This document shows, piece after piece, positions 1 to 64,000 of a stretch of 64,000 nucleotides of DNA. The notes beneath the pieces were generated by a model. The model worked only from the letters and a program-made list of their open reading frames with translations. It was not told where the DNA came from and did not search any database. Source of the DNA: Acidobacteriota bacterium (GTDB lineage Bacteria; Acidobacteriota; UBA890; WLXD01); NCBI GenBank assembly GCA_965248695.1, contig CBDFKD010000002.1:2656001-2720000 (forward strand), read 5' to 3'. Numbering within the stretch: position 1 is the first letter of the stretch; every line of letters starts with the position of its first letter. The translations under genes and the position numbers were made by a program.

Positions 1-425
1 TCGAGCTCGCCAGCGGGGAACGTTGATGTCACGCCGTTCGCCAAATGCAGCATGGGAACCCATCTGGTTTCCTCCAGGTCGCCCGTGCCGAATCCGACCC
101 GGTGGTGGGCATGAAGATCGAACATGCCCGGCATGATCGTCTCGTCATCGTCCAGATCAATGACGAGCGCGCCCTGGACCTCGTAGCTGTCGAGGCCACC
201 GTCGACGTCGAGGAACTTCCCGCCCCGGATGAGGATCCCCTGGTTCTGCACGCGGGTGTCAGCGACGCCGTCGAACAACCACCCGCCACGAATCACCACC
301 CCCTGACCCGGCCGTGTCAGAAGCCCCGTGTCGGCAGCGGCTTGTCCCCGAAGCTCGCCCCCGCCCAGGATCACCGGAAGTCCGATGAGTACGAGTGCGA
401 ACGATGTGATCGTCGGAGCTCGCAT
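1..425 (-). CDS. Amidohydrolase family protein, 3' end cut by window edge (not in ORF track)
   Basis: Manual translation from ATG at 425: signal-like N-terminus MRAPTITSFALVLIGLPVILG, then VVIRGGWLFDG, IMPGMFDLHAH (metal-binding HxH) and LANGVTS. Frame stays open to position 1. Confidence 0.85.
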   Translation of the reverse strand, partial: MRAPTITSFALVLIGLPVILGGGELRGQAAADTGLLTRPGQGVVIRGGWLFDGVADTRVQNQGILIRGGKFLDVDGGLDSYEVQGALVIDLDDDETIMPGMFDLHAHHRVGFGTGDLEETRWVPMLHLANGVTSTFPAGEL

Positions 426-426
426 C

Positions 427-2439
427 TCAGCGCCCCTCGACGCCCGCAGGCGCGATTGGCAACACGACATGGGATGGATGCTCGGCCGAGTGGTGAATGC
501 GATTCAGCGCCACTATTCCCTCCGATTCGTCGTAGTTGTTGCCCCCGGTGTTCAGGTTGCGCTCGAAGTGCGGGAAGTTGCTGCTGGAGATCTCGAGTCG
601 GATCCGGTGTCCGGCGGCAAACCGGTTGCTGGTGGCCAGCGGTCCGACGTGCAGCTCGTAGACCTCACCTTCGGTCATCAGGACCGTCTGGTCATAGCCT
701 TCGCGGTAGCGCGCTCGCTGGATACTGTCGACCAGGTTGTACGCCGTGCCGTCGGGGTAGACATCGATGAGCTTGGCAGTGAAGTCAGTGTCGCGCGCAT
801 CCGACGACACGTAGAGCACCACGTCTACGAAACCGGTCACCTCGACGCTCTCCTCGAGCGGCGGCGTCGTGTAGACCAGGACGTCGTTGCGAGTCTCGAG
901 CGCCCGTTGGTCGAACGCCCCCGGCTGGAGCAGTTCGCCGGTACAGCAGACGGAGCCGCCGACCGATGGCGTGGGGTTGGCGGGATCGTAGAGGTACTCG
1001 TCGACGGGCTCCTCGCCGGTCGGCCGATCGATCGACAACCGGCCGTCCTCGAAGCCGCGGCTCGCCTCCCCGTCGCTGTGCAAGTAGTAGGTCTGCCGAT
1101 GCGTGCCGGCACGGGGAAACTCGTCGCTCGACACCCACTCGTCGCCGCCCATCACGTAGGCCTGTACGCGCGGGCGCTCGGTGACACTGTTGTCGACACC
1201 CTTCAGCCAGTAATCGAACCAGTCAACGAAGAGGGAGTCATAGTCGAAGCTCGCGTCGCCGACGTCGCGCTCGCCGACGATCGTGTGCTCGGTCTCGCGG
1301 CCGAAGGCACAGTGCTCCACCGGGCTGATGAGCATGTACTGGTTCTCGCCCGCCGCGTCGGTCCAGCCGTTGTCGCGCGCGTGGTTGTAGAGCGCGATGT
1401 TCGGAGCAACCCCGACGTCGTACCAGGAGAACATCCAGAGCATCGGTGTGCCGAAGCGGTCTCCATCGCCGCCGAAGTCGGTCTCCTTCCAGCGCGGATC
1501 GCCGGGGGTGCGCTGGACGAAGTCGTCGAAGTCGGTGACGGGCGCGTCGACGCGACGGAGAATGTCCTTGATGGGAAGCCACGACAACAGCTCGCCGATG
1601 TCCGCCGGGGGCGGCAATCGCGAATCCAGTGGAAAGGCCCGGGCAAGGCGGGTTCGTTCGGCCTGTGAAATATCGGCGGGGAACTCCGGGCGCAGCTTCT
1701 GACCGTTGGTCCAGTACCACATCGGCCATAACAGCTGAACGGCACCGCCGCGGTAGAAGTGTCCCTGCTCGTGGTAGGGGCCGGCGACCCCGATTCCTGC
1801 GCCCGGCGCCTGCGCGATCGCGGCGGCAAACGCAGGGTGGTTCATCGCTGACAGACCCAGCTGATGCTCGGCGCTCGACGAGCAGCCGATGGCCCCGACC
1901 TTGCCGTTGGACCAGGGCTGGCTCGAGATCCAGTCGACGGTGTCGTAGCCGTCGTGGCGTGCACCGGCCAGGAACTTCTGCGTGCCCTCCGACCAGAACG
2001 TGCCACGCTCATTCTGGAAGATGACGGCGTAACCACGCTCGAGAAACGGGCGCAGTAGCCGGGCGGTCGATTCTGATGTTTGTCGCCAGGCGATGCTGTA
2101 GGGCGTGCGCCAGAGGATCGTCGGCAGCTCGCTGGCCCGTTTCTTAGGGAACAGGGTCGTCGTGTCGAGCCCGACGCCGTCGCGCATGCGCACCAGTCGG
2201 TTGGCATCGACCCGCTCCAGCACGTCGGCGAACAAGGGCCAGTCCTCGACCTGCACGGCGCCGTGTAGGGCTCCGGGTGGCACGAGGCCAGGTCGGCCGG
2301 AGATCGACGTCGCGGATACAGCTGGCGACGGCGATCCGAGGGTCGAAAGGGCGCCCATGCCGACGATCCCTACGATACAGATTCCCCGACGCCGCCAACC
2401 GACGCGTGCGGCCGACTCCAAGGGGTCTCGACGCTTCAT
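427..2439 (-). CDS. CocE/NonD family serine hydrolase, secreted
   Basis: Motifs MRDGVGL, RTPY, ERGTFWSEG, DGYDTVDWISSQPWSNGKVG, nucleophile elbow GCSSSA, C-terminal GHRIRLEISSSNFP. Confidence 0.92.
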   Translation of the reverse strand: MKRRDPLESAARVGWRRRGICIVGIVGMGALSTLGSPSPAVSATSISGRPGLVPPGALHGAVQVEDWPLFADVLERVDANRLVRMRDGVGLDTTTLFPKKRASELPTILWRTPYSIAWRQTSESTARLLRPFLERGYAVIFQNERGTFWSEGTQKFLAGARHDGYDTVDWISSQPWSNGKVGAIGCSSSAEHQLGLSAMNHPAFAAAIAQAPGAGIGVAGPYHEQGHFYRGGAVQLLWPMWYWTNGQKLRPEFPADISQAERTRLARAFPLDSRLPPPADIGELLSWLPIKDILRRVDAPVTDFDDFVQRTPGDPRWKETDFGGDGDRFGTPMLWMFSWYDVGVAPNIALYNHARDNGWTDAAGENQYMLISPVEHCAFGRETEHTIVGERDVGDASFDYDSLFVDWFDYWLKGVDNSVTERPRVQAYVMGGDEWVSSDEFPRAGTHRQTYYLHSDGEASRGFEDGRLSIDRPTGEEPVDEYLYDPANPTPSVGGSVCCTGELLQPGAFDQRALETRNDVLVYTTPPLEESVEVTGFVDVVLYVSSDARDTDFTAKLIDVYPDGTAYNLVDSIQRARYREGYDQTVLMTEGEVYELHVGPLATSNRFAAGHRIRLEISSSNFPHFERNLNTGGNNYDESEGIVALNRIHHSAEHPSHVVLPIAPAGVEGR

Positions 2440-2521
2440 CGGATGCTCCCTTCCATCGCGCTACCAAAGAGGGGTGGGTTAGCGCGGGAAGGGTATCGTC
2501 AGATGGGGATAGATCCAACGA

Positions 2522-5275
2522 CTACCAGTTGAACGAGTGTGTCACCTTCAGCGTCAACGAACGGTCGTGGCGCCCGAAGTGTAGGCCGTCGTAGTCACCC
2601 GCCTGACGGTAGACGAGATAAATGTCGTCGCCGACGCGATAGATGTAGCGCAGCCGCGCGAAGATCGATAGCGAGTCCGACTGACTGTTGTACTGAACCA
2701 AAGCGTCGGTGAGCAACCGGTCAGAAAAGCTGTAGTTGGCGTTGGCGTTGAGCACGTTGGTCGTGAAGCTGCCCCCGGGCAGCTCGATCCGGTTGTAGCT
2801 GAAGCTCGGTGAGATGCGGAACCGCTCGTTGAGCCTGAACGATACGCGCGGCTCGATGGTGACGACGTCGCCGTCGTAGAGCTCGCCGATGCGTGCACTG
2901 AGGCTGGCGCTGATCGGGCGGCCGCCATACGTGGACAGGAATAAGAACACGTAGCGGAAGTCGTAATCCCCGGGCGGGATGGTCACGTCTGGATGGATCT
3001 GGAAGGGCAGGTCCAGTCGATCGAAGTTATCGACGAAGAAGGCACCGAGGCTGTCCCCAGACTCGAGGTTGATGACCGACGCCACCCACCGTCGCGCGCT
3101 GATCAACGTGCCGGATGTGTCGTGGAAGGTCGTGTCGGCAACGTTGAAGTTCACCGACCGGAGCCATGGAACGCTCGGTCGAGGGGTCCACGAGCCCCGG
3201 TAGGCTCGACGAATGATGTCCTCCCGAAGAACGAATCCCAGATCGCTTCGGAAGCCGGGGTCGATGCGCATGACGTCGAAGCTGGCGTTCCACAGGTCGC
3301 TTTGCCACGCGACCCTGATCTGGCCCGCGAGCTTACCTTCGTCGAGCTCGTCGTCCGTGGCACGCGCGCCGAACGCCGAGATGTTGAGGTTGTCGAAGAA
3401 GGTGAAGCTGGCGTCGGCTCCGACGACCGTGTTGATGGCGCCGTCGGGCCTCTGGACATTGGTCACCAAGGCTCCGACGCTGGAACGGGCCAGCACGTCC
3501 TGTCGCCAGCGGAACGCGCTGTAGCTCTGTCCGCCGCCGACCGTCGGGTCGCCGGTCTGCACGTGCAACAAGCCCAGGTTGCCGGCGCCGACCTTGCCGG
3601 TCACCCGACCGCCGAAGTCGATCGGAATCGGCGCGCCGTCATCCGATAGCCCGATGTTGCGCGAGTGGAAGAGACGGATGATGGGCGGGTCGGAACTGTC
3701 GAAGCGGTCGCGCTGAAGCTGGCCGAAGCTGAAATTGTTGGCCCCCTCGAGGAAGAAGTCGCGCTTTTCCGGAAAGAACAGCGAGAAGCGTGTCAGGTTG
3801 ACGCGCTGCTGGTCGAGCTCGACCTGGGCGAAATCGGTCTTGTAGGTGAGATCGGCCGTGAGGTTCGAGGTCAATTTCACCTTCAGCACGTCGATGCCGA
3901 GCTGGTTGGTGACGTCGGATTGCCGTCCGGGGTCCTCGAACACCGACGTGGCGCCGCCCAGGAAATACGGCTTGAGGCGGAAGCGCTGCGTGACCGAGAG
4001 GTCCTCGAATCCGCGCAGGTCACCGGCCTGCGAAACGGCGATGAACTCATAGTCGCGTCGGTAATTGCTCCATATCACCTGTTCGTTCTTGCGCCGGATC
4101 TGGCGTTCGAAATCGACTCCCCAGTCGGCAACGCCGGAGGAGAACCTCAGGATCGATAGCGGGATCACGAGCTCGGCCTCCCAGCCGCGCGCGGTGATCT
4201 GTCCAGCCGCCTGCCACGCCTCGTCCCAGTCGTTGTTGAGCTCGCTCTCGTTCCGGATCAGCGCGTCGTGCCGGGTGCCCAGAGCGTTGACCGTGAACTG
4301 AAAGGCGCTGCGGCCGTCGTGGAAGGTGTCGAACAGGACAGTGAAGGTGTCGTCGGACCCTCCTCTCCCCCCGCCGCTGCGCCCACCGAGAGCGTCGCGT
4401 CGCAACTCGGCCGCGAGGATGGAGCTCGGAGCGCTGTCGTAGGCGATGACGCCGACGTAGACGTTCTCGTCGTCGTAGAGAATGCGCACCTCGGTGCGCT
4501 CGGATGCTGGCTGTCCCTCGTTGGGCTCGCGCTGAAGAAAGTCGCTGGCAACGTCGGCGCCGACCCAGATGGCCTCGTTCACCAGCCCGTCGAGCACCGG
4601 TACTTCCGACGCGCGCCCGACCACCATGCTCGGCGCGACGCCCGGGGCTCGTATGGTGCGCGGCGCTGCCGGCGCCCCGGTCGTAGGGGCGGCACCAAGC
4701 GTTCCTGGCGGCGGGCTGGCGGTTCCAAACCTCTCCGGCGGCGCCACCAAGGAGGGCTGGCCGGAGGCCGGCGGAGCGGTGATCAGCGGGCCGCTCAGGT
4801 CGTCTCTAAAGGCGGCACCCGCAGCGCCAACGCCGGCAACGCTGCCAGCGTCGGTCGGCGTGACCGGCACGACGATGATCTGAACACGCCCCGGGGAACC
4901 AGGTCTCGAAGGTGTCACCATGCGCACGGGGATGACACGCCGCGCCGGCGGCGAGGGCATCGGCAGCCTCTGCTGCAACGGTGGAAGTTCGCTCGGCGCT
5001 TGATCGTTGACGGGCATGTTCGTATCAGGCCGGTCGCTCACCATGCGCACCGGGATGGAGCGGCGCGAGCGCGGTGGCCGGTCGGTGCGTCGTTCCTGCT
5101 CCCGCGTTCCCTGGCTCTGGCTCGCGGACTCAGTAGGGACGCTGCCCGTGGGTGTAGGCTCCGCCGCTGAGGGTGGGGCGATCGCCAGCACGAGCGACGC
5201 GCACACGAGCAGTGGACGGGCGCACGCGCGCACGGCGAGGCCGTTGTCCGAGACTGGAGAGACCAGTGACAGCAT
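2522..5275 (-). CDS. DUF5916 / CBM9-like outer-membrane protein with Pro-rich N-terminal extension
   Basis: LDGLVNEAIW, FLQREPNEG, DTFHDGR, DFAQVELD..VNLTRFSLFFPEKRDFFLEG; beta-barrel-like C-terminus ending HSFNW; signal peptide. Confidence 0.88.
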   Translation of the reverse strand: MLSLVSPVSDNGLAVRACARPLLVCASLVLAIAPPSAAEPTPTGSVPTESASQSQGTREQERRTDRPPRSRRSIPVRMVSDRPDTNMPVNDQAPSELPPLQQRLPMPSPPARRVIPVRMVTPSRPGSPGRVQIIVVPVTPTDAGSVAGVGAAGAAFRDDLSGPLITAPPASGQPSLVAPPERFGTASPPPGTLGAAPTTGAPAAPRTIRAPGVAPSMVVGRASEVPVLDGLVNEAIWVGADVASDFLQREPNEGQPASERTEVRILYDDENVYVGVIAYDSAPSSILAAELRRDALGGRSGGGRGGSDDTFTVLFDTFHDGRSAFQFTVNALGTRHDALIRNESELNNDWDEAWQAAGQITARGWEAELVIPLSILRFSSGVADWGVDFERQIRRKNEQVIWSNYRRDYEFIAVSQAGDLRGFEDLSVTQRFRLKPYFLGGATSVFEDPGRQSDVTNQLGIDVLKVKLTSNLTADLTYKTDFAQVELDQQRVNLTRFSLFFPEKRDFFLEGANNFSFGQLQRDRFDSSDPPIIRLFHSRNIGLSDDGAPIPIDFGGRVTGKVGAGNLGLLHVQTGDPTVGGGQSYSAFRWRQDVLARSSVGALVTNVQRPDGAINTVVGADASFTFFDNLNISAFGARATDDELDEGKLAGQIRVAWQSDLWNASFDVMRIDPGFRSDLGFVLREDIIRRAYRGSWTPRPSVPWLRSVNFNVADTTFHDTSGTLISARRWVASVINLESGDSLGAFFVDNFDRLDLPFQIHPDVTIPPGDYDFRYVFLFLSTYGGRPISASLSARIGELYDGDVVTIEPRVSFRLNERFRISPSFSYNRIELPGGSFTTNVLNANANYSFSDRLLTDALVQYNSQSDSLSIFARLRYIYRVGDDIYLVYRQAGDYDGLHFGRHDRSLTLKVTHSFNW

Positions 5276-5431
5276 TGCTCCTTACGTTACTGCTTGGGGG
5301 CTCGCGAACTCGACCGCTGGTTTCGAGCCGGAGAGCACTACGGGTCGCGCGTGGCCGGAGCTCGGCAACGGCGTCCTGACGTGCTGGGGGATGACCGGGG
5401 CGGGGCCCCGGTCTGCGTCACCCGGTCGCCG

Positions 5432-7644
5432 TCAGCCGCTCTCTGTCACCCGGAGGGGTAACAAGCGGACCGCCTGTTGTTGCGCTGCCACATCGACGAT
5501 CTTCAGCTCGACCAGGTACTGACCCGGGTCCAGCCGCGGCAACGGCAGAGTGCCCCCGTGGACTCCCGGATATACGGGCGGCAGGGCGGTTGGCGAACCT
5601 TCTAGGATGGGCGCGTCGGTCCCCTCGCGACGAACCGTGAGCACGAGCTGCGGGCTCGCCGCGCCACTGACCTGCACGCTCGTGGCGAGCTGCAGGCCGG
5701 CACGGGCCGCCGAGGTCAGCAGGGGCCGGAGCATCCTGGTCTCGGGATCCACGGCGACGAGCATGGGATCGGCCATGAGCCAGCCATCCTGGCTCGACGG
5801 CACCTCGACCTGCAGCCTCGCGGTGCCGATGCGATCCCCCCCTTCCTCGCTGACGAGCATGCGCACGTCATAGACGCCCGGGTCCACCTGTATTTCCTTC
5901 ACGTAGTTGGAGAATCGTGCGGGGTTCGCTGTGGACTGCGTTCCCCCCGCGACCTCAGGCGACACCGTCGTATGGAACTCGCCGCCCAGCCCTCCGGCGC
6001 TACTGAAGGCGACGGCGTGCACCTGGAAGCGCGAGATACCGAGTCGCTGAATCGCCTGTTCGTCCATCCCCGCTTGGGCGTTGACAGCCCCGAAGGCGGG
6101 CGCCCAGCTGCCGAGAACCGTTTCCTCCTGTCCCGGCAACCCGATGACCAGGTAGATGCTCGAAGAGCCGTCTGGGGTGAATCGATGCAGCGCCTGTGCC
6201 GGCAGAGGTCGTCCCGCCACGAGCCCCGGGAACGACAGTGCGGCCGTGACCTCGCGCTTGATCCGTACCGCAGCAGGCAGCTCCCGGTATCCCGGGCGCG
6301 CACGCACTTCGGCGCCAGGAACGTCGACCCGGACCTGGATCTCGTGCAGCTCGCCTTCCTCGCGAGGCGCTGACGGCTCGTAGGAGATCATGTAGAACTG
6401 CGCCGAGTCGACGTACTGCTCTTGGAAAGCGCGGTCGAGATCGGACCAGCCGATAAACGATCGGCCTCCCGTTCTCGCCGCCACCTCCGCCAGTGGACCC
6501 GTCAGCTCGGCGTACGCCGGGCGCACGTTTCGACGCAGCGCCCTGGCCAGCTGGTTGTCTCCGACCGCTGCCCGGGTGCCCAGCGAGCCGAGCGACCCGG
6601 TCGGTCGGGGGTCGACGATGTAGATGCTGACGTTGCCGCTGTTGGCGGCCTCGATCAGGTTGGTCATCACATCGATAACCCTCTGGTCGGGCGCTGACCA
6701 GGTGAGGTTCGAGCCACCCATATCCGCGGCCACGGCCTCTCGCACTGCCTCGGCGAAAGCGCCGAAGGGTCCGCTTTCGGTCACCATGGCGCCCGACGAG
6801 ATCCACACCAGGGCTGTCCGGCCCTCCATGAGCGCAAGAGCATGGGTGAGCTCGGTGAGCTGACGCAACGTGTACCCGACGCGCTGTCGCACTAGCTCGC
6901 CATCAGCCCTCGCCTTTGTTTCCACATTCCGAACGTAGTCGCGAATTTTGTTCGCCGAGCCCCCGGCGCCATTCAGTACATCGAGGGCGCCCTTCATCGC
7001 GGGGGCATACTCGCGGACCATGCGATCGAAGATCGAGTCGCTCGACGGCCCGGCGTCGATCACCAGGCGAAAAGCGTCCCGCAGTGCTTCTCGATTCGTA
7101 GTCAACGGTGCCAGCTGGCGCAGCGCGCCCCCGTCGCCGAGCATGAACACGCTGTGCGGAATTGCCAGATCGCCCTCCCCGTCGAACCGAGCGCTGAGCG
7201 CCTCCGATAGCTGTGGGTGATCCGACTGATCGAGGCTCGGCTGATCGACGAAGTAGACGATCGCCCCGAGGGTGGCGGCGCTGCGCATCTCGGCAGCCGG
7301 CACACTCGAGCCACGGGAGCCGACACTCGTGACCTGTCCACTCTCCAAGTTGACCAGCTGAACTGCGGCAATCTCCTGCACGACACCGTCTTCCTGCAGG
7401 CGGAAATCCTCCCCGCTGTGAGGTTGTCGATGAAGTTCCCGTCGCCGTCGACGACCAAAGTGTCGACGCGGACTCGGTTGACGGCGGAGCGGAACGTCGG
7501 GGCTTGCCCCGACTGCGTCGGCTCCCGCAGCAGCGGCTGCCGGGCCTCAGCGTGCGCGCCAACGACGGCGACGCTCGACAGGCCGAGGCACGCCGCCGTC
7601 AGCGCGAGCACTTTGCAACGCGTAGAAATCGAGTCTCTATCCAT
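5432..7644 (-). pseudogene. Acidobacterial VWA-domain protein, frameshifted near 7412
   Basis: N-terminal frame gives signal peptide plus PTFRSAVNRVRVDTLVVDGDGNFIDNLTA. After a G-run indel the other frame continues EDFRLQEDGVVQEI, GRTALVWISSG, ARTGG, FYMISYEP, VRARPGY. Sequencing error or true pseudogene. Confidence 0.8.
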
Positions 7645-7689
7645 GACCGAAGAGTACTCTGCGAGCGACTCATGACACAGTGCTCCGCG

Positions 7690-9168
7690 TCAGGAGCGAA
7701 CGCCACGAGCAAACGGGTTGAGAATCCCGAGCCGGTCACGCAATGGCACGACGTTGCCGTCTGCATCGCGTAGCGGCCATGGCGGATCGACACCCTGGGT
7801 GAGCGGGGTTGCTATCAGCACACCCAAAGCACTTGCCAACAAACCGAATAGATCCGCCGGCAGGGTTGGGAACAACCTCCCGCTAATGAGCCAGGTCATG
7901 ACTCCGGCGATCATGCCGGTAAGGGCGCCACAACGATTTGCCTTCGACCACCAGATCCCGGCAATGAACGGCGCCGCCATACACACCAGGGTGATCGAAA
8001 CGGCATCGAGCATCAGCGAGTAGATCGTCTGCACATAGAGCGCAATCACGAGGGCCGTGGAACCGAGTACAGGAACCGCGAGACGCGCCGTCATCAAACG
8101 TGTCCGATCGCTGACCGCGGGAAAGAAGAAGGGCACGATGTCCGAAGCGACGATGCTCGCCGGCGACAGCAATGCGCTGTCGGCGCTGCTCATGATCGCG
8201 GCCAGCAGTGCCCCGACGAAAATCGCCATCGCGACCGGGTGCAGAAGACGCATCGCCAACTCGGGGACAACGAGCTCCGGGTCGACCAACCCCGGCAACG
8301 CGATGGCGCCGGCCATGCCCAAGAAGACCGGGATCATGCCGATGGTCAGATATCCGATTGCGGCCAGATAGGCGGCGTTCTGGGCAACCGACTCGTCACG
8401 ACTCGACAATGTTCGTTGCAGAACGTTCTGGCTCGGCAAGCTACCAAGACCGACGATCGCCCAGGCTCGCAGATAGTTGAGCCAGGACCCAAGATCGTGC
8501 TGTCGCGGAACCATGCGGAAGCTGCCCTCGGGCAACGCCGCCATCACGGCATTGACCCCGCCGAGCTCGCTGATGACGAGTGGCAGCAAAAGCACCAAGC
8601 CCGCTGTCAAGATCAAGACCTGAGCGAAATCGGTCAGCGCCACCGCCCACATCCCGCCCGCCGCTGTGTAGACCAGGACGATCACCGTCGCGATCAGGAC
8701 TCCGGTAGTGGTCGAGATCCCCACAATCGCATGCAGGATGTAGCCGAAGGCAACCAGTTGCGCCCCGGCCCAGCCAACGTTGGTGGTACAAATCGCCACC
8801 GCCGCCAGCATGCCTGCGGTATCACCGTATCGGCTCTTGAAGAAGCCGACTACCGTCAGCAACCGCAGCCGGCGCAGCATCCGAGCAAAGAACAGACCGA
8901 TCAGAACGAGCACCAGCGCCGCAGCAAAGGGAACTGCGATGACGCCCAGAAAGCCGTCTGTATACGCGGCGCCCGCGGCACCCATCACGGTGCCAGCGGA
9001 CATCCAGGTGGCCACCAGCGTCGACGTACAGAGCCACAGGGGAAGACGGCGACCGGCGACGACGAACTCGTCGGCGCTCCCGACGCGGCGCGCAGCGACG
9101 ACGCCGATCACCAGCATGCCGAGAAGATAGAGACCGACACCGGTGAGAACGATCTGTTGATCGCTCAC
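7690..9168 (-). CDS. Sodium:solute symporter (choline-transporter-like subfamily)
   Basis: Many hydrophobic segments; FVVAGRRLP, ATW, YTAAGGMWAVALTD, QRTLS, AAIMSSADS. Confidence 0.92.
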   Translation of the reverse strand: MSDQQIVLTGVGLYLLGMLVIGVVAARRVGSADEFVVAGRRLPLWLCTSTLVATWMSAGTVMGAAGAAYTDGFLGVIAVPFAAALVLVLIGLFFARMLRRLRLLTVVGFFKSRYGDTAGMLAAVAICTTNVGWAGAQLVAFGYILHAIVGISTTTGVLIATVIVLVYTAAGGMWAVALTDFAQVLILTAGLVLLLPLVISELGGVNAVMAALPEGSFRMVPRQHDLGSWLNYLRAWAIVGLGSLPSQNVLQRTLSSRDESVAQNAAYLAAIGYLTIGMIPVFLGMAGAIALPGLVDPELVVPELAMRLLHPVAMAIFVGALLAAIMSSADSALLSPASIVASDIVPFFFPAVSDRTRLMTARLAVPVLGSTALVIALYVQTIYSLMLDAVSITLVCMAAPFIAGIWWSKANRCGALTGMIAGVMTWLISGRLFPTLPADLFGLLASALGVLIATPLTQGVDPPWPLRDADGNVVPLRDRLGILNPFARGVRS

Positions 9169-9242
9169 GGCACCTGGTTCTTGGCCATAGTCTTCGTCAG
9201 GTCAGAACCTTCAATCATCCACCCCACAGAGGAGCCCGCGCC

Positions 9243-9689
9243 ATGAGCGAAAGTGAAGTCAAGCCGCAGGTCGTGAGAGAAGGCGACGTGAAGATGGTTG
9301 GGCCCGGCCATGACGCCAGCCATTACATCTCCGTTCCCATCAAGCAATTCTTCCGGCTGAAGAACGTGGGCAACGTCGGTGTCTGTCACATGGAACCGGG
9401 TGATGAGACGTGCGTATTCGCAATCGAGGAAGACGACGATGGGACGGCACCGCACCACTATGGCGCCTGCGACGAGTTCTACTACATCCTGTATGGCGAG
9501 TTTACGGTTTGGTGGGGAAAAGACGCCGCCAATCTGGACCAGTCCTACGCGCTCGAAGAAGGCGACTGCGCGTATTATCCGACGGGCTGGAAGTACAAAG
9601 TGAAGAACACCGGGAGCTCACCCGGCAAGTTCTTCTACTACATGTCATCGCCGCGCAGCGGGATTCAGCGGCTCGACAAGGTGACCTAG
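9243..9689 (+). CDS. Cupin-domain protein
   Basis: MEPGDE..HHY..DEFYYILYGE..LEEGDCAYYPTG..VKNTG; GAGGAG Shine-Dalgarno upstream. Confidence 0.85.
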   Translation: MSESEVKPQVVREGDVKMVGPGHDASHYISVPIKQFFRLKNVGNVGVCHMEPGDETCVFAIEEDDDGTAPHHYGACDEFYYILYGEFTVWWGKDAANLDQSYALEEGDCAYYPTGWKYKVKNTGSSPGKFFYYMSSPRSGIQRLDKVT

Positions 9690-9736
9690 TGGCCGGTAAC
9701 ACTTCCACCACGGCCTGCTCGAGAGTGAGTTAGAGG

Positions 9737-11374
9737 ATGCAAGCGGACCTTGTCCTGTTGAACGGCAAGATCGTCACGATGGACGCTGCGGGCTCTGCCG
9801 TCCAAGCGCTGGCGGTCCGAGGCGATCGTTTGATTGCAGTCGGCACGAATGCCGATGTCGAACCCCTGCGCGGCAAGAACACTCGAACGATCGATCTAAA
9901 AGGCCGCATCGTACTTCCGGGGTTCATCGATGCCCACGTCCACGTGGACTGTGCGGCCGTCAACACGAAGCTCGCTACCAGCTGTCACATCCCACCGGTC
10001 GACTACGTCGAAGTTCTCGATACCACCGGGTCCAAGGAAGCCATCCTGAGTTTCGTCAAGCAGGCTGCGCTGGAGACCCACGCCGGGGAGTGGATCATCG
10101 GCCAGGGACGCTTCACGCTCGAAGTCGACGGCAACTCACCCAGCAAGGAGCAACTCGACGCAGTCGCTCCGCGCCACCCCGTCATGATCCGCTACAGCGC
10201 GCATTCACAGCTGCTCAACAGCAAGGCGCTCGAGCTCGTGGGCATCACCCGAGATCGTCCGACGCAAGACGAGCTAGACGAAGTCGCTCCTGGGGCTCGA
10301 GTACGCCGAGATCCTGCAACCGGTGAGCCAACCGGCGTGGTGAACGAGTGCATCGACTGGGTCTTTCCTCGCAGTAGCCCGTGGAAATACGACGAGTTGC
10401 GTCGCGCCATTCGTCAAACCTGCGAGGAAGCAAGTCGTTTCGGCGTCACGGGTATCCACGAGTTCGTGTGCTGGCCCGATAGCGCGCGCGTCTATCAGGA
10501 GCTCTACAGAGATGGAGACTTGCCGCTGCGCGTGCAGCTCTGCCCCTGCGTTTGGGGCCTGATGCAAACGCTGACAATGGACTCCCTGGTGAACCTCGGC
10601 CTACAGACCGGCTTCGGCAACGACTGGATCAAGTTCGGAAGCGCAAAGATCTTTGTCGATGGCGAAGGGCGCGACGCGAACGGAGTCGGTGAAATGTGGC
10701 CTCGAATCGAGCAGGACCGGCTCGATGCCCTCGTTGCCGGCGCCCACCGTGCCGGCATTCGCGTGATGATGCACGCGACATCACGCCAGGGTCAGGACAT
10801 GGCGATCCGCGCCATCGAGGCCGCGCTCAGGGATTTTCCGAAATCGGATCATCGACACCGCATCGAGCATTTCGCGGGCGACTACTGGCCCGAGGGCCTA
10901 GCGCGTTTGAAGCAGTCGGGGATTATTCCCGTTCCGACTCCGTACAGCTCCTGGGGATGGTACGGCGATGCCTGGCTCGACTCTGCCCGGCCGGGCCAAA
11001 AGGCCGTCCCCTATCGATCGCTGTTGGATGAGGGCTTCATGCCACCGGGCAACTCCGATTGCATGGGAACGGAGCCCGAGGCGTTGAATCCGTGGTGGAG
11101 CATCTGGTGTGTCGTGGCGCGCAAGACCCGAAGTGGTCGTTCGATCTGCCCCGAGGAAGGCCTCGACGTGTCGGAGGCGATTCGTCTCTACACGACCTAC
11201 TCTGCCTACGCGGGTTTCGAGGAAGCCAGCAAGGGATCGCTCGAGCCCGGCAAGCTGGCGGATTTGATCGTTCTCTCGGAAGATCCCTTCGAGATTCCCG
11301 TGGATGCGCTGAAAGACGTGCGGGTGAACACCACGGTCGTAGGGGGTCGCGTCGTGCACGAGGGAACGGGCTGA
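9737..11374 (+). CDS. Amidohydrolase_3 (YtcJ/NfdA-like) metallohydrolase
   Basis: DLKGRIVLPGFIDAHVH, KIFVDG, MHA, RIEH, GNSD, KGSLEPGKLADLIVL. Confidence 0.92.
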   Translation: MQADLVLLNGKIVTMDAAGSAVQALAVRGDRLIAVGTNADVEPLRGKNTRTIDLKGRIVLPGFIDAHVHVDCAAVNTKLATSCHIPPVDYVEVLDTTGSKEAILSFVKQAALETHAGEWIIGQGRFTLEVDGNSPSKEQLDAVAPRHPVMIRYSAHSQLLNSKALELVGITRDRPTQDELDEVAPGARVRRDPATGEPTGVVNECIDWVFPRSSPWKYDELRRAIRQTCEEASRFGVTGIHEFVCWPDSARVYQELYRDGDLPLRVQLCPCVWGLMQTLTMDSLVNLGLQTGFGNDWIKFGSAKIFVDGEGRDANGVGEMWPRIEQDRLDALVAGAHRAGIRVMMHATSRQGQDMAIRAIEAALRDFPKSDHRHRIEHFAGDYWPEGLARLKQSGIIPVPTPYSSWGWYGDAWLDSARPGQKAVPYRSLLDEGFMPPGNSDCMGTEPEALNPWWSIWCVVARKTRSGRSICPEEGLDVSEAIRLYTTYSAYAGFEEASKGSLEPGKLADLIVLSEDPFEIPVDALKDVRVNTTVVGGRVVHEGTG

Positions 11375-11406
11375 GATCAGCGCCGCGCCCCTCTGGCGAG
11401 ACGCGT

Positions 11407-12822
11407 TTAACCCTTCGTCTCGAGCCTTCGGACCACCCAATCCGAGGTCCAGTAGACCACGAAGCACAGCACCAACAAGATCACCGGGAAACCGGGCGAC
11501 AGCATTTCCGTGTCCGTACCTCCCGAGACAATGTTGCGGATGATCTCATAAAGCCACAGCCCGATACCGACAGCCAGCGTCAGCGTACCGGGGATCTTGC
11601 GTGCGTCTTTGTGGTACAGCGCCGCCCACAGCACGATGAATGACGGAAGCGTGGCGGCGTAACTGCCCTGTATGAGCTCGAAGGCGCGGGTGCCCGACAG
11701 CGCCAGCCAGGCGCTGGTCACTGCAATGACCACGACGGAGATTCGGGTCAGGGTGATGAGGCTGATGCGGTCCTTGAGAAACGGGCCGACGATGTTTCGC
11801 GCGATCACGCTGGCCGGTGCCAGAAGCCCGCTGTCTACGCTGGAAGTAACCGCGGCGGTGAGGGTCAGCGCGAAGATGACCGACAGGGTCGGCGAGAACA
11901 GCTGCTCCGCCAGCGCCGGGATGACGCCCTGAACGACGGACTCATCGAGTAGCAAGTTGCCGGCAAGCCCGAGGAGAACCGGGAACGCGCCGAAGAAGAT
12001 GTACAGAATCCCGGCTGCGACGGTGGAGCGTGCAGCGGTTCTCGAGGAACGCGCCGCGAACATCCGTTGTGCGAGATCCTGCGTCGCGACGTTGGCGAAC
12101 ACGCCAATGAAGATCAGACCGACCCAGGTTTGCATCTCCTCGAACGAACCCGTGGGAACCCAGACGAGCAGCTCGGCGTCCAGCTGATCGAACAACGCGA
12201 CAGCACCTGAGAACGGACCGCCACCGAGCTCTGCAAGAACACGGAACGTGAGGATGACAATCCCGACCAACAGCAGGCCCAACTGAACGATGTCGGTCAT
12301 CGCGACCGACCACATGCCACCGATCAGCGTGTACAGGGTGAGCACCGTCGTGATCAGGATGACGCCGGTCGAGATCGGCAGGTCGAAATAGACGTTGAGC
12401 ACGCCGGCAAGCCCCAACAGCTGGACCGCGACCCAACCGATGTAGCTGATCGATACGAACGCCTGCAGCTTCTCCGCGATCGTTCCGAACCGCTCGCCGA
12501 TGACATCAGCGAGCGTCAGGAGCTTGGTTTCCCAAAGGGGCCGGGCAAAGAGCCACCCGGACAGGATCAGACAGAACCCGATGCCGATGGGCTCCAGGAC
12601 CGTGATCTGGAGGCCGTCGGTTCGCACCGTATCCGCGGTGACGAGAATGGTCTCCGCGGCGTACCAGGTGGCCATGATCGTGGCCGTCGTCATGAGGCCC
12701 GACAGGCTACGACCAGCGACGATGTAGTCCTCGCCCGTGTGGATTCGCTTGCTGGCCCACACCGAGATCCCCACCATGACGGTGAAGAACACGACGAGGC
12801 CGATCCCTAGTGCCAGTTGCAT
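11407..12822 (-). CDS. Sodium:solute symporter
   Basis: DYIVAGRSL, ATW, YTLIGGMWSVAMTD, QRMFAA, SSVDSGLL; polytopic hydrophobicity. Confidence 0.92.
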   Translation of the reverse strand: MQLALGIGLVVFFTVMVGISVWASKRIHTGEDYIVAGRSLSGLMTTATIMATWYAAETILVTADTVRTDGLQITVLEPIGIGFCLILSGWLFARPLWETKLLTLADVIGERFGTIAEKLQAFVSISYIGWVAVQLLGLAGVLNVYFDLPISTGVILITTVLTLYTLIGGMWSVAMTDIVQLGLLLVGIVILTFRVLAELGGGPFSGAVALFDQLDAELLVWVPTGSFEEMQTWVGLIFIGVFANVATQDLAQRMFAARSSRTAARSTVAAGILYIFFGAFPVLLGLAGNLLLDESVVQGVIPALAEQLFSPTLSVIFALTLTAAVTSSVDSGLLAPASVIARNIVGPFLKDRISLITLTRISVVVIAVTSAWLALSGTRAFELIQGSYAATLPSFIVLWAALYHKDARKIPGTLTLAVGIGLWLYEIIRNIVSGGTDTEMLSPGFPVILLVLCFVVYWTSDWVVRRLETKG

Positions 12823-12909
12823 CGCGACTCGGTTCTTTCCTTCTCAGATCTGCGACATAGGCGTCAGGCGGCGCCGCGGTTCGTTGTCTCCGTTTCGGAG
12901 ATGGCCGAG

Positions 12910-13749
12910 CTACGGTCGATGACCCTCGATCCCCTCCACCTCGGCGATGAAAGTCAAGGTGTGTTCCGTCACCTCATCGGTGACCGACATGTGGCCACGG
13001 TTTTCGTAGCGGACGAAGCGGTGGTGAACACCGGCTGCTTCGAGTGCGGCGGCCATGTCAATGGCCTGCTGGATCGGCACCGCGCGGTCGTCCTCGGAGT
13101 GCAGGAAGAGGATCGGCCTGGTCGCGGGACCGATGTTGTGGATCGGCGAGGCGACCTTGCGGACCTCGTGGTCGTCGCCCTCCATCGGCATCCAGCGGTT
13201 CCCCCATGACAGCGTGTTCAGCTCGTAGGGGCCGGACGCACTGACCACCGCACGCACGTCTCTCCTGGCCTCCTCCCAGCCACCAACCCGCTCGTAGGGA
13301 CCCTCGCCCAGCGTCGCCACCAGGGCTACGAGGTGACCCCCTGAGGAGTTGCCGATCAAGTAGATGCGATCCGGATCGATGTTGTACTCATCGACGTACG
13401 CGTGCACCCACCGGATCGCCGTCTGCACGTCCTGATAGGGAGCCGGCGCCGGCGAGGCACCGACGAGGCGGTAGTCGATCGTCATGGCGAAGAAGCCCCG
13501 GCCGGCCCACTCGACCACTTGGAGCCCGCCGTCGTTGACCCGCTGGCCAGCGCGCCACCCACCTCCGTGCACGTACATGATGACGGGCAGATCCTCGCCG
13601 GCGACCGGGTAGGCGATATCGGCAAGGACGGCGGAGCCTAGTGTGCGGCTGTAGACAACGTCCCGCTCGACGGTCACCGGCACTTGCGCCGGCGCAACCG
13701 TCGGCGCCAGTAGCGTCAGAGCCATGAGGGTAGTGAGAACTCTCGACAT
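12910..13749 (-). CDS. Secreted alpha/beta hydrolase (esterase)
   Basis: Start reassigned to ATG 13749 (MSRVLTTLMALTLLAP signal peptide); HGGGW, GNSSGG, HSEDD..VP, GH. Confidence 0.9.
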   Translation of the reverse strand: MSRVLTTLMALTLLAPTVAPAQVPVTVERDVVYSRTLGSAVLADIAYPVAGEDLPVIMYVHGGGWRAGQRVNDGGLQVVEWAGRGFFAMTIDYRLVGASPAPAPYQDVQTAIRWVHAYVDEYNIDPDRIYLIGNSSGGHLVALVATLGEGPYERVGGWEEARRDVRAVVSASGPYELNTLSWGNRWMPMEGDDHEVRKVASPIHNIGPATRPILFLHSEDDRAVPIQQAIDMAAALEAAGVHHRFVRYENRGHMSVTDEVTEHTLTFIAEVEGIEGHRP

Positions 13750-13889
13750 TCCGATCTCCCGATCGATGGCGTATCTCGAATGCTGGCTGATCTTTTGTTG
13801 GAAGAGGCTCACCCCAAGGTACACCGGAGATCGCCGTTCCGATCGCCACCTACAGCGGCCTCCACGCGCCCGGCGCATGGCTAGCGCTG

Positions 13890-16570
13890 CTACGGATCCG
13901 TCGGCACGAGCCGCTTCAGCTCCTCAAACCAGTTGAGGACAACGACGATATCCGCAGCTTCCTGGCGGCTCTCCCGAACCATCGCGAACTTCAGACCGTC
14001 TGGCGCGATGTCGAAGTTTCGCCGGATTTCGGCCAGCACGACGTAGTCGCCGCCCAACAATGATCGCGCGGTGCCGGGGCGAAGCTCGGCATCGAAGGAG
14101 ACCGGTACGGTCATCAACCGGTTGGCGCTCGGGCTCCAGAACATGAGCTCAGTTCCGTCGGGTCCCCAAAGCGGCGAGTGCCCACCGTCGCTCGAGATTC
14201 GAATCCGCCTGCCTTCGCCGGAAAACGGAACTACGTACACTTCACTGCCGCCGGACTCATAGGACGTGTAGGCGACCCACTGCCCGTCAGGCGAAAAGTC
14301 CGCGTCTGCGTCGATGAACTCCGTCTGTACAAGCGGGCGTGTCTTGTCCGGCTCCGCCACCGGCCGCACCCAGACGTCCCAGTCGGTGGTGAGACCCTGT
14401 TCCGAGTACAGCAGGAAGCGCCCATCGGCAGAGAACGTAGACGCGTACTGCATGTTGGCGCTGGTTGTCAGAAGTTCGGCCGCAGCACGCCCCGCCGTTG
14501 GCCTTCGGAAGAGGTCCGAATACCCGACCCGATGGGAGCTGAACACCAGACTCTCTCCGTCTGCTGCCCATACCGGGCTGTTGTCGTTGGCAGGATGGGT
14601 GGTGAACCGGTCGGAGGTTTTCCGAGTCAGGTCGTAGACCCAGACGTCATCGTCGATTCCGTAGGCGATCTGTCGACCATCAGGCGAGAAGCGAGGCGCA
14701 ACGAAAGGTCCGGGCTCTAGTTGCAGAGGCTGTTCTTGACCGCGCCGATCAACCAGCACCAAACTGCGATCGTTCGGACGAGTCGGGGTGTAAGCGAGTG
14801 TTCCAACAGCAGAGATATCGAAGAACGCTGAACCGGGCCCGATGCCGGTAACGAATACGTCTTCCACCACAACAACGGCAGAGCCCGTTACCTCGAGTCG
14901 CTGCAGGTCGAAAGGCACCGCTACCAACGAATCCCGCCGCCCCATGATCAGATGCCCGGAGGGAGAGTAGTAGGGGTCCGCTCCTACTACCGGCAGCACG
15001 GTGATCTCCCCGTTCGCCAAAGACAGCAGCGCGACCTCTGACTCGTCGAATCGCTGGCTGACGAGGATGTTGAACACCACTGTCTTGCCGTCCGGCAAAA
15101 CGTGTGGCCAGCGATGAGAGTCCAGGGCGGAATCCACCGTGGTGATAGCCCTGTGCTTTCCCCCTCCCGCAGACACTTGCGTGAGACCGGACGCAAGACC
15201 CGCTGCCAGAATGATCGTGTCGTCCGGAGCCCAGCTCGCGCCGCGCAGGAACTCGACGTCGCCGAGCAACAGCGGTGATCCGCCGGCGACCGAGACCTTT
15301 CAGTAGCTTGTTACCGGCGGCGAACCCGATCCACCGGCCGTCCGGCGAGAAGAAGGGATTGTAGCCACCTTCGGTGCCCGCCAAGGGCGTCGCCGACAGT
15401 TCGCCCAATCGCCTCATGTAGAGCCTGTTCACGCCCGCCTCGAGCGCTGCGTATACGAGGTTCCTACCGTCCGGTGAGATCACTACGGATGAAGGGAATC
15501 CGGCCGACTGCAGCTGCACATACGAGGGCACCTCGACGGTCAACTTGGTGGTCAAAGGTGGCGCCGGCGGCCCGGAGGAGCCTGACGCCGCCATCCAAAC
15601 GGCGATGGCTGTCGCTCCGACCACTGCCGCCGCACTCCGCGTCGGAACAACACCTCGCCATGAGAGCTTCACGGCCTGGTCCGACCCGGCGGGTAGGTCG
15701 AGACGGCCGGCGGGATCCGCGAGCGCGGCGACGATGCCGATGCGTGCGTCGGCGATATCGTGCAGGCGTCCATCGGCGTTCTTGGTCAAGCACTGGCGTA
15801 GCAGAAGCCGGATGAGCGGCGAAGTGTCGGACGGTAGGAAATTCCAGTCAGGTTCCCTTTCGAGAATCGCTACCAAGACATCGCTGACCGTGTCGCCATC
15901 GAAGGCGCGCTTGCCGGTCAGCATTTCGTACAGCACACACCCGAAGGACCAGACGTCGGTGCGCTTGTCCATGGGTCTGCCCCGCGCCTGCTCGGGACTC
16001 TTGTAGCAAGCGGTGCCCATGATCACGCCGGTACCGGTTGCTGCCATGATGGTGGGCGAGTGGCTCCTGTCGGCCGACGTCTCGCCGCCATCGACCGCGT
16101 CGGCCTTGGCGAGCCCGAAGTCGAGCACCTTGACCGTCCCGTCGGCCGTCACCTGCACGTTGGCGGGCTTTAGATCGCGATGAACCACACCGGCCTTGAG
16201 CAGCCTCGAACGCCAGTGCAATCCGGCGGGCGATCTCAATAGCCTCACCGACCTCGATGCGACCGGACGCTGCGATCCGCTCGTCGAGGCTCTGCCCCTC
16301 GACCAGCTCCATGGCGATGAAACGCACGCCGGCGGTCTCATCGAACCCGTGGATGGTGGCGATGTTCGGATGATTCAGCGAGGCGAGCAGCTTGGCCTCG
16401 CGCTCGAAGCGTGCCAGCCGGTCGGCGTCGGCAGCGAAGTCCTCGGGTAGCACCTTGATGGCGACATCACGATCCAGCGTCGTATCGCGCGCTCGGTACA
16501 CCTGCCCCATGCCGCCAGCGCCAAGCTGACCGAGAATCTCGTAGTGGCCGAGTTGCGTACCAGGTTCCAT
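13890..16570 (-). pseudogene. Ser/Thr protein kinase with PD40/WD40-like beta-propeller, two frameshifts
   Basis: GAGGMGQVY, VAIKVL, HRDLKPAN, DFGLAK, SPEQ, DVWSFG, then repeated SPDG motifs, spread over three ORFs. Breaks near 16198 (apparent CA loss in AAHKAG) and near 15299 (extra A). Confidence 0.88.
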
Positions 16571-16742
16571 GGCGCTTCCGGAACAGTGTCGGGAGGCGCG
16601 TGAAGCCTACAGCCACCGGAGACGAGATCCAACGTAGACAGCCCCGTATGCTCGCCATCCCGGATTCCGAGCCAGCCCACGGCCCGAGTGCACCCAGAGT
16701 GCACGCAAACGAGCGTCTAGGCACGCTCACCTATCTCCCGAC

Positions 16743-19466
16743 TTACTCCGACCGCATCGCCACCAGCGGATCGACCCTCGTTGCGCGCCGTGCCGGCAGG
16801 TAGCTGGCCAACAATCCCGTCGCCGTCAGGATGACAACGATGCCGCCGAACACGACCGGATCGGCCGGCTGCACCTGGAACAAGACGAACGACAGGAGTC
16901 GCCCCAGCCCCACCGCCAGCACCAGTCCCAGGACCGTCCCCACCGCCAGCTGCTGCATTCCCTGCCGCATCACCAGCCGCAGCACGTCGCCGGGGGCAGC
17001 ACCGAGGGCGACACGCAGCCCGACCTCGTGGGTGCGCTGGCTGACCGAGAACGCCAGCACGCCGTAGAGGCCGACGGTCGCGAGGAACAAAGCCGCGGCA
17101 CCGAAGACGGTGAACATGGTGCCGAAGATACGCAGGAACTGCTGCGTGTTTTCGACGGCCGCAGTGAGTGTTGAAACACCGGAAACCGGCAGGTCGGCGT
17201 CGACGGAAGTGACGGCTCTGCGGACGCCATCCGCCAGCTCTAGCGGGTCGCCGCTGGACCGCACAATCAGGCTCGCGGCCGACGACGGCCGTTGAGCGAA
17301 CGGCGTATAGATCGCTTCGTCGTTGAGGATGAAGATCTGCGCGTCGAGGTATAGGTCGGGCACGACGCCGACGATCGTGTACCAGATGTCATCGTTCCGC
17401 TCCGTCTGACCCGATGTGCGCACCCCACGTATCGCCACCCGCCGCCCGACAACCGACGAGGTTGTTGAATGGGTAGCAACGAACGCTTGATTCACGATGG
17501 CCACCGGCATCCCATCGGCATTGTCGGCCAGTGTGAACGCCCGGCCTTCCAGAATCGGGGCCTTCAGACTGGTGAAGTAGTCTGGATCGATAGCGCCTAT
17601 GCGGGCGCTGGGGTAGTCACGATCCGCCTGATAGGTCTGTCCCTCCACCGCATAGCGTCCGTTGTCGGCGCCGACGACGGGGAGATCCGTGCCAATCGAT
17701 GCAGTGGTGGCACCGGGGAGCGCACGCAATCTGATGCCGAGCTCGTCGAAGAACTGGCGTTGGCTTATGCCATCGGGGTAGTCGGCCGGCGGTAGTGCCA
17801 CCTGCGCCGTGAGCAGCCCGTCGACCTCGAATGCGTAGTCGACGTTGGCCAGATTAGTGACGCTGCGCACCATCAGTCCGGCAGCTACGAGCAAGGCGCA
17901 CGAGAAGGCGACCTCCACTACAACCAGGGTGCGGCTGAGCTTGCCAATGCGGAGACTCGAACCGCCGCGTGAGACGTCTTTGAGAACGTCGCTCATGTCG
18001 GTGCCCGACGCCTGCGCGGCGGGCAAGAGCCCGGAAAGGAGACTGGCTGCGAGCGTCAGACCGAACAAGAACAACAGCACGTCGGGGTCGATGCCGATGT
18101 CGACCCAGAACGGCGGCCCGCCAGGGAGTGCCGCGAGCGTCTGGTTGAACCAATCGATTCCGAGCTTGGCCAGCCCAATGCCGACAGCCGCCCCGAGGCT
18201 GGCGATCATCGCCGCCTCGATCAGCAGCTGGCCGAACAACCGCGCCCGACTGGCGCCGAGTGCGCTGCAAACCGCGACCTCCTTGCTGCGCAAGCTGGCG
18301 CGCGCCAGCAACAGGTTGGCGACGTTGGCGCAGGCGATTACGAGCACCAGCGACACAGCTCCGAGCATGGTGAACAGAAACGGTGTGAGCTGATAGCCGA
18401 TGATCTCGCGCACGAACAGGCCCATGATCATCGTCATGCCCTCGTTCGTGTCAGGGTGCTCCTCGCCGAGACGACGCATGATGCGATCGACGTCGCCTTG
18501 CGCCTGCGCCATCGTGACGCCGTCCGCCAGGCGGCCGACCATGGACATGTTCGGACCTTCACTGCGTCGGAGCGCGTCGATATCGACCTGCAACGGTAGC
18601 CACAGCTGCTGGTTGAACGGGAACTCGAAGCCCTCGGGCATCACCCCGATCACCGTCATCGGGGCACCGTTCACCCGCAACGTGCTGCCAACGGCAGCGC
18701 GTTCACCACCCAGGCGGTCCTGCCAGAACCGATACCCCACCACCACCACCGGCGGTCCACCGGCGGCTTCGTCGGCAGCCGTGAAAGTGCGGCCGCGAGC
18801 GGGTGTCACGCGCAGCAGCGGGAACATGTTGGCGGTTACCGATGCGGCAGTGAGAAACTCCGGCTCCTGTCCCGGCGGGCTCACGTTGGCGGGGACGATC
18901 TCCATGCCGGCGAGGGCTTCGAAGGTCGTCTGGCTCTCGACCAGATCGCGATAGTCATGGATGTGACCGATCAGGCGACTGGGCCCCTCGAGCAAGTTCA
19001 CCCGATTGAGCGCCACGAGCTCGTGCGGCTCGTCGAACGGCAGGCCCTTGAGCAGGACGCCGTTGACGATGCTGAACATCGCCGTGGTCAGACCGATTCC
19101 CAGCCCTACAGCCAGGACCGCAATGGCGGCGAGCCCAGGTTTGTGCACCAGTCGGCGGAAGGCGGTTCTCAGATCGGCGAACAGGTTGCTCATCACAGGA
19201 GTTTCCTCGGACTGGGAGGGAATTCGTTGTCGCGTGTATGGCCCATACGTCAGCCAGGCACGGGGTAACGCAAACGCCGAATCACGTAGCAACTCCGCCG
19301 CGAGCCGGCCGGGGCGACGGCCAGCGCGGTACAGCTCGTCGCGACGGGCCGTCATTGCCTCGAGCACGTCCTCGCCGTACCGGCGTCGGAAGCGACGCGG
19401 GTACAGCGCCAGCAGGAGGCGGAGAAGGAGCGGTGGCCGCGTCGCGGCATCAGGCTGCCGGGGCAC
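16743..19466 (-). CDS. Duplicated MacB/FtsX-type ABC permease (ADOP family)
   Basis: LGIGLTTAMFSIVNGVLL, IACANVANLLLARA, RTHEVGLRVALGA, PARRATRVDPLVAMR. Confidence 0.93.
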   Translation of the reverse strand: MPRQPDAATRPPLLLRLLLALYPRRFRRRYGEDVLEAMTARRDELYRAGRRPGRLAAELLRDSAFALPRAWLTYGPYTRQRIPSQSEETPVMSNLFADLRTAFRRLVHKPGLAAIAVLAVGLGIGLTTAMFSIVNGVLLKGLPFDEPHELVALNRVNLLEGPSRLIGHIHDYRDLVESQTTFEALAGMEIVPANVSPPGQEPEFLTAASVTANMFPLLRVTPARGRTFTAADEAAGGPPVVVVGYRFWQDRLGGERAAVGSTLRVNGAPMTVIGVMPEGFEFPFNQQLWLPLQVDIDALRRSEGPNMSMVGRLADGVTMAQAQGDVDRIMRRLGEEHPDTNEGMTMIMGLFVREIIGYQLTPFLFTMLGAVSLVLVIACANVANLLLARASLRSKEVAVCSALGASRARLFGQLLIEAAMIASLGAAVGIGLAKLGIDWFNQTLAALPGGPPFWVDIGIDPDVLLFLFGLTLAASLLSGLLPAAQASGTDMSDVLKDVSRGGSSLRIGKLSRTLVVVEVAFSCALLVAAGLMVRSVTNLANVDYAFEVDGLLTAQVALPPADYPDGISQRQFFDELGIRLRALPGATTASIGTDLPVVGADNGRYAVEGQTYQADRDYPSARIGAIDPDYFTSLKAPILEGRAFTLADNADGMPVAIVNQAFVATHSTTSSVVGRRVAIRGVRTSGQTERNDDIWYTIVGVVPDLYLDAQIFILNDEAIYTPFAQRPSSAASLIVRSSGDPLELADGVRRAVTSVDADLPVSGVSTLTAAVENTQQFLRIFGTMFTVFGAAALFLATVGLYGVLAFSVSQRTHEVGLRVALGAAPGDVLRLVMRQGMQQLAVGTVLGLVLAVGLGRLLSFVLFQVQPADPVVFGGIVVILTATGLLASYLPARRATRVDPLVAMRSE

Positions 19467-19804
19467 TACAGAACCCGCTTGGCCCGGGCGAAGCTCAGGA
19501 CCTTGGACAGGGTCTCGGCCTCACGCTCGAGCGTCGAGCGGCCGAGATCGGTGAGTCGGTAGTAGCGCCGGCGGCCATGCGCACCGTCGTCGGGACCGCT
19601 CGACTCCTCGATCAGCCCGGAGTCGGCAAGCCGACCCAGCGACCAGTAGAGCGATCCGGGGCCGAGATCGATGCTGCCGTCGGAGCGCTCGGCAACTTCC
19701 TTGGCCATGGAATAGCCATGCCGCTCGCCGTCCACCAGGGTCAACAGCAGGAAGAAGAACGCCGGGGTGATGCGGATCGATGGATCGGAGCCGGTGGAAG
19801 GCAT
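19466..19804 (-). CDS. PadR family transcriptional regulator
   Basis: HGYSM, GPGSLYWSLGRL, RRRYYRLTDLG; its stop overlaps the permease start. Confidence 0.93.
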   Translation of the reverse strand: MPSTGSDPSIRITPAFFFLLLTLVDGERHGYSMAKEVAERSDGSIDLGPGSLYWSLGRLADSGLIEESSGPDDGAHGRRRYYRLTDLGRSTLEREAETLSKVLSFARAKRVL

Positions 19805-20088
19805 AGGGGTGTTCCTCTTGATGCTGTGTTGCTCTGATGCGGTGCTCGCGCGGAAGTGTTCTCATACAGAAACTGTTGTATCGGGTTCTGTAGTAACAAC
19901 GGAGCGGCCGCCGAGAAGTTCCAGAATTTCTCAGTGGACGGGGAGGGTCTGATGAACGTCAGCCCGGCATACCGGCCGAGCCGCGCTCGACCGGCGGTCA
20001 CGCCATGCGCCATGGGGCCACTCCGCGGCCGGCGTCGTAGACTCGATGCGCAACGGAGGCCGCGCAACCCGACGCCGGAGAGAGATAC

Positions 20089-20562
20089 ATGGGAGACGTC
20101 GTCTATCGATCGGAGATCGCGCTGACGCGCAACCGCGGTCCGCTGCGCACGGCAACCATGCCCGGAGGTGAGTCGGTGGACTTCGGCGTGCACGGGGCCA
20201 TCGCGGCGCACTATGGCGTCTCGATGGATGACTTCGACCCCGTGAGCACGACGCTCGATTACATCGTTGCCGCCGCCGCCGGCTGAATGACCGGTACCTT
20301 CGGCGGTGCGCTGGAGAAGCGAGGCATAGCGGCAAGTGACGGGAAGCTGCGATCGACCACTGTCGGCGAGATCGAGTCAGAGGGCGGCACCCTGGTGATT
20401 CGTAGAATCCACGTCGGGTATCACCTCGCCGTCGAGGCGGATGCGGATCGCACCGTCGTTGATCGCGTGCTCGACGTCCACGCCGGCGCCTGCCCGGTGT
20501 ATCGCAGCCTGCACCCGCAGATCGAGATCACGGCGTCGCTCGAGCTCGACCCCGCGGGCTGA
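20089..20562 (+). CDS. OsmC-family peroxiredoxin-like protein, probable selenoprotein (in-frame TGA 20284-20286)
   Basis: Two adjacent in-frame ORFs join as DYIVAAAAG-[TGA]-MTGTF..HAGACPVYRSL. The TGA occupies the first catalytic Cys position of OsmC and the second Cys (CPV) is retained. Confidence 0.82.
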
Positions 20563-20577
20563 GTCGCGCCGCGGTCT

Positions 20578-21561
20578 TCAGAGCCAGTCCGCCTGGCGGT
20601 ACCACTCGGCGGTGTCAGCGAACCCGCGGGCGGCATCGATGCGCGCCACGTGCCCGATGGCGCGAGCAATCTTGGTAGCGTCGCAGACCAGTCCCGGAGC
20701 GCTGAGCTCGCAGAGGCGATCTCGGTTCAGCAGCGCTGGCCGGCCGGTGACGCGACCGCTGAATTCGCCGATCTCGGCGATCGCCCAGAGCAGCCACCGG
20801 GGCACGGGGAGCGTGCGCACGCGTCGTTTGTACGTCTCGGAGAGCAAGCGGGCAAAATCGAGTTGCCGGACGGGGTCGGCGTGGCCGACGAAGAACGTTT
20901 CGCCGATCACTGCATCGACGCCGGCAAGCCCGGTGTCGCCCACCGCCCGCAGCCCGGCCACCAGATCAGCTACGTGGATGAACGTGTAGGCGGTCTCGGG
21001 ATCGCCGAGCAGCGGACAGAAACCGCGCTTGCCGCCGCGGAAAAGCGCCAGAAAGTCGCGGTCGCGAGGCCCATAGACTCCTGGCGGGCGAACGATCGAG
21101 TACCTAAGCCCCTCGATCTCCATCACCGCCTTTTCGCCGGCCAGCTTGCTCTTTCCGTACAGGCTCAAGGGCGCCGGCTCGTCGTTTTCCGTGCGTGGTC
21201 GCTGCGGCGTGCCGGCGCCCGCCGCCGCCTGGCTCGATACAAGCAGAAAGAACGCACCGCCACGCTGCGCCGCCAGTGCCGCCTGCCGCGCACCCTCGAC
21301 GTTGACCCGGGTGAACGCTTCGTGGTCGGGGGCGCGGGTCAACCCTGCCAGGTGATAGACGATCGCTGCGTCCTCGCAGGCGGACCCCATATCGTCGGCC
21401 TCGAGCTCGCACTCGACGCGTTGAACGCCGTCCGGCAGGGGGTTGGAGCTCGAGGCGCGCACAACGGCTCGCACTCCCCAGTCGGAGTCGCGCAGGCTCT
21501 CGCACAGATTCCAGCCGATGAACCCGGTGCCACCGGTGACAACGGCAATTCTGGCAGTCAT
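20578..21561 (-). CDS. NAD-dependent epimerase/dehydratase (extended SDR), candidate ceramide/3-keto reductase
   Basis: Start reassigned to ATG 21561; TGGTGFIG, HLAG, YGKSK, RPPGVYGP. Reductase role inferred from operon context. Confidence 0.85.
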   Translation of the reverse strand: MTARIAVVTGGTGFIGWNLCESLRDSDWGVRAVVRASSSNPLPDGVQRVECELEADDMGSACEDAAIVYHLAGLTRAPDHEAFTRVNVEGARQAALAAQRGGAFFLLVSSQAAAGAGTPQRPRTENDEPAPLSLYGKSKLAGEKAVMEIEGLRYSIVRPPGVYGPRDRDFLALFRGGKRGFCPLLGDPETAYTFIHVADLVAGLRAVGDTGLAGVDAVIGETFFVGHADPVRQLDFARLLSETYKRRVRTLPVPRWLLWAIAEIGEFSGRVTGRPALLNRDRLCELSAPGLVCDATKIARAIGHVARIDAARGFADTAEWYRQADWL

Positions 21562-21568
21562 CGTGGCT

Positions 21569-22708
21569 CTACAGCGGCTTTTGGTAGATCCGGTAGGTCT
21601 TGGAGCGCTCGCAGCCGACAAGCTGTATCGCCTTGTTGATGCCGTCGTTGTCTTCCAGCGTCCAGCCGCACTCGCCGCCGCGCCAGCCGAGTCCTTCGAC
21701 GACGCGAATCGAGTGCGCAATCAGAAGCAACTCGAGGCCTTTCTGGCGATGTTCGGCCACTACTCCCAGCAGCATGAGGCGGCATTGGTCGATGATGCTT
21801 TTCTTGCGCAGCAGGTGCAAGAAACCGAACGGCAGCAGGCGCCCGCGCATGCGCTTGAACACCTGGTTGAAGTCGGGAACGGTGAGGCAAAACGCGATCG
21901 GCTTGCCCTCGATCTCCATGATGAGCGCCAGGTCGAAGTTGAGGATCATCTTCATGTCCTTGGCGGTGTGCAGGAACTCCTCCTCGGTCGGCGGCACGAA
22001 GCCCCAGTTGTTCGCCCACGCCTCGGAGAAGATGCGCAAGATTGTCAGCGCGTCCTGCTCGAAGTTCTTCTTGCTCAGCTGGCGGATCGTCGGCCGCGGA
22101 ACCAGCCGCGCTTCGATGCGCTTCAAGATGCGCTCGGAGCGCCGATTGACGCTGGTGTCGATCTCGAACCACCAGGTCCATAGATCCTTCGCCTTGCTAT
22201 AGCCGGCCGACTCCACCCACCCGGGATAGGTCGGTGGGTTGTAGGGTGTCTGAATCAACGGATCGCGATCGAACCGCTCTACGAGCAAGCCCGCCGGATG
22301 GTTGAGCGATGGGTTTGCCGGGCCTCTCAAGGCGTCGCGGCCGCGGCCTGTCGCCCAGCGCTCCGCTGCCTCCAGCAACTTCGCGGCCACCTCGCCGTCC
22401 TCGGCTTCCAGGAAGCCGAAGAACGCCACGTTGTCGCCGTGGATCTCGTTGTGCCGTTCGTCGTCGATGGCGGCAATTCGGCCCACGGCCTCGCCGTCGC
22501 GCAGCGCCAGGTAGAGCTCCATCTCGGCATGACGAAAGAACGGGTTCTTGGCGGTGTTCAGCAGATCCCGTTCGGCGAGGATCAGCGGCGGCACCCAGTG
22601 CGGATCGCCGGCATACAGCCGGAACGGCAGCTTGATGAACGCGTCGCGCTCGCGCTTGGTCGCCACCCGACGGATCGCCACCGCCGGTGAGCCCGTGGCC
22701 TCCGTCAT
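21569..22708 (-). CDS. GNAT-fold acyltransferase, putative bacterial ceramide synthase (bCerS-like)
   Basis: FIKLPFRLY..PHWVPPL, GRIAAI, FGFLE, PYNPPTY, WANNWGFVP, WTLEDN; lies directly downstream of the SPT gene. Confidence 0.72.
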   Translation of the reverse strand: MTEATGSPAVAIRRVATKRERDAFIKLPFRLYAGDPHWVPPLILAERDLLNTAKNPFFRHAEMELYLALRDGEAVGRIAAIDDERHNEIHGDNVAFFGFLEAEDGEVAAKLLEAAERWATGRGRDALRGPANPSLNHPAGLLVERFDRDPLIQTPYNPPTYPGWVESAGYSKAKDLWTWWFEIDTSVNRRSERILKRIEARLVPRPTIRQLSKKNFEQDALTILRIFSEAWANNWGFVPPTEEEFLHTAKDMKMILNFDLALIMEIEGKPIAFCLTVPDFNQVFKRMRGRLLPFGFLHLLRKKSIIDQCRLMLLGVVAEHRQKGLELLLIAHSIRVVEGLGWRGGECGWTLEDNDGINKAIQLVGCERSKTYRIYQKPL

Positions 22709-22732
22709 ACGTGTGTAGCGCCTCCGCGGACC

Positions 22733-23965
22733 TTACGCGGCACTGGTGATCACGCCGCGACGACGGCCGGCATCGGCGAATGCGCTCAGCACCGTTTCGA
22801 TCTCCTCGCGTGTATGGCTGGCGTTGACCGCCATGCGGATGAGTGCCTCACCCTCGGGGACCGCTGGCGGCAGCGCCGGCAGGGCGAAGATGCCCGCGTC
22901 CCAGACGTCCTTCCACACCACCATGGCCAAATCGGCGTCGCCGATTGACACCGGCACGATCGGACCCTCCGAGCCGAGCGTGTTGAACCCCAGCCCGCGC
23001 AAACCCTTGCGGAACATCACCACGCGCTTCCACAGCCGCTCTCGATGCTCAGGCTCGCTGGCCAGGATCTCGAGCGCCTTGTGGGTGGTCGCCACCTGGG
23101 CCGGCGGCAACGCGGCGGTGAACACGAACGGGCGCGCCAGACACTTGATGTAGTCGACGATCTCGGCGTTGCCGCCGACGAACCCGCCGACCGATGCGAA
23201 CGCCTTGGAAAACGTACCGATCACCAGGTCGACCTCGTCCTCGAGGCCGAAGTGATCCGGTGTGCCGCGGCCGTTGGGACCGAGAACACCGGTGGAGTGG
23301 GCGTCGTCCACCAGCACTCGCGCGCCGTACCGTCGCGCCAGCTCGACGATCCCCGGCAAATCGGCGATCTCACCGCTCATCGAGAAGACGCCGTCGGTGA
23401 CGATCATCTTGCCCGCGTTGCGTCCGGCGTCGCGCTTCAGCAACGACTCGAGGTGATCCATGTCGCCGTGGCGGTACTTGCGCAGCTGGCCGTACGACAG
23501 CCGCGCCCCGTCATAAAGACTGGCGTGGTTCTCGCGGTCGAAGTACATGATGTCGCGACGACCAACGACAGCGGCCAGCACCCCGAGCGAGCCGAGGAAG
23601 CCGGTGCTGAACGTCAACGCCGCCTCGCGCTTCAGAAAATCCGCCAGGTCTCGCTCGAAGGCCTCGTGGATTCCCAGCGTGCCGTTCAGGAAACGTGAGC
23701 CGGTGCAGCTTGTTCCGAACTCACGCAGCGCCGGCAGGCCGGCGTTCTGTACGCGCTCGTCCTGGCTCAGGCCGAGGTAGTCGTTGGAGCAAGCCATGAC
23801 CATACGGTTGCCATCGACGGTGACCTCGTTGCCTTTCTGCGCTCGAAGCGCCTTGAAGTACGGAAAGAGCCCGATGTCGCGCAGCTCGTTGGCGCGCTGG
23901 TAGTACTTGGAGTCCGACTTGTCGAAGATATCCACCTTCATGGTGGGGATTTCGGCTTGTGCCAT
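22733..23965 (-). CDS. spt: Serine palmitoyltransferase (alpha-oxoamine synthase family)
   Basis: SNDYLGL, GTSCTGSRFLNGTLGIH, NHASLYDG, DGVFSMSG, DDAH, PLP-lysine motif GTFSKAFASVGG. The GSRFLNGT and GTFSK motifs favour SPT over BioF/Kbl. Confidence 0.8.
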   Translation of the reverse strand: MAQAEIPTMKVDIFDKSDSKYYQRANELRDIGLFPYFKALRAQKGNEVTVDGNRMVMACSNDYLGLSQDERVQNAGLPALREFGTSCTGSRFLNGTLGIHEAFERDLADFLKREAALTFSTGFLGSLGVLAAVVGRRDIMYFDRENHASLYDGARLSYGQLRKYRHGDMDHLESLLKRDAGRNAGKMIVTDGVFSMSGEIADLPGIVELARRYGARVLVDDAHSTGVLGPNGRGTPDHFGLEDEVDLVIGTFSKAFASVGGFVGGNAEIVDYIKCLARPFVFTAALPPAQVATTHKALEILASEPEHRERLWKRVVMFRKGLRGLGFNTLGSEGPIVPVSIGDADLAMVVWKDVWDAGIFALPALPPAVPEGEALIRMAVNASHTREEIETVLSAFADAGRRRGVITSAA

Positions 23966-24081
23966 TTCGGTTCGCTCGCTCGAGGAGAGCGGCGGTAGCC
24001 CGGCACAGCACACACTTCGTGCCGGGCACACCCGTCAGACCCTGGCCTGTTTGACGACGTCTGAGAGCCGCGGAGGCGGAA

Positions 24082-24696
24082 TCAGGAGTCCGTGCGGTAC
24101 TCGTCGATCCGGTCCTGCAGCCGCTGAATGACGTCGTCTACGGTTTCGGTCTTCAGCAGGCGGATAAAGCGGCGGTTCCAACTACGAGCCGTGTCCACGT
24201 CGTCAACGACGTAATTGACGATCAGCCACCGATCCTCGCGTAGCGTGAGCTCGTAGTCGAGGGCAATGTCATCGCCCTCGAAGTAGGCCAGGGTATTGAC
24301 CACCGCTTGCTCGCCGTCGATCTCCTCGTTCAGGTAGTCGAAGCGGTCCGCTCGATAGCGGCCCACCCCCTTTATGGAACGAATGCGTAGCAAATCACCG
24401 AAGACGGCCTTCCACTCACCGCACTTCTCACCGTCGAGCTCGTTGTCCACACAGATCGGATCAATCGCGCCAGTCGACATCGATTCGAAGTCGGTGACGC
24501 CATTCATGACCTCGTAGACACGAGCCTCCCCCGCAGCATCGAGGGGGTCATGCTCGGCGAGAATGGCGGAAATCGCCTCGTTGGACGTACGGACGGTCTC
24601 CATCGGGGTGGTGATTCTTGCCGCGGCCTGGCCAACCGCTATCACGCCCAGAAGGAGCACCGACGCCACGAGACTAGTCGAGGACGACTTGGCCAT
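24082..24696 (-). CDS. MlaC/Ttg2D (HpnM-like) periplasmic lipid-binding protein
   Basis: Signal peptide, TDFESMS, LDYELT..WLIVNYVVDDV..F..L pattern; overlaps the TolC 3' end. Confidence 0.8.
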   Translation of the reverse strand: MAKSSSTSLVASVLLLGVIAVGQAAARITTPMETVRTSNEAISAILAEHDPLDAAGEARVYEVMNGVTDFESMSTGAIDPICVDNELDGEKCGEWKAVFGDLLRIRSIKGVGRYRADRFDYLNEEIDGEQAVVNTLAYFEGDDIALDYELTLREDRWLIVNYVVDDVDTARSWNRRFIRLLKTETVDDVIQRLQDRIDEYRTDS

Positions 24697-26098
24697 CAGC
24701 AATCCACTGTAGGTATGAAGAAAGGTCTCCGATAACAAAGGCCAACTCGGCCAAGGAGACCATCAACTCATATTCTCTCTTAACGACCTCGTGCTGTAAA
24801 CGATAGTCGGCGCGGTAGGCCTTGATGAGCGGCTGTGCTTCGCCGATTCCGAGGTCGAAATCATCGCCGGCAGAACGTAGCCAGCGGCGCGTCTCGCGGC
24901 GCGTCTGGCGCGCCGAGGCCAGCAACTCGACGTTCTTGAGCACCCCCTCGAGGGCGCCCACTACCTCGATCTCGACGCTCATCTGCAACGCTAACCTGCG
25001 CGCGTCGGTGGCGTCGCGCTCGATCCGGCGCCTGGCGATATCGAGGTTGTGGCGCGCGAAGTTGAGGTCCCAGCGCATGTTCACCGCGGCGCCGGCACGG
25101 GTGAAATTGAACTCGTCGTAGGCGAACGGGTTCTTCTGGTCGTCGCGCGCCGCGGAGCGCGCAAAGCCGAAGCCACCGCCGATCAGGATCAGCGGCCAGC
25201 GGTTGCTGCGGCTGAGATCCATGGCCTCGTCGAGCGCACCGCTGGCCGCCGCCAGGGCGCGGAGCTGAGGATTGCGCTCGGCGGCGTCTGCCTGCAGAGC
25301 CCGAAGGTCGGCGCGGGTCAGTGCCACCTCAGGCATTCTATCGGCGCGCAGCTCGTAGGCGCTGGAGCTATCGAACCCCATCAGCTTGGCGAGCGCCTCG
25401 AGCAACAAGCGGTGCTTCTGGCGCGTTTCGAGGTAGACCGCGTCCACGTCGTAGCGGCCCGAGCGGATCTCCCAAGCGTCGTTGGGATCGATGTCCCCTT
25501 CATCGAGCTTCTGGTCCGCCTGCTCGATGAGCTCGTCGAAGGCGTCGCGCATGCCCTCGGCGATATCGAACGCGCGGCCCGCCGACAAGGCCCCCCAGTA
25601 GGTGCGTATGACCTCGCGAGACAGCTCGTCGCGGGCACGTTGCTGCTCGGATTCCTTGACGTCGACCACTCCGCGCGCCGCCGCGGTGCCATGGCGTAGC
25701 CGCCCGAATCCGTACACCGGGATGGCAAATCCGATCTGGCCCTTGAAGAACGGGCCCAGATCGTTCAGGTCGCTGGACGTATCGGGGGAGTTGAAGATGT
25801 CACCCCGGGCGCCGGGAACGACACCTGTGTAGCTGTCCAGCTGCACCTCGGGTAACGACCAGAAGCTCTGCCACTGCTTCAGATCGACCTCGGCCCGATC
25901 GACGTCGAGTCGGTGGGCCCGCATCAGCGGGTTCGAGTCGACCGCACGCGCCAGGACGGCGGCTAGCCCGAGACGCGGCGGTGTTCCGGCGGCCGGTTGC
26001 AGCTCCTGGGCGCTGGTGCTCGTGGCCGCCAGCAGCGCGGTCACGGCAACCAGGCTCGCGATGGCGGGTAGCTGGCGCCCGCTCGACTCGGCGCGCAT
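24674..26098 (-). CDS. TolC family outer-membrane factor
   Basis: Signal peptide and two OEP-like repeats (AVDSNP..; AAERNPQL..RWPLI), helical coiled segments. Confidence 0.85.
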   Translation of the reverse strand: MRAESSGRQLPAIASLVAVTALLAATSTSAQELQPAAGTPPRLGLAAVLARAVDSNPLMRAHRLDVDRAEVDLKQWQSFWSLPEVQLDSYTGVVPGARGDIFNSPDTSSDLNDLGPFFKGQIGFAIPVYGFGRLRHGTAAARGVVDVKESEQQRARDELSREVIRTYWGALSAGRAFDIAEGMRDAFDELIEQADQKLDEGDIDPNDAWEIRSGRYDVDAVYLETRQKHRLLLEALAKLMGFDSSSAYELRADRMPEVALTRADLRALQADAAERNPQLRALAAASGALDEAMDLSRSNRWPLILIGGGFGFARSAARDDQKNPFAYDEFNFTRAGAAVNMRWDLNFARHNLDIARRRIERDATDARRLALQMSVEIEVVGALEGVLKNVELLASARQTRRETRRWLRSAGDDFDLGIGEAQPLIKAYRADYRLQHEVVKREYELMVSLAELAFVIGDLSSYLQWIADGQVVLD

Positions 26099-26380
26099 GG
26101 CGTCTCCTGCGGATATGGCTCAGGGGGAGCAATAGGTGTCGGGGGCGGCGACACTAAGCCTAGCATCGCGCCGTCGCCTCGCGGCGCTCGACGCCTAGGC
26201 ACCGCAAGCGCAGGAAAAGCACTCGGGCTTGACGCGTAGGAGCCCTTCCTAGAGCCTTGAGAGGGTGAGCTGCGTGGTCCCAGCGCGACCGACTCCCGTC
26301 ACGACCGCTAGTGGGCTTGGCCTGTCTGCAACCCGCGCCGCCGGTTGGTCGTGCGACCTGCCCGCCCAAGTAATCGGACC

Positions 26381-28813
26381 GTGAGCGACAAGCACCAAAT
26401 CCCGGCTCGTACTGTCCGCGAGCGCACGCTCTTTTACCGTGAGATCCGCGCCGTCTGCCGCTGGTCTCATCGCTACGCGTTTCTCTGGGTGGCGCTGACC
26501 CTGGCGGTCACGGTCCCGGCGTTCATGCGCGCGCAAACGCTCGGTCTCGACTCCGACCTCACCCGGTTGCTTCCGCAGGACAGCCCAGCGGTGCAGTGGA
26601 GTCGAGACCTGGAGCCGCTGGTAGGTGACGGGGGGTATTTCAGCCTGGTCTTCGAGCGGGGTGATCCCCAATCGTTACAGCAAGCGGTTGACGGCACAGC
26701 CAGGCGATTGCAGGGCCTCGACGGGATCACCGATGTCAACTACCGCTACCCGACGGATTTCGTCCAGCGGTACCGCTACGGCCTGATGCCCTCGGACCAG
26801 CTCGAGACCGCCATCGAAACGATCGAGGACTGGGAGGCCGAGGTAAACCCGTTCCTCGACGATCTCGACGATTCGGCGAGCGAGGAGGAGTCCGACCTCG
26901 AGCGCATCGTGGGGCTGTACAGCGAGCTGCCCGAGTACCACCGCGACGCTGACGACACGATGTACGGGATGATCCTCAAGACAAGCGAGGGCCTGACCGA
27001 CCTCTCTGGCCTGCGGGAGCTGTACCTGGAGATCGACCGCGTTGCCGGCGAGGAGTCAGACGCGGCCGGCGTGACGGTGTCCATCGGCGGCTCGCTGCGC
27101 ACGCGGGTGGAAGAGTTCGACGTCATCGTCTCGGATGTTACCCGCACAGGTGCGGTGGCAGCGGCGGCCATCCTGTTGACGCTGGCGATCAGCTTCAGGT
27201 CGGTTCGCGTGCTGCCGGTGCTGCTGTACCCAATCGGCGCCGGCCTGACTTGGGCGTTTGCGCTAGTGCCCGATCTGGTCGGCGACCTGAACACGATCAC
27301 CTCATTCCTGCTGATGGTGTTATTCGGTATGGGGGTCGATTACTCCATTCACCTGGTGAAGCGCTTCCGGCACGAGATCCTGACCAATCCTCCGGACGTC
27401 GCGCTGGCCGAAACGTTCACATCGACCGGACGTTCGGTGATGACATCGGGGCTGACAACCTCGTTCGGACTCTTCATCCTGGCGGTATCCGACTTTCGCG
27501 GCTTCTCGGACTTCGGACTCATCGGCGGCACCGCCATCCTGGTGGTGACGGCGTGCATGCTGCTCGTGATGCCGGCCACGCTGAGCGCCGGCTACCGCCT
27601 CGGCCTGGTTACGCCGAGCGCGCCGCGCTACCCGAGCGCGCGACTTGCGATTCCACCGAGTTGGTCGGCAGCTCTGCTGAGCACGCTGGTGATCATCTCG
27701 GCGTACGCCGCTGCGTTCCTGCTCGAGTTCGACTACGACTTCGCGAACTTCAGCGCCAACCTCGAGGAACTGGACGCCATCCGCGCCAAGCAGGATGAGG
27801 TTTACCCGATCTTTTTCGGTCCGTCGGCCATCTATGTGGCGCGCGACCTCGAGGCGCTCGACCAGATGCTGGCGCTAATCTCCGCCGCCAGGGCAGAGCC
27901 CGAATCGGTGATCGGGCGGGTGGCCAGCGTGCGCGATTTCGCGCCCGACGACCACGAAGTGCAACTGCGACGCGACGCCATCGACCAGATCCAGGAGATG
28001 CTCCGGCGCAGGTGGGTCAACCGCATCGAGGACCCGGAGCGGGTCCGTATCATCGAGGACGTGCGCGACTTCGATATGCCGGACACCTTACCGGCCGTCG
28101 ACGATCTGCCGATTTCGGTGCTGCAGGACATGATCACGCGCGACGGATCTGGCGCCTACATCCTCGGGCTCCACGCTACCGGCCCCGGCAAGGACGGCGT
28201 GACGACCATGATGTTCGCGCGCGAGCTCTACGACCTGGAGCTCCCGGACGGGATCCTCGGACCAACGGGCGACAAACCGGTGCTTGCCGAGATTCTCTGG
28301 CTGGTCACCCGGGAAGGGCCGCTGCTCGTCGTTTTGACGTTCCTAGGCGTGTTCATTCTGGTGGTCATCGACCGGCGCGACGTGAACCAGGCAGCCTGGG
28401 TGCTCGTCCCTCTCGTGGCGAGCCTGTTGCTGACGTTCGGAGCGGTGATCGCACTCGGATGGCGCGTGAACTTCTTCAACATGGTGGTACTGCCCACCCT
28501 GCTCGGTCTCGGCGTCGACCATGGGGTGCACTACTACCGGCGCTGGCGCGAGTTGGAGGGGGATACGGCCGCCACTCAGCTGGAGCTGTTTGAGCCCATC
28601 ACCGTGGCCACCTTGACCACCATAATGGGGTACGCTGGGATGGCGTTCGCGCATCATCCCGGGCTGCGCTCGATCGGACTGCTGGCGGTGGTCGGCCTGC
28701 TGTGCACCTGGCTGACGGCGATGGTGTTGCTTCCCGGTCTGCTGGTCTGGCATCGCGACCTCAGCGAGGACGATCCGGAGCTTCCAGACACCGACGACGC
28801 GCTAGACGTGTAG
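26381..28813 (+). CDS. MMPL/RND family lipid transporter (HpnN-like)
   Basis: Two MMPL halves with GMGVDYSIH and GLGVDHGVH, LDSDLTRLLP, TTIMGYAGM..HPGLRSIG; GTG start 26381. Confidence 0.9.
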   Translation: MSDKHQIPARTVRERTLFYREIRAVCRWSHRYAFLWVALTLAVTVPAFMRAQTLGLDSDLTRLLPQDSPAVQWSRDLEPLVGDGGYFSLVFERGDPQSLQQAVDGTARRLQGLDGITDVNYRYPTDFVQRYRYGLMPSDQLETAIETIEDWEAEVNPFLDDLDDSASEEESDLERIVGLYSELPEYHRDADDTMYGMILKTSEGLTDLSGLRELYLEIDRVAGEESDAAGVTVSIGGSLRTRVEEFDVIVSDVTRTGAVAAAAILLTLAISFRSVRVLPVLLYPIGAGLTWAFALVPDLVGDLNTITSFLLMVLFGMGVDYSIHLVKRFRHEILTNPPDVALAETFTSTGRSVMTSGLTTSFGLFILAVSDFRGFSDFGLIGGTAILVVTACMLLVMPATLSAGYRLGLVTPSAPRYPSARLAIPPSWSAALLSTLVIISAYAAAFLLEFDYDFANFSANLEELDAIRAKQDEVYPIFFGPSAIYVARDLEALDQMLALISAARAEPESVIGRVASVRDFAPDDHEVQLRRDAIDQIQEMLRRRWVNRIEDPERVRIIEDVRDFDMPDTLPAVDDLPISVLQDMITRDGSGAYILGLHATGPGKDGVTTMMFARELYDLELPDGILGPTGDKPVLAEILWLVTREGPLLVVLTFLGVFILVVIDRRDVNQAAWVLVPLVASLLLTFGAVIALGWRVNFFNMVVLPTLLGLGVDHGVHYYRRWRELEGDTAATQLELFEPITVATLTTIMGYAGMAFAHHPGLRSIGLLAVVGLLCTWLTAMVLLPGLLVWHRDLSEDDPELPDTDDALDV

Positions 28814-28854
28814 CAGGCCGTGGGGGCCCGCCACACTTCCACCACGGCCTGCTA
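28811..28854. repeat. REP/MITE-like palindrome at the MMPL stop codon
   Basis: 13-bp perfect inverted repeat TAGCAGGCCGTGG / CCACGGCCTGCTA. 21 bp of it (ACACTTCCACCACGGCCTGCT) recurs at 9699-9719. Confidence 0.7.
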
Positions 28855-28891
28855 GAGCAGGCTCGAGCACCGCGAAATGCCGGATGCGCGA

Positions 28892-28920
28892 TTGCGAGCG
28901 GTACCTCCGCCGCTTACCAT
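28892..28920 (+). promoter_or_regulatory. Putative sigma70 promoter for tRNA-Gln
   Basis: TTGCGA-N17-TACCAT ending 12 nt before the tRNA. Confidence 0.55.
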
Positions 28921-28932
28921 CACCGTCCAGGT

Positions 28933-29007
28933 TGGGGCGTCGTCCAATTGGCAAGACATGCGGCTCTGGACCGTAGAATCGGGGTTCGAGTCCCTGCGCC
29001 CCAACCA
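28933..29007 (+). tRNA. tRNA-Gln(CTG)
   Basis: Acceptor stem TGGGGCG/CGCCCCA, anticodon arm TGCGG-CTCTGGA-CCGTA, GGTTCGAGTCC T-arm, encoded CCA. Confidence 0.96.
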
Positions 29008-29156
29008 TTCAGCCGCAGTCGACGCCGGCCAACCGAGTAGCGTGCCGGGGCCGCACGGGCGCGCGTAACCGTATCCTCATCGGGAGCCCGAGCCACCCGA
29101 GATTCGCCCGCCGAGCTCGCGACGGGCTCTGCGCCCCCTCCCAGGTGGAGTACGAC

Positions 29157-32138
29157 ATGATTCGAAGCCGCTGGCAGCCACGACTCGCGATCCTCACCCT
29201 GATCGTCGCCGCCACGGCGCCGGTGGTGGCACAGGACGAGCAGGCGCTAGACGCCGCCTACACCGACGAGATTCACACCCATACGACAGATGCGAAGTTC
29301 CTCACGCCGATCGTCGAGATGCTGCCTGCCTCGAGCACCGTCCCCACACCGCTCGACTTCCACGGCTATATCGCCGGCGCCGAGGGGCACCTGACCTACG
29401 CCGCCGATGTGCACGCTTACATGCGGGCAGTTGCCGACGCCGCACCTCGGGTGCAGGTCTTCTCCATGGGTCAGACCGAGGAAGGCCGCGAGCGCCTTCT
29501 GGTGGTCGCCGGCAGCGACGCGTCGATGGCCAACCTCGACCGCTACCGCGAGATCACCGCGCGCCTTGCGGACCCTCGCGATCTGACCGACGAGGAGGCC
29601 GCCGAGCTCATCGGCCGCGGCAAGGCGATCTACTGGGCAACCGGCGGATTGCACTCGCCGGAAACCGGCTCACCGGAGATGCTCATGGAGCTCATCTACC
29701 GTTTCGCGGCCGATGAGCGACCGATCTTCAACGAGATCCGCGACAACCTGATCTTCATGGCCACCCCGGTGGTCGAGGTGGACGGGCGCGAGCGCATCAT
29801 CGACATCATGCGCTATCGCGCCGCCAACCCCGGAGCGGCGGCGCCGAACCTAGTGTACTGGGGCAAGTACATCGCCCATGACAACAACCGCGACGGCATC
29901 GGGCTGGCGCTCACGCTCTCTAGGCAGTCGATCGACACGTACCTGCAATGGCACCCGCAGGTCATGCACGACCTTCACGAGTCGGTGCCGTTCCTGTACA
30001 TCATGAGCGGCCACGGCCCGTTCAACTCCTGGCTCGACCCGATCACCACCGAGGAGTGGGTGGAGATGGCGTGGAACGAGGTGCGGCAGATGAACGAGTG
30101 GAACGTACCCGGTGTGTGGACGTTCAACTTCTTCGACGGTTGGGCCGCCAACTACATGATCTACGCCGCCATGGGCCGTAACTCGGTGGGTCGCTTCTAC
30201 GAGACCTTCGGCAACAGCGCGCCGGAGACCCAGATGCGCGAGATCGGCAACCAGTCGCAGCGCGCCTGGTACCGCATGAACCCACCCACGCCGAAGGTGC
30301 TGTGGTCGCTGCGCAACAACACCAACCTGATGCAGAGCGCGCTGGTCGTCGGGCTGCACAACGTGGCGACCAACAAGGATCGCTTCCTCGAGACGTTCTA
30401 CCGGAAGGGCAGGCGCGCGGTCGACAAGCCACGTCTCGAAGGCCCCGCTGCGTGGGTCATCCCCTCCGACGGGCCGCGGCCGCTATTGACGCGGCGGCTG
30501 ATCAACCTCCTGCGGGCGCAGACCATCGAGCTTCACGTTGCCACGGAGACGTTCGAGGTCGAGGCATCGCGGCGGCCCGAGGAGAGCGCAGCCACGGAGT
30601 TTTACGCCGGCGACGTGATCGTACGCATGGACCAGCCGTACAGCCGACTGGCGGACATGCTGCTCGACTATCAGTACTACAACCCCAGCGACCCACGTCC
30701 GTACGACGACACCGGCTGGTCGCTCGGACCGCTGTTCAACGTCGATACCTACCGGGTGAAAGATCTGGCCGTGCTCGATGTCGGTATGGCCGCGCTGAAT
30801 GCTACAGGCGCCAGTGGCAGCGTCACCGGCACTGGGTCCACCCTCGTGCTTGCAGCCACCGGCGAGCCCGAGGTCGCGACCTTCCGCTTCCGTCTGGCAG
30901 ACGTGCCGATGCGCTCTGCCGAAGCCGAGCTCACCGTCGACGAGACCACCTTTGCCGCCGGCAGCGTGCTGATCGATGCCAGCGATACCTCGATCCGCCA
31001 GCGGGTAACCGATGTGGCCATCGAGCTAGGGCTGAGCCTCACCGCAATCTCGTCGTCGCCGGACGCGCCCACCCACGACATGCCCCTGCCGCGCATCGCC
31101 CTGGCCCACACCTGGATCAACACCCAGAGCGAGGGCTGGTGGAGATACGCGCTCGACGACGCAAGCGTGCCGTACGACTACATCTCGACGGACACCATCG
31201 GCGAAGTCGACGACCTGCGAGAGCGCTGGGACGTTGTCATCATTGCGCCCGGGTGGGGCAACGTCAGCCGCATCGTGCAGGGTGCTCGCAGCAATCAGCC
31301 GATCCCTTGGCAGACCACCGATCTCACCCCCAACCTCGGGCACATCGACTCCACCGACGACATGACGGCCGGCATCGGCTTCGAGGGTGTGGCCAAGATC
31401 CAACGCTTCGTCGAGGAGGGCGGCGTGTTGATCGCCGCCACCAACTCGATCGGCTTCCTGACACAGACCGGCATCGCTCCCTACGTGCGGGTGGATTCGA
31501 CGCCCTCCGACATGCAGGCACGTGGCGCCTTGTTCAATGCCGAGATCACCGACGCGCTCAGCCCCATCGCCTACGGTTACGACGAGGACACGGCGGTGTA
31601 CTTCAGCAACGCCCCGTTGTTGCGCGTCGACGCTGCCCCTCCGTCCCGCGGATTCGGCGGTGGCGGCGACAGTGGGCGCGCCTCGGGCCGCCGCGGCGAC
31701 GATGTGGTTCCCGGGCACCCGCCCTACGTCGACCCGGATGCCGAAACGGACGACCCGACGGACGGCGAAACAGCGGACGGCGAAACGGCGGACGGCGAAA
31801 CAGCGGATGACGCCGAGGATGACCCCCCCTATTTCGACGACGGACAGGATCTCGACGATCGCACCCGGCTGCTGGCCGGACATCTGGTTCCCTCAGCGGA
31901 CCGGGTCCCCCGCGTGGTGATGCGCTTCCACGACAGCAGCAGCGAGTTATTGCTCTCCGGCATGCTCGGCAACGGTCGTGCCCTGGCGTCGCGACCGGCG
32001 ATCATCGACGTCCCCGTTGGCGACGGTCACGCCGTCCTGTTCGCCATCAACCCGATGTGGCGCAACCAGACGCACGGCCAATACGGGCTCGTGCTGAACA
32101 CGCTGCTACACTTCAAGGCTCTCGACGCCGGCAGATAA
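29157..32138 (+). CDS. M14 family zinc carboxypeptidase-like protein, secreted
   Basis: Signal peptide; LHSPE (HxxE), HDNNRD, HDLHES; C-terminal GATase-like domain. Confidence 0.9.
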   Translation: MIRSRWQPRLAILTLIVAATAPVVAQDEQALDAAYTDEIHTHTTDAKFLTPIVEMLPASSTVPTPLDFHGYIAGAEGHLTYAADVHAYMRAVADAAPRVQVFSMGQTEEGRERLLVVAGSDASMANLDRYREITARLADPRDLTDEEAAELIGRGKAIYWATGGLHSPETGSPEMLMELIYRFAADERPIFNEIRDNLIFMATPVVEVDGRERIIDIMRYRAANPGAAAPNLVYWGKYIAHDNNRDGIGLALTLSRQSIDTYLQWHPQVMHDLHESVPFLYIMSGHGPFNSWLDPITTEEWVEMAWNEVRQMNEWNVPGVWTFNFFDGWAANYMIYAAMGRNSVGRFYETFGNSAPETQMREIGNQSQRAWYRMNPPTPKVLWSLRNNTNLMQSALVVGLHNVATNKDRFLETFYRKGRRAVDKPRLEGPAAWVIPSDGPRPLLTRRLINLLRAQTIELHVATETFEVEASRRPEESAATEFYAGDVIVRMDQPYSRLADMLLDYQYYNPSDPRPYDDTGWSLGPLFNVDTYRVKDLAVLDVGMAALNATGASGSVTGTGSTLVLAATGEPEVATFRFRLADVPMRSAEAELTVDETTFAAGSVLIDASDTSIRQRVTDVAIELGLSLTAISSSPDAPTHDMPLPRIALAHTWINTQSEGWWRYALDDASVPYDYISTDTIGEVDDLRERWDVVIIAPGWGNVSRIVQGARSNQPIPWQTTDLTPNLGHIDSTDDMTAGIGFEGVAKIQRFVEEGGVLIAATNSIGFLTQTGIAPYVRVDSTPSDMQARGALFNAEITDALSPIAYGYDEDTAVYFSNAPLLRVDAAPPSRGFGGGGDSGRASGRRGDDVVPGHPPYVDPDAETDDPTDGETADGETADGETADDAEDDPPYFDDGQDLDDRTRLLAGHLVPSADRVPRVVMRFHDSSSELLLSGMLGNGRALASRPAIIDVPVGDGHAVLFAINPMWRNQTHGQYGLVLNTLLHFKALDAGR
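31761..31805 (+). repeat. 15-bp in-frame tandem repeat, three copies (DGETA)
   Basis: GACGGCGAAAC(A/G)GCG three times in an acidic linker of the M14 gene. Confidence 0.9.
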
Positions 32139-32153
32139 GCGAGGACCGGATCC

Positions 32154-32390
32154 ATGGCACATATCACCGTTTACAGCAGCCCTGGCTGAGCTCCCTGCGT
32201 TCAAGCGAGAGAGTTTCTCTCGCAAAAGGGAGTCGAGTTCGACCACGTCGACATCACCACGCTCGATGATGCGTTCGGCACGCTGCGAGCGATTACCGGC
32301 GGCCAGGTCGCGACACCGACGGTGGTGATCGGCGACGAATTTCGCGTCGGCTTCGATCCCGGCTGGATCGAGGCACGCCTACCGGATTGA
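32154..32390 (+). CDS. Glutaredoxin/NrdH-like selenoprotein, UxxC motif (not in ORF track)
   Basis: MAHITVYSSPG-[TGA 32187-32189]-APCVQAREFLSQKGVEFDHVDI..ATPTVVIGDEFRVGFDP; GAGGA upstream; 78 aa. Confidence 0.9.
32190..32233 (+). promoter_or_regulatory. Bacterial SECIS-like hairpin
   Basis: Directly after the UGA: lower stem GCTCCCT/AGGGAGT, perfect upper stem GCGAGAGA/TCTCTCGC, small G-containing loop (GTT). Confidence 0.78.
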
Positions 32391-32502
32391 CGGGTAACTT
32401 TGGGGGCTTGGCGATCAAATCATCCACAGACGGGTTGCCGCCGCGGCGCTGACCTGGTCCCGGGCTGACCGACCGCGCTTTGATCGATCCAGGAGTACCG
32501 AG

Positions 32503-33336
32503 ATGAGCCGTTGCATCGCTGTTGCCGTGCTCGTTCTCGCCGTGACGGCGGCGACTGGCGCAGGCCAGACCGTTGCCGTCGCCGCGAACGCCACCGACGA
32601 CGACCTGTACGCCCCGTGGGCGCGAGTGCTTGCCGGCTATGTCGACGACGAGGGCCTGGTGGACTACGCCGGCCTCAAGACAACCGGATACGCCGACCTG
32701 GAAGCCTTCATGGCGGCCATCGCCAACGCCGACCCGGCGTCCTTTGCCAGCGACGCCGAGCGCATGGCGTTCTGGATCAACGCCTACAACGCGGTGGTGA
32801 TCTGGCAGGTCGTGGAGCGCTACCCGCTGGAGAGCGTGCGCGACGTCGGCGCTCTATGGGGCCTGATCGGCGGGTTCTTCAAGCAGGAGTATGCCGTCGC
32901 GGGCGGCCAGATGAGCGCCGACAACATCGAGCACGACACGCTGCGGGCGCGGTTCGACGACGAAAGGATTCACTGGGCGCTGGTATGCGCCGCCTTCGGC
33001 TGCCCGCGTCTGGTAAACGAGCCATACCGAGCCGAGACGCTCGACGCGATGCTAGGGCAGCAGTCTCGCGAGTTCTTGCGACAGCCACGCGCTCTGCAAC
33101 TGGACCGCGCCGCCAACACCCTCTATCTGACGAGCTATTTCGACTGGTACGAGGACGACTTCACGGCGGTCGCCGGCGAAGTGGTCGACTACGTTCTGCG
33201 CCACGCGCCGGAGGCAGAGGCGGCCTACATTCGCGACAACCGCGATGCGCTGCGCGTCAGGATCATGGACTACGACTGGACCCTCAACGACCAGCCGCAG
33301 GGACCTAGGAGTCGGCGGCCGGTGCCGCGCAACTGA
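32503..33336 (+). CDS. DUF547 domain protein, exported
   Basis: GLVDYAGL, AFWINAYNA, IEHDTLR, RIHWALVCAAFGCP, FDWYEDDF, YDWTLN. Confidence 0.92.
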   Translation: MSRCIAVAVLVLAVTAATGAGQTVAVAANATDDDLYAPWARVLAGYVDDEGLVDYAGLKTTGYADLEAFMAAIANADPASFASDAERMAFWINAYNAVVIWQVVERYPLESVRDVGALWGLIGGFFKQEYAVAGGQMSADNIEHDTLRARFDDERIHWALVCAAFGCPRLVNEPYRAETLDAMLGQQSREFLRQPRALQLDRAANTLYLTSYFDWYEDDFTAVAGEVVDYVLRHAPEAEAAYIRDNRDALRVRIMDYDWTLNDQPQGPRSRRPVPRN

Positions 33337-34090
33337 GCGCCCAGAGCCTTCGCACGGTCAGGTAGTCCGACGCCATCGCCAGCCGCGCGATTCGCCAGCC
33401 GGTGCGCCCGCCGCGCCAGCCTCCCTGGACGAGGAGCTCGCGCACGAAAGCAGCCAGCGGCACGCCTCCCACCCACCAGAGGGCGTTGAGCCAGCTGACA
33501 CGCCGGCCGGCATCGAACCAGTCCGCCGCGGCGAGGCTCGAATAACGCTCGCGCTTGGATCGGAGCTCGTCGAGATCGGCGTAGGTGTAGTGGTCGAGAT
33601 GACCGGGGAGCGATCCCTGACGTCCATTCGCGGTGAGCACCGGATACTCGTGCACCCGGCGGTCGACGAAGCGCGCCCGCCCGCGGCGAAAGAGCCGCAG
33701 GTGTACGCACTTATACCAGCCGGAAAAGGTCACCGGTTCGCCGAATAGCCAGGTCAGCCGCCGCAGCTGATAGCCATCGAAGGCAGCGTCGTCGGCCTCG
33801 ACCACGGCGCGAATCCCCCGCGCCAGCTCGTCGGTGACCCTCTCGTCGGCGTCCAGGACAAGGATCCAGTCGCATGTTGCCTGCTCGATGGCGAACTGCT
33901 TCTGGCGACCGAAGCGGTCCAGCTCGCGCTCGTAGACCCTGTCGGTGTAGCGGCGAGCGATGTCGCGCGTGGAGTCGGTCGAGCCATCATCGACGATGAC
34001 GATCTCGTCGCACCATGCGGCCGAATCGAGACATTCAGCAAGATTGTCTTCCTCGTTGCGCGTGATGACAACGAGCGAGAGCGTGGCCAT
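33305..34090 (-). CDS. Glycosyltransferase family 2 (WaaE/LgtF-like)
   Basis: ITRNEE, IVDDGSTD, WILVLDADE, RLFRR, VHE, HYTY. Confidence 0.9.
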   Translation of the reverse strand: MATLSLVVITRNEEDNLAECLDSAAWCDEIVIVDDGSTDSTRDIARRYTDRVYERELDRFGRQKQFAIEQATCDWILVLDADERVTDELARGIRAVVEADDAAFDGYQLRRLTWLFGEPVTFSGWYKCVHLRLFRRGRARFVDRRVHEYPVLTANGRQGSLPGHLDHYTYADLDELRSKRERYSSLAAADWFDAGRRVSWLNALWWVGGVPLAAFVRELLVQGGWRGGRTGWRIARLAMASDYLTVRRLWALSCAAPAADS

Positions 34091-34094
34091 GGAG

Positions 34095-34799
34095 TCAATC
34101 CCGGGGGGGCCCACCAGCAGCAGCGGTCAAATGCCGCGGAACAACGATAGCGTGCAGGGTTGGATCCGCCAGCCACGCGCCGTAAATCAGCTCCAGTACC
34201 GGGGCGCGAAACATGCGGCTCGCGAAATCGATGTCATACAGCTTCCCGATCTGCAGCGGAAACAGATCCTTCACGCCCCAGGCCTTGCTCTTCTGCACGC
34301 TGGCAATCGACCAGCCGCGAAACCCGAACCACGAGGCCTCGAAGCGGTTCAACGACACCCGCCTGCGAGCCCGCTTGCTGACCTCGATTGCCCGCACCGC
34401 CTTATCCGCTTCGATCAGCAGCAGCTGCAGCTGATAGTCCTCCCGCAAGCTCACCTTGGCGAAGAACTCGTACCACCGAGCCTCGGCAATCTTCCACGAG
34501 CAAACCACCCGTCCGTCATCGAGCCGTTCCACACCGAACGGCGTCTCGTCGCTTCCCAACCCAAGTAACGCGTTCTGGAGCTCCTCGCCGGGCACCGGCA
34601 CCACGCCCACCACTGGCCCCGGTAACCCGATCCGCGTCATCGCCCACATCAATGGCTGCAGGACCCCGAAGAAAGCCCCGATCATCAACGGCGCCGTAAC
34701 AAACAGCAGACGGGGATCACCCTCGACATACAACACCGTCGCCGCGATCGCAGCGAGGAGTACCAGGACGGACGCAACCAGCAACCGAAGGCCTCTCAC
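34095..34799 (-). CDS. Hypothetical membrane protein
   Basis: Two N-terminal hydrophobic helices then a soluble domain; co-oriented and adjacent to the GT2 gene. Confidence 0.65.
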   Translation of the reverse strand: MRGLRLLVASVLVLLAAIAATVLYVEGDPRLLFVTAPLMIGAFFGVLQPLMWAMTRIGLPGPVVGVVPVPGEELQNALLGLGSDETPFGVERLDDGRVVCSWKIAEARWYEFFAKVSLREDYQLQLLLIEADKAVRAIEVSKRARRRVSLNRFEASWFGFRGWSIASVQKSKAWGVKDLFPLQIGKLYDIDFASRMFRAPVLELIYGAWLADPTLHAIVVPRHLTAAAGGPPRD

Positions 34800-34824
34800 T
34801 CAAGGGACCTGGATGTTCGCCCGA

Positions 34825-35009
34825 CGCGAAAACCGCGAGGTTCGGTTGAGAGGGCTGTCCTGACAGGCGGACGCCGGCCCGAGAGGAGGGAGACCCGCGA
34901 ATCTCAGGGTTGAGTCATCCAGTCGCTCGTCCAACGAACGGGGCTCCCGACCGAGGCGCCGAGCTAGGTATCCGTGGGGCCCGGCCAACCGGACCTCGCG
35001 GTTTTCGCG
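34825..35009. repeat. 185-bp intergenic element bounded by 24-bp inverted repeats
   Basis: CGCGAAAACCGCGAGGTTCGGTTG (34825-34848) and its reverse complement with one mismatch (34986-35009). Confidence 0.75.
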
Positions 35010-35029
35010 CCGGAGCACTAGCTGGGCCC

Positions 35030-36337
35030 CTAAGCGATTCCGTTGGTGACCGCCTGCTCGATTGCGTCACAGAAGCGATCGAGCTCCTCCAAGGTCGTGA
35101 AGACACTCGGAGAGATTCGGAGACCGGTGAACTCGGCGTGGTTGATTGCCACCGAGATGATGCGGTGCTCGTTCCAGAGCCAGGAGTTCAGAGCCGACGT
35201 GTCGATGCCTTCAACGCCGACGTTGGCGATGCCGGCGGCCTTGCCGGGTGTCTGGCTGGTGTTGAGGTAGACGCGATCGGAGAACGCCTGCAGGCGGTTC
35301 GCCCAGTGGTCCCGCAGGTAGACGAGGCGCGCTTCCTTGCGCTTGGCGCCGATGCCCTGGTGGAACGTCAATGCGTCGCCGATGGCGAGGTAGTTGGCCG
35401 CCGGATGGGTGCCGATCTCCTCGAACTTGCGGATGTTCTCGTCTTGCCGCTCGTTGGCCGCCATCAGCGGCCACAGATTCTTGATCTTGTCGCGGCGCAC
35501 GTACAGCAGGCCAGTGCCGTGGGGAGCAAACAGCCACTTGTGGAGGCTGGTGGCGAAATAGTCGCACTCCAGCTCGGCGATGGTGAAGTCGAAGTGGGCC
35601 AGCGAGTGGGCGCCGTCGACGATCACCGGGATGCCGTGTCGGCGGCCCATGTTGGCAACCTTGGCCACCGGCAGGATCTGACCGGTGAGGTTGATCATGT
35701 GGCACATGTGGATGATGCGGGTGCGCGGCGTGATGTTGCTCTCGAAAAGACGCACGATCTCGTCGTCGTCCTCGGCCGGCACCGGGACCGAGATCTGCTT
35801 GAGCACGACCCCCTCGCGCCGCTCGCGCTGCTTGTAGGTGGTGAGCATGCGGCCGTAATCCTGATTCGTGGTCAGGATCTCGTCACCCGCCTCGAGGTCG
35901 ATGCCGAGCTGGCAGATCTGCATCCCCTCGGAGGCGTTGCGCACCAGCGCCAGCTCCTCGGCGTCGGTGTCCCACTCCAGCGCCAACCGCTCGCGCACCT
36001 GTTCGCGCTGCGGCTCGAGGATCTGCCACATGGCGTACGTAGGCGAGGTGTTGGAGTAGTCGAGGTACCGCTTCATCGCATCCTGTACGGGCAGCGGCGA
36101 TGGGCTGACGCCGCCCGAGTTGAGATTGATGATGCCGGCCTCGGCGCTGAATGCCTGGCGCACCTCGTACCAGAAGTACTCGTCGTCGGCGAGCTCTGCG
36201 GCGCTGCCTGGATGGGCGGCGAGTCCTTCCGCCGCGGCCAGCGCGTGGGCATGCCGGGTGGGACTGAGAAAGGCGCCACCGTAGGCTGCTGCGGCCGGCC
36301 AAGAGAGGGCTCCGAGGAAATGACGCCGGTTGACCAT
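35030..36337 (-). CDS. Tat-exported class V PLP enzyme (isopenicillin-N-epimerase-like)
   Basis: Start reassigned to MVNRRHFLG (twin-Arg); NLNSGGVSP, NASEG, DGAHS, SLHKWL. Confidence 0.9.
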   Translation of the reverse strand: MVNRRHFLGALSWPAAAAYGGAFLSPTRHAHALAAAEGLAAHPGSAAELADDEYFWYEVRQAFSAEAGIINLNSGGVSPSPLPVQDAMKRYLDYSNTSPTYAMWQILEPQREQVRERLALEWDTDAEELALVRNASEGMQICQLGIDLEAGDEILTTNQDYGRMLTTYKQRERREGVVLKQISVPVPAEDDDEIVRLFESNITPRTRIIHMCHMINLTGQILPVAKVANMGRRHGIPVIVDGAHSLAHFDFTIAELECDYFATSLHKWLFAPHGTGLLYVRRDKIKNLWPLMAANERQDENIRKFEEIGTHPAANYLAIGDALTFHQGIGAKRKEARLVYLRDHWANRLQAFSDRVYLNTSQTPGKAAGIANVGVEGIDTSALNSWLWNEHRIISVAINHAEFTGLRISPSVFTTLEELDRFCDAIEQAVTNGIA

Positions 36338-36425
36338 CGCACGTACCTCAGTAACGAACATCGATTTCGCGTGGTCGGATTCTACTCTGGAAGCGCCGGC
36401 CAGCCCACTGTCGGGGGCCATCGCC

Positions 36426-37514
36426 TCAGCGGCAGCACTGTTGCGCCGGGTCGTCCGGCGAGGTGAACTCCTCGGACGCGAACAGCAACCGGATCCAGCG
36501 ATCGTCGGCGTTGTCCATGGTCGATTCGAGATCCACCCTGACCACCCGTCCACCGGGCTCCACATAGGCTTGATCGATGCCGAAACCGACATCGAGCTCC
36601 CACGCATGCATGGTGCGCGGCCCGACTTCGACGTCGCTGCTCGATCCGAGCTTGAGCTTCCAGGTATCGAAATAGCGATCGCGGTTGCTGAAGGTGTCGC
36701 GCTCCCGCGTTATCCAGTTGCTGCCCATGACCGACCGGAACGGTGACGCGGGGATCCCGCCGGGCATGAAGAACATGAACTCACGCTCGACCTTCTTGGC
36801 GTCGCCCTCCGGATCAATGTGCTCGAACAGGGCCGGCATGGCGATGCTCAAGAAACCGGGGTTGGCGAACGCCGGATCGGCCTCGATGCATGTGCCGCGC
36901 GAGCTACCGAGACACGCCAGCGACGACGGCATCCAGGCGTACAGGCCGCTCGGCCGGTCGAAGTCCATGTTGCGGTAGCGTGGCACGCTGACCTTGAAGT
37001 CCCAGTCGCGGGTGCCGACTTTGACGTCCTTGCGGAATCATCTGTCGGCCTCGTTGTAGGTGAACACGACGCGGCGCCGACTGTCGGCTGCCATGGACTC
37101 GCCGCGATGCTCGAAGCGCTGTTCGAACTCCACCCGCAACGGAAAGCCATCGAGCGTGACCTGCAGGCGGCCTTCTACGTGCACGCTCATGATTGATTCG
37201 GCGGGCCTCCAGGCACCCGGAATCAGCTCCAGACGATCATGCCCGAAAGTGAAGTCGGCACGCCTGGTGTCGCCGTGTTCCACCAGCCCGTCGAACACGA
37301 TCCACCACTCGGCCGCCTCGCCGGGCGCCAGCGCGTCGAGCGGACCGAGAATATAGCGGCGCTCCTCGCCGGCGCGGAACCCGAAAGCCGAATCGGTGCG
37401 CAGATCCTGCGGCCGCGCCGCACCGACACCGGCGCCGGCAACGAGGAGGGCCAGCGTCAGAGCTGCCGTGACGCTTGACCGCAGCGAACGATGAGGGTCA
37501 TGGCCGGTTTGCAT
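36426..37514 (-). pseudogene. Hypothetical exported protein with one in-frame TGA at 37038-37040
   Basis: ORFs 37038-37613 and 36426-36986 share a frame and join as YNEADR-[TGA]-FRKDVKVGTRDWDF; signal-peptide-like N-terminus. Confidence 0.6.
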
Positions 37515-37611
37515 GACTCGGATACTATCAACGTGACCTAGTGGCCTGTAACGGGGCACTGGTGGCCGGGCACGATTCGTGGCCGGCGTTGGTATGGAAC
37601 CCGACGCGCCC

Positions 37612-37824
37612 ATGGATCCTCTCGCCGATTGCTGCCAGCAGGAAGCTCAGCGCAGCCTCGCCAAGCACCGCCAGGTGGCCCGCTGCGATGGGTGCGACAG
37701 CTTGCTGCTGTCGTACTCCGACCGCGGCCACTACGATCGCACTATTGCGGAGCTCACCGGCAACGAGGTGCCATTCCAGGTCGGATCGCGCGGCAAGCTC
37801 CTAGTCATCGCCTACCGGCGTTGA
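37612..37824 (+). CDS. Small Cys-rich hypothetical protein
   Basis: MDPLADCC..ARCDGCDSLLLSY; protein-like composition; start uncertain (37594 or 37612). Confidence 0.6.
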   Translation: MDPLADCCQQEAQRSLAKHRQVARCDGCDSLLLSYSDRGHYDRTIAELTGNEVPFQVGSRGKLLVIAYRR

Positions 37825-37882
37825 CGCGACCCGGACGCTGCGTGTTGGGCGGTGTGCCAGGGGCCCCATCGGGGCGCGCGCC

Positions 37883-40078
37883 TTGAGACATCACGCCACC
37901 GGCACTGCGCGCCTGGCCGTCCGGCTCCTGGGCGCGCTGCTGCTCAGCTACCTGGCCGCCGGCGAGTCACTGGCGCAGAGCGCGGCCGATGTGGTGCCCG
38001 TCGACGGCGGCGCTCCGGCATGCGGGTTGGCCGTCGTGCTCAGCGGCGGCGGAGCACGAGGGATCGCGCACCTGGGCGTGCTGGAGGTGCTCGAAGAGAA
38101 CGGCATCCGCCCGGATTGCGTCGTCGGGGCGAGCATGGGAGCCGTGATCGGCTCCCTGTATGCCACCGGCCACTCGCTTGCCGCCATCGAGGTACTGCTT
38201 TCGGGGCTGAGCTGGCGCACCGTCTACATCGATTCCCACAACCGCCGGCTGCAACCGATCCTGCATCGGCTCGAGCGGCAGCGGTCTGGGCTCCGCCTCG
38301 GCCTCACCGCCGACGGGGTGCGGACGCCGCGCGGCCTGCTCAGCGACACGATGGTGAACCGCTTGCTGATCGAGCACCTGACGCCGGCCAACTTCGATGC
38401 CGGCCGGCGGTTCGATGCGCTCGCGATTCCGTTCCGCACGCTGGGAACCGATCTGCTCTCCGGAGAGCGCGTGGCACTCGCAGCCGGCGACCTGGCGCGC
38501 GCGGTTCGCGCCAGCATGTCGGTGCCGCTGGCGTACGCACCGGTGCCGTGGGAGGAGATGCTGCTGGTAGATGGGGGCCTGGCCGACAACGTCCCGGTGA
38601 GTCTGGCGACCGAGATGAGCGCCGAGTTCACGCTCGCAGTCGACGCCTCGACTCCGATCGACGCCGACGTCAACCCGGACCTGTTCGGCGTCACCGAGCG
38701 CGTCATCGATCTGCTCTTCGCCGAGACCAACAGTCGCTATGCGCAGGCGGCCGATCTGACCATCGTTCCTGACCTCGCCGGCCACAGCTTTGGCGACTAT
38801 TCACACATCGACGAGCTCATCGACGCCGGACGACACGCGGCCGAGGCGATGCTCGATCGTATTCCGGAGCGATTCAAGGGGCGTCAGCCGGAGATACGGA
38901 GTCCGGCCGATGAGCATATCTTCGGGCCGCGAGTGGTGCACGAAGTAGGCGTCAGCGGCAACCAGTACCTGTCCGACGAGGTCATCCTGCGCGAGTTCCG
39001 GGCGCGCGTCGGGAATCCGTTCGACTGGGATCAAACCCTCGCGAACCTCGATCATCTCTACGCTTCGGGGTTGCTGCAGAGCGCCTGGCTCGATCTGGCT
39101 CCGGTAGGAAACGACGGCATCCGGCTGCTGCTGTACGTGCAGGAGGAGTACCGACACACGCTCGATCTGGGCCTGGCGTACCAGAGCGACGATCAGGCAC
39201 AGGCGATGGTGCGGTTGGAGACTCGCGACCTACTGGGCGCCGGCGAGCGACTCCAGTTCGGCGGTGCGGCCAGCGCCAAGGATCTGTTGCTGGGAGTGCG
39301 ACTCCACGGTGAACAGCTTCTCGGAGCGCATGTCGGGTACCAGGTGGATGTCGAGCTACACCACGAGAGGCCCAAGGTCTTCGAGTCCGGACAGCATGTT
39401 TCGCGTGCCGAGTTCCGGCGGCGGCACGCGGCCCTGCGAGCGAATCTGCCGTTCGGCTTCAACCATCTCTTGCAGCTCGGAGTGCGCGCCGGCGAGGTGG
39501 AGACGGTCTCACGACTCGGAATTCCGCTGGACGCGGACACCCGCCAGCATCGCGTGCTGACCGCTAGCTATGTTTGGGACAACCTCAGCTCGCTAGCCGT
39601 GCCATCGCACGGGGCTCGCTACACGGTGCAAGCCGAGCGAAACTTCGAGGCGCTGGGTGGCTCCTTCCCGTACTGGCGAGTCCGCGTCGACGGCACCAGC
39701 GCGGCACAGCTCGGGAGGCTCAACCTCACGGGTCGGATTCTCTACGGCTACTCGTCGTCCTCGCTACCGGTATACGACCAGTTCCGGGTCGGCGGGCCCG
39801 AGCTAGTGCCGGGATTGGCGCGCGAGGAGCTCTGGGGAAACCAGGCGCTGGCGGCCTCGGCACAGGTGGGGCTCGATTTCGCCTCCGTGGCGCGCCTCTA
39901 CGCCCGGGTCGGCGTCGGTGGCGTCTGGGAGCACCAGGCCGATATCAGTCTGGACACGGCAATCGTCGGCGCCGGGCTGGGCCTCACGGTGACCACTCCC
40001 ATCGGGCCGCTGCAGCTCGACTACGGCTGGGCGGAGGAGAATCGAAACCGCCTCTACGTCGCCATCGGCTGGCAATAG
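37883..40078 (+). CDS. Patatin-like phospholipase with POTRA and beta-barrel (PlpD/type Vd-like)
   Basis: SGGGARG, GASMG, DGG, POTRA-like VSGNQYLSDEVILRE, barrel end TPIGPLQLDYG..YVAIGWQ. Confidence 0.9.
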   Translation: MRHHATGTARLAVRLLGALLLSYLAAGESLAQSAADVVPVDGGAPACGLAVVLSGGGARGIAHLGVLEVLEENGIRPDCVVGASMGAVIGSLYATGHSLAAIEVLLSGLSWRTVYIDSHNRRLQPILHRLERQRSGLRLGLTADGVRTPRGLLSDTMVNRLLIEHLTPANFDAGRRFDALAIPFRTLGTDLLSGERVALAAGDLARAVRASMSVPLAYAPVPWEEMLLVDGGLADNVPVSLATEMSAEFTLAVDASTPIDADVNPDLFGVTERVIDLLFAETNSRYAQAADLTIVPDLAGHSFGDYSHIDELIDAGRHAAEAMLDRIPERFKGRQPEIRSPADEHIFGPRVVHEVGVSGNQYLSDEVILREFRARVGNPFDWDQTLANLDHLYASGLLQSAWLDLAPVGNDGIRLLLYVQEEYRHTLDLGLAYQSDDQAQAMVRLETRDLLGAGERLQFGGAASAKDLLLGVRLHGEQLLGAHVGYQVDVELHHERPKVFESGQHVSRAEFRRRHAALRANLPFGFNHLLQLGVRAGEVETVSRLGIPLDADTRQHRVLTASYVWDNLSSLAVPSHGARYTVQAERNFEALGGSFPYWRVRVDGTSAAQLGRLNLTGRILYGYSSSSLPVYDQFRVGGPELVPGLAREELWGNQALAASAQVGLDFASVARLYARVGVGGVWEHQADISLDTAIVGAGLGLTVTTPIGPLQLDYGWAEENRNRLYVAIGWQ

Positions 40079-40132
40079 ACGCGGTCGATCGCTCGAGGGC
40101 CGCCGTTCATAGGCTCGGACCGACCCGACGGC

Positions 40133-43100
40133 TCAGCTCGAGCCCGCCTGACGTAAGTGCTCCCGGATCGCTTCAATGAAGCGCGGCACCGTATCCCAGA
40201 CATCGCCGACGATCGGGTGCACGAACGGTTTCGGCCGCTGCTCGTGGAGCTTCATCAACGGCGCGTCGGGATCGACGTTGAACGACAGGATCACGGCGCG
40301 GTCGCCAATGTAGTCGACGTGTTGGGGGGCGCCAGACACCGCCAGGGCGATGATCAGCTTCGGGTTCACGGACACGCCGGTTTGCCCGATCTGACGATCG
40401 GCGGGAAGCAACTCGAGGTCTTGAGTCACCTTGCGTGTCGCCCCGACCATCACGCTGGACAGTCCCATCTCGTCGACAAGCAGCTGCCGGAGCGGCTCGG
40501 CGAGCTTGTCGATGCCCTCGCGGCCACCGGCTCCATAGCCGAAATCGATAATGATGTCAGCTTCCTGGAGCGTCTCCTGGGCGCCCGCGACGCTCGCCGC
40601 GAGTAGCGCCACCGGGTCCCGGCTGGCGTCGTAGGTCAACAGCGGCGTCCACAGGTAAACCTCCGGCTCTGACCGCTCTCGGCCGGCGCCGCGGCCGCCG
40701 TTCAGATCGAGCTCCACGCTCTGTCCGAGGGTCAGTACGCGCAGGCCGCCGTCCAGCGGCAGCTCGGCCTCGGCGCTAGCCGCACCGGCGTAGATTTGCG
40801 TCCCGACGCGCGCGCACTCACCCCCATTGGAGATGGAATCGACGTTGTGCCAGCTCCAGCAGCGACCTGCCTCCGTGCGCGCCACACCTCCGGCGACGAA
40901 GCGGGCGAACAGCTGTTTCGCCCAGCTCCCCGCAAGTAGCCATCGGGGCTCGCCGCGGTACATGGCCCAGAACTCCTCGAGCCACTCGAGATGACCCCGG
41001 GCGCTGAATCGCTCGGCGCTCGGAAGCTCGACCACATACAACCCCCGGGGGCTGCCACAAGCCAGCGTCGCCCCGGCAATGGCAGCGGCGGACACCTGAC
41101 CGAGATCGACCGGAACGACCACATCGAGCGCCATCCCGAGGCTGTCCGCCAGCCTGCCCGCCGTGCGCAGGTCGGCGCTCGCTCTGGTAGCCAGCTCGGC
41201 CCGGGCTGGCGGTAGAACGAGCACGCAGCATTGGCCAGGGGTATCGGGCTGCTCGCCCAGCGTCAGCAGGCGATGTTCATACGCAGCGACGGCCTCGGCG
41301 GAGGCGCCATCGAACTCCGCCACATCCATCAACACATCGACCGCGGCCTCAGGCGAGGCAACGCGGGAGATCTCGGCGCCGACACTCGCCACGCGCCGGC
41401 GCCGGTGTCGGACTCGGATTGCCGCCTGTCCTCCGGCGAGCTCGGCAATCGGAATGCGCTCGATCTCGACAGTGGATGCTCGCAGCCAGGACCGCAGGTC
41501 GGGAGCCGCGGTCCACGCGGCGCCCTGGCCCTTGGTGACAACACACGGCGTCCGAACCGAAAGCTGCTGACCAGCCCAGGACGCTGCGGTCATGTCGAGC
41601 ACGGACGCGGTTACGTCGCCCCAGCGGAGGTCTTCGATGTCGCTGTACACCTCGTGGCCAAGCGCCGCAGCCAGATAGGCGGGCACCGCTCCTTGACCGG
41701 TGTCTGCGGCACCCGTGCCACACAACACGAGATCAGGGTTCCGCCGGCGCAGGGCAGCGACAATGACACGGGCCACGAGCTCGCCGTCGTGCCGGCTCGG
41801 GACGGCGGCCCCCTCCACACCTGCAACCGTGTAGGCACTCACCTGGACGTGCGCCGGATCACGCTGCTTGAGTGCCATCGCTGCGGCCAGCGCCGCTTCA
41901 TCGGCCGGATTCGTACAGCGCAATGGCTCGGCGAACTCGTCGCCTGTGAGCCGGGGTTGTGGCGCCACGGCGGGAACCGGCTTGAGCAACACTGCGATCT
42001 CGACGGTGCGTTCGAGGTCGGCCTGGCGCCGGCGCTCCCTGAGCTGCTCGGGCACCAGACCCCAGCCCTCGGTCGCGGCGCCGGCCTCCTCCAGGGACTG
42101 TGCCCCGAGCTGTGTCTCCGGCGAGTAGCGGCCCTCTTCGAGGTACGCCAGCGCGATCTCGTAGCGGCGCTCGAGCATCGCGATGCTGGACAGGGCCCGC
42201 CGCACGTACAGCCGCGACACGCGCTCCAGACGTTCAGCGTAGGCGTCCGGTACCTGATGCCGTGAGGTCCACTCCAGGCGATAGAGCACCGCGTCGATCA
42301 CCTTGGTGAGCCCGGCGATCTCCGCCAGGCGGAAGAAGCACGGCTGCATTCCGACGTTGGCCCAGACGAGCTGACCGAAGCGTTCGACCGCGGCGTCGAC
42401 ATGATGCAGCAACGACTGCCGCGCCCGCTCGAGCTCGCCGACGAGCTCCGGGTAGGCGAGCTCGGGTTCGTCACCGGCGCCCGAGGTGTCGCGCTTCCAG
42501 GCCGGAAGAACCCGCTGGACGAGGTCCTTCAGCAGCAGGAACCGCTGCACCTCGTTGGTTCCTTCGTAGATGGTGAGCACGCGCGCATCGCGGCGCGTTT
42601 TCTCCACCCGGTGCAGCCAGGTCTGGCCTTCGAGCCCGCGCGCTCTCTCCATCCAGTCGATGCAATCGTGTACGGACTCGGTGCCGTAGTACTTGCCGAT
42701 CGCCGACTCCGTGCGCACGGACACGGTTCGTTTGTTGTCGAGCAATCCGATCATCTCGTAGGTGACCGATCCGGTTGCCACGGTCTCCTCGGCGACGCGC
42801 CCCAGCCAGAATCGCTCCAGCGGCCGCGCCGGTTGGCGCGGCGAATACTCGAAGCCGGCAGCCACCTCGCCGCGCAGATAGGGGATCGCGTCGTCAGCCA
42901 GCTCAGCGATGGTCGAGTGCGTCGTCACCGCCAGACCGGCTCTCCCTGTATTCAGCGTCTCGAGCGCGTTGACTTGCCCACGACCGCGGAAGCCGATGAT
43001 CGCTTCGTGGGGCACACGGACGTTGTTGAGCGACAACTCGTTGGTCGGTGAGCCTCGCTGGCCGAGCTTCTCCTCGTCGGCGCCCACCACCAGCCCCTCG

Positions 43101-46100
43101 GCGTGTCGATCGACCATGAACCCGGTTACGCTCTCGGGCTCGGTAAGTGCGTACAGCGCCATGCAGTGGCAGAAGCGGCCGTTCGTGATCCACATCTTGG
43201 CGCCGTTGAGCACCCAGTACTCGTAGAAGACGTCGTCCGAGGCATCGACGCGCAGCTGACCGATGTCGCTGAAGGGCACCTTGCGGTCGCCGTGCATGTA
43301 GAAGCGCATGCGCTCCGGCGTGTCCTTGTCGTAGTCGTACTCGGAATGATCGATGACAGCCGGTTCGGCGTCATCGGCGAAGCGATAGAGCAGCCGCCGA
43401 CCGTCGTAGTCATGCTCGAGGCGATCGGCATCGAGCAGATTGCGGCGCTCCTGCTCGCCCGGTTCATCGAGCCAGAACCACAGCACGCCATCGGCGTCCC
43501 GGTGCACGCGGCGGCGCTCGCCGCGGGCCGTCGTCTTGACCCCGCCGGAGTCGGATCCCGCCGTCGGCTCGGTGAGAGCGAACGCCGAGATGTAGCCGGC
43601 CGAGATGGTCTCGAGGAATTGCTCGTGGGCGCGCTGACGGCGCGGTAGCTCGTCGAGCCGTTGATCGATGGCAATGAGAAGATCGTCGATCAGCGTGCGC
43701 GCCTGGCAAACGTGTGCGCGGAGATCCTCGAGATCGCCCTGTTGTTGCGCGAGCGATGCCGCCTTGAAAGCGCGCAGGAAGCCACCGCCGATGTACTTCA
43801 GTACCATCGACCCGGCGACACGTTCCTTGACCAGCGCTCCAACCTCGGCCATTGCGGCCGCGATCGCGGCGACGCCGGGCCGCTTGAGCATCTTCAGCAA
43901 GCGGTCCAGCCCATCGCGAATGTCGCCGAGCACGTCCGGGTGTTCGCGCACCCGCTGGAGATCGGCGATCGCGCGCGGCAAGTCCTGGTACAGCCCGATG
44001 AGCGTCGGTGTGGTGCCGATGCTCGTGTTGCCCATGATCGCCAGCGACAGCGCCGCGTCGCCGTAGCGACCTATGAGGTCACACAGGATGTAGTACTCGG
44101 CCTTCGAGACCCCCTCGCCGCCAAGTCGGGTCTCGATCGGCATGCGCATGAAGCCGCGTCGGACCATGAAGTCGAGGTCCTCGTCAGGAATCAGGTGAAG
44201 CTTCTCGAGATAGCGGCCGTAGGGCAGCCCGTCGAACCTCGGGGCGACGAACCGGGCGCGCAGCTCGGCTTCGAGCGCCTCCCTATGGTCGGCGAGGCGC
44301 GTGTCGTTGGCCACGATCTCGGGCACACAGCGCGCCGATGTCGCATCGAAGCCGGCGTGCAGCCACTCGCCTGACCGGTGTGTCCGATCGACAGTGCACA
44401 CGCTGTCGTATGGTTCTGCGTCCGGGATCGGAGGCGCGATGAGCTCGCCGTCGGTAAGCAGCTCGTCGCCTGCCGCCAGCGTCGACGCAGCCAGGCCTGC
44501 CGCCTCGATCCGGGCGGGTATCTCGGCGCTGAGCTTATCGAGCACCAGGCGTGTGGCCTCGACCATCGATTCCATCGGCAGGCCGGCATCGATGCGCCGC
44601 ATCGTCCGTATCAACAGGCTGCGGGCGGCAAGCAGCTGGATCACCATTCCGCCCACGGCATGCTTCACCAGGTCCCCGGCAAAGGCATCGATTCCGCCCG
44701 ACCAGTTCTCGACCTGCTGGCTGGCCGCCTGGTAACGAGCCGCTGGCTGGCGAAGCAACGGGTGCTTGCTGCTGCGCTCCATCCACTGCCGCTCGGCATC
44801 ACCAGACGGGATCAGGGGACCCCCTTTTCGAGCGGCCGTGAGTCGGCGGCGTCCGACCTCGACGCGCAGCGCGTCGTCGTGCCCCAGCAGGAATCGGAAG
44901 ACAGCGCTGTCGCGGTAGTACTTGGCGATATCGTCATCCTCCGAGAACGCCGTACCGCCAAACAACTGGCCGGTGTTGTAGCTGAAGGAGCCGATCCCGG
45001 GGCCGAACGCTTCGCTGGCCACCACCTTGCGCACCGCAATCCCGGTCCAGCCGTCGCCACCGCCCGGATCGACCAGTGAGACCGATTCCAGCACGAACCG
45101 GCGCGCTTCCATCTCGGCGAGCATCTGCTTGACGGCGCCGAACTTGGCGATCGTGTCACGGCCGGCCTCGTCCTCGAACGTCCCGGGAAACTGCACCCGC
45201 CCGGAGGCGTGGTCGCGGGCGCGCTGCAGCAAGTACCGGCCGGATCCGCGCACGCTGGCCAGGTAACCACCCAGCGCCACGCTGATCACCGGCGCCCAGG
45301 ATTCCCCGGCCGCCGGATCCTCGAGCGAGACGTCGTCGGCCGCCGCCGACAGATCGACGACGCGCTCTGCGGGCACTCTGATTCCGGCACCACGGAGCCG
45401 ACGGATACGCGCACCTACGAGCCCCACCGCACCGACGTCCTCGCATGCCAGACCCGCATCGTCGGCATCCACGAGGAAGCCCTGGGCACCGACGACAACC
45501 AGGTATCGATCTGCGAGTGCGGTCGGAACGAAGTCCGAGCACACGTCGAGCTCGTAGTCGCCGCTCTCGAGCAGCCGCACAGCACGCACCCCACCATGGA
45601 CGGTCGCCACCAGCGTCGACGCCGTCTCGAGCTCCGCGTCGGGAGCACCGGCCAGGGTCAGCAGATCGATCGCCAGCAGATGCGATGCGGCCACCGTCGC
45701 CATGGCCGGGTCGGTGGCCGCGAGCTCTTCGAGCAGCACATCACTGCGCCCGTACCCGGCAGCGTAGGGGCGCGCGGCGGCGAGCTGTGTCCTGAGCCAA
45801 TCCGACTGCGGCGCCGACAGCGGCTCGGCCTTCTCCAGAGCCCGCACCGCGTGACTGTCGAACAACCGCGCGCATCCATCCCGTACGATCTCGCGCCACG
45901 ACTCGAAGACGCACGGTTGGGCCTCGAGCTGCCGCCACTCAGTGGCCGAGAGCTCGGCGACAGGCTCGCGCTCGGCGCCTGCGATGGCACCCTCGCCCTC
46001 ATCGATTGCACCGCACACCGCCAACACCGCAGCGAAGTGATGCTCCTCCAGCTGCCGCGCCAGGACGTCGGCCCAGAAGAACCGTCGCGCTGCAACGTGC

Positions 46101-48750
46101 CCCCGCATCTGCTCCAGGCGCTCAGCGGCATCGGCCCAGACCGGGTCCAGCAACTTCGGCACGATCCCGGCGCCCGCCGGCTCGACTCCCCCGTCCCAGG
46201 CCTGACCGGCATCGGCGAACGCGTCGCGCGCTGCGGCCAGCCATGCGCCCAGATGCTTCCGTCGTGCCTCGTCAAGCGCCAGGGGCGAACGCGCGAGGTC
46301 GTCTCGATAGGCGCGTAGTGCCACACGCGAGCGCTCCAGTTGCGCCGAAACACGGCGGCGAACGGGGGCCGGGGGAAGGCCGTCGGCGTTGTTCCTAACG
46401 GCTTCCGCCAGCTCAGACTGGAAACCCGGTTGTGAGCCCAGGCGCGGCTGTGGCTCGGGACGATCGACGAGGTAAGCGTGCAGCTCCTGTTGCGCCGGCG
46501 TATAGGTCTGGTAGATGAGGCGTTGCTGCGTGGCGCGGCTCCAGTGCACGTCGTCAGTGGCTCGCCAGCAAGTCTCGCACTTGATGCAGTTGTCGAAGTT
46601 GACCACCACACCCGGCTGCCCCGCCGGGTTGCGTCGCACCTCGTACACCTTCGCCGGACAGATGCTCCACAGGGCCGACGACGACAGGCTGGACCGTTTT
46701 GCGATGTCCGTCGGCCACATCACCTTGATATGGGAGTGTTCACCCGCCTGGTAGGTGATGGTGCTGAGCTTCGCCTCGTACGTCGTGGTGATGGCGACGC
46801 GATGATCGTCGAGACGTATGCGCTCTCGATTCTCGTCCAGCAGGCGCGCAATCGGCTGCTCGGTGAAGCGTCTTGGCTCCCAGCGCAGCACCGCGCGCTG
46901 GAACCATTCGGTAACCGCCTGCTTGGCGCTGGTGGCCGCAAAGGCGAGGCCGACAGCACCGGCCACGACGAAGTCCCATAGCGAGACGCAGCCGGCGATA
47001 TGGCGCGCCGATGCCGCCAGCTTGTCGGCCAGGTCGGTGTCGTCGTTGGCGTAGACTTCGCTGAACGCGCTCGCCACCGCACCGCCGAAGCGCTTCCAGT
47101 ACCACTTGAACAGCCAGGGCGCCCGGCCTGACGACTCGCCTCCCGCCATGACGCGGTACACAGCACGCAGGCGGGATCCGTTCGGCCCCGGCGCTTCGGC
47201 AACTCCGGCGCCTGCGGCGGCTTCATCAACTTCGGAGACGCCCACGCCGACGCCCGAGCCGGCAGGTACCAGAGCCCCGACGGTGTTCCACAGCACACGC
47301 AGCAGGGTGGCCGGGGTCATCACGGAGCGCGCCAGCGCGCCGACGCCGAGGGCGCGGAACAGGGCTCGACTGTCCCCGACGATCGATCCGGAACCGGCTG
47401 AAGCAACGTGGCGCGCCAGCCGCACGAGGCCCCAGTAACGCGTCCACGTCCCCGAGTCTGGCCGCGACAGGATGTAGGCGGCGTTGTTCACCAGATCGAG
47501 TTGCCGCTCGAAGAAGAACTGCGTCCGCTCGACGTACGCCGGCCAGTCGCGCAGATGCTGTACGTTGCGGTAGTAGTGACTCGACTGCACCGTTTTCAGG
47601 TAGGTGCTGCGCAGAGCCTGCTCCGTGAACGGCGACGCTGACCCACCGGCGCGACGCCCTGGCCGCCCCGAATCGGCGGCGATCTGGCGCACTGCGCGGG
47701 CGAAGTACAATCCCATGGCGGTGGCCGGGCCGGTGAAGTTCGGATAGGGGAAGTCGAGCCCGATGCCGCTGGCAGCGCCGCCGATTGCGAGGCCGTCGTC
47801 GACCAGGCGCGGGATTTCCCGGAGGCCGCCGCCGCGGATGATCTTGGCGCCATAGGAGGTGAGCTCGCCACCGTCGATCATCCGGGCGATCTCCGGCAGT
47901 CCCTTGAACCACTCCACCAGGATGTTGTGATCGCCGTCGAACTGCTGCCGCAGGTTGTCGAGCGGCAACACGAACCCCAACGACAGGCTGTCGCGGTTGG
48001 TGTAGACGAAGCCGCCCATGTTGAGCCGCGCCGTGCGGCCCTTGCGCGTCGCGTTGCGCAAGAGCATCTCGAGAGCCATTCCCTCGCCCGGCGCCAGCCC
48101 GAAGCGCTGCTCGATCACTTCCTCGGGCAGCGAGATCACCTCCTTGACCCCCTGCAAGAAGTGCGGCGCGCCCGCGGCATGGTCGGTCGTCACCGGCTGC
48201 TCGTAACCTTCCTGGGTGACCACTCGTAACCTTCCTGGGTGACCAGATGCGAGGCGTCGCCTTCGGCCAGGAACACGACGTCGGCGTACGCCGGCCCGCG
48301 CTCGGTTTGCACGCCAATGACCTGGCCTCGATGTCGGATCAGGCTCTGTACGGTGGTCTCGCAGGCGAGCATGACGCCGTGCTCGCGCGTTACCTCGGCC
48401 AGGCAGCGGTCGTAGACGGGCCGCAGGACCGTGTAACAGGACCCGAACGCGTCGGGAGACCGCAGGCTGGCGCCGACCAGGCTGTGACCGTTGTACAAAT
48501 AGGCGCCGCGCTCCACGAGTCGACGCTCGTACGGCGCCGCGGCGACGATGTCACCACCGAACGCGTCCGGATGCTCGAGGTTCTCGGAAAAGTAGACCGC
48601 GCCCGACCAGTTCTCGGCCCCGGGGAAAATACCCGCCTCGCACAGCAGTACGGAGAACCCGGCTCTGCCGAGGGCCATCGCGGCGGTCGCACCCGCGGGG
48701 CCTGCCCCCACGACGATTACGTCGAAGCGATCGGGGCCCATCATGGTCAT
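40133..48750 (-). CDS. Giant fusion: ETF-QO/FixC flavoprotein, 4Fe-4S, degenerate ACAD, ACAD, EtfB, EtfA; frameshifted by a 23-bp duplication
   Basis: VIVVGAGPAG (~48700), GVKEVI, YGAKII; ICPAKVY..NCIKCETC (~46660-46570); GQLFGG..YYRD (~44950); AFALTEPTAGSD, LNGAKMWITNG, KLGQRGS, IYEGTNEVQR (43585-42540); LLKPVP..NPADEAAL..DTGQG (~41990-41690); GATRKV..QIGQTG..VSGAPQH (~40440-40320). Confidence 0.88.
48200..48245. repeat. Perfect 23-bp tandem duplication that causes the frameshift
   Basis: CTCGTAACCTTCCTGGGTGACCA twice (48200-48222, 48223-48245). Removing one copy gives a single frame of 2865 codons including the stop. Confidence 0.95.
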
Positions 48751-48823
48751 GACGTGTATAAGAAAGGAGCAAGGAAACAGAATGAGAGGTATGTATATGC
48801 GTCAATGGTACGCGAGAGGTCAG

Positions 48824-50389
48824 ATGCCGACTAGCGAACGAATCACTGCAGACGCCAGGCAGCACCGATTCCCGTGGCCCGCCGCCACCGCACTCGCCGT
48901 GGCAGCCGTGGCTGCGATGCCAGGCACACCACTGGCCCAATCCAACGACGGTCGACAGCTGCTGGTGGGGGCGACGATTGTCGACGGGACCGGAACCAGC
49001 GCCTACCGCGGCGAGGTGTTGATCGACGGCGATCGGATCGTAGCCGTCGGAGCCGCGGGAGCATTGCGAGTATCAGACGCCGGACGGACGGCGACGGTGG
49101 TCGATCTGGCCGGCCTGGTGCTGGCACCCGGGTTCATCGACATCCACAACCACTCCACCAACAGGCTGCAGGACGACCCCCTGGCAACGACTCAGATCGC
49201 CCAGGGCGTGACGACAATCTTCGTGGGCGCCGACGGCTCGTCGCCGTGGCCGATCGGTGAGTACCTGGAGGGTATCGATACGCTGTCGCCGGCATTGAAC
49301 GTCGGCACCCTCGTGGGTCACGGAACCGTTCGGCGCGCGGTGCTGGGCGACGACTACCGACGCGAGGCGAGCGCCGCCGAGGTGACCGCGATGGCGGCCC
49401 GGGTGCGGCAGGGGATGGCGGACGGAGCCTTCGGCCTCTCGAGCGGTCTGGAATACGACCCCGGCTTCTACTCCACCACCGAGGAGCTGATCGAGCTGGC
49501 CAGCAAGGCCGGCGAGCTCGGCGGCTTCTACATGTCGCATGTGCGCGACGAGGAAGGCGGCCTCCTCGACTCCATCGACGAGGCGCTGCGCATCGGCGTC
49601 GAAGGCGAGCTGCCGGTGCAGATCTCGCACATCAAGGCCGGCAACGCCGAGGTGTGGGGCCAGGCGTCGGAGGTCTTGGAGCGCATCGCAACAGCACGCG
49701 TCTACGGGCTCGACGTGACCGCGGATCAGTACCCCTACACCGCCTGGCAGTCGGGGCTCGGCATCGTTGTGTCCTCACGACGCTTCGACGATCCCGACGA
49801 TGTAGCGGCGGGGCTGGCCGGCGTCGGCGGCGGCTCGCGGCTGCAGATCGTCAACTACGACGCCGATCCGACGGCGCACGGCATGCGGCTGAGCGAGATC
49901 GCCGCCCGCGAGGGCAAGAGCGAGGTCGAGATGTACATCGAGATCATGGCCAACGGCGGCTCCGGCGTCATCGGACACACCATGACCGAGGAGGACGTCG
50001 ATGTGTTCATGGCATCGCCGCTGGTTATGACCACCAGTGACGGCGGGGTGGGCAGCGCGCACCCACGCGGCGCCGGAGCGTTCGCTCGCATCCTCGGGCG
50101 CTACCTGCGAGAGCGGGAGATGATGTCGCTGGAGCACGCCGTGCACCGTGGTACCAGGATGCCAGCCCGGCGACTCGGCCTCGAGGATCGGGGTGTCATT
50201 CGCCCCGGTGCGATCGCCGACCTGGTGGCGTTCGACGCGGCCACCGTGACCGACAACAGCACCTTCACCGATCCGCTGCAGCAGGCCACTGGCGTGCATG
50301 GCACCTGGGTGGCGGGTCAACGGGTATGGGCGGACGGACAGCCGACCGGCGCCCGCCCCGGTAAGGCACTGCGACACGGCCCTCGATAG
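48824..50389 (+). CDS. N-acyl-D-amino-acid deacylase family amidohydrolase
   Basis: IVDGTG, APGFIDIHNHS, GLEYDPG, SHVRDE, ISHIK, AHPRGAG; signal peptide; start approximate. Confidence 0.9.
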   Translation: MPTSERITADARQHRFPWPAATALAVAAVAAMPGTPLAQSNDGRQLLVGATIVDGTGTSAYRGEVLIDGDRIVAVGAAGALRVSDAGRTATVVDLAGLVLAPGFIDIHNHSTNRLQDDPLATTQIAQGVTTIFVGADGSSPWPIGEYLEGIDTLSPALNVGTLVGHGTVRRAVLGDDYRREASAAEVTAMAARVRQGMADGAFGLSSGLEYDPGFYSTTEELIELASKAGELGGFYMSHVRDEEGGLLDSIDEALRIGVEGELPVQISHIKAGNAEVWGQASEVLERIATARVYGLDVTADQYPYTAWQSGLGIVVSSRRFDDPDDVAAGLAGVGGGSRLQIVNYDADPTAHGMRLSEIAAREGKSEVEMYIEIMANGGSGVIGHTMTEEDVDVFMASPLVMTTSDGGVGSAHPRGAGAFARILGRYLREREMMSLEHAVHRGTRMPARRLGLEDRGVIRPGAIADLVAFDAATVTDNSTFTDPLQQATGVHGTWVAGQRVWADGQPTGARPGKALRHGPR

Positions 50390-50395
50390 GAGCCG

Positions 50396-50746
50396 CTAGT
50401 GGCCTGCCCGCACGGCGGCAGGTAGCCGATCGAACACCAGCTGCCACGAGTGGGTCACCATCTCGACCAGCTCGCCGCGCGGCACGCTGCCATCGAGCAT
50501 CACCGTGTTCCAGTGTTTCTTGTTCATGTGATAGCCGGGCAGAACGCCATCAGGGTAGCGCTCACGCAGCTCGATGGCGCGCTCGGGGTCGCACTTCAGG
50601 TTCACCCGCGAGGGCACCCACTCCAGGCCTACGAGCGCGAAGATCTTGCCACCGACCCGGTAAGCGACCGTGTCGGGACCAAACGGCATATCGTCGTCGG
50701 CGCCACGTTGGGCGAGCAATAACTCGTGCATCTCATCGAGTTCCAC
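50396..50746 (-). CDS. MmcQ/YjbR family protein
   Basis: PFGPDT..VGGKIFAL..NLKCDP..PGYHMNKKHWNTV. Confidence 0.93.
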   Translation of the reverse strand: MELDEMHELLLAQRGADDDMPFGPDTVAYRVGGKIFALVGLEWVPSRVNLKCDPERAIELRERYPDGVLPGYHMNKKHWNTVMLDGSVPRGELVEMVTHSWQLVFDRLPAAVRAGH

Positions 50747-50831
50747 GCCGAGAGCTTCATGGGATTAACTGCCGATGTCCAGTCCCCCGCCGATCGGCGC
50801 GAGGTCGCGCTGCCTGGCATGGTGTAGTCTC

Positions 50832-50885
50832 GCTTCGCCACGCGCGCCCGCGCTGCTTCGCCACGCGCGCCCGCGCTGCTTCGCC
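50832..50885. repeat. Intergenic 23-bp tandem repeat (about 2.3 copies)
   Basis: GCTTCGCCACGCGCGCCCGCGCT repeated between divergent genes. Confidence 0.85.
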
Positions 50886-50946
50886 GCATCGGAACCCGGC
50901 TGCTGACCACGGCTGGCTGGTGTCCGGCGTCAGTCAGAGGCACTCG

Positions 50947-51699
50947 ATGTCTGCAAACAAGCGCCTCGGCCTCATCGGGTTCGGGCAGTTCGGTCGGTAC
51001 GCCGCACCGTTTCTGACGCCGCATTTCGAGCTCCTGGTTCACGACGCGGCCGACATCGCTCCGTTCGCCCACGAGCTCGGCGTACGTAGCGTGTCCCTCG
51101 AGGAGGCCGCCCGTTGCGAGGTCGTGGTGCTCGCCGTGCCGATCCAGGCGCTTCGAGCCACCCTTGCCGAGATCGCCGGCAGCGTCCGAGACGGCGCCCT
51201 CGTTGTCGACGTCTGCTCGGTGAAAGGGGCGCCTCTGCAATGGATGCGCGAGACCCTCCCGGAGCATGTCGACATCATCGGAACCCACCCGTTGTTCGGG
51301 CCCAACAGCGCTGGCGAGTCGCTTCAGGGGCAGCAGATCGTAGTCTGCCCGGAGCGAACGACCAGGCTCGACCGTGTCGAGGCGTTTCTGCAGGGCCTCG
51401 GTCTGCGAGTCATCGTCACCGACGCAGATCGCCACGATCGCGAGTGCGCCCACACCCAGGCGCTGGCCCAGTACCTCGGCCGCGCGCTGCGGCGTGTCGA
51501 GGGCCGCGAGCTCGATATCCGAACCCCGGCCGCCGTTCTGCTGCGCGAGGTCGAGCGCATCGTCGAGGCCGACTCGTGGGAGCTGTTCGCCGCCATCGAG
51601 ACGGTGAACCCCTACGCAGCCGAGATGCGTCGGGAGATCCGCGAGCGACTCGACGAGCTCGAGGAGCGCCTGGCGAACGAGCCGACGTCGAAGCGATGA
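50947..51699 (+). CDS. tyrA: Prephenate/arogenate dehydrogenase
   Basis: GLIGFGQFG, VLAVP, DVCSVK, GTHPLFGP, HDRECAHTQAL. Confidence 0.88.
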   Translation: MSANKRLGLIGFGQFGRYAAPFLTPHFELLVHDAADIAPFAHELGVRSVSLEEAARCEVVVLAVPIQALRATLAEIAGSVRDGALVVDVCSVKGAPLQWMRETLPEHVDIIGTHPLFGPNSAGESLQGQQIVVCPERTTRLDRVEAFLQGLGLRVIVTDADRHDRECAHTQALAQYLGRALRRVEGRELDIRTPAAVLLREVERIVEADSWELFAAIETVNPYAAEMRREIRERLDELEERLANEPTSKR

Positions 51700-52511
51700 G
51701 AAGCCTGCGCTGCGAGGATCACGGCCCGATCCGTTGCTACACCATGACCCGCTACGTGGCGCGCCAGCGAGTGCTGCGGGTGGCCGCGTTCGTGGTCGAC
51801 GGGTTACTCATCGACACGGGCCCGCGCCATTGTCGCGCCGCCTTCGACGAGATTCTCCGGCGCGAGAAGATCCACCGCATCGTGCTCACGCACCATCATG
51901 AGGATCACATCGGCAACGCCGCTGGCGCGGCGCGATCCACCGGCGTAACGCCGCTCATCCATCCGCTCGGCGTCGAGCTGGCACGAAACCCGCCAGTTAT
52001 GCCGCTGTACCGACGCGTGGCCTCGGGAACGCCGGCAGCAGTCGAGGTCGAGCCTCTGGGCGATTCGCTGCAAACCGACAACCACGTGTTCCGCGTACTC
52101 CATACGCCGGGCCATTCCGCCGATCACGTGGTGCTGCACGAGCCCGAGCAGGATTGGTTGTTTGCTGGCGATCTGTTCATCACCGAGCGTCCGCAGAGAG
52201 CGTTCGCCTTCGAGAACATCGGTGAGCAGGTGGCGTCGATGCGGCGCGTGCTGGCCATCCCGGACTGCCAGATGTTCTGCCAGCACAACGGCCGCTTCGC
52301 CAGCCATCAACATCGCATCGGCCGACGGCTGGACAACCTGCTGGGCCTGCGGGCACGCGCCGTAATGCACCACGAGGAGGGGCAGTCGGTACGCGAGATC
52401 GCCGCCACACTCAAAATTCGCGATGGTATGAACCGTCTTCTGAGCAGCGACGAGTGGAGTGGACGCAACCTGGTGTTGGGCCTGCTTCGCGATGCCGGCA
52501 AGATCGACTGA
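51696..52511 (+). CDS. MBL-fold metallo-hydrolase
   Basis: LIDTG, THHHEDHIG, TPGHSADH, AGDL; ATGA overlap with the tyrA stop. Confidence 0.9.
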   Translation: MRSLRCEDHGPIRCYTMTRYVARQRVLRVAAFVVDGLLIDTGPRHCRAAFDEILRREKIHRIVLTHHHEDHIGNAAGAARSTGVTPLIHPLGVELARNPPVMPLYRRVASGTPAAVEVEPLGDSLQTDNHVFRVLHTPGHSADHVVLHEPEQDWLFAGDLFITERPQRAFAFENIGEQVASMRRVLAIPDCQMFCQHNGRFASHQHRIGRRLDNLLGLRARAVMHHEEGQSVREIAATLKIRDGMNRLLSSDEWSGRNLVLGLLRDAGKID

Positions 52512-53700
52512 CCCAGCGCGTCGGCAACAAGCTGACGACGGCCCGCGCACTGCCGGCATCGACCCGAGCGCCATCACTGAGCTGGCGCGCTGGTACGAGG
52601 CCGAGGCGCGTGATCTTCCCTGGCGCCGGACCAGCGACCCCTACCGCATCCTCCTGTCCGAGGTGATGCTGCAACAGACGCGGGTCGAGTTTGTGATCGC
52701 GCGGTACGAGAGCTTCGTGCGCGCGTTCCCCGACCTCCGAAGCCTGGCCGCGGCCATCGAAGACGAGGTGCTCGCCGAGTGGTCCGGGCTTGGCTACTAT
52801 CGACGGGCGCGCAACCTGCACAGGTTGGCGCGACAGGTCATCGCCAGCGGATCACCCGAGCTGCCGCAAACCGTGGACGCCCTGCGCGCTCTCCCCGGGA
52901 TTGGCGAATACACCGCCGCCGCAGTGGCGTCGATCGCGTTCGGTTGGCCGCACCTGTCCGTTGATGGCAACGTGGGTCGCGTTCTGTGCCGGGTCCTGGA
53001 CATCCGCGATGACCCCCGACGCGCAGCGGCACGGAAGCAAATGCGCCGTGCCTGCGAGGCGGCCCTGCGGGCGCATCCGCCCGGCCTCATCAATCAGGCG
53101 CTCATGGAGCTCGGTGCGCGCGTCTGCACTCCGCGCTCGCCACGTTGCGATGCATGCCCGCTCGCGACCGCCTGCGTCGCCGCTGCCGCGAATACCCAGG
53201 AGCTGATTCCAGTGCGCCAGCAGCGTGTCGTCCAGGCGGTCGAAGAGGGCGCCGCCGTGATCGAGCGCAACGGTCGCTTCCTGCTACTTCGGGGTCAGCG
53301 TCCGGGAGCGCTGGCGGACATGTGGGAGTTCCCGACGCTCGACTCACGATTGCGCCAGCAGCTCGTCGCCGAGGCGCCGTCGGCGGCCCAAACAACGGAC
53401 GGAAGCTCCGACACCGATGCGGCGGGGACCCTGGCACTCGGCCGCTCCCTGCAACGGCACCTCAGGGGCCTCGGAGTTCACATCCACAATCTGGAGCACG
53501 TCGGCGAGATCCGCCACGGCATCACCAATCGTCGCATCCGCTGCCACGTGTACCGAACGCGGAATGTCCGACTGGCCGCCGACGAATCGGCAGCAGCCAG
53601 CGCCCCGCCGCGCAGCTGGTTTTCACCTGAGGAACTGAGCGGAATCCCGATCGGGGCGTCCGTCGCCAAGATCCTCCGAGTGCTCCGAAGCCACCCGTAA
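52492..53700 (+). CDS. mutY: A/G-specific adenine glycosylase MutY
   Basis: RDLPWR, SEVMLQQT, GLGYYRRARNL, LPGIGEYTA, VDGNV, Fe-S motif CTPRSPRCDACPLATAC, NUDIX-like C-terminus; start approximate. Confidence 0.95.
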   Translation: MPARSTDPARRQQADDGPRTAGIDPSAITELARWYEAEARDLPWRRTSDPYRILLSEVMLQQTRVEFVIARYESFVRAFPDLRSLAAAIEDEVLAEWSGLGYYRRARNLHRLARQVIASGSPELPQTVDALRALPGIGEYTAAAVASIAFGWPHLSVDGNVGRVLCRVLDIRDDPRRAAARKQMRRACEAALRAHPPGLINQALMELGARVCTPRSPRCDACPLATACVAAAANTQELIPVRQQRVVQAVEEGAAVIERNGRFLLLRGQRPGALADMWEFPTLDSRLRQQLVAEAPSAAQTTDGSSDTDAAGTLALGRSLQRHLRGLGVHIHNLEHVGEIRHGITNRRIRCHVYRTRNVRLAADESAAASAPPRSWFSPEELSGIPIGASVAKILRVLRSHP

Positions 53701-53741
53701 CCGCGGCTGGCGAGCCGGCGTCGACGTCGCCCCCGAACGGC

Positions 53742-53770
53742 TTGCGCCGACCCCGCCCGGTCGCTACCGT
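53742..53770 (+). promoter_or_regulatory. Putative sigma70 promoter for tRNA-Glu
   Basis: TTGCGC-N17-TACCGT, similar to the tRNA-Gln promoter candidate. Confidence 0.45.
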
Positions 53771-53789
53771 TGACCACTGCCTGACCTGC

Positions 53790-53864
53790 GGCCCTATCGT
53801 CTAGCCTGGCCCAGGACACCGCCCTCTCAAGGCGGAGACACGGGTTCAAATCCCGTTAGGGCTA
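53790..53864 (+). tRNA. tRNA-Glu(CTC), CCA not encoded
   Basis: Acceptor GGCCCTA/TAGGGCT, anticodon arm CCGCC-CTCTCAA-GGCGG, GGTTCAAATCC T-arm. Confidence 0.95.
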
Positions 53865-53870
53865 CTTCGA

Positions 53871-53903
53871 AGAGCCGCGGCGCCTCGGTGTCGCGGCTTT
53901 TTT
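53871..53903 (+). terminator. Rho-independent terminator after tRNA-Glu
   Basis: GC-rich stem AGCCGCGGCGCC/GGTGTCGCGGCT followed by a T6 run. Confidence 0.8.
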
Positions 53904-53975
53904 CGGTCTGCCAGAGCCCGGATGTTCGCGCCTCGACGGGCCTCCGGTCTCGCCGGTGCATCGAACAGGCACGCG

Positions 53976-56900
53976 CTAGCGCGCCAGGCGGTCCAGGAGG
54001 CGCTCCAGGAGCCGACCAAGCGGTCCCGCAACCGGGTGATCGACTGGCCTGTCGGTGGCGTATGCCGCGCCGGCCCCGGCCTCGGACTCGGAACGGGGCT
54101 CGTACACCTCGTAGCCTCTCACGCTCCGCGATGGTGCCCCGCCCACCGGCATGCGGTACGCCTCATCCCGATCCGACCACCGATGCAGCACCACATCCCC
54201 GCCGCGACGAACGAAGCGCCGCAGTGCCCTCTGTGCCGCCTCCGAGCTCACCGCGCTCACCTGGCCGAGATCGTCCCCGGCGCTGGCCGTGGGAATGAGC
54301 ACGATCTGCGTGCCTTCCGGAATGCCGTCGCGCATATCCTGTGGCGGATGCACGAACAGGCTCACGCCTCGGATGTAGCCACGCGCCTGCAGCGACTGCT
54401 CCACTGTCGCCTCACCCCACGGCTCGTACGCCTTGTAGATCCGCGCCCTCGGTACCGTGGGCAACGTGCCAGCCTCCGCATCCACCACCACGCGCCGGGC
54501 CGGCTCGGTGATGTAGTGCGGACCTTCCGGCATGTTGGCCGCCCGGGCCTCGGCGCTCCGCGTTGCCGGCACCTGGATGCACGCCATCACCGGGCCCGAT
54601 GCCCCCGCATCGTTGAACGACTGGAGCGTGTAGCAGTTGACCGCCCCTGCCACTGCCTCGGTGTCCAGATACATCTCCCGGTCCGCCGCCAGCATCCACA
54701 CCACATCGTCCCGAACCAGCACGTAGCCGGTCTCGTTGTTCGCCTGGTCGCGCCACTTCACCCTCACCGCACCGGAGTTGCGCACCGCCAGCTGCAGCCG
54801 CTTCGGTGGTGCCGGTCGGTTCGCCGCCCCGGCTCCCAGCTGCACCACGTTGTGGAACCGGTTGCCGAAGCGGATCTTTGTGCGCCTCTTTGGACCGTCG
54901 TTGCTGTCCACCGTGTACAGAACCTGTCCGTCCCCGGTGCGGGCATTGAGGATCTGCACCCACCCTGCGTCCGGGCTCGGGGTCCAGTCGCACCCGGCCA
55001 GCGTGTCCACCCGGAAGCTGCCGGCACCTCCGGCAGGCGTGAAGCTCTGGGTGATCATCGAGGGGGCGAACGTGCACCGGGCTGCCCTCTGGTTCACGGT
55101 GAACGCCTCGCCGGCGATCGTTGCCGTGCCACGTCGCGCCACGCTCCTGGGATTCTTCTGCACCGCCAGCGTCACCCTTCCCGGACCGGTCGCATCGATC
55201 GCCCGTGCCGCACTCAGCACCTGGATCCAGCTTCTGTTGCTGCTCGCACTCCAGGGGCAGTTGTTGCCGTTGGAGCTCACCGCCACCGATACGCTCGTTG
55301 CCTGGAAGCTCACGCTCGCGGTTGTGGAGCCGATTCCGGTGCTACATGCCACCACCGTGATCGTCGCCGTGGCGGTGTTGGACGCCACTCCAGCAGACAC
55401 CGCCTGATAGGTGAACGAGTCGGTGCCGGTGAACGATCCCGTCGGGGTATAGGTGAACGTGCCGTCGGAGCTCAGGCTCAGGTTGCCGTTGGCAGTGCTC
55501 GTCACCAGCGATGCCGTCAAGCCGATGCCCGAGTCGTTGTCCAGCACGCCGTTCTGTACCAGCGGATCGAATTGCACCGTCGAGTAGGCATCGTTGCTCG
55601 CCACCGGCGACACCGAGATCGTTACCGTGGCGTTGTTGGAGTCGTCCAACCCGTCGTTGGCTTTGTAGGTGAACGCGTCAGTACCGGAAAACCCCGTGTT
55701 CGGCGTGTACGTGAAGCCGCCATCGGTACCCAGCCCCAGGGTGCCGTTGCTCGGGCCACCTCCCACGAGCAGTGCGGTGAGCGTGTCGCCTTCCGAGTCC
55801 GTATCGTTGGCCAGCACTCCGGTCGCTGCCGGCACCGTCAGCGCCGTGTTCGCCGTGGCCGTGTAGGTGTCGTTGGTCGCCACCGGGGCGCTGTTGGGCA
55901 CCACCGTGAGCGTTACCGTGGTGGTATCGGAGTCGTCGATACCGTCGTTGGCCTTGTAGGTGAACGTATCGGTGCCGAAGAAGCGGGTGGTCTGATTGCC
56001 ACCGGCGGTAAACCCCGCGTTGGGGGTATAGGTGAACGATCCGTCGTCGGTCAACGCCAGCATCCCGTTGGCCGGGCCGGACACGAGGTTGGCGGTCAGC
56101 GCGTCGCCATCGGCGTCGGTGTCGTTGGCCAGCACACCTGTGTTCACACCAACGGTCAACGTCGTGGCCTCGCGGGTCGTATAGCTGTCCGGGTCGGCCA
56201 CCGGGGCATTGTTAGACGCGACCCTGATCGTCACCGTCGTGGTAACGGAGTCGTCGGCGCCGTCGTTGGCCCTGTACGTGAACGTATCGGTGCCCAAGAA
56301 ACGGCTGGTCTCATTGCCACCGGCGGCAAACCCGGCGTCGGGGGTATAGCTCATCGCGCCGTCGGCGGCCAACACCAGGTTCCCGTTGATCGGGCCGGAC
56401 ACGAGCTTGGCGGTCAACGAGTCGCCGTCGGCGTCGGTGTCGTTGGCCAGCACACCCGTGCTCGCGGCAACCGCCAGCGGCGTGTTCACCCGGGTGCTAT
56501 AGCTGTCCGGGTTGGCCACTGGAGCGGTGTTGCCCGGGACGGCTACAGGCGGTCCCTGGTAGCGCAGTACCTGCTGCGTGAACAGGCTCGACACGTACAG
56601 GTTGTTGTAGGGACCGAACGCCAGCCCGGTAGGCGCGCTCAGCCCACCAGAGCCCGCCGCCACGAACGCGTCGATGAACGCATCCGTCGTTCCGTTGTAG
56701 CGCAGTACCTGGCCCGTCGTTCCGTTGTAGCGCAGTACTTGGTCCGTAAGTGCGCTCGACACGTACAGGTTGTTGTCGGGACCGAACACCAGTCCAACCG
56801 GGCCGTTCAGCCCACCAGAACCCGCCGCCACGAACACGTCGATGAACGCCCCCGTCGCTCCGTTGTAGCGCAGTACCTGGTTCGTGGAGAAGCTCGACAC

Positions 56901-57286
56901 GTACAGGTTGCCGTCGGGACCGAATACCAGCCCTCGGGGCAAATCCAGCCCACCGGAGCCCGCCGCCACGAACACGTCGATGAACGCCCCCGTCGTTCCG
57001 TTGTAGCGCAGTACCTGGTCCGTAAGTGCGCTCGACACGTACAGGTTGTTGTCGGGACCGAACGCCAGCCCGCCAGGCGAAGCCAGCCCACCGGAGCCCG
57101 CCGCCACGAACACGCCGATGAACAGCCCCGTCGCTCCGTTGTAGCGCAGTACCTCGTTCGTGTCGCCGCTCGACACGTACAGGTTGCCGTCGGGACCGAA
57201 CGCCAGCCCTCGAGGCAAATCCAGCCCACCGGAGGCCGCCGTCACGAACGCGTCGATGAACGCCCCCGTCGTTCCGTTGTAGCGCA
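53976..57286 (-). pseudogene. Large surface protein (NHL-like repeats, four Ig-like/Big_9 repeats, two BACON-like domains, FN3-like), 5'-truncated by IS3
   Basis: 46-aa repeats (GLAFGPDGNLYVSS..VLRYNG); PVA..D.Y..GVLANDTD.DGD.L..G.FTYTP..G.D.FTY repeats; C.W..S...WI..N....R.G domains. No signal peptide; the apparent ATG is formed at the IS junction. Confidence 0.85.
56560..57286 (-). repeat. 138-bp coding tandem repeats (about five) with an internal 30-bp duplication
   Basis: TAGCGCA recurs with 138-bp spacing (e.g. 57142 and 57280); QVLRYNGTT is duplicated near 56690-56745. Confidence 0.88.
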
Positions 57287-58138
57287 TGACCTGCCCCCCA
57301 ATAATCGGGCCAGTCTGAGAGTTAGGATTTGAGGCTCTCAGGATGGCTCGGGAAGGGGGAAGAATGGGCGCGGAAGCGGTACACTGTAGAGCAGATCATC
57401 GCCAAGCTCAGGGAGGCAGAGATCGAGCTAGCGAAAGGGGCCAAGACACCGGAGGCATGCCGCAAGCTGGGAATCAGCGAGAACACGTATTACCGGTGGC
57501 GCAAGGAGTACGGTGGACTGAGGGTGGATCAGGCACGGCGACTCAAGGAGCTGGAGCGGGAAAACGGCCGGCTCAAGAAGTTGCTGGCGGAGACGATGCT
57601 CGACAACGCCATCCTCAAAGAGGTTTCGTCGGGAAACTTCTGAGCCCGGCACGACGGAGCCGGGCAGTGCACCACGCACAGCAGTCGTTGGGTGTGTCCG
57701 AGAGGCGAGCCTGCAGAGTACTGGGCCAGGTGCGCTCGACGCAGCAGTATCGGCCCAAGGTGCCGCAGGAGGAGAAGGCACTGGTGGAGCGGATGACCCA
57801 GCTGGCGACGCAGTACGGGCGCTATGGGTACCGGCGGATCACGGCGCTGTTGGTACGTGAGGGGTGGCGAGTGAATCACAAGAGGGTCGAACGGTTATGG
57901 CGTCGTGAGGGGCTGAAGGTACCGAAAAAGCAGCCCAAGCGCGGACGCTGGTGGCGCAATGATGGATCGTGCGTGCGGCTGCGGCCGGAGAGGAAAGATC
58001 ACGTCTGGGCCTATGACTTCGTGCACGAACGAACTCACGACGGGCGAGCGTTTCGTCTACTGACGATCGTGGATGAGTACACGAGAGAGTGCTTGGCAAT
58101 CGATGTAGCACGCAGGCTCAACTCCGAGAAAGCAGCCC
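57287..58138 (+). mobile_element. IS3-family element, copy 1, 3'-truncated
   Basis: Left end TGACCTGCCCCCCAATAAT; orfA ([28 protein letters not shown], stop 57643; extra G after its ATG); GGGAAAC -1 frameshift site at 57631; orfB YGYRRI..WAYDF..DEYTREC, cut before the remaining DDE residues. Confidence 0.92.
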
Positions 58139-59542
58139 GAGTTATTTGCAAATGTTGTGGATCGGTGGATTTGTTCAGGCGGCGTCTTCGCTAGCGATCA
58201 GGTGAACTCCATCGACGAATGTGGCGCCCTCGAGTACGAGGGCAGTGAGGTGAGGAGCGTTGATGCGGCGCCATCGTTGCTGTGCCATCTCCAGGAGCTT
58301 GAATGCCATCGTCAGCGCCTTGGTGCGTGAGCCGGCGCCCTTGGTGACGCGTTGTCTCAGGCGTACGGTGGCGAACGCCGACTCGATCGGGTTGGCCGTG
58401 CGCAGATGAACCCAGTGGTCGGCGGGGAAGTCGTAGAACGTCAGCAGCTTGTCGGAGTCGCGTTGCAACGACGCCACGGCCTTGGAGTACTTGGCGCCGT
58501 AGTCGGCTGCGAACCGCGCCATGCCCTCCTGAGCATCCTCGCGCGTTGGCGCACCGATGATCTCGTGCAGCGCGCGCTTGGCTTTGGCCTGCAGCCGCCT
58601 CGGTAGCTTGTCGAGCACGTTGCCAAGCCGATGCACCCAGCATCGTTGCTCTCGAGTCTGGGGCCATACATCCCGCACCGCCGCCCAGAACCCCAGCGCC
58701 CCATCACCCACTGCCACGAGCGGCGCCCGCATGCCTCGACGCTTCAGCTCCCGGAGCACGAACGCCCAGCTCTCGGTGCTCTCTCGATACCCGTCCTCGA
58801 CCGCGATGAGCTCCTTGGTTCCGTCCGGCAAAACGCCCAGGATCACCAGCGTGCACAGCCGATCATCCTCGAGTCGAATGTTGAAGTGCACACCGTCCGC
58901 CCACACGTATACGTACTGCTTGGTGGACAGATCCAGCTTCCGGAATGCCTCGTACTCCGTGCTCCAGGCGTTCGTCAGCCGGCAGATCGCCGATGCCGAC
59001 AGCCCGCTGGCTTCCTGTCCCAGTAAGATCGGCAGCGCCTCCTTGAAGTCGCCCGTCGACAGGCCCCGCAGGTACAGCACCGGCAGCACCTCCGCCACCT
59101 TCGGCGAGCGCCGCATGTAGGGCGGCAGGATCCGACTGCTGAACCGCTGCCTCAGTCCCTGCTCGTCGAGCCGCTTGTCGTTGACCCGTGGCGCGGCTAC
59201 TTGCACCGTCCCGCACCCCAACGTGATCTTGCGTGCGCGAGCCCGACCGTTGCGTACCACTTGCCGACGGCCGGCTTCATCCAGTTGCCCGGCGTGGCTC
59301 TGGATATACTCCTGAACCTCCCACTCCAGTGCTGTTGCCAGCATCTGCAGCGCGCCCTGCCGGGCGAGCTCATCGACGTCCAGTGTCAGCTGTCCTTCCT
59401 CCGCGTCCGATCCACCGATAATCTTGAGCACGGGTGGCGTCTCCTTCCCGGCCTCCACAGCCGGCTGCTGGTTGTTGATGATCCCAGCGAAGGTTACGCT
59501 GCCTTTCTTTTTCCTCCCATCCACAACTTCCGGTTATATCTC
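58139..59542 (-). mobile_element. IS256-family insertion sequence
   Basis: Imperfect terminal IRs GAGTTATTTGCAAATGTTGTGGATCG and GAGATATAACCGGAAGTTGTGGATGG; no target duplication visible. Confidence 0.9.
58175..59431 (-). CDS. IS256-family transposase
   Basis: VVRNG, YLRGLSTGD, YVWADG, GDGALGF, QRCWVH, RTANPIES; GTG start after AAGGAG. Confidence 0.93.
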   Translation of the reverse strand: MLKIIGGSDAEEGQLTLDVDELARQGALQMLATALEWEVQEYIQSHAGQLDEAGRRQVVRNGRARARKITLGCGTVQVAAPRVNDKRLDEQGLRQRFSSRILPPYMRRSPKVAEVLPVLYLRGLSTGDFKEALPILLGQEASGLSASAICRLTNAWSTEYEAFRKLDLSTKQYVYVWADGVHFNIRLEDDRLCTLVILGVLPDGTKELIAVEDGYRESTESWAFVLRELKRRGMRAPLVAVGDGALGFWAAVRDVWPQTREQRCWVHRLGNVLDKLPRRLQAKAKRALHEIIGAPTREDAQEGMARFAADYGAKYSKAVASLQRDSDKLLTFYDFPADHWVHLRTANPIESAFATVRLRQRVTKGAGSRTKALTMAFKLLEMAQQRWRRINAPHLTALVLEGATFVDGVHLIASEDAA

Positions 59543-60691
59543 GTGCTAGGGAAGAAGCCGTATCGTGCGAGCAACAAGACCTGCGCAGTACTCTGCATCG
59601 TGGCTAGTGCCACCGCGACTGCACAACAGCGCGTTCAATTTGAAAGCTATAGTGATGCCATCCGCATCGAGGTGTGGGCAACGGATTCCAGTGGTCGGCA
59701 CGTTAACGGGTTAACCGCAGAAGATCTCATACTCCGAATTGATGACAAAGAATGGCCGATTCTCGATCTGCAGCCGGTAAGGCGCGCTCATCAAGGTGGA
59801 GCGAGCGGAACCGAGATCGCCAAACCTGTGTCATCAGCGCAAGCGGAAACCACGGTAGGTGGCGCACAATACCTGATCTTGCTGGACTTCGTGACAAGAG
59901 GCATGAACATCCTAGAGGCAAGTCGCGCCGTTCATGCCGCGCGCTCATTCATAGGGCAGCTTGCCCCACAGGACCGGGCCAGTATAATCTTGTTCTCGCC
60001 AGGCACCGGATTCGATGTCCTCATAGATTTTACTCGTGATCATCCGCGTCTATTAGCCGCGCTCGACCGACTTGATCAGACTGAGTTCGGTATCCGGTAC
60101 CACAAGCAGTCGCGGGGCGGCATGCTCTTCTCTCTTCTGCGACTAGCGCCCATTATCGGGACGCAGCACAGGCGAACGGATGTCTTGTTCTTCACTCTCG
60201 GCGACCCAGACAATATATTGACCCAGCCCCTATATGCGGAGATGCTAGGTACCCTCGCTGCCAGCCTCAGAAAAGCGGGCGTGGTGGTACATGCTCTTAA
60301 CCCGGCGGCGCTTCCAGCCGCCGATGCCATCGGGCCGTCGCGCCCGAGGCCAACCGATAGCGGTGCCCGATCGCGTCCGCAACGCGATAGTCGCCGCGAC
60401 CATGACCTGAACAGGATGATGGCGACGATGGCACCCCGATTCGATTCTGCGCTTGCGAACCGTGGGCCTGCCCGGCGCATAGCAGACTTGACGGGAGGCC
60501 TAGCTGCCTTCTATCACCATACGTTTCCAGACGCTATGACGGCATTGGTGTCTAGCGCGAACAGCGCATACGAACTGGTCTTTACCGCTCCGCCAGAAAA
60601 GCGCGGCTCAATCGATATACATGTAGACGTACGTGAGCGTGGAAGAAAAGCTATTTGCTGGCCCTGCCAGGTAGAAATCGTGGCGAAATAG
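59543..60691 (+). CDS. Acidobacterial VWA-domain protein, start abuts the IS256 end
   Basis: Signal-like segment, VWATDSSGRHVNGLTAEDL, YLILLDF, DFTRDH, IADLTGG, YELVF; visibly more AT-rich than flanks. Confidence 0.75.
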   Translation: MLGKKPYRASNKTCAVLCIVASATATAQQRVQFESYSDAIRIEVWATDSSGRHVNGLTAEDLILRIDDKEWPILDLQPVRRAHQGGASGTEIAKPVSSAQAETTVGGAQYLILLDFVTRGMNILEASRAVHAARSFIGQLAPQDRASIILFSPGTGFDVLIDFTRDHPRLLAALDRLDQTEFGIRYHKQSRGGMLFSLLRLAPIIGTQHRRTDVLFFTLGDPDNILTQPLYAEMLGTLAASLRKAGVVVHALNPAALPAADAIGPSRPRPTDSGARSRPQRDSRRDHDLNRMMATMAPRFDSALANRGPARRIADLTGGLAAFYHHTFPDAMTALVSSANSAYELVFTAPPEKRGSIDIHVDVRERGRKAICWPCQVEIVAK

Positions 60692-60698
60692 AGGACAG

Positions 60699-61788
60699 TG
60701 ACCTGCCCCAAGTGTTGAGGCCACTTCGTAACTCATAGAATCGGTGCTGACAAGAGCCTGTTGGAGCCGGCGGAGCGGAGCGCAGCCGGCTGCAACAACG
60801 TCGCTTCAGGTGCGGGCGGTCGATAACCCAGCGAGCTATGTGGCCGCACCTGGTTGTATTCGCGTCGCCAGGCTCGCACCAAGCTCTGCGCCTCCTTGAG
60901 CGTGTAGAAGATCTCCCCGTTTAGCAGCTCGTCGCGTAGCTTGCCGTTGAAGCTCTCCACGTAGCCGTTCTCCCATGGCGAACCGGGCTCGATGAACAGC
61001 GTCCCCACGCCGATCCGCTCGAGCCACTCACGCACTGCCCGAGAAGTGAACTCCGGTCCGTTGTCGGAGCGGATGTGATCCGGAACTCCACGGTTCACGA
61101 ACAGCTCAGCGAGTCGCTCCAACACATCCTCGGAGTTGAGTCTGCGCGCCACATCGATGGCCAAGCACTCCCTGGTGTATTCATCCACGATCGTCAGCAG
61201 ACGAAGCGCTCGCCCGTCGTGAGTTCGTTCGTGCACGAAGTCGTAGGCCCAGACGTGATCTTTCCTTTCCGGCCTCAGTCGCACGCACGATCCATCGTTG
61301 AGCCACAAGCGTCGGCGCTTGGGCTGCTTTCTCGGTACCTTCAGCCTCTCACGACGCCATAACCGCTCGATCCTCTTGTGATTCACTCGCCACCCTTCCC
61401 GCACCATCAGAGCCGTGATCCGCCGGTATCCGTAGCGCCCGTACTGCATCGCCAACTGGGTCATCCGCTCCACCAGCGCCGTCTCCTGTTGCGGCACCTT
61501 GGCTCGATACTGCTGCGTCGAGCGCACCTGGCCCAGCACTCTGCAGGCTCGCCTCTCAGACACACCCAGCGATTGCTGCGCCTTCTGCACCGCCCGACGT
61601 CGACGTGTCGGGCTCAGAAGTTTCCCGACGACACCTCTTTGAGGATGGCGTTGTCGAGCATCGTCTCCGCCAGCAGCTTCTTGAGCCGGCCGTTCTCGCG
61701 CTCCAGCTCCTTGAGTCGCCTCGCCTGATCCACCCTCAGGCCGCCGTACTCCTTACGCCACCGGTAGTACGTGTTCTCGCTGATGCCC
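60699..61788 (-). mobile_element. IS3-family element, copy 2, 5'-truncated, orfB intact
   Basis: Right end TGACCTGCCCCAAG at 60699; orfB with [33 protein letters not shown]; GGGAAAC slippery site; orfA cut at 61788. Similar but not identical to copy 1 and inverted. Confidence 0.93.
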
Positions 61789-61871
61789 TGACCTGCCCCC
61801 CAATAATCGGGCCAGTCTGAGAGTTAGGATTTGAGGCTCTCAGGATGGCCCGATTATTGGGGGGCAGGTCA
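61789..61871. mobile_element. 83-bp palindromic mini-IS made from the IS3 left end
   Basis: First 61 bp identical to 57287-57347; ends in a perfect inverted copy of the terminal 26 bp. Confidence 0.8.
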
Positions 61872-62081
61872 CTGGTCGATGTAAGGGAGGAGTTACCGGA
61901 GGAGATCGAATCGAGAGACCTCCTGCAGCGGGGATGGGAGTGGCTGGACGGGAACGAGGACAATCCTGAGTGGAATTACGGTTGGCAGAAGCTGGTCGAT
62001 GTAAGGAAGGAGTTACCGGGGGAGATCGAGTCGAGAGACCTCCTGCAGCGGGGATGGGAGTGGCTGGACGGGAACGAGGAC
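61872..62081 (+). repeat. Gene fragment with a 120-bp (40-aa) Trp-rich tandem repeat, about 1.75 copies
   Basis: LVDVREELPEEIESRDLLQRGWEWLDGNEDNPEWNYGWQK repeated starting at 61872 and 61992. Confidence 0.8.
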
Positions 62082-62200
62082 CGAGGTGGAAACTGCCGCC
62101 ACCTCTCTACTGCTACGAGCACCCAAACTCCAAGCGTTCAGGTGTCCGCGAAAGTGAGGTAACTCCACAGGGGGTTCACCCACTGCTCGGGGTCAGCTCC

Positions 62201-64000
62201 TCAGAAGGGAATCGACATTCGCACCAGCACCGCTAGATCAGCCGGACCCGTTCTGTTCTCCCGCCTCATGGCTTCCATTTCCAACATCAATGGCAGCGCT
62301 AGCTGCGAGCGTGGAGGCAGGCCCCACTGGGCGCCGATGGCTAGCTCCCGTCCATATCCCGTCCACCTTAACCGGCTGTAGGGCGTCAGTGGACTCCGTA
62401 GGCCCAGCACCCTCAGGCCGCCGTAGGCCACCTCGCTTTCCATCCGGCTCTGGGAACCCATTCCCATGGCATCCATTCCCACCGGACGCGTGACCATATC
62501 AGCGTTGTTCCATAGCGTCGTTCGGCCGCCTCCATCCTGGCCTCGCGCGGAGGTCACCGACACCCGGAACCCGCGCTGCTTCTCGCCCGGATCCCAGCTC
62601 GCCTGTACCCCCAATCCCCAGTCCCGGTAGTCGCTTGCGTGCACCACCAGCACCCGGCCGTGCATGGCCACGTCCAGTCCACTGTTCGCATCCAGGTACC
62701 CGAGAAGGAAACCCGTTTCCACGCCGCTGCCCCGTTCTGCATCGCCCCCGTCGAAACGCCCGCCGGCCTCCGCCTTCAGGCTCAGGGATCGCCCTACTGA
62801 CAGCTGCTTGGTGTGCACCCACTCCAGCATCAACCGCGCCCGGTGGGCCTCGCCTCGCACCTTCGCAATGTCTTCGGAGGCTTCAGTCCCCAGTTGCGCC
62901 CAGAAGGCGTCCGCCCGCAGTCCCAACTCATTGCTGTCTCGCCTCGATAACACCGACCTCAATCCCCCGGCGAACATCCGAAAGTCGGCCTCGAAGTCGT
63001 GGCTCCTCCCCGGCTCGTTGACGTCCATTTGACCCTGTCCCAAGCCGCCAATGCCCCACACGCTCACCCGTTCCGTCGGCTGCCAGTACAGATAGGGATG
63101 AAAGGTATTCATGCGACTCCCTAACACCCCATCGATCCCATCGTCGCTGTAATCCATATTCCCCCAGCTGCGCATGAACGACAGCCCGGCCAGCACCTTG
63201 TCGTTGGCATAGAGGTCCAGACCGACATGGGCAGCCTCGAGACCTCCTCGATAGCTCATCCCGAGCCGCGTCAGGTTCCCGTTGAAGTGCTGCAGGTCCC
63301 CCTGCCCCCACAACGCCGGTACCCAGCTCCTGCTCGTCCCCTTCTGCTGTCCTGCCAAGGGCATCTCGAAGGACACTCCCGCAAGGTTGAGCTCTCGATT
63401 GCTCCTCCCCGAGTACTCGCCCGATCCCGATCTCAGCGACGAGTCCCTGGTCCCCGTTCCCTGGCGTCGATTCTGACCGTAACCTGGCTGCCCTCCCAAC
63501 CCGACCGTCGGGCCGGTCACACTCGGCCCCATGCCGGAGCCGGTCGAGACGCCCGCATCGCCCTGGCCGTAGCCGAACAGGCCCGCCAATCTACCCAGCA
63601 AGACGTTCTGCAGCCACGCTCCCTGCACGCCACTTTCCCGATCTCCCGACTCCCCACTCGATCCCATCGCTGCCGGGGCCCCGGCCGCGCCCCCAGCGCT
63701 CGGCACCACCGGGCCTTCGGCTCTTCTCCTGCCGGCGCCCTCGAGGCTCTCGTTGCCTATCTGTTGCGATTCTCCCTGACCCAGACCCGTGACGCTATGG
63801 TCGCTTCCCGGCTGCACTGTCGGCACCGGTCCTCCGGCTGCCCCCAACCGACTCCACTGCCGATGCCGCTCAAATCGACCCTCAATGGCCGTCTGCACAC
63901 TCTCCCCCATCGACCGTGCCATCACCGCCACCGCCACCTCCAGCGTTTGCGAGAACTGCTCCGCCGTCCGCTGCTGCCTGAAGTTCACTGTTGTCTGCGA
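62201..64000 (-). CDS. C-terminal autotransporter-like beta-barrel of a large surface protein, 5' end outside window
   Basis: Frame open to the window edge; LWGQGD, GLDL, FHPYLYW, WGIGGLGQG, RFDGGDAERGSGVE, amphipathic strands, terminal Phe. Confidence 0.78.
   Translation of the reverse strand, partial: SQTTVNFRQQRTAEQFSQTLEVAVAVMARSMGESVQTAIEGRFERHRQWSRLGAAGGPVPTVQPGSDHSVTGLGQGESQQIGNESLEGAGRRRAEGPVVPSAGGAAGAPAAMGSSGESGDRESGVQGAWLQNVLLGRLAGLFGYGQGDAGVSTGSGMGPSVTGPTVGLGGQPGYGQNRRQGTGTRDSSLRSGSGEYSGRSNRELNLAGVSFEMPLAGQQKGTSRSWVPALWGQGDLQHFNGNLTRLGMSYRGGLEAAHVGLDLYANDKVLAGLSFMRSWGNMDYSDDGIDGVLGSRMNTFHPYLYWQPTERVSVWGIGGLGQGQMDVNEPGRSHDFEADFRMFAGGLRSVLSRRDSNELGLRADAFWAQLGTEASEDIAKVRGEAHRARLMLEWVHTKQLSVGRSLSLKAEAGGRFDGGDAERGSGVETGFLLGYLDANSGLDVAMHGRVLVVHASDYRDWGLGVQASWDPGEKQRGFRVSVTSARGQDGGGRTTLWNNADMVTRPVGMDAMGMGSQSRMESEVAYGGLRVLGLRSPLTPYSRLRWTGYGRELAIGAQWGLPPRSQLALPLMLEMEAMRRENRTGPADLAVLVRMSIPF

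Follow-up and report, generated by a model that had tools for sequence, protein, structure and literature searches.

The window analysed here, a 64,000-nucleotide stretch of DNA from an Acidobacteriota bacterium (GCA_965248695.1, CBDFKD010000002.1:2656001-2720000), contains six adjoining genes with a bearing on lipid synthesis and transport. Read 5′ to 3′ on the minus strand, five of them encode a TolC-like outer-membrane factor of 474 aa (24674–26098; PF02321 OEP, E 5e-33, two repeats), an MlaC-like periplasmic lipid-binding protein of 204 aa (24082–24696; PF05494, 47.6 bits with a cut-off of 26), an Spt-like alpha-oxoamine synthase (AOS) of 410 aa (22733–23965; PF00155, E 6e-58), a bCerS-like tandem-GNAT N-acyltransferase of 379 aa (21569–22708; called from full-length YghO homology and its modelled fold) and a CerR-like extended SDR of 327 aa (20578–21561; PF01370, E 2e-27). 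The tolC-like and mlaC-like genes overlap by 23 nt, and the gaps that follow measure 116 nt (to the Spt-like gene), 24 nt (to the GNAT gene) and 7 nt (to the SDR gene). On the plus strand, and divergent from the tolC-like gene, lies the gene for an MMPL/RND-superfamily inner-membrane transporter of 810 aa (26381–28813; PF03176, E 3e-30). The gene boundaries leave 282 bp between the two (26099–26380), in which a promoter consensus scan, uninformative for this phylum, returned no promoter-like site. All six genes and their orientations are as the original prediction had described them. It had also remarked on the absence of a periplasmic adaptor gene; indeed, a Pfam scan of 40 of the 43 non-overlapping window ORFs of at least 90 aa (all except those at 1–470, 14178–14720 and 61845–62162) found no HlyD/MFP adaptor, and no MlaD/E/F or LptF/G either.

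The six genes occur in unchanged order in all five of the nearest acidobacterial loci (L001–L005), down to a GNAT identity of 57%, while the outer flanks of these loci differ. The arrangement thus exceeds what chance would produce. The locus possibly extends further: Pfam recognizes genes for a secreted DUF547 protein (plus strand) and a GT2 glycosyltransferase (minus strand) at 32503–34114, and L004 and L005 have the two in synteny on their MMPL side (66–74% identity), with a partial DUF547 gene at the locus edge in L003.

The Pfam GNAT match of the 379-aa protein is weak (E 0.006). Its residues 10–379 align with residues 8–380 of E. coli YghO at 33% identity (E 2e-71), and YghO obtains 396 bits from the GNAT profile. 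The AF2 model of the protein (pLDDT 81.9) has tandem GNATs as its best PDB folds, with E values of about 1e-12. On this homology the protein is a member of the YghO/aca (bCerS) family, which bears out, at the level of the family, the GNAT-fold ceramide synthase foreseen in the original prediction. Stankeviciute 2022 is said to have proposed a GNAT-type fold for bCerS. The Caulobacter gene CC_1154 is one that we take to be CCNA_01212. It is listed together with yghO/ECD_02850 as the N-acyltransferase among the dihydroceramide genes in the available text of PMC9386255, where ECD_02852 and CC_1164 appear as the reductase. By homology, our SDR likewise belongs in one family with BL21 'epi', the CerR homologue of E. 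coli (29% identity over 302 aa, E 3e-29); the profile of the locus SDRs gives epi 236 bits versus 64 bits for RfaD, and the NAD-binding GGTGFIG motif and the YGKSK (YxxxK) motif are both seen in the alignment with epi. The reductase of ceramide synthesis that had been anticipated is thereby sustained as a family assignment, and the enzyme is a putative 3-keto reductase leading to dihydroceramide. It has no N-terminal hydrophobic segment, and the alignment of the Rossmann motif starts at residue 7 of the E. coli protein; the Caulobacter CerR is described as periplasmic in the accessible part of PMC11087976.

The AOS aligns with E. coli Spt, Kbl and BioF through its NHAS, DDAHS and FSKA motifs, which cover the PLP-lysine and the His/Asp motifs. 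Pairwise scores against these three enzymes are close (276, 250 and 191 bits, respectively), and the profile of the Spt-like set gives E. coli Kbl a higher score (475 bits) than E. coli Spt (430 bits), as might be expected if the AOS were an ordinary BioF or Kbl in a cluster unrelated to sphingolipids. The phylogeny argues otherwise. In a 67-row tree obtained by quick search, the window enzyme, 54 other GNAT-linked rows and E. coli Spt, the latter on a long branch (3.09), form a single 56-row clade (SH-aLRT 99) apart from the four Kbl, four BioF and two ALAS references, and a separate Kbl clade (support 100) holds the second AOS of L006. Moreover, no tdh or bio genes adjoin the AOS (Pfam, window ORFs), and in 53 of 80 related loci the AOS is linked to a bCerS-family GNAT. 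A BioF or Kbl identity is therefore disfavoured to the point of being scarcely credible; as judged from the tree, the enzyme does not group with either, and the earlier assignment is supported as far as an Spt-like enzyme.

Which amino acid this enzyme uses is a separate matter. Its best NCBIfam model is NF047600 Spt (CFB), at 434 bits and hence below the cut-off of 640; it also stays below NF047599 (380 versus 500) and NF047603 (311 versus 670), so that no curated Spt equivalog is reached. The GNAT-linked AOS of Corallococcus attains only 514 bits on NF047600. A non-serine substrate, for example alanine, glycine or cysteate, would fit these low scores of the window AOS and its relatives, and the lipid made and exported would then be a ceramide-like N-acyl amino lipid instead of a true sphingolipid. 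Related AOS enzymes start sulfonolipid synthesis according to the available portion of PMC9304779, and that of PMC11334938 mentions '(1-deoxy)Cer' and 'Spt-like' proteins. Nevertheless, NF047600 is the top NCBIfam model in 10 out of 10 GNAT-linked AOS tested as well as for the window enzyme, and the clade of the latter includes Myxococcaceae and Bacteriovoracaceae enzymes. Myxococcus xanthus and Bacteriovorax stolpii are presumably members of these two families. Both species are among the bacteria whose SPTs form one subgroup in the accessible text of PMC9386255, and we regard a substrate other than serine as distinctly unlikely.

The 810-aa form of the MMPL protein matches the database copy P0192. 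PF03176 matches it in two stretches with 105.9 bits (gathering score 20.5), and its hydrophobic segments cluster around two large loops. The closest PDB sequence matches are HpnN structures, 6wu0 (98 bits) and 5khn (94 bits). The protein falls short of the HpnN models TIGR03480 (215 bits, cut-off 752) and NF052374 (143 bits, cut-off 1100) and of the BstA equivalog NF045600 (121 bits, cut-off 1400), and a tree that has no resolved sister grouping of the window and Corallococcus MMPLs sets it apart from the HpnN-like clade (support 100). Its subfamily comprises 104 proteins with at least 35% identity, after which identity drops to 26% or less, and the relatives at 35–51% bear names from other phyla. 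The MlaC-like protein begins with a hydrophobic segment (residues 8–26) typical of a signal peptide, and two of its cysteines, C82 and C92, do not vary across 37 sequences. For its AF2 model (pLDDT 86.6), each of the 12 best PDB matches in Foldseek is an MlaC/Ttg2D protein (E 1.5e-9 to 1e-3), by which modelling confirms the MlaC fold of the carrier; the HpnM model TIGR03481 gives 31 bits versus a cut-off of 160. This subfamily is small, with 71 word-index matches and 18 representatives whose E value is no higher than 1e-30. In the TolC-like protein a signal peptide is likewise suggested (residues 10–28), no lipobox Cys is found within the first 45 residues, and TIGR01844 gives 49 bits, under its cut-off of 225. 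To speak of "hopanoid-type transport parts", as had been done from the sequence, was consequently too strong, since the MMPL and MlaC-like proteins lie far below the HpnN and HpnM cut-offs and the tree leaves the former outside the HpnN-like clade.

A predicted complex of the MMPL protein with MlaC(27–204) scored 0.45 (runs 0.45, 0.52 and 0.45) and the best of three controls 0.00; contacts agreed to at least 88% between runs, with a partner pLDDT of at least 80. In the calibration the mark was reached by 116 of 157 solved complexes and by 2 of 215 mismatched pairs, but at scores of 0.60 or below only 18 of the 157 solved complexes passed, as did both mismatches, so that most passes at such a score are false unless there was prior reason to think the pairing likely. 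The prediction thus lends weak support to an MMPL–MlaC pairing.

We surveyed 80 related GNAT loci, 14 from Acidobacteriota, 5 from Myxococcota (Myxococcaceae) and 61 from elsewhere. Of these, 55 contain Spt, which lies no more than 500 bp from the GNAT gene in 53 and shares a single ORF with it in L062; the remaining 25 loci, some of them truncated, have no Spt within reach. An SDR occurs in 45 loci and accompanies Spt in 44. The set of MMPL, MlaC and TolC genes lies beside spt and GNAT in nine loci (5/14 Acidobacteriota and 4/5 Myxococcaceae). The acidobacterial five (L001–L005) keep the order of the window, and in all six acidobacterial copies the tolC-like and mlaC-like genes form a tightly packed unit with spt. 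The Myxococcaceae loci L045, L067 and L070 read MMPL(−) / Spt(+) GNAT(+) / MlaC(−) TolC(−), and L071 ends at the GNAT gene. Five families (MMPL, TolC-like, MlaC-like, Spt-like and GNAT) therefore recur in two phyla, the transport proteins of the window and of Corallococcus being only 23–26% identical; no periplasmic adaptor is seen among the 13 ORFs scanned in Corallococcus L070. A further 13 GNAT matches are tied to MlaC and/or MMPL matches by an exactly equal longest-contig size, some of these contigs measuring 3.9–11 kb. Nine of the 14 Acidobacteriota loci and one of the 5 Myxococcota loci lack the set, as do all 61 from other phyla; the sole exceptions are weak MMPL matches 9–10 kb away in L018 and L019. 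The set must therefore be regarded as lineage-restricted and not as a general companion of spt. The proposal that dihydroceramide is made here and delivered to the outer membrane accordingly fares unevenly: its synthetic half agrees with the three enzyme families, found together in 44 of 80 loci, while the expected association of spt with mmpL, mlaC and tolC recurs in two lineages only.

All three enzyme families of the Caulobacter and E. coli ceramide pathway (Spt, bCerS and CerR) are adjacent and co-directional in the window. However, the Spt is of the CFB/delta type and not of the alpha- or beta-proteobacterial type, and the cluster lacks the dedicated ACP and acyl-ACP synthetase genes of E. 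coli BL21. In Caulobacter, LptF2/LptG2 with LptB are the sphingolipid transporter according to the accessible text of a preprint (10.64898/2026.04.12.717747), and in E. coli BL21 lptG and lptF also adjoin spt. The window resembles these systems in having a transporter encoded inside the sphingolipid locus, but theirs is ATP-driven and of the ABC/Lpt type while ours is an RND-superfamily MMPL, with no LptF/G in the scanned ORFs. In the available part of the preprint the periplasmic and outer-membrane steps are not accounted for, whereas the operon described here holds candidate genes for both. An architectural parallel is BstABC, the sterol transport system of Methylococcus capsulatus (PMC11713862), where the biosynthetic operon of the lipid likewise includes genes for an inner-membrane protein of the MmpL family, a binding protein of the periplasm and a protein that faces the outer membrane. 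The resemblance goes no further than architecture, given the low NF045600 score, and BstB is PhnD-like and BstC a TatT/TPR lipoprotein, in contrast to the MlaC fold and TolC-like barrel of the window. Among relatives of solved structure HpnN comes closest to the MMPL, and there is a weak match of the MlaC-like protein to HpnM, but besides the differences given above no hopanoid genes occur among the scanned window ORFs. With the Mla system the window shares the fold of the carrier, whose neighbours are here an MMPL and a TolC-like protein, with no MlaFEDB or MlaA in the 40 of 43 ORFs scanned. Like a tripartite RND efflux pump, finally, the locus encodes an RND-superfamily pump together with an outer-membrane factor, but the pump is MMPL-type instead of HAE1 and the MFP/HlyD adaptor is absent from the ORFs scanned in both phyla.

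With a probability of roughly 55%, we consider that a ceramide-type lipid operon is joined to a three-part envelope transport set not just physically, but probably functionally too. The best reading of the locus is that of a dihydroceramide operon with a lineage-restricted, adaptor-less export set that would work like BstABC or HpnN; product, substrate, partners and direction of transport are what we infer from the genes present. In the cytoplasm, the Spt-like PLP enzyme would condense serine with an activated fatty acid to 3-ketosphinganine, the tandem GNAT would N-acylate this intermediate and the CerR-like SDR would reduce the 3-keto group to give dihydroceramide, in the order of the Caulobacter model as found in the accessible text of PMC11087976. 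The MMPL protein, as a presumed proton-driven transporter, would then take the lipid from the inner membrane and pass it to the secreted, probably disulfide-bonded MlaC-like carrier for delivery to the TolC-like protein. A soluble carrier would thus occupy the place of the periplasmic adaptor of a drug pump. More tentatively, and with the odds rather against it, one may envisage a second, Lpt-independent sphingolipid route in which the MMPL extracts ceramide, the MlaC-fold chaperone ferries it and the TolC-like protein acts as outer-membrane receptor or insertion site and not as a duct.

The enzymes might also make ceramide next to a transport set that merely adjoins the operon, handling another substrate or acting in a retrograde or housekeeping manner like Mla. 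The MlaC of the Mla system is widely discussed as a retrograde carrier, which counts against the export direction assumed here; all solved relatives of our carrier are phospholipid binders, the MMPL subfamily reaches into other phyla, and none of the 61 loci outside the two phyla has the set beside spt. We nonetheless think an unrelated substrate unlikely, if by no means negligible, since spt and GNAT have these three families at their sides in both phyla, in differing arrangements, the tolC-like and mlaC-like genes share a tightly packed transcription unit with spt in every acidobacterial copy, and the small MlaC-like subfamily shares contigs with GNAT. Outer-membrane factors ordinarily serve as exit ducts, and the scanned window ORFs include no outer-membrane insertase-like gene at the locus, so the lipid could instead be a signal or surfactant that leaves by the TolC-like channel or is packed into vesicles. 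Such a duct would have no adaptor to seal it, and known bacterial sphingolipids are outer-membrane lipids according to the available portion of PMC11087976, which makes secretion a poor prospect compared with incorporation into the outer membrane.

In 2024 no sphingolipid flippase or transporter had been identified according to the accessible part of PMC11087976, and the recent preprint, as far as available, expects other routes in Myxococci and Bacteroidetes. According to its Discussion, spt of M. xanthus has as its neighbour an MmpL gene that is co-regulated with the synthesis of sphingolipids, so that this adjacency, which we also see in Corallococcus and in a Myxococcaceae MAG, is already in print (10.64898/2026.04.12.717747). 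The available text names MmpL alone, with no mention of the MlaC and TolC genes across spt and GNAT or of the acidobacterial operon, and our literature searches found neither these partners nor an acidobacterial case in print; a search for Acidobacteria and serine palmitoyltransferase returned no paper besides a Black Sea survey. Predicted ceramide synthesis is hereby extended to one acidobacterial lineage. The acidobacterial locus and its rearranged Myxococcaceae counterpart name candidate genes for all three transport steps. M. xanthus is genetically tractable, and since it has MmpL beside spt and is a relative of the Corallococcus seen here, the question of sphingolipid transport can be tested directly. 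The two loci thus provide testable candidates for the route of sphingolipids to the cell surface, which is still unknown for many bacteria and which, if the more tentative Lpt-independent reading is true, would involve a new job for an outer-membrane factor and a soluble carrier instead of an adaptor.

Six genes lie within positions 20578–28813, five of them on the minus strand and one, encoding the MMPL protein, divergent from these. Read in the direction of transcription, the five begin with the gene for a TolC-like outer-membrane factor at 26098..24674, in which Pfam finds two OEP repeats (E 5e-33). Next come genes for an MlaC-like protein (24696..24082; 47.6 bits with PF05494, cut-off 26), an alpha-oxoamine synthase (AOS; 23965..22733), a 379-aa GNAT-like protein (22708..21569; marginal Pfam GNAT match, E 0.006) and an extended SDR (21561..20578). 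They are tightly packed, the TolC and MlaC genes overlapping by 23 nt and the following spacers measuring 116, 24 and 7 nt. The divergent spacer between the TolC-like and MMPL genes is 282 bp, with the MMPL start placed at 26381 because the database copy of the protein (P0192) has 810 aa. A promoter and terminator scan of 20200–29300 returned no more sites than shuffled sequences. The statement in the original prediction that no periplasmic adaptor gene is present held in a Pfam scan of 40 of the 43 non-overlapping window ORFs of at least 90 aa, which likewise contained no MlaD/E/F or LptF/G.

Pairwise comparison did not settle the nature of the AOS (276 bits to E. coli Spt, 250 to Kbl, 191 to BioF), and a tree was therefore built from 67 sequences. 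Besides the window protein and E. coli Spt, these were 55 of the 56 AOS ORFs in related loci, a short fragment having been left out, and references from annotated records (four each for BioF and Kbl, two for ALAS). The window protein, 54 other GNAT-linked sequences and E. coli Spt fall into one clade (SH-aLRT 99), although this was a quick search and E. coli Spt sits on a long branch (3.09). A separate Kbl clade (support 100) includes a second, unlinked AOS of locus L006. The original assignment to Spt, as against BioF or Kbl, thus held in the tree. However, when the E. coli proteins are scored with a profile made from the Spt-like set, Kbl (475 bits) comes out ahead of Spt (430), which speaks for the competing reading. 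The NCBIfam Spt model NF047600 is the best model for the window AOS (434 bits) and for 10 of 10 relatives tested (445–549), yet its cut-off of 640 is reached by none of these eleven proteins, while both controls pass their own cut-offs. For these reasons, together with the caveats of the tree, we term the AOS ‘Spt-like’ in the sense of PMC11334938, where such a clade is defined through co-location with bCerS and CerR.

The other two enzymes were compared with the sphingolipid locus of E. coli BL21(DE3), standing in for the Caulobacter proteins. ECD_02850 (yghO), ECD_02852 and ECD_02854 of this strain are described in PMC9386255 as homologues of CC_1154, the Caulobacter N-acyltransferase, CC_1164, the reductase, and spt, respectively. 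YghO matches the GNAT-like protein along the full length of the latter (33% identity, E 2e-71), which bears out the proposed kinship of the window protein with the known bCerS family; the AlphaFold model of the window protein (pLDDT 81.9) resembles tandem-GNAT enzymes in a fold search. The SDR is 29% identical to the E. coli reductase homologue (E 3e-29), with which it shares the motifs GxTGFIG and Y[GA]KSK; with a profile derived from SDRs at related loci, this homologue scores 236 bits and RfaD 64.

A single genome scan with a GNAT alignment gave 80 loci from about 20 phyla (numbered with the prefix L), and neighbouring genes were counted by profile searches of their ORFs. Spt is present in 55 of the 80, at most 500 bp from the GNAT gene in 53, SDR in 45, and both together in 44. 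The 25 loci lacking Spt include several that are truncated and others with long flanks, among them four from Bacillota and four from Spirochaetota. The MMPL, MlaC and TolC families are far rarer than Spt and SDR across these loci. As the survey was anchored on GNAT, it covers the transport genes as seen around GNAT loci. The co-occurrence of spt with mmpL, mlaC and tolC implied by the original prediction held in part of the loci of two groups and was not seen in the others. All three families occur in the order of the window in five Acidobacteriota loci (L001–L005; GNAT identity 57–83%), and all three are present in the Myxococcaceae loci L045, L067 and L070, while L071, cut at the GNAT gene, has MlaC and TolC. 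In L070, from Corallococcus coralloides, the genes run MMPL(−) / Spt(+) GNAT(+) / MlaC(−) TolC(−), and Pfam matches the three transport proteins clearly (MlaC 5e-35, OEP 9e-30, MMPL 3e-36). Nine of the 14 Acidobacteriota loci lack the set, as do one of five Myxococcota loci (L057) and every one of the 61 loci whose phylum is another or is not named; the sole exceptions are two weak MMPL matches 9–10 kb away. A further 13 GNAT matches are tied to MlaC-like and/or MMPL matches by identical ‘longest contig’ values, some of 3.9–11 kb; such equal values probably denote the same contigs and would indirectly support the linkage.

Among the related loci, those of Deinococcota and Rubrobacteria (L006–L028 and L093) hold the Spt enzymes closest to the acidobacterial one (clade support 100); they have Spt-GNAT-SDR trios but lack the transport set. 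In Rubrobacter radiotolerans (L093) the trio is borne on plasmid 1 (NZ_CP007515.1, 14230–19822), where an LTA-synthase/sulfatase-family gene comes after it. These findings hint at horizontal transfer and at ceramide-type lipids in the two groups. In L062, from an alphaproteobacterial MAG, one ORF (8366–11137) matches both the Spt and GNAT profiles and is a possible Spt-bCerS fusion. The Corallococcus Spt ORF (L070, 8297–9970) has about 130 extra C-terminal residues without a Pfam match, and in two Myxococcaceae MAGs a second, longer GNAT paralogue adjoins the first (L045, 5265–6683; L057, 11789–13408).

On the MMPL side of the window cluster, a secreted DUF547 protein and a small GT2 glycosyltransferase (32503–34114) are kept in L004 (603–2587) and L005 at 66–74% identity. 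In L004 a GDSL lipase gene separates MMPL from DUF547, and L003 has a partial DUF547 at its edge; the GT2 enzyme could decorate the lipid. On the other side, synteny is limited to the closest loci: an ADOP duplicated permease (TIGR03434, 803 bits) immediately preceded by a PadR regulator (both within 16743–19804, minus strand) is kept in L001 only, and a short OsmC-like ORF (20287–20562, plus strand) convergent with the SDR in L001 and L003. The permease, together with the nearest loci, assigns the window to Acidobacteriota. Farther off, the window encodes a PlpD-like patatin-type phospholipase fused to an Omp85 barrel (37883–40078, plus strand) and a single 2696-aa ORF (40133–48223, minus strand) with ETF-QO 4Fe-4S, acyl-CoA dehydrogenase middle and C-terminal, and ETF beta-/alpha-like domains, by its predicted domains an unusual all-in-one fatty-acid oxidation/electron-transfer fusion. 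Insertion-sequence genes (rve integrases, a Mutator-family transposase) occupy a stretch of lower G+C at 57343–61590.

The transport proteins do not fit any of the known systems considered. HpnN is the nearest solved relative of the MMPL protein in a PDB sequence search (98 bits), but in NCBIfam the MMPL protein falls well short of the cut-offs for HpnN and BstA, and a branch with support 100 parts the window MMPL from HpnN-like proteins; membership of HpnN, HpnM and BstA was rejected on the missed family cut-offs and, for HpnN-like proteins, on this tree as well. An Mla system, LptFG and a classical tripartite pump were rejected on the absence of MlaD/E/F, LptF/G and an adaptor from the scanned ORFs. 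PDB sequence searches with the MlaC-like and TolC-like proteins gave nothing useful, and a fold search was thus needed for the former: all 12 matches of its model (pLDDT 86.6) at E ≤0.001 are MlaC/Ttg2D lipid carriers. This protein has an N-terminus resembling a signal peptide and two invariant cysteines, and belongs to a small subfamily with 71 matches at 39% identity or more and 18 representatives at E 1e-30 or better out of 1.84 billion.

Between the window and Corallococcus, the transport proteins are 23–26% identical, compared with 51% for Spt and 44% for GNAT. In the MMPL tree the acidobacterial subfamily and the myxobacterial MMPLs meet four other proteins in a polytomy, so that sisterhood of the acidobacterial and myxobacterial pumps was not recovered. 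Either shared descent or separate recruitment of the transport genes would point to a functional link. Complex prediction with MMPL and the mature MlaC-like protein scored 0.45 (runs 0.45, 0.52 and 0.45; best of three controls 0.00), the runs agreeing in at least 88% of contacts with a partner pLDDT of at least 80. Among the calibration pairs, 116 of 157 solved complexes and 2 of 215 mismatches attained the mark, 18 of the former and both of the latter at ≤0.60; a pass that low is false more often than true unless the two proteins were likely partners beforehand, and the modelled complex weakly favours this pairing.

From the gene identities, family memberships and linkage we infer product, substrate, partners and direction as follows. 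Most likely, the Spt-like, bCerS-like and CerR-like enzymes would make dihydroceramide, acylation preceding reduction as in the Caulobacter model (PMC11087976), and the MMPL protein would then take the lipid out of the inner membrane, the MlaC-like carrier move it across the periplasm and the TolC-like protein accept it at the outer membrane. The closest known architecture is BstABC, in which a sterol operon encodes an MmpL protein together with a periplasmic binder and a protein facing the outer membrane (PMC11713862), although the component parts differ. The only experimentally supported sphingolipid transporter that we found is LptF2G2 with LptB in Caulobacter (preprint 10.64898/2026.04.12.717747). 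In E. coli BL21(DE3) (L082, NC_012971.2, 2989282–2997066), yghO, an acyl-AMP ligase, an epimerase-family reductase, ACP and spt are followed by lptG and lptF paralogues, which fits this Lpt-type transport. The same preprint proposes that sphingolipid transport differs among taxa and already notes in its Discussion an MmpL gene adjoining spt in M. xanthus; the available text does not mention MlaC or TolC genes or Acidobacteriota. Our literature searches returned no other paper linking spt with MMPL, MlaC or TolC, and the MlaC and TolC partners and the acidobacterial case were not found there. The main interest of the locus is that it makes the question of sphingolipid transport testable.

Follow-up and report, generated by a model that had tools for sequence, protein, structure and literature searches.

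Giant single-chain flavoproteins with acyl-CoA dehydrogenase, ETF-like and FixC/FixX-like modules: a conserved family, with an interrupted copy in an Acidobacteriota genome

In the mitochondrial-type chain, electrons pass from an acyl-CoA dehydrogenase (ACAD) via ETF and ETF-QO to quinone; these proteins are separate entities, and the ACAD forms homo-oligomers. FixABCX/EtfABCX systems (T. maritima 7koe; rhizobial and Azotobacter Fix) unite the FixC fold and FixX with EtfB and EtfA. In E. coli, CaiA with FixABCX and YdiO with YdiQRST are ACAD-type reductases that are served by a Fix-like ETF and FixCX; they are encoded by separate genes of an operon and work in the reductive direction. Actinobacterial steroid-catabolism α2β2 ACADs consist of an active and an inactive partner, with one FAD site per pair. 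The fused ETF of Sulfolobus acidocaldarius, in which EtfA follows EtfB on a single chain, is presented in the available excerpt of PMC12042025 as a bifurcating ETF with two FADs and about 600 aa; its partner genes are separate. Mycobacterial EtfD, an ETF:menaquinone oxidoreductase, links β-oxidation to the menaquinone pool according to the accessible part of PMC13083937, which also reports EtfD homologues in Acidobacteriota and Gemmatimonadota.

The window studied here (the whole 64,000-nucleotide stretch of Acidobacteriota DNA that was analysed) carries a gene whose product belongs to an unstudied family of single-chain flavoproteins of giant size (about 2,500-3,050 aa). Its N-terminal part is a FixC/ETF-QO-like FAD domain, which is followed by a hydrophobic helix and a 4Fe-4S domain with one cluster; then come two ACADs, the first degenerate and the second catalytic, and finally an EtfB-like and an EtfA-like module. 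The features of the gene are the following:

40133-48750 (-), whole gene; two ORFs as assembled (186 aa and 2,696 aa), 2,864 aa minus one 23-bp copy
47345-48750 (-), FixC/ETF-QO-like FAD domain with a GxGxxG Rossmann fold (Pfam, NCBIfam, fold match)
48200-48245 (-), perfect 23-bp tandem duplication (TRF: period 23, 2.0 copies, 100% match, score 92)
46778-47344 (-), family-specific helical insert at the FixC-FeS junction, with the aromatic stretch PWLFKWYWKRFG and a hydrophobic segment
46541-46768 (-), FixX/ETF-QO-type [4Fe-4S] domain (CPAKVYE...NCIKCETCW; Pfam Fer4_ETF_QO)
45902-46540 (-), helical linker after the FeS domain (helices 787-913 of the relative's model)
44828-45901 (-), degenerate ACAD module (ACAD'); complete fold, no catalytic Glu, no cis FAD motifs, RxQF and GQxxGG kept
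44327-44827 (-), helical region after ACAD' (helices 368-484 of the model)
42491-44326 (-), catalytic ACAD with two family-specific insertions (motifs FALTEPTAGSD, MWITNG, IYEGTNEVQ)
42017-42490 (-), helical extension or linker from the ACAD to the EtfB-like module (model and conservation)
41234-42016 (-), EtfB-like module (Pfam ETF), with a 72-bp in-frame deletion at about 41807
40136-41233 (-), EtfA-like module; domain I divergent, domain II (40316-40570) the strongly conserved FAD-binding head

The family draws on the four protein families of the mitochondrial-type chain, keeps their logical order and likewise has a single [4Fe-4S] cluster whose cysteines follow the ETF-QO pattern, but it places everything on one polypeptide, pairs its ACAD with a dead copy of itself, does not conserve the AMP-site motifs of ETF and probably uses menaquinone as its quinone. 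It has the FixC fold, the FixX-like FeS domain next to it and the EtfB-EtfA modules in common with FixABCX/EtfABCX, from which it is distinguished by its ACAD pair, by just four FeS-domain cysteines, by lacking both the DGDTAQ zipper of bifurcating ETFs and their conserved Arg, and by the domain order C-X-(ACAD)2-B-A in one chain. The same five protein families recur in the CaiA/FixABCX and YdiO/YdiQRST systems (a likeness drawn from descriptions), there as separate genes, here as one chain. As in the heteromeric α2β2 ACADs (e.g., 6wy8), an active ACAD is paired with an inactive ACAD-like partner, but the two halves are fused and joined to an ETF and a quinone reductase. Compared with the S. 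acidocaldarius protein as described in that excerpt, the ETF of the family is one part of a much larger protein (2,860 aa) and has a degenerate second nucleotide site. EtfD resembles the family in its task; in the accessible part of its description (PMC13083937) it is an unrelated protein family with heme b, HdrB-like clusters and a true transmembrane domain.

Relatives belonging to the same order have stop-free frames of 2,855-3,053 aa, and in the homologue alignment conservation spans the whole length of the protein. Because the entire frame stays open in these relatives, the 2,696-codon frame goes well beyond what a chance ORF would be. A search for full-length homologues of the same architecture, as proposed in the initial annotation of this DNA, returned proteins of at least 2,400 aa with the same Pfam set in 116 of the best 120 database hits; 447 homologues with E<=0.001 were found among 8,000 scored. 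The named homologues among the best 120 belong to the Acidobacteriota, Planctomycetota, Verrucomicrobiota and Gemmatimonadota, and the annotation of all 120 is automatic. Hence, comparison across genomes confirms the fusion as genuine and conserved in several phyla. The initial annotation had read the gene as a one-frame fusion rather than a translation artefact, and the absence of stops between the modules of the relatives bears this out; its assignment of a flavoprotein, a 4Fe-4S domain, two ACADs, ETF-beta and ETF-alpha agrees with matches to Pfam, NCBIfam and solved structures. It knew of no characterised protein with all these modules and allowed for unstudied database homologues: the latter proved numerous, and we found no description of such a protein, and thus no characterised example of the architecture, in the literature.

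The N-terminal piece matches Pfam FAD_oxidored, DAO and Pyr_redox_2, as well as the NCBIfam models PRK10015 (165 bits) and FixC PRK10157 (149 bits), both below their own cut-offs; a PDB sequence search retrieved T. maritima FixC (7koe_C) with an E of 1.4e-31. The model of an 89%-identical relative superimposes on 7koe_C with a Z of 35.3 (rmsd 2.1 Å, 422 aa), and its first 741 residues match porcine ETF-QO (2gmh_B), FeS domain included, with a Z of 28.3 (rmsd 3.5 Å, 475 aa). The quinone reductase of the family is thus nearer FixC than ETF-QO, and it adds a helical insert of about 190 aa. The GxGxxG glycines are kept in 113/116 homologues, and the FAD bound here is the putative quinone-reducing flavin. 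Hydrophobic segments had been noted in the plural, whereas one such segment of about 20 aa (46934-46990) is present, situated in the helical insert. All 11 proteins examined have a hydrophobic peak (KD 1.83-2.53) at the matching position; the model places it within a long helix (583-613; pLDDT about 88-91), and it represents a putative membrane anchor. Fer4_ETF_QO matches at 486-561 of the long ORF. The four cysteines of the CP..CxxCxxC motif recognised in the initial annotation are invariant (116/116 homologues), and the alignment shows that two additional cysteines of S. fredii FixX are not present.

Both ACAD modules noted at the outset indeed have the ACAD fold, but only one of them can be catalytic. 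In ACAD', to which a weaker Pfam ACAD C-domain match corresponds (~1019-1126 of the long ORF; E 2.6e-8), the predicted fold is that of a full ACAD (Z 31-32.6, rmsd 2.8 Å, ~323 aa). Foldseek ranks VLCAD and ACAD9 highest, and both align into part of the helical region that follows (VLCAD 2uxw over model residues 1-476); 6wy8_A is also among the fold matches (Z 29.9). The five commonest residues at the position of the catalytic Glu are Phe (51), His (43), Tyr (16), Arg (2) and Ser (2) among the 116 homologues, and Glu is not one of them. RxQF and GQxxGG, which we take to be the motifs completing the FAD site of the partner, are each found in 116/116. In the second module (Acyl-CoA_dh_N at 1336-1406, Acyl-CoA_dh_M at 1668-1735 and Acyl-CoA_dh_1 at 1747-1898, in two stretches, of the long ORF), the catalytic Glu is present in 116/116 homologues, TEPxAGSD and WIT are essentially invariant, and the PDB sequence matches include CarC (6fah_C, 3.2e-34) and Bcd (5ol2_C, 8.8e-28). 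The prediction places ACAD' against the catalytic ACAD as in an ACAD dimer: the contact has an ipSAE of 0.74 against 0.00 for the best control, a mark that is reached by 58/80 solved complexes and 2/110 mismatched pairs and that, since ACAD dimers have been solved many times, expresses likeness to those dimers. Contact agreement between runs was at least 87%, with a partner pLDDT of at least 85; GQxxGG of ACAD' takes part in the predicted interface, as do the WIT and IYEGT regions on the side of the ACAD, and a single-chain model of both modules has a pTM of 0.84.

Collectively, the most likely function is, in our view, that of an acyl-CoA:menaquinone oxidoreductase that is attached to the membrane and has its own built-in ETF, which supports the self-contained, possibly membrane-attached enzyme envisaged for either direction in the initial annotation. 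With a probability of roughly 0.58, the gene encodes a member of a conserved giant flavoprotein family that transfers electrons from acyl-CoA to menaquinone, and is interrupted here by a recent, polymorphic duplication. Acyl-CoA would be dehydrogenated at the sole active ACAD site, whose FAD pocket would be completed by the inactive ACAD' in an intramolecular pseudo-dimer. Electrons would then move singly to the FAD in the head domain of the EtfA-like module and from there via the single [4Fe-4S] cluster and the FixC-like FAD to menaquinone at the membrane, where the conserved hydrophobic helix would anchor the protein; the EtfB-like module and the EtfA-domain-I base would serve solely as a scaffold. 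As the AMP/bifurcating-FAD site is degenerate, neither NADH nor ferredoxin would take part and the free ETF pool would not be needed. Both this cofactor path and its direction are what we infer from homology. The genome contains two matches to PF02621 (futalosine menaquinone pathway) above the cut-off, and none to UbiG or MenB above theirs. Counting against the proposal, a lone transmembrane helix in the middle of the chain would pose a topological difficulty, and no β-oxidation genes adjoin the gene. The best sequence matches of the modules, which also speak against it, are bifurcating systems (CarC, T. maritima FixC and Clostridium Bcd/Etf).

A real possibility, although one that we favour less, is that the gene is dead or dying in this genome, as a pseudogene of recent origin in a family that otherwise functions. 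According to the ORF list and translations, a short ORF (48190-48750 (-), 186 aa) and a stop-free long ORF (40133-48223 (-), 2,696 aa) are separated by two abutting identical 23-mers that shift the frame inside the FixC-like domain; without one copy, 8,618 nt become 8,595 nt, i.e., 2,864 codons plus a stop. The EtfB-like module has lost 24 aa, including the conserved LRxALAxGAD element, through a 72-bp deletion found in none of 10 aligned relatives, and its Pfam ETF score is 27.1 bits versus 50.1 bits in an intact relative. Frameshift and loss of conserved residues make the assembled copy doubtful, and its role could be taken over by two EtfBA pairs and a FixC-like gene that are encoded separately in the genome. 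However, the duplication is polymorphic in the source sample, where a duplication-free allele co-occurs: among four runs, it is present in contigs of X1 and X2 (depth 9.5 and 5.1) and missing at 48200 in those of X3 and X4 (depth 3.05 and 11.6). It was not found in the aligned relative L011, relative to which the window copy also has a 27-bp in-frame deletion near 46000, in the helical linker. The 72-bp deletion is in frame, the other 2,696 codons are free of stops, and derived amino acid changes are balanced between the window copy and its 89%-identical relative (51 versus 48; 4 versus 2 at sites at least 90% conserved among the homologues), so that any decay must be very recent.

It is unlikely that the same architecture runs backwards, as a menaquinol-dependent reductase of enoyl-CoA or another 2-enoyl thioester, with the unsaturated acyl-CoA as electron sink, in the manner of E. 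coli CaiA with FixABCX or YdiO with YdiQRST. The top matches of the FixC-like part are the E. coli-type FixC/YdiS models PRK10015 and PRK10157, and the ACAD matches the acryloyl-CoA reductase AcrC and the caffeyl-CoA reductase CarC, but its matches to the ordinary dehydrogenases SCAD, VLCAD and FadE are just as strong and the sequence holds no signal of direction. The phyla carrying the family are mostly aerobic heterotrophs, which we count against a reductase, while the organism appears to make menaquinone rather than ubiquinone, which favours one. The enoyl-/acyl-CoA couple lies at roughly -10 mV. For menaquinone, the abstract of PMC10734219 gives -74 mV; on these potentials, electron flow from menaquinol to enoyl-CoA is downhill and that from acyl-CoA to menaquinone slightly uphill at standard conditions, the reverse direction therefore being thermodynamically easier. 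Nevertheless, acyl-CoA oxidation in mycobacteria is reported to be coupled to menaquinone reduction via EtfD (PMC13083937, accessible part), so that the forward direction can work with this quinone.

Very improbable is an electron-bifurcating or confurcating enzyme that couples NADH and ferredoxin to enoyl-CoA and/or quinone in the manner of Bcd-EtfAB, CarCDE or FixABCX, even though the nearest solved relatives by sequence come from bifurcating complexes (6fah_C, 7koe_C, 5ol2) and the ...DT.Q... of the Acidobacteriota members is nearer the bifurcating DGDTAQ than the canonical DDDSNQ. In the EtfB-like module (Pfam ETF at 2143-2236 of the long ORF), the zipper motif is deleted in 44-49/116 homologues and variable in the rest; its Asp, given as 100% conserved in published ETFs in the available excerpt of PMC8958531, is kept in 36/116. 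The EtfA-like module (Pfam ETF_alpha at 2552-2636, 1.3e-15), aligned with FixB and the genome's own EtfA, has SGAPQH in 115/116 homologues, but the Arg of domain I, which makes contact with AMP or the bifurcating flavin, is kept in 14/116 only, compared with 214/216 and 447/449 published ETFs in that excerpt. This lack of conservation at the site for AMP or a bifurcating FAD argues against electron bifurcation, and because the motifs are lost the EtfB module would be a scaffold rather than part of a bifurcating ETF. The four FeS-domain cysteines suffice for one cluster, versus six in the aligned stretch of S. fredii FixX, and no ferredoxin or flavodoxin gene was found adjoining. An artefact of assembly or gene calling that joined separate genes, for which nothing beyond the general risk of metagenome assemblies speaks, has a negligible chance of being correct and is rejected, as the same continuous frame is open in many independent assemblies and phyla. 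The GC3 of the ORF is 0.82, similar to that of the neighbouring genes.

The giant gene runs from 40133 to 48750 on the minus strand, and ORF translations, reading of the DNA and a Tandem Repeats Finder search bore out both these coordinates and the description of the gene made in the initial annotation. In the window it is read as two overlapping frames:

40133..48223, minus strand: long ORF of 2,696 codons
48190..48750, minus strand: upstream ORF of 186 codons, overlapping the start of the long ORF

Where the two frames meet, a 23-mer is present in two identical copies side by side (48200-48245; Tandem Repeats Finder: period 23, 2.0 copies, 100% match, score 92). The 186-codon ORF terminates in ...HLVTQEGYE, after which the frame is lost, and the long ORF starts with VVTQEGYEQP...; without one of the 23-mers, the giant gene is a continuous reading frame of 8,595 nt (2,864 codons plus stop). 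The closest relative locus (L011), 90.1% identical to the giant gene at the nucleotide level, carries a single copy of the 23-mer. Four public sequencing runs contain the stretch, all from one sample of one study, and we compared their contigs with the window over positions 47700-48750. The contigs of two runs, at depths of 9.5 and 5.1, agree with the window base for base, including the duplication, and may be its own source; in the contigs of the other two (depth 3.05 and 11.6), exactly 23 bases are missing at 48200. Hence, the duplicated and the single-copy forms are both present in the same sample, a statement of presence only since contigs carry no allele frequencies. The absence of the duplication from the relative locus and from the contigs of two runs rules out a programmed frameshift. 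The duplication itself suggests replication slippage.

Only two other indels separate the giant gene from the relative locus; each is a deletion in the window and leaves the frame intact:

near 46000, minus strand: 27-bp deletion in a poorly conserved linker
~41807, minus strand: 72-bp deletion that removes 24 residues of the EtfB-like module

The 72-bp deletion is flanked by a short similarity (GCNGCCGT), which likewise suggests replication slippage. Among the 24 lost residues is an 'LRxALAxGAD' element that is kept in 10/10 aligned relatives and in stand-alone EtfB and FixA, and the Pfam ETF score stands at 27.1 bits in the window's copy vs 50.1 bits in an intact relative. With its frame interrupted and its EtfB-like module shortened, the window's own copy might be a very recent pseudogene, a reading that has appreciable weight but that we hold to be less likely than not. 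The record of substitutions is even: polarised with two outgroups, 51 derived amino-acid changes fall on the window branch and 48 on the branch of the relative (173 differences being unpolarised), and of the changes at sites at least 90% conserved in the homologues, four are on the window branch and two on that of the relative. Judged from these alignments, the copy bears no sign of long relaxed selection, and its lesions are recent. In a genome of the same order, the corresponding match (L009; G012:C5:128820-137081) contains one TAA, which is possibly a second broken copy or a sequencing error.

The fusion of the modules in one frame, as initially annotated, recurs in the same continuous form and the same order in relatives and in database homologues. 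Among 41 related genomes searched, eight hold near-full-length matches in open frames of 2,855-2,959 aa (one of them twice), and in four more the match is split into two or three pieces and yet lies in a single open frame (2,895-3,053 aa); contig ends interrupt the giant gene in several genomes that are fragmented. Matches at the level of the acyl-CoA dehydrogenase (ACAD) only were found in three genomes of the same order (72-83% complete) and in 14/15 genomes belonging to the phylum's other families, the fifteenth (G032) giving none. When the search was widened to 121 genomes of the phylum, with the family-specific linker plus the first, degenerate ACAD module (ACAD') as query, this region was found in ten, namely the window's own genome, all four genomes of one family and all five of another, and not in the 111 genomes of the remaining families searched. 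One genome of the same genus (G004) has two full-length paralogues (C15:996964-1005153 and C14:524689-532935), 73% and 53% identical to the window's protein.

A large protein database yielded 447 proteins at E≤0.001 among 8,000 scored candidates. The best 120 of these 447 comprise the window's own protein, three proteins shorter than 2,400 aa and 116 whose lengths are 2,409-3,036 aa and whose Pfam set is the same, so that the full-length homologues of like architecture sought in the initial annotation do exist. Their names are all automatic ('acyl-CoA dehydrogenase family protein', 'FAD-binding protein', 'electron transfer flavoprotein-quinone oxidoreductase'), the named sources are metagenome-assembled genomes of Acidobacteriota, Planctomycetes/Gemmataceae, Verrucomicrobiae and Gemmatimonadota, and the loci in related genomes likewise come from uncultured ones. 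Pfam matches place the modules in the window's order in P0004 (the intact relative protein, 89% identical, 2,897 aa), P0040 (Planctomycetes) and P0050 (Verrucomicrobiae). Conservation extends over the whole protein, the 'unknown' linkers included. A query of the linker plus ACAD' against representatives clustered at 50% identity retrieved 102 clusters at E≤0.001 (25 at E≤1e-30), with long proteins matching at corresponding positions; the short matches may be gene fragments or split forms. A shorter subfamily (P0048-P0122; ~2,470-2,590 aa) comes from Verrucomicrobiae where a source is named. Much of the ACAD' beta-domain is gone from the Verrucomicrobiae forms of ~2,480-2,510 aa; the one shorter-form member aligned, P0050, has lost most of this domain and also the EtfB zipper stretch in its entirety. 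In the alignment, module decay seems to have gone one step further in this subfamily.

At the N-terminus, Pfam places FAD-oxidoreductase families on the piece encoded by the 186-codon ORF, which contains the GxGxxG motif as VVGAGPAG; its glycines are present in 113/116 homologues, and the other three are gapped N-terminally. The nearest NCBIfam models for the first ~410 residues are of the FixC/YdiS type, whose curated cut-offs are not reached (PRK10157, 148.8 bits vs 610; PRK10015, 164.8 bits vs 466), and by these scores the module is best regarded as a distant relative, not an equivalog, of the PRK10157/PRK10015 families. Since the window's copy is frameshifted, residues 1-960 of the 89%-identical relative were modeled (27 aligned rows; mean pLDDT 80.5, pTM 0.85). 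Residues 5-461 of this model superimpose on Thermotoga maritima FixC (7koe_C) with Z 35.3 and an rmsd of 2.1 Å over 422/438 residues, and residues 1-741 on porcine ETF-QO, through the FeS domain, with Z 28.3 and an rmsd of 3.5 Å over 475 aa. The FixC/ETF-QO-like flavoprotein first recognized from sequence is therefore matched in the relative's model by a fold of the FixC/p-hydroxybenzoate-hydroxylase type.

A helical insert of ~190 residues, specific to the family, separates the FixC fold from the FeS domain; it has an aromatic stretch (in the window, PWLFKWYWKRFG) together with a single hydrophobic segment of ~20 residues. In 11/11 proteins examined, this segment is constant in position and variable in sequence (Kyte-Doolittle peaks 1.83-2.53), and in the N-terminal model it lies within a long helix (583-613). 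These properties fit a putative lipid-exposed anchor; a single membrane crossing seems unlikely because the FixC domain and the remainder of the protein would then sit on opposite sides. In the FeS domain that follows (Pfam Fer4_ETF_QO, 486-561 of the long ORF; 26.1 bits vs a cut-off of 24), four Cys (CPAxVY...NCxKCxxC) are kept in 116/116 homologues, and the two extra Cys of Sinorhizobium fredii FixX (CPAKC..., ...CRVLC) are absent from 12/12 aligned family members. One FeS cluster is therefore expected, the number found in ETF-QO.

The two ACAD modules annotated in the middle of the protein are both real, the second by its Pfam matches (Acyl-CoA_dh_N 1336-1406, Acyl-CoA_dh_M 1668-1735 and Acyl-CoA_dh_1 1747-1898 of the long ORF) and by a three-domain ACAD architecture that the predicted secondary structure also displays, and ACAD' by its full fold. 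Upstream of these matches, residues ~1019-1126 match the ACAD C-domain a second time (E 2.6e-8). Among PDB sequences, the protein is best matched by CarC from the caffeyl-CoA reductase complex (3.2e-34), T. maritima FixC (1.4e-31), Clostridium Bcd, ordinary ACADs in large number and EtfA from 5ol2 and 7koe. In a model of window residues 775-1965 (27 aligned rows; mean pLDDT 84.6, pTM 0.84), ACAD' (model residues 1-358) forms a complete ACAD fold, with Z 31-32.6 and an rmsd of ~2.8 Å over ~323 residues against many ACADs; for the whole model, Foldseek placed VLCAD and ACAD9 on top.

We aligned both modules with an ordinary ACAD from the same genome and tallied their motifs over 116 homologues. 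The second, catalytic module has the Glu of IYEGTNEVQ, which we take to be the catalytic base as in MCAD, in 116/116, keeps MWITNG, and has TEPxAGSD and WIT essentially invariant; its RxxFG and QxxGGxG motifs are lost. ACAD' keeps RxQF and GQxxGG, each in 116/116; in MCAD, motifs of this type touch the partner subunit's FAD. It has no equivalents of TEPxxGSD or WIT, the cis FAD motifs, and at the position aligned to the YEGT Glu, its five commonest residues in the 116 homologues are F51/H43/Y16/R2/S2, Glu not being among them. The two modules thus appear, from these motifs, to have decayed in complementary fashion. Presented as separate chains for complex prediction, they gave a median score of 0.74 (best control 0.00), a value attained by 58/80 solved complexes vs 2/110 mismatched pairs, with at least 87% contact agreement between runs and a partner pLDDT of at least 85. 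In the confident interface, the GQxxGG and SEDD region of ACAD' meets the active module at its WIT and IYEGT regions. Since many ACAD dimers have been solved, the predicted contact records likeness to an ACAD dimer, not proof. The contact does agree with a single FAD and a single active site in each intramolecular ACAD'-ACAD pair, as in heteromeric steroid ACADs.

For the ETF end, the annotation of an ETF-beta and an ETF-alpha module held, with both Pfam families above cut-off: PF01012 (ETF, 2143-2236) scores 27.1 bits vs 26.7 in the window's copy, its 24-aa deletion included, and 50.1-67.1 bits in P0004, P0040 and P0050; PF00766, the C-terminal FAD-binding domain of EtfA (ETF_alpha, 2552-2636), scores 57.6 bits vs 27. 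The FAD head (EtfA domain II) belongs to the most strongly conserved regions of the protein (GATRKVTQDLxLLPxDRQIGQTG...SGAPQH...FNxDPxAPLM; SGAPQH in 115/116 homologues). In canonical and bifurcating ETFs, the EtfB 'zipper' is reported to read DGDTAQ (216 bifurcating) or DDDSNQ (449 canonical), its first Asp is 100% conserved in both, and an Arg of EtfA domain I is present in 214/216 and 447/449, respectively (PMC8958531). We aligned the ETF modules with the nif-linked FixA and FixB of S. fredii and with both EtfBA pairs of the window's genome. The zipper (D-x-D-x-x-Q) is not conserved in the giant family: its columns are gapped in 44-49/116 homologues and the Asp is kept in 36/116, the stretch reading AADTGQG in Acidobacteriota members, SPGSGRG in a Planctomycetes member and HEGPSGG in Gemmatimonadota members and being missing in Verrucomicrobiae members. 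Nor is the domain-I Arg conserved (14/116), nor the DGDTAQ-type motif of the bifurcating ETFs (group 2 of Garcia Costas et al.). From these alignments, we infer that the family has probably not conserved the nucleotide site where domains I and III meet and where AMP or the bifurcating FAD binds; this suggests that covalent fusion may have replaced the nucleotide as the 'glue' of the ETF.

We read the giant protein, with a probability of roughly 0.58, as an acyl-CoA:menaquinone oxidoreductase that is attached to the membrane and contains its own ETF. Menaquinone is the likely quinone, because the genome has two PF02621 matches above cut-off (futalosine route to menaquinone) and no MenB or UbiG above their cut-offs. 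Its 14 matches to the crotonase-type MenB model all lie under the cut-off.

The enoyl-/acyl-CoA couple lies near -10 mV. Set against this, menaquinone at -74 mV (PMC10734219) would make the opposite, reductive direction downhill, in the manner of the CaiA/FixABCX system of Escherichia coli, a reading that we regard as improbable. Mycobacteria are reported to run the oxidative direction with menaquinone through EtfD (PMC13083937). Electron bifurcation is very improbable, since neither the EtfB zipper nor the EtfA domain-I Arg is conserved.

Beyond the reading as a menaquinone-linked oxidoreductase, we put forward, quite tentatively, that the family represents a mechanistically new class of ETF system, a membrane-anchored one-chain 'beta-oxidation complex'. 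The EtfA head domain would swing between the built-in one-site ACAD pseudo-dimer and the built-in quinone reductase, on an ETF base without any AMP, and the tethering would allow menaquinone-dependent bacteria to run a near-equilibrium acyl-CoA/menaquinone step in either direction with no diffusible ETF pool. Every part of the protein belongs to known families; what is new is the fusion itself, the candidate one-site ACAD pseudo-dimer, the apparently degenerate ETF nucleotide site and the putative inserted anchor.

ACAD:ETF and ETF:ETF-QO electron-transfer complexes are transient and hard to capture. If our reading is right, one chain holding all partners would be a ready-made object for cryo-EM and for kinetics from substrate to quinone, and engineered modules for fatty-acid oxidation or reverse beta-oxidation would have a natural template in it. 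Fusion would also allow a duplicated ACAD to decay in complementary fashion and may make the structural nucleotide of the ETF unnecessary. In Acidobacteriota, Planctomycetota, Verrucomicrobiota and Gemmatimonadota, phyla commonly found in soil and water, the family would provide an overlooked route from lipid catabolism to menaquinone respiration. In line with the initial annotation, which knew of no characterised protein with all six modules, we found no description of this fusion in the literature searched, whose coverage leaves most subscription journals outside; a fused EtfB-EtfA alone was presented as new in 2025 (PMC12042025).

Two genes flank the giant gene:

37883-40078, plus strand: patatin-like phospholipase with Omp85-type barrel, 731 aa, downstream of the giant gene and convergent
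upstream of the giant gene, divergent: amidohydrolase

Both are syntenic in Acidobacteriota relatives (the patatin-Omp85 neighbor down to ~50% identity) and were not found next to the gene in four more distant loci. The convergent and divergent orientations, and synteny confined to Acidobacteriota relatives, rule out operon context as a guide to the substrate; a loose link of the patatin-Omp85 neighbor to lipid catabolism is possible. Elsewhere, the genome carries two EtfB-EtfA pairs and one FixC-like gene, all of them stand-alone (G000:C2:5355447-5356660, C2:4278434-4279650 and C2:5385289-5385747). Unrelated to the giant gene, the window also encodes, at 53976-57287 on the minus strand, a 1,103-aa protein with four Big_9/cadherin-like repeats and an NHL repeat.
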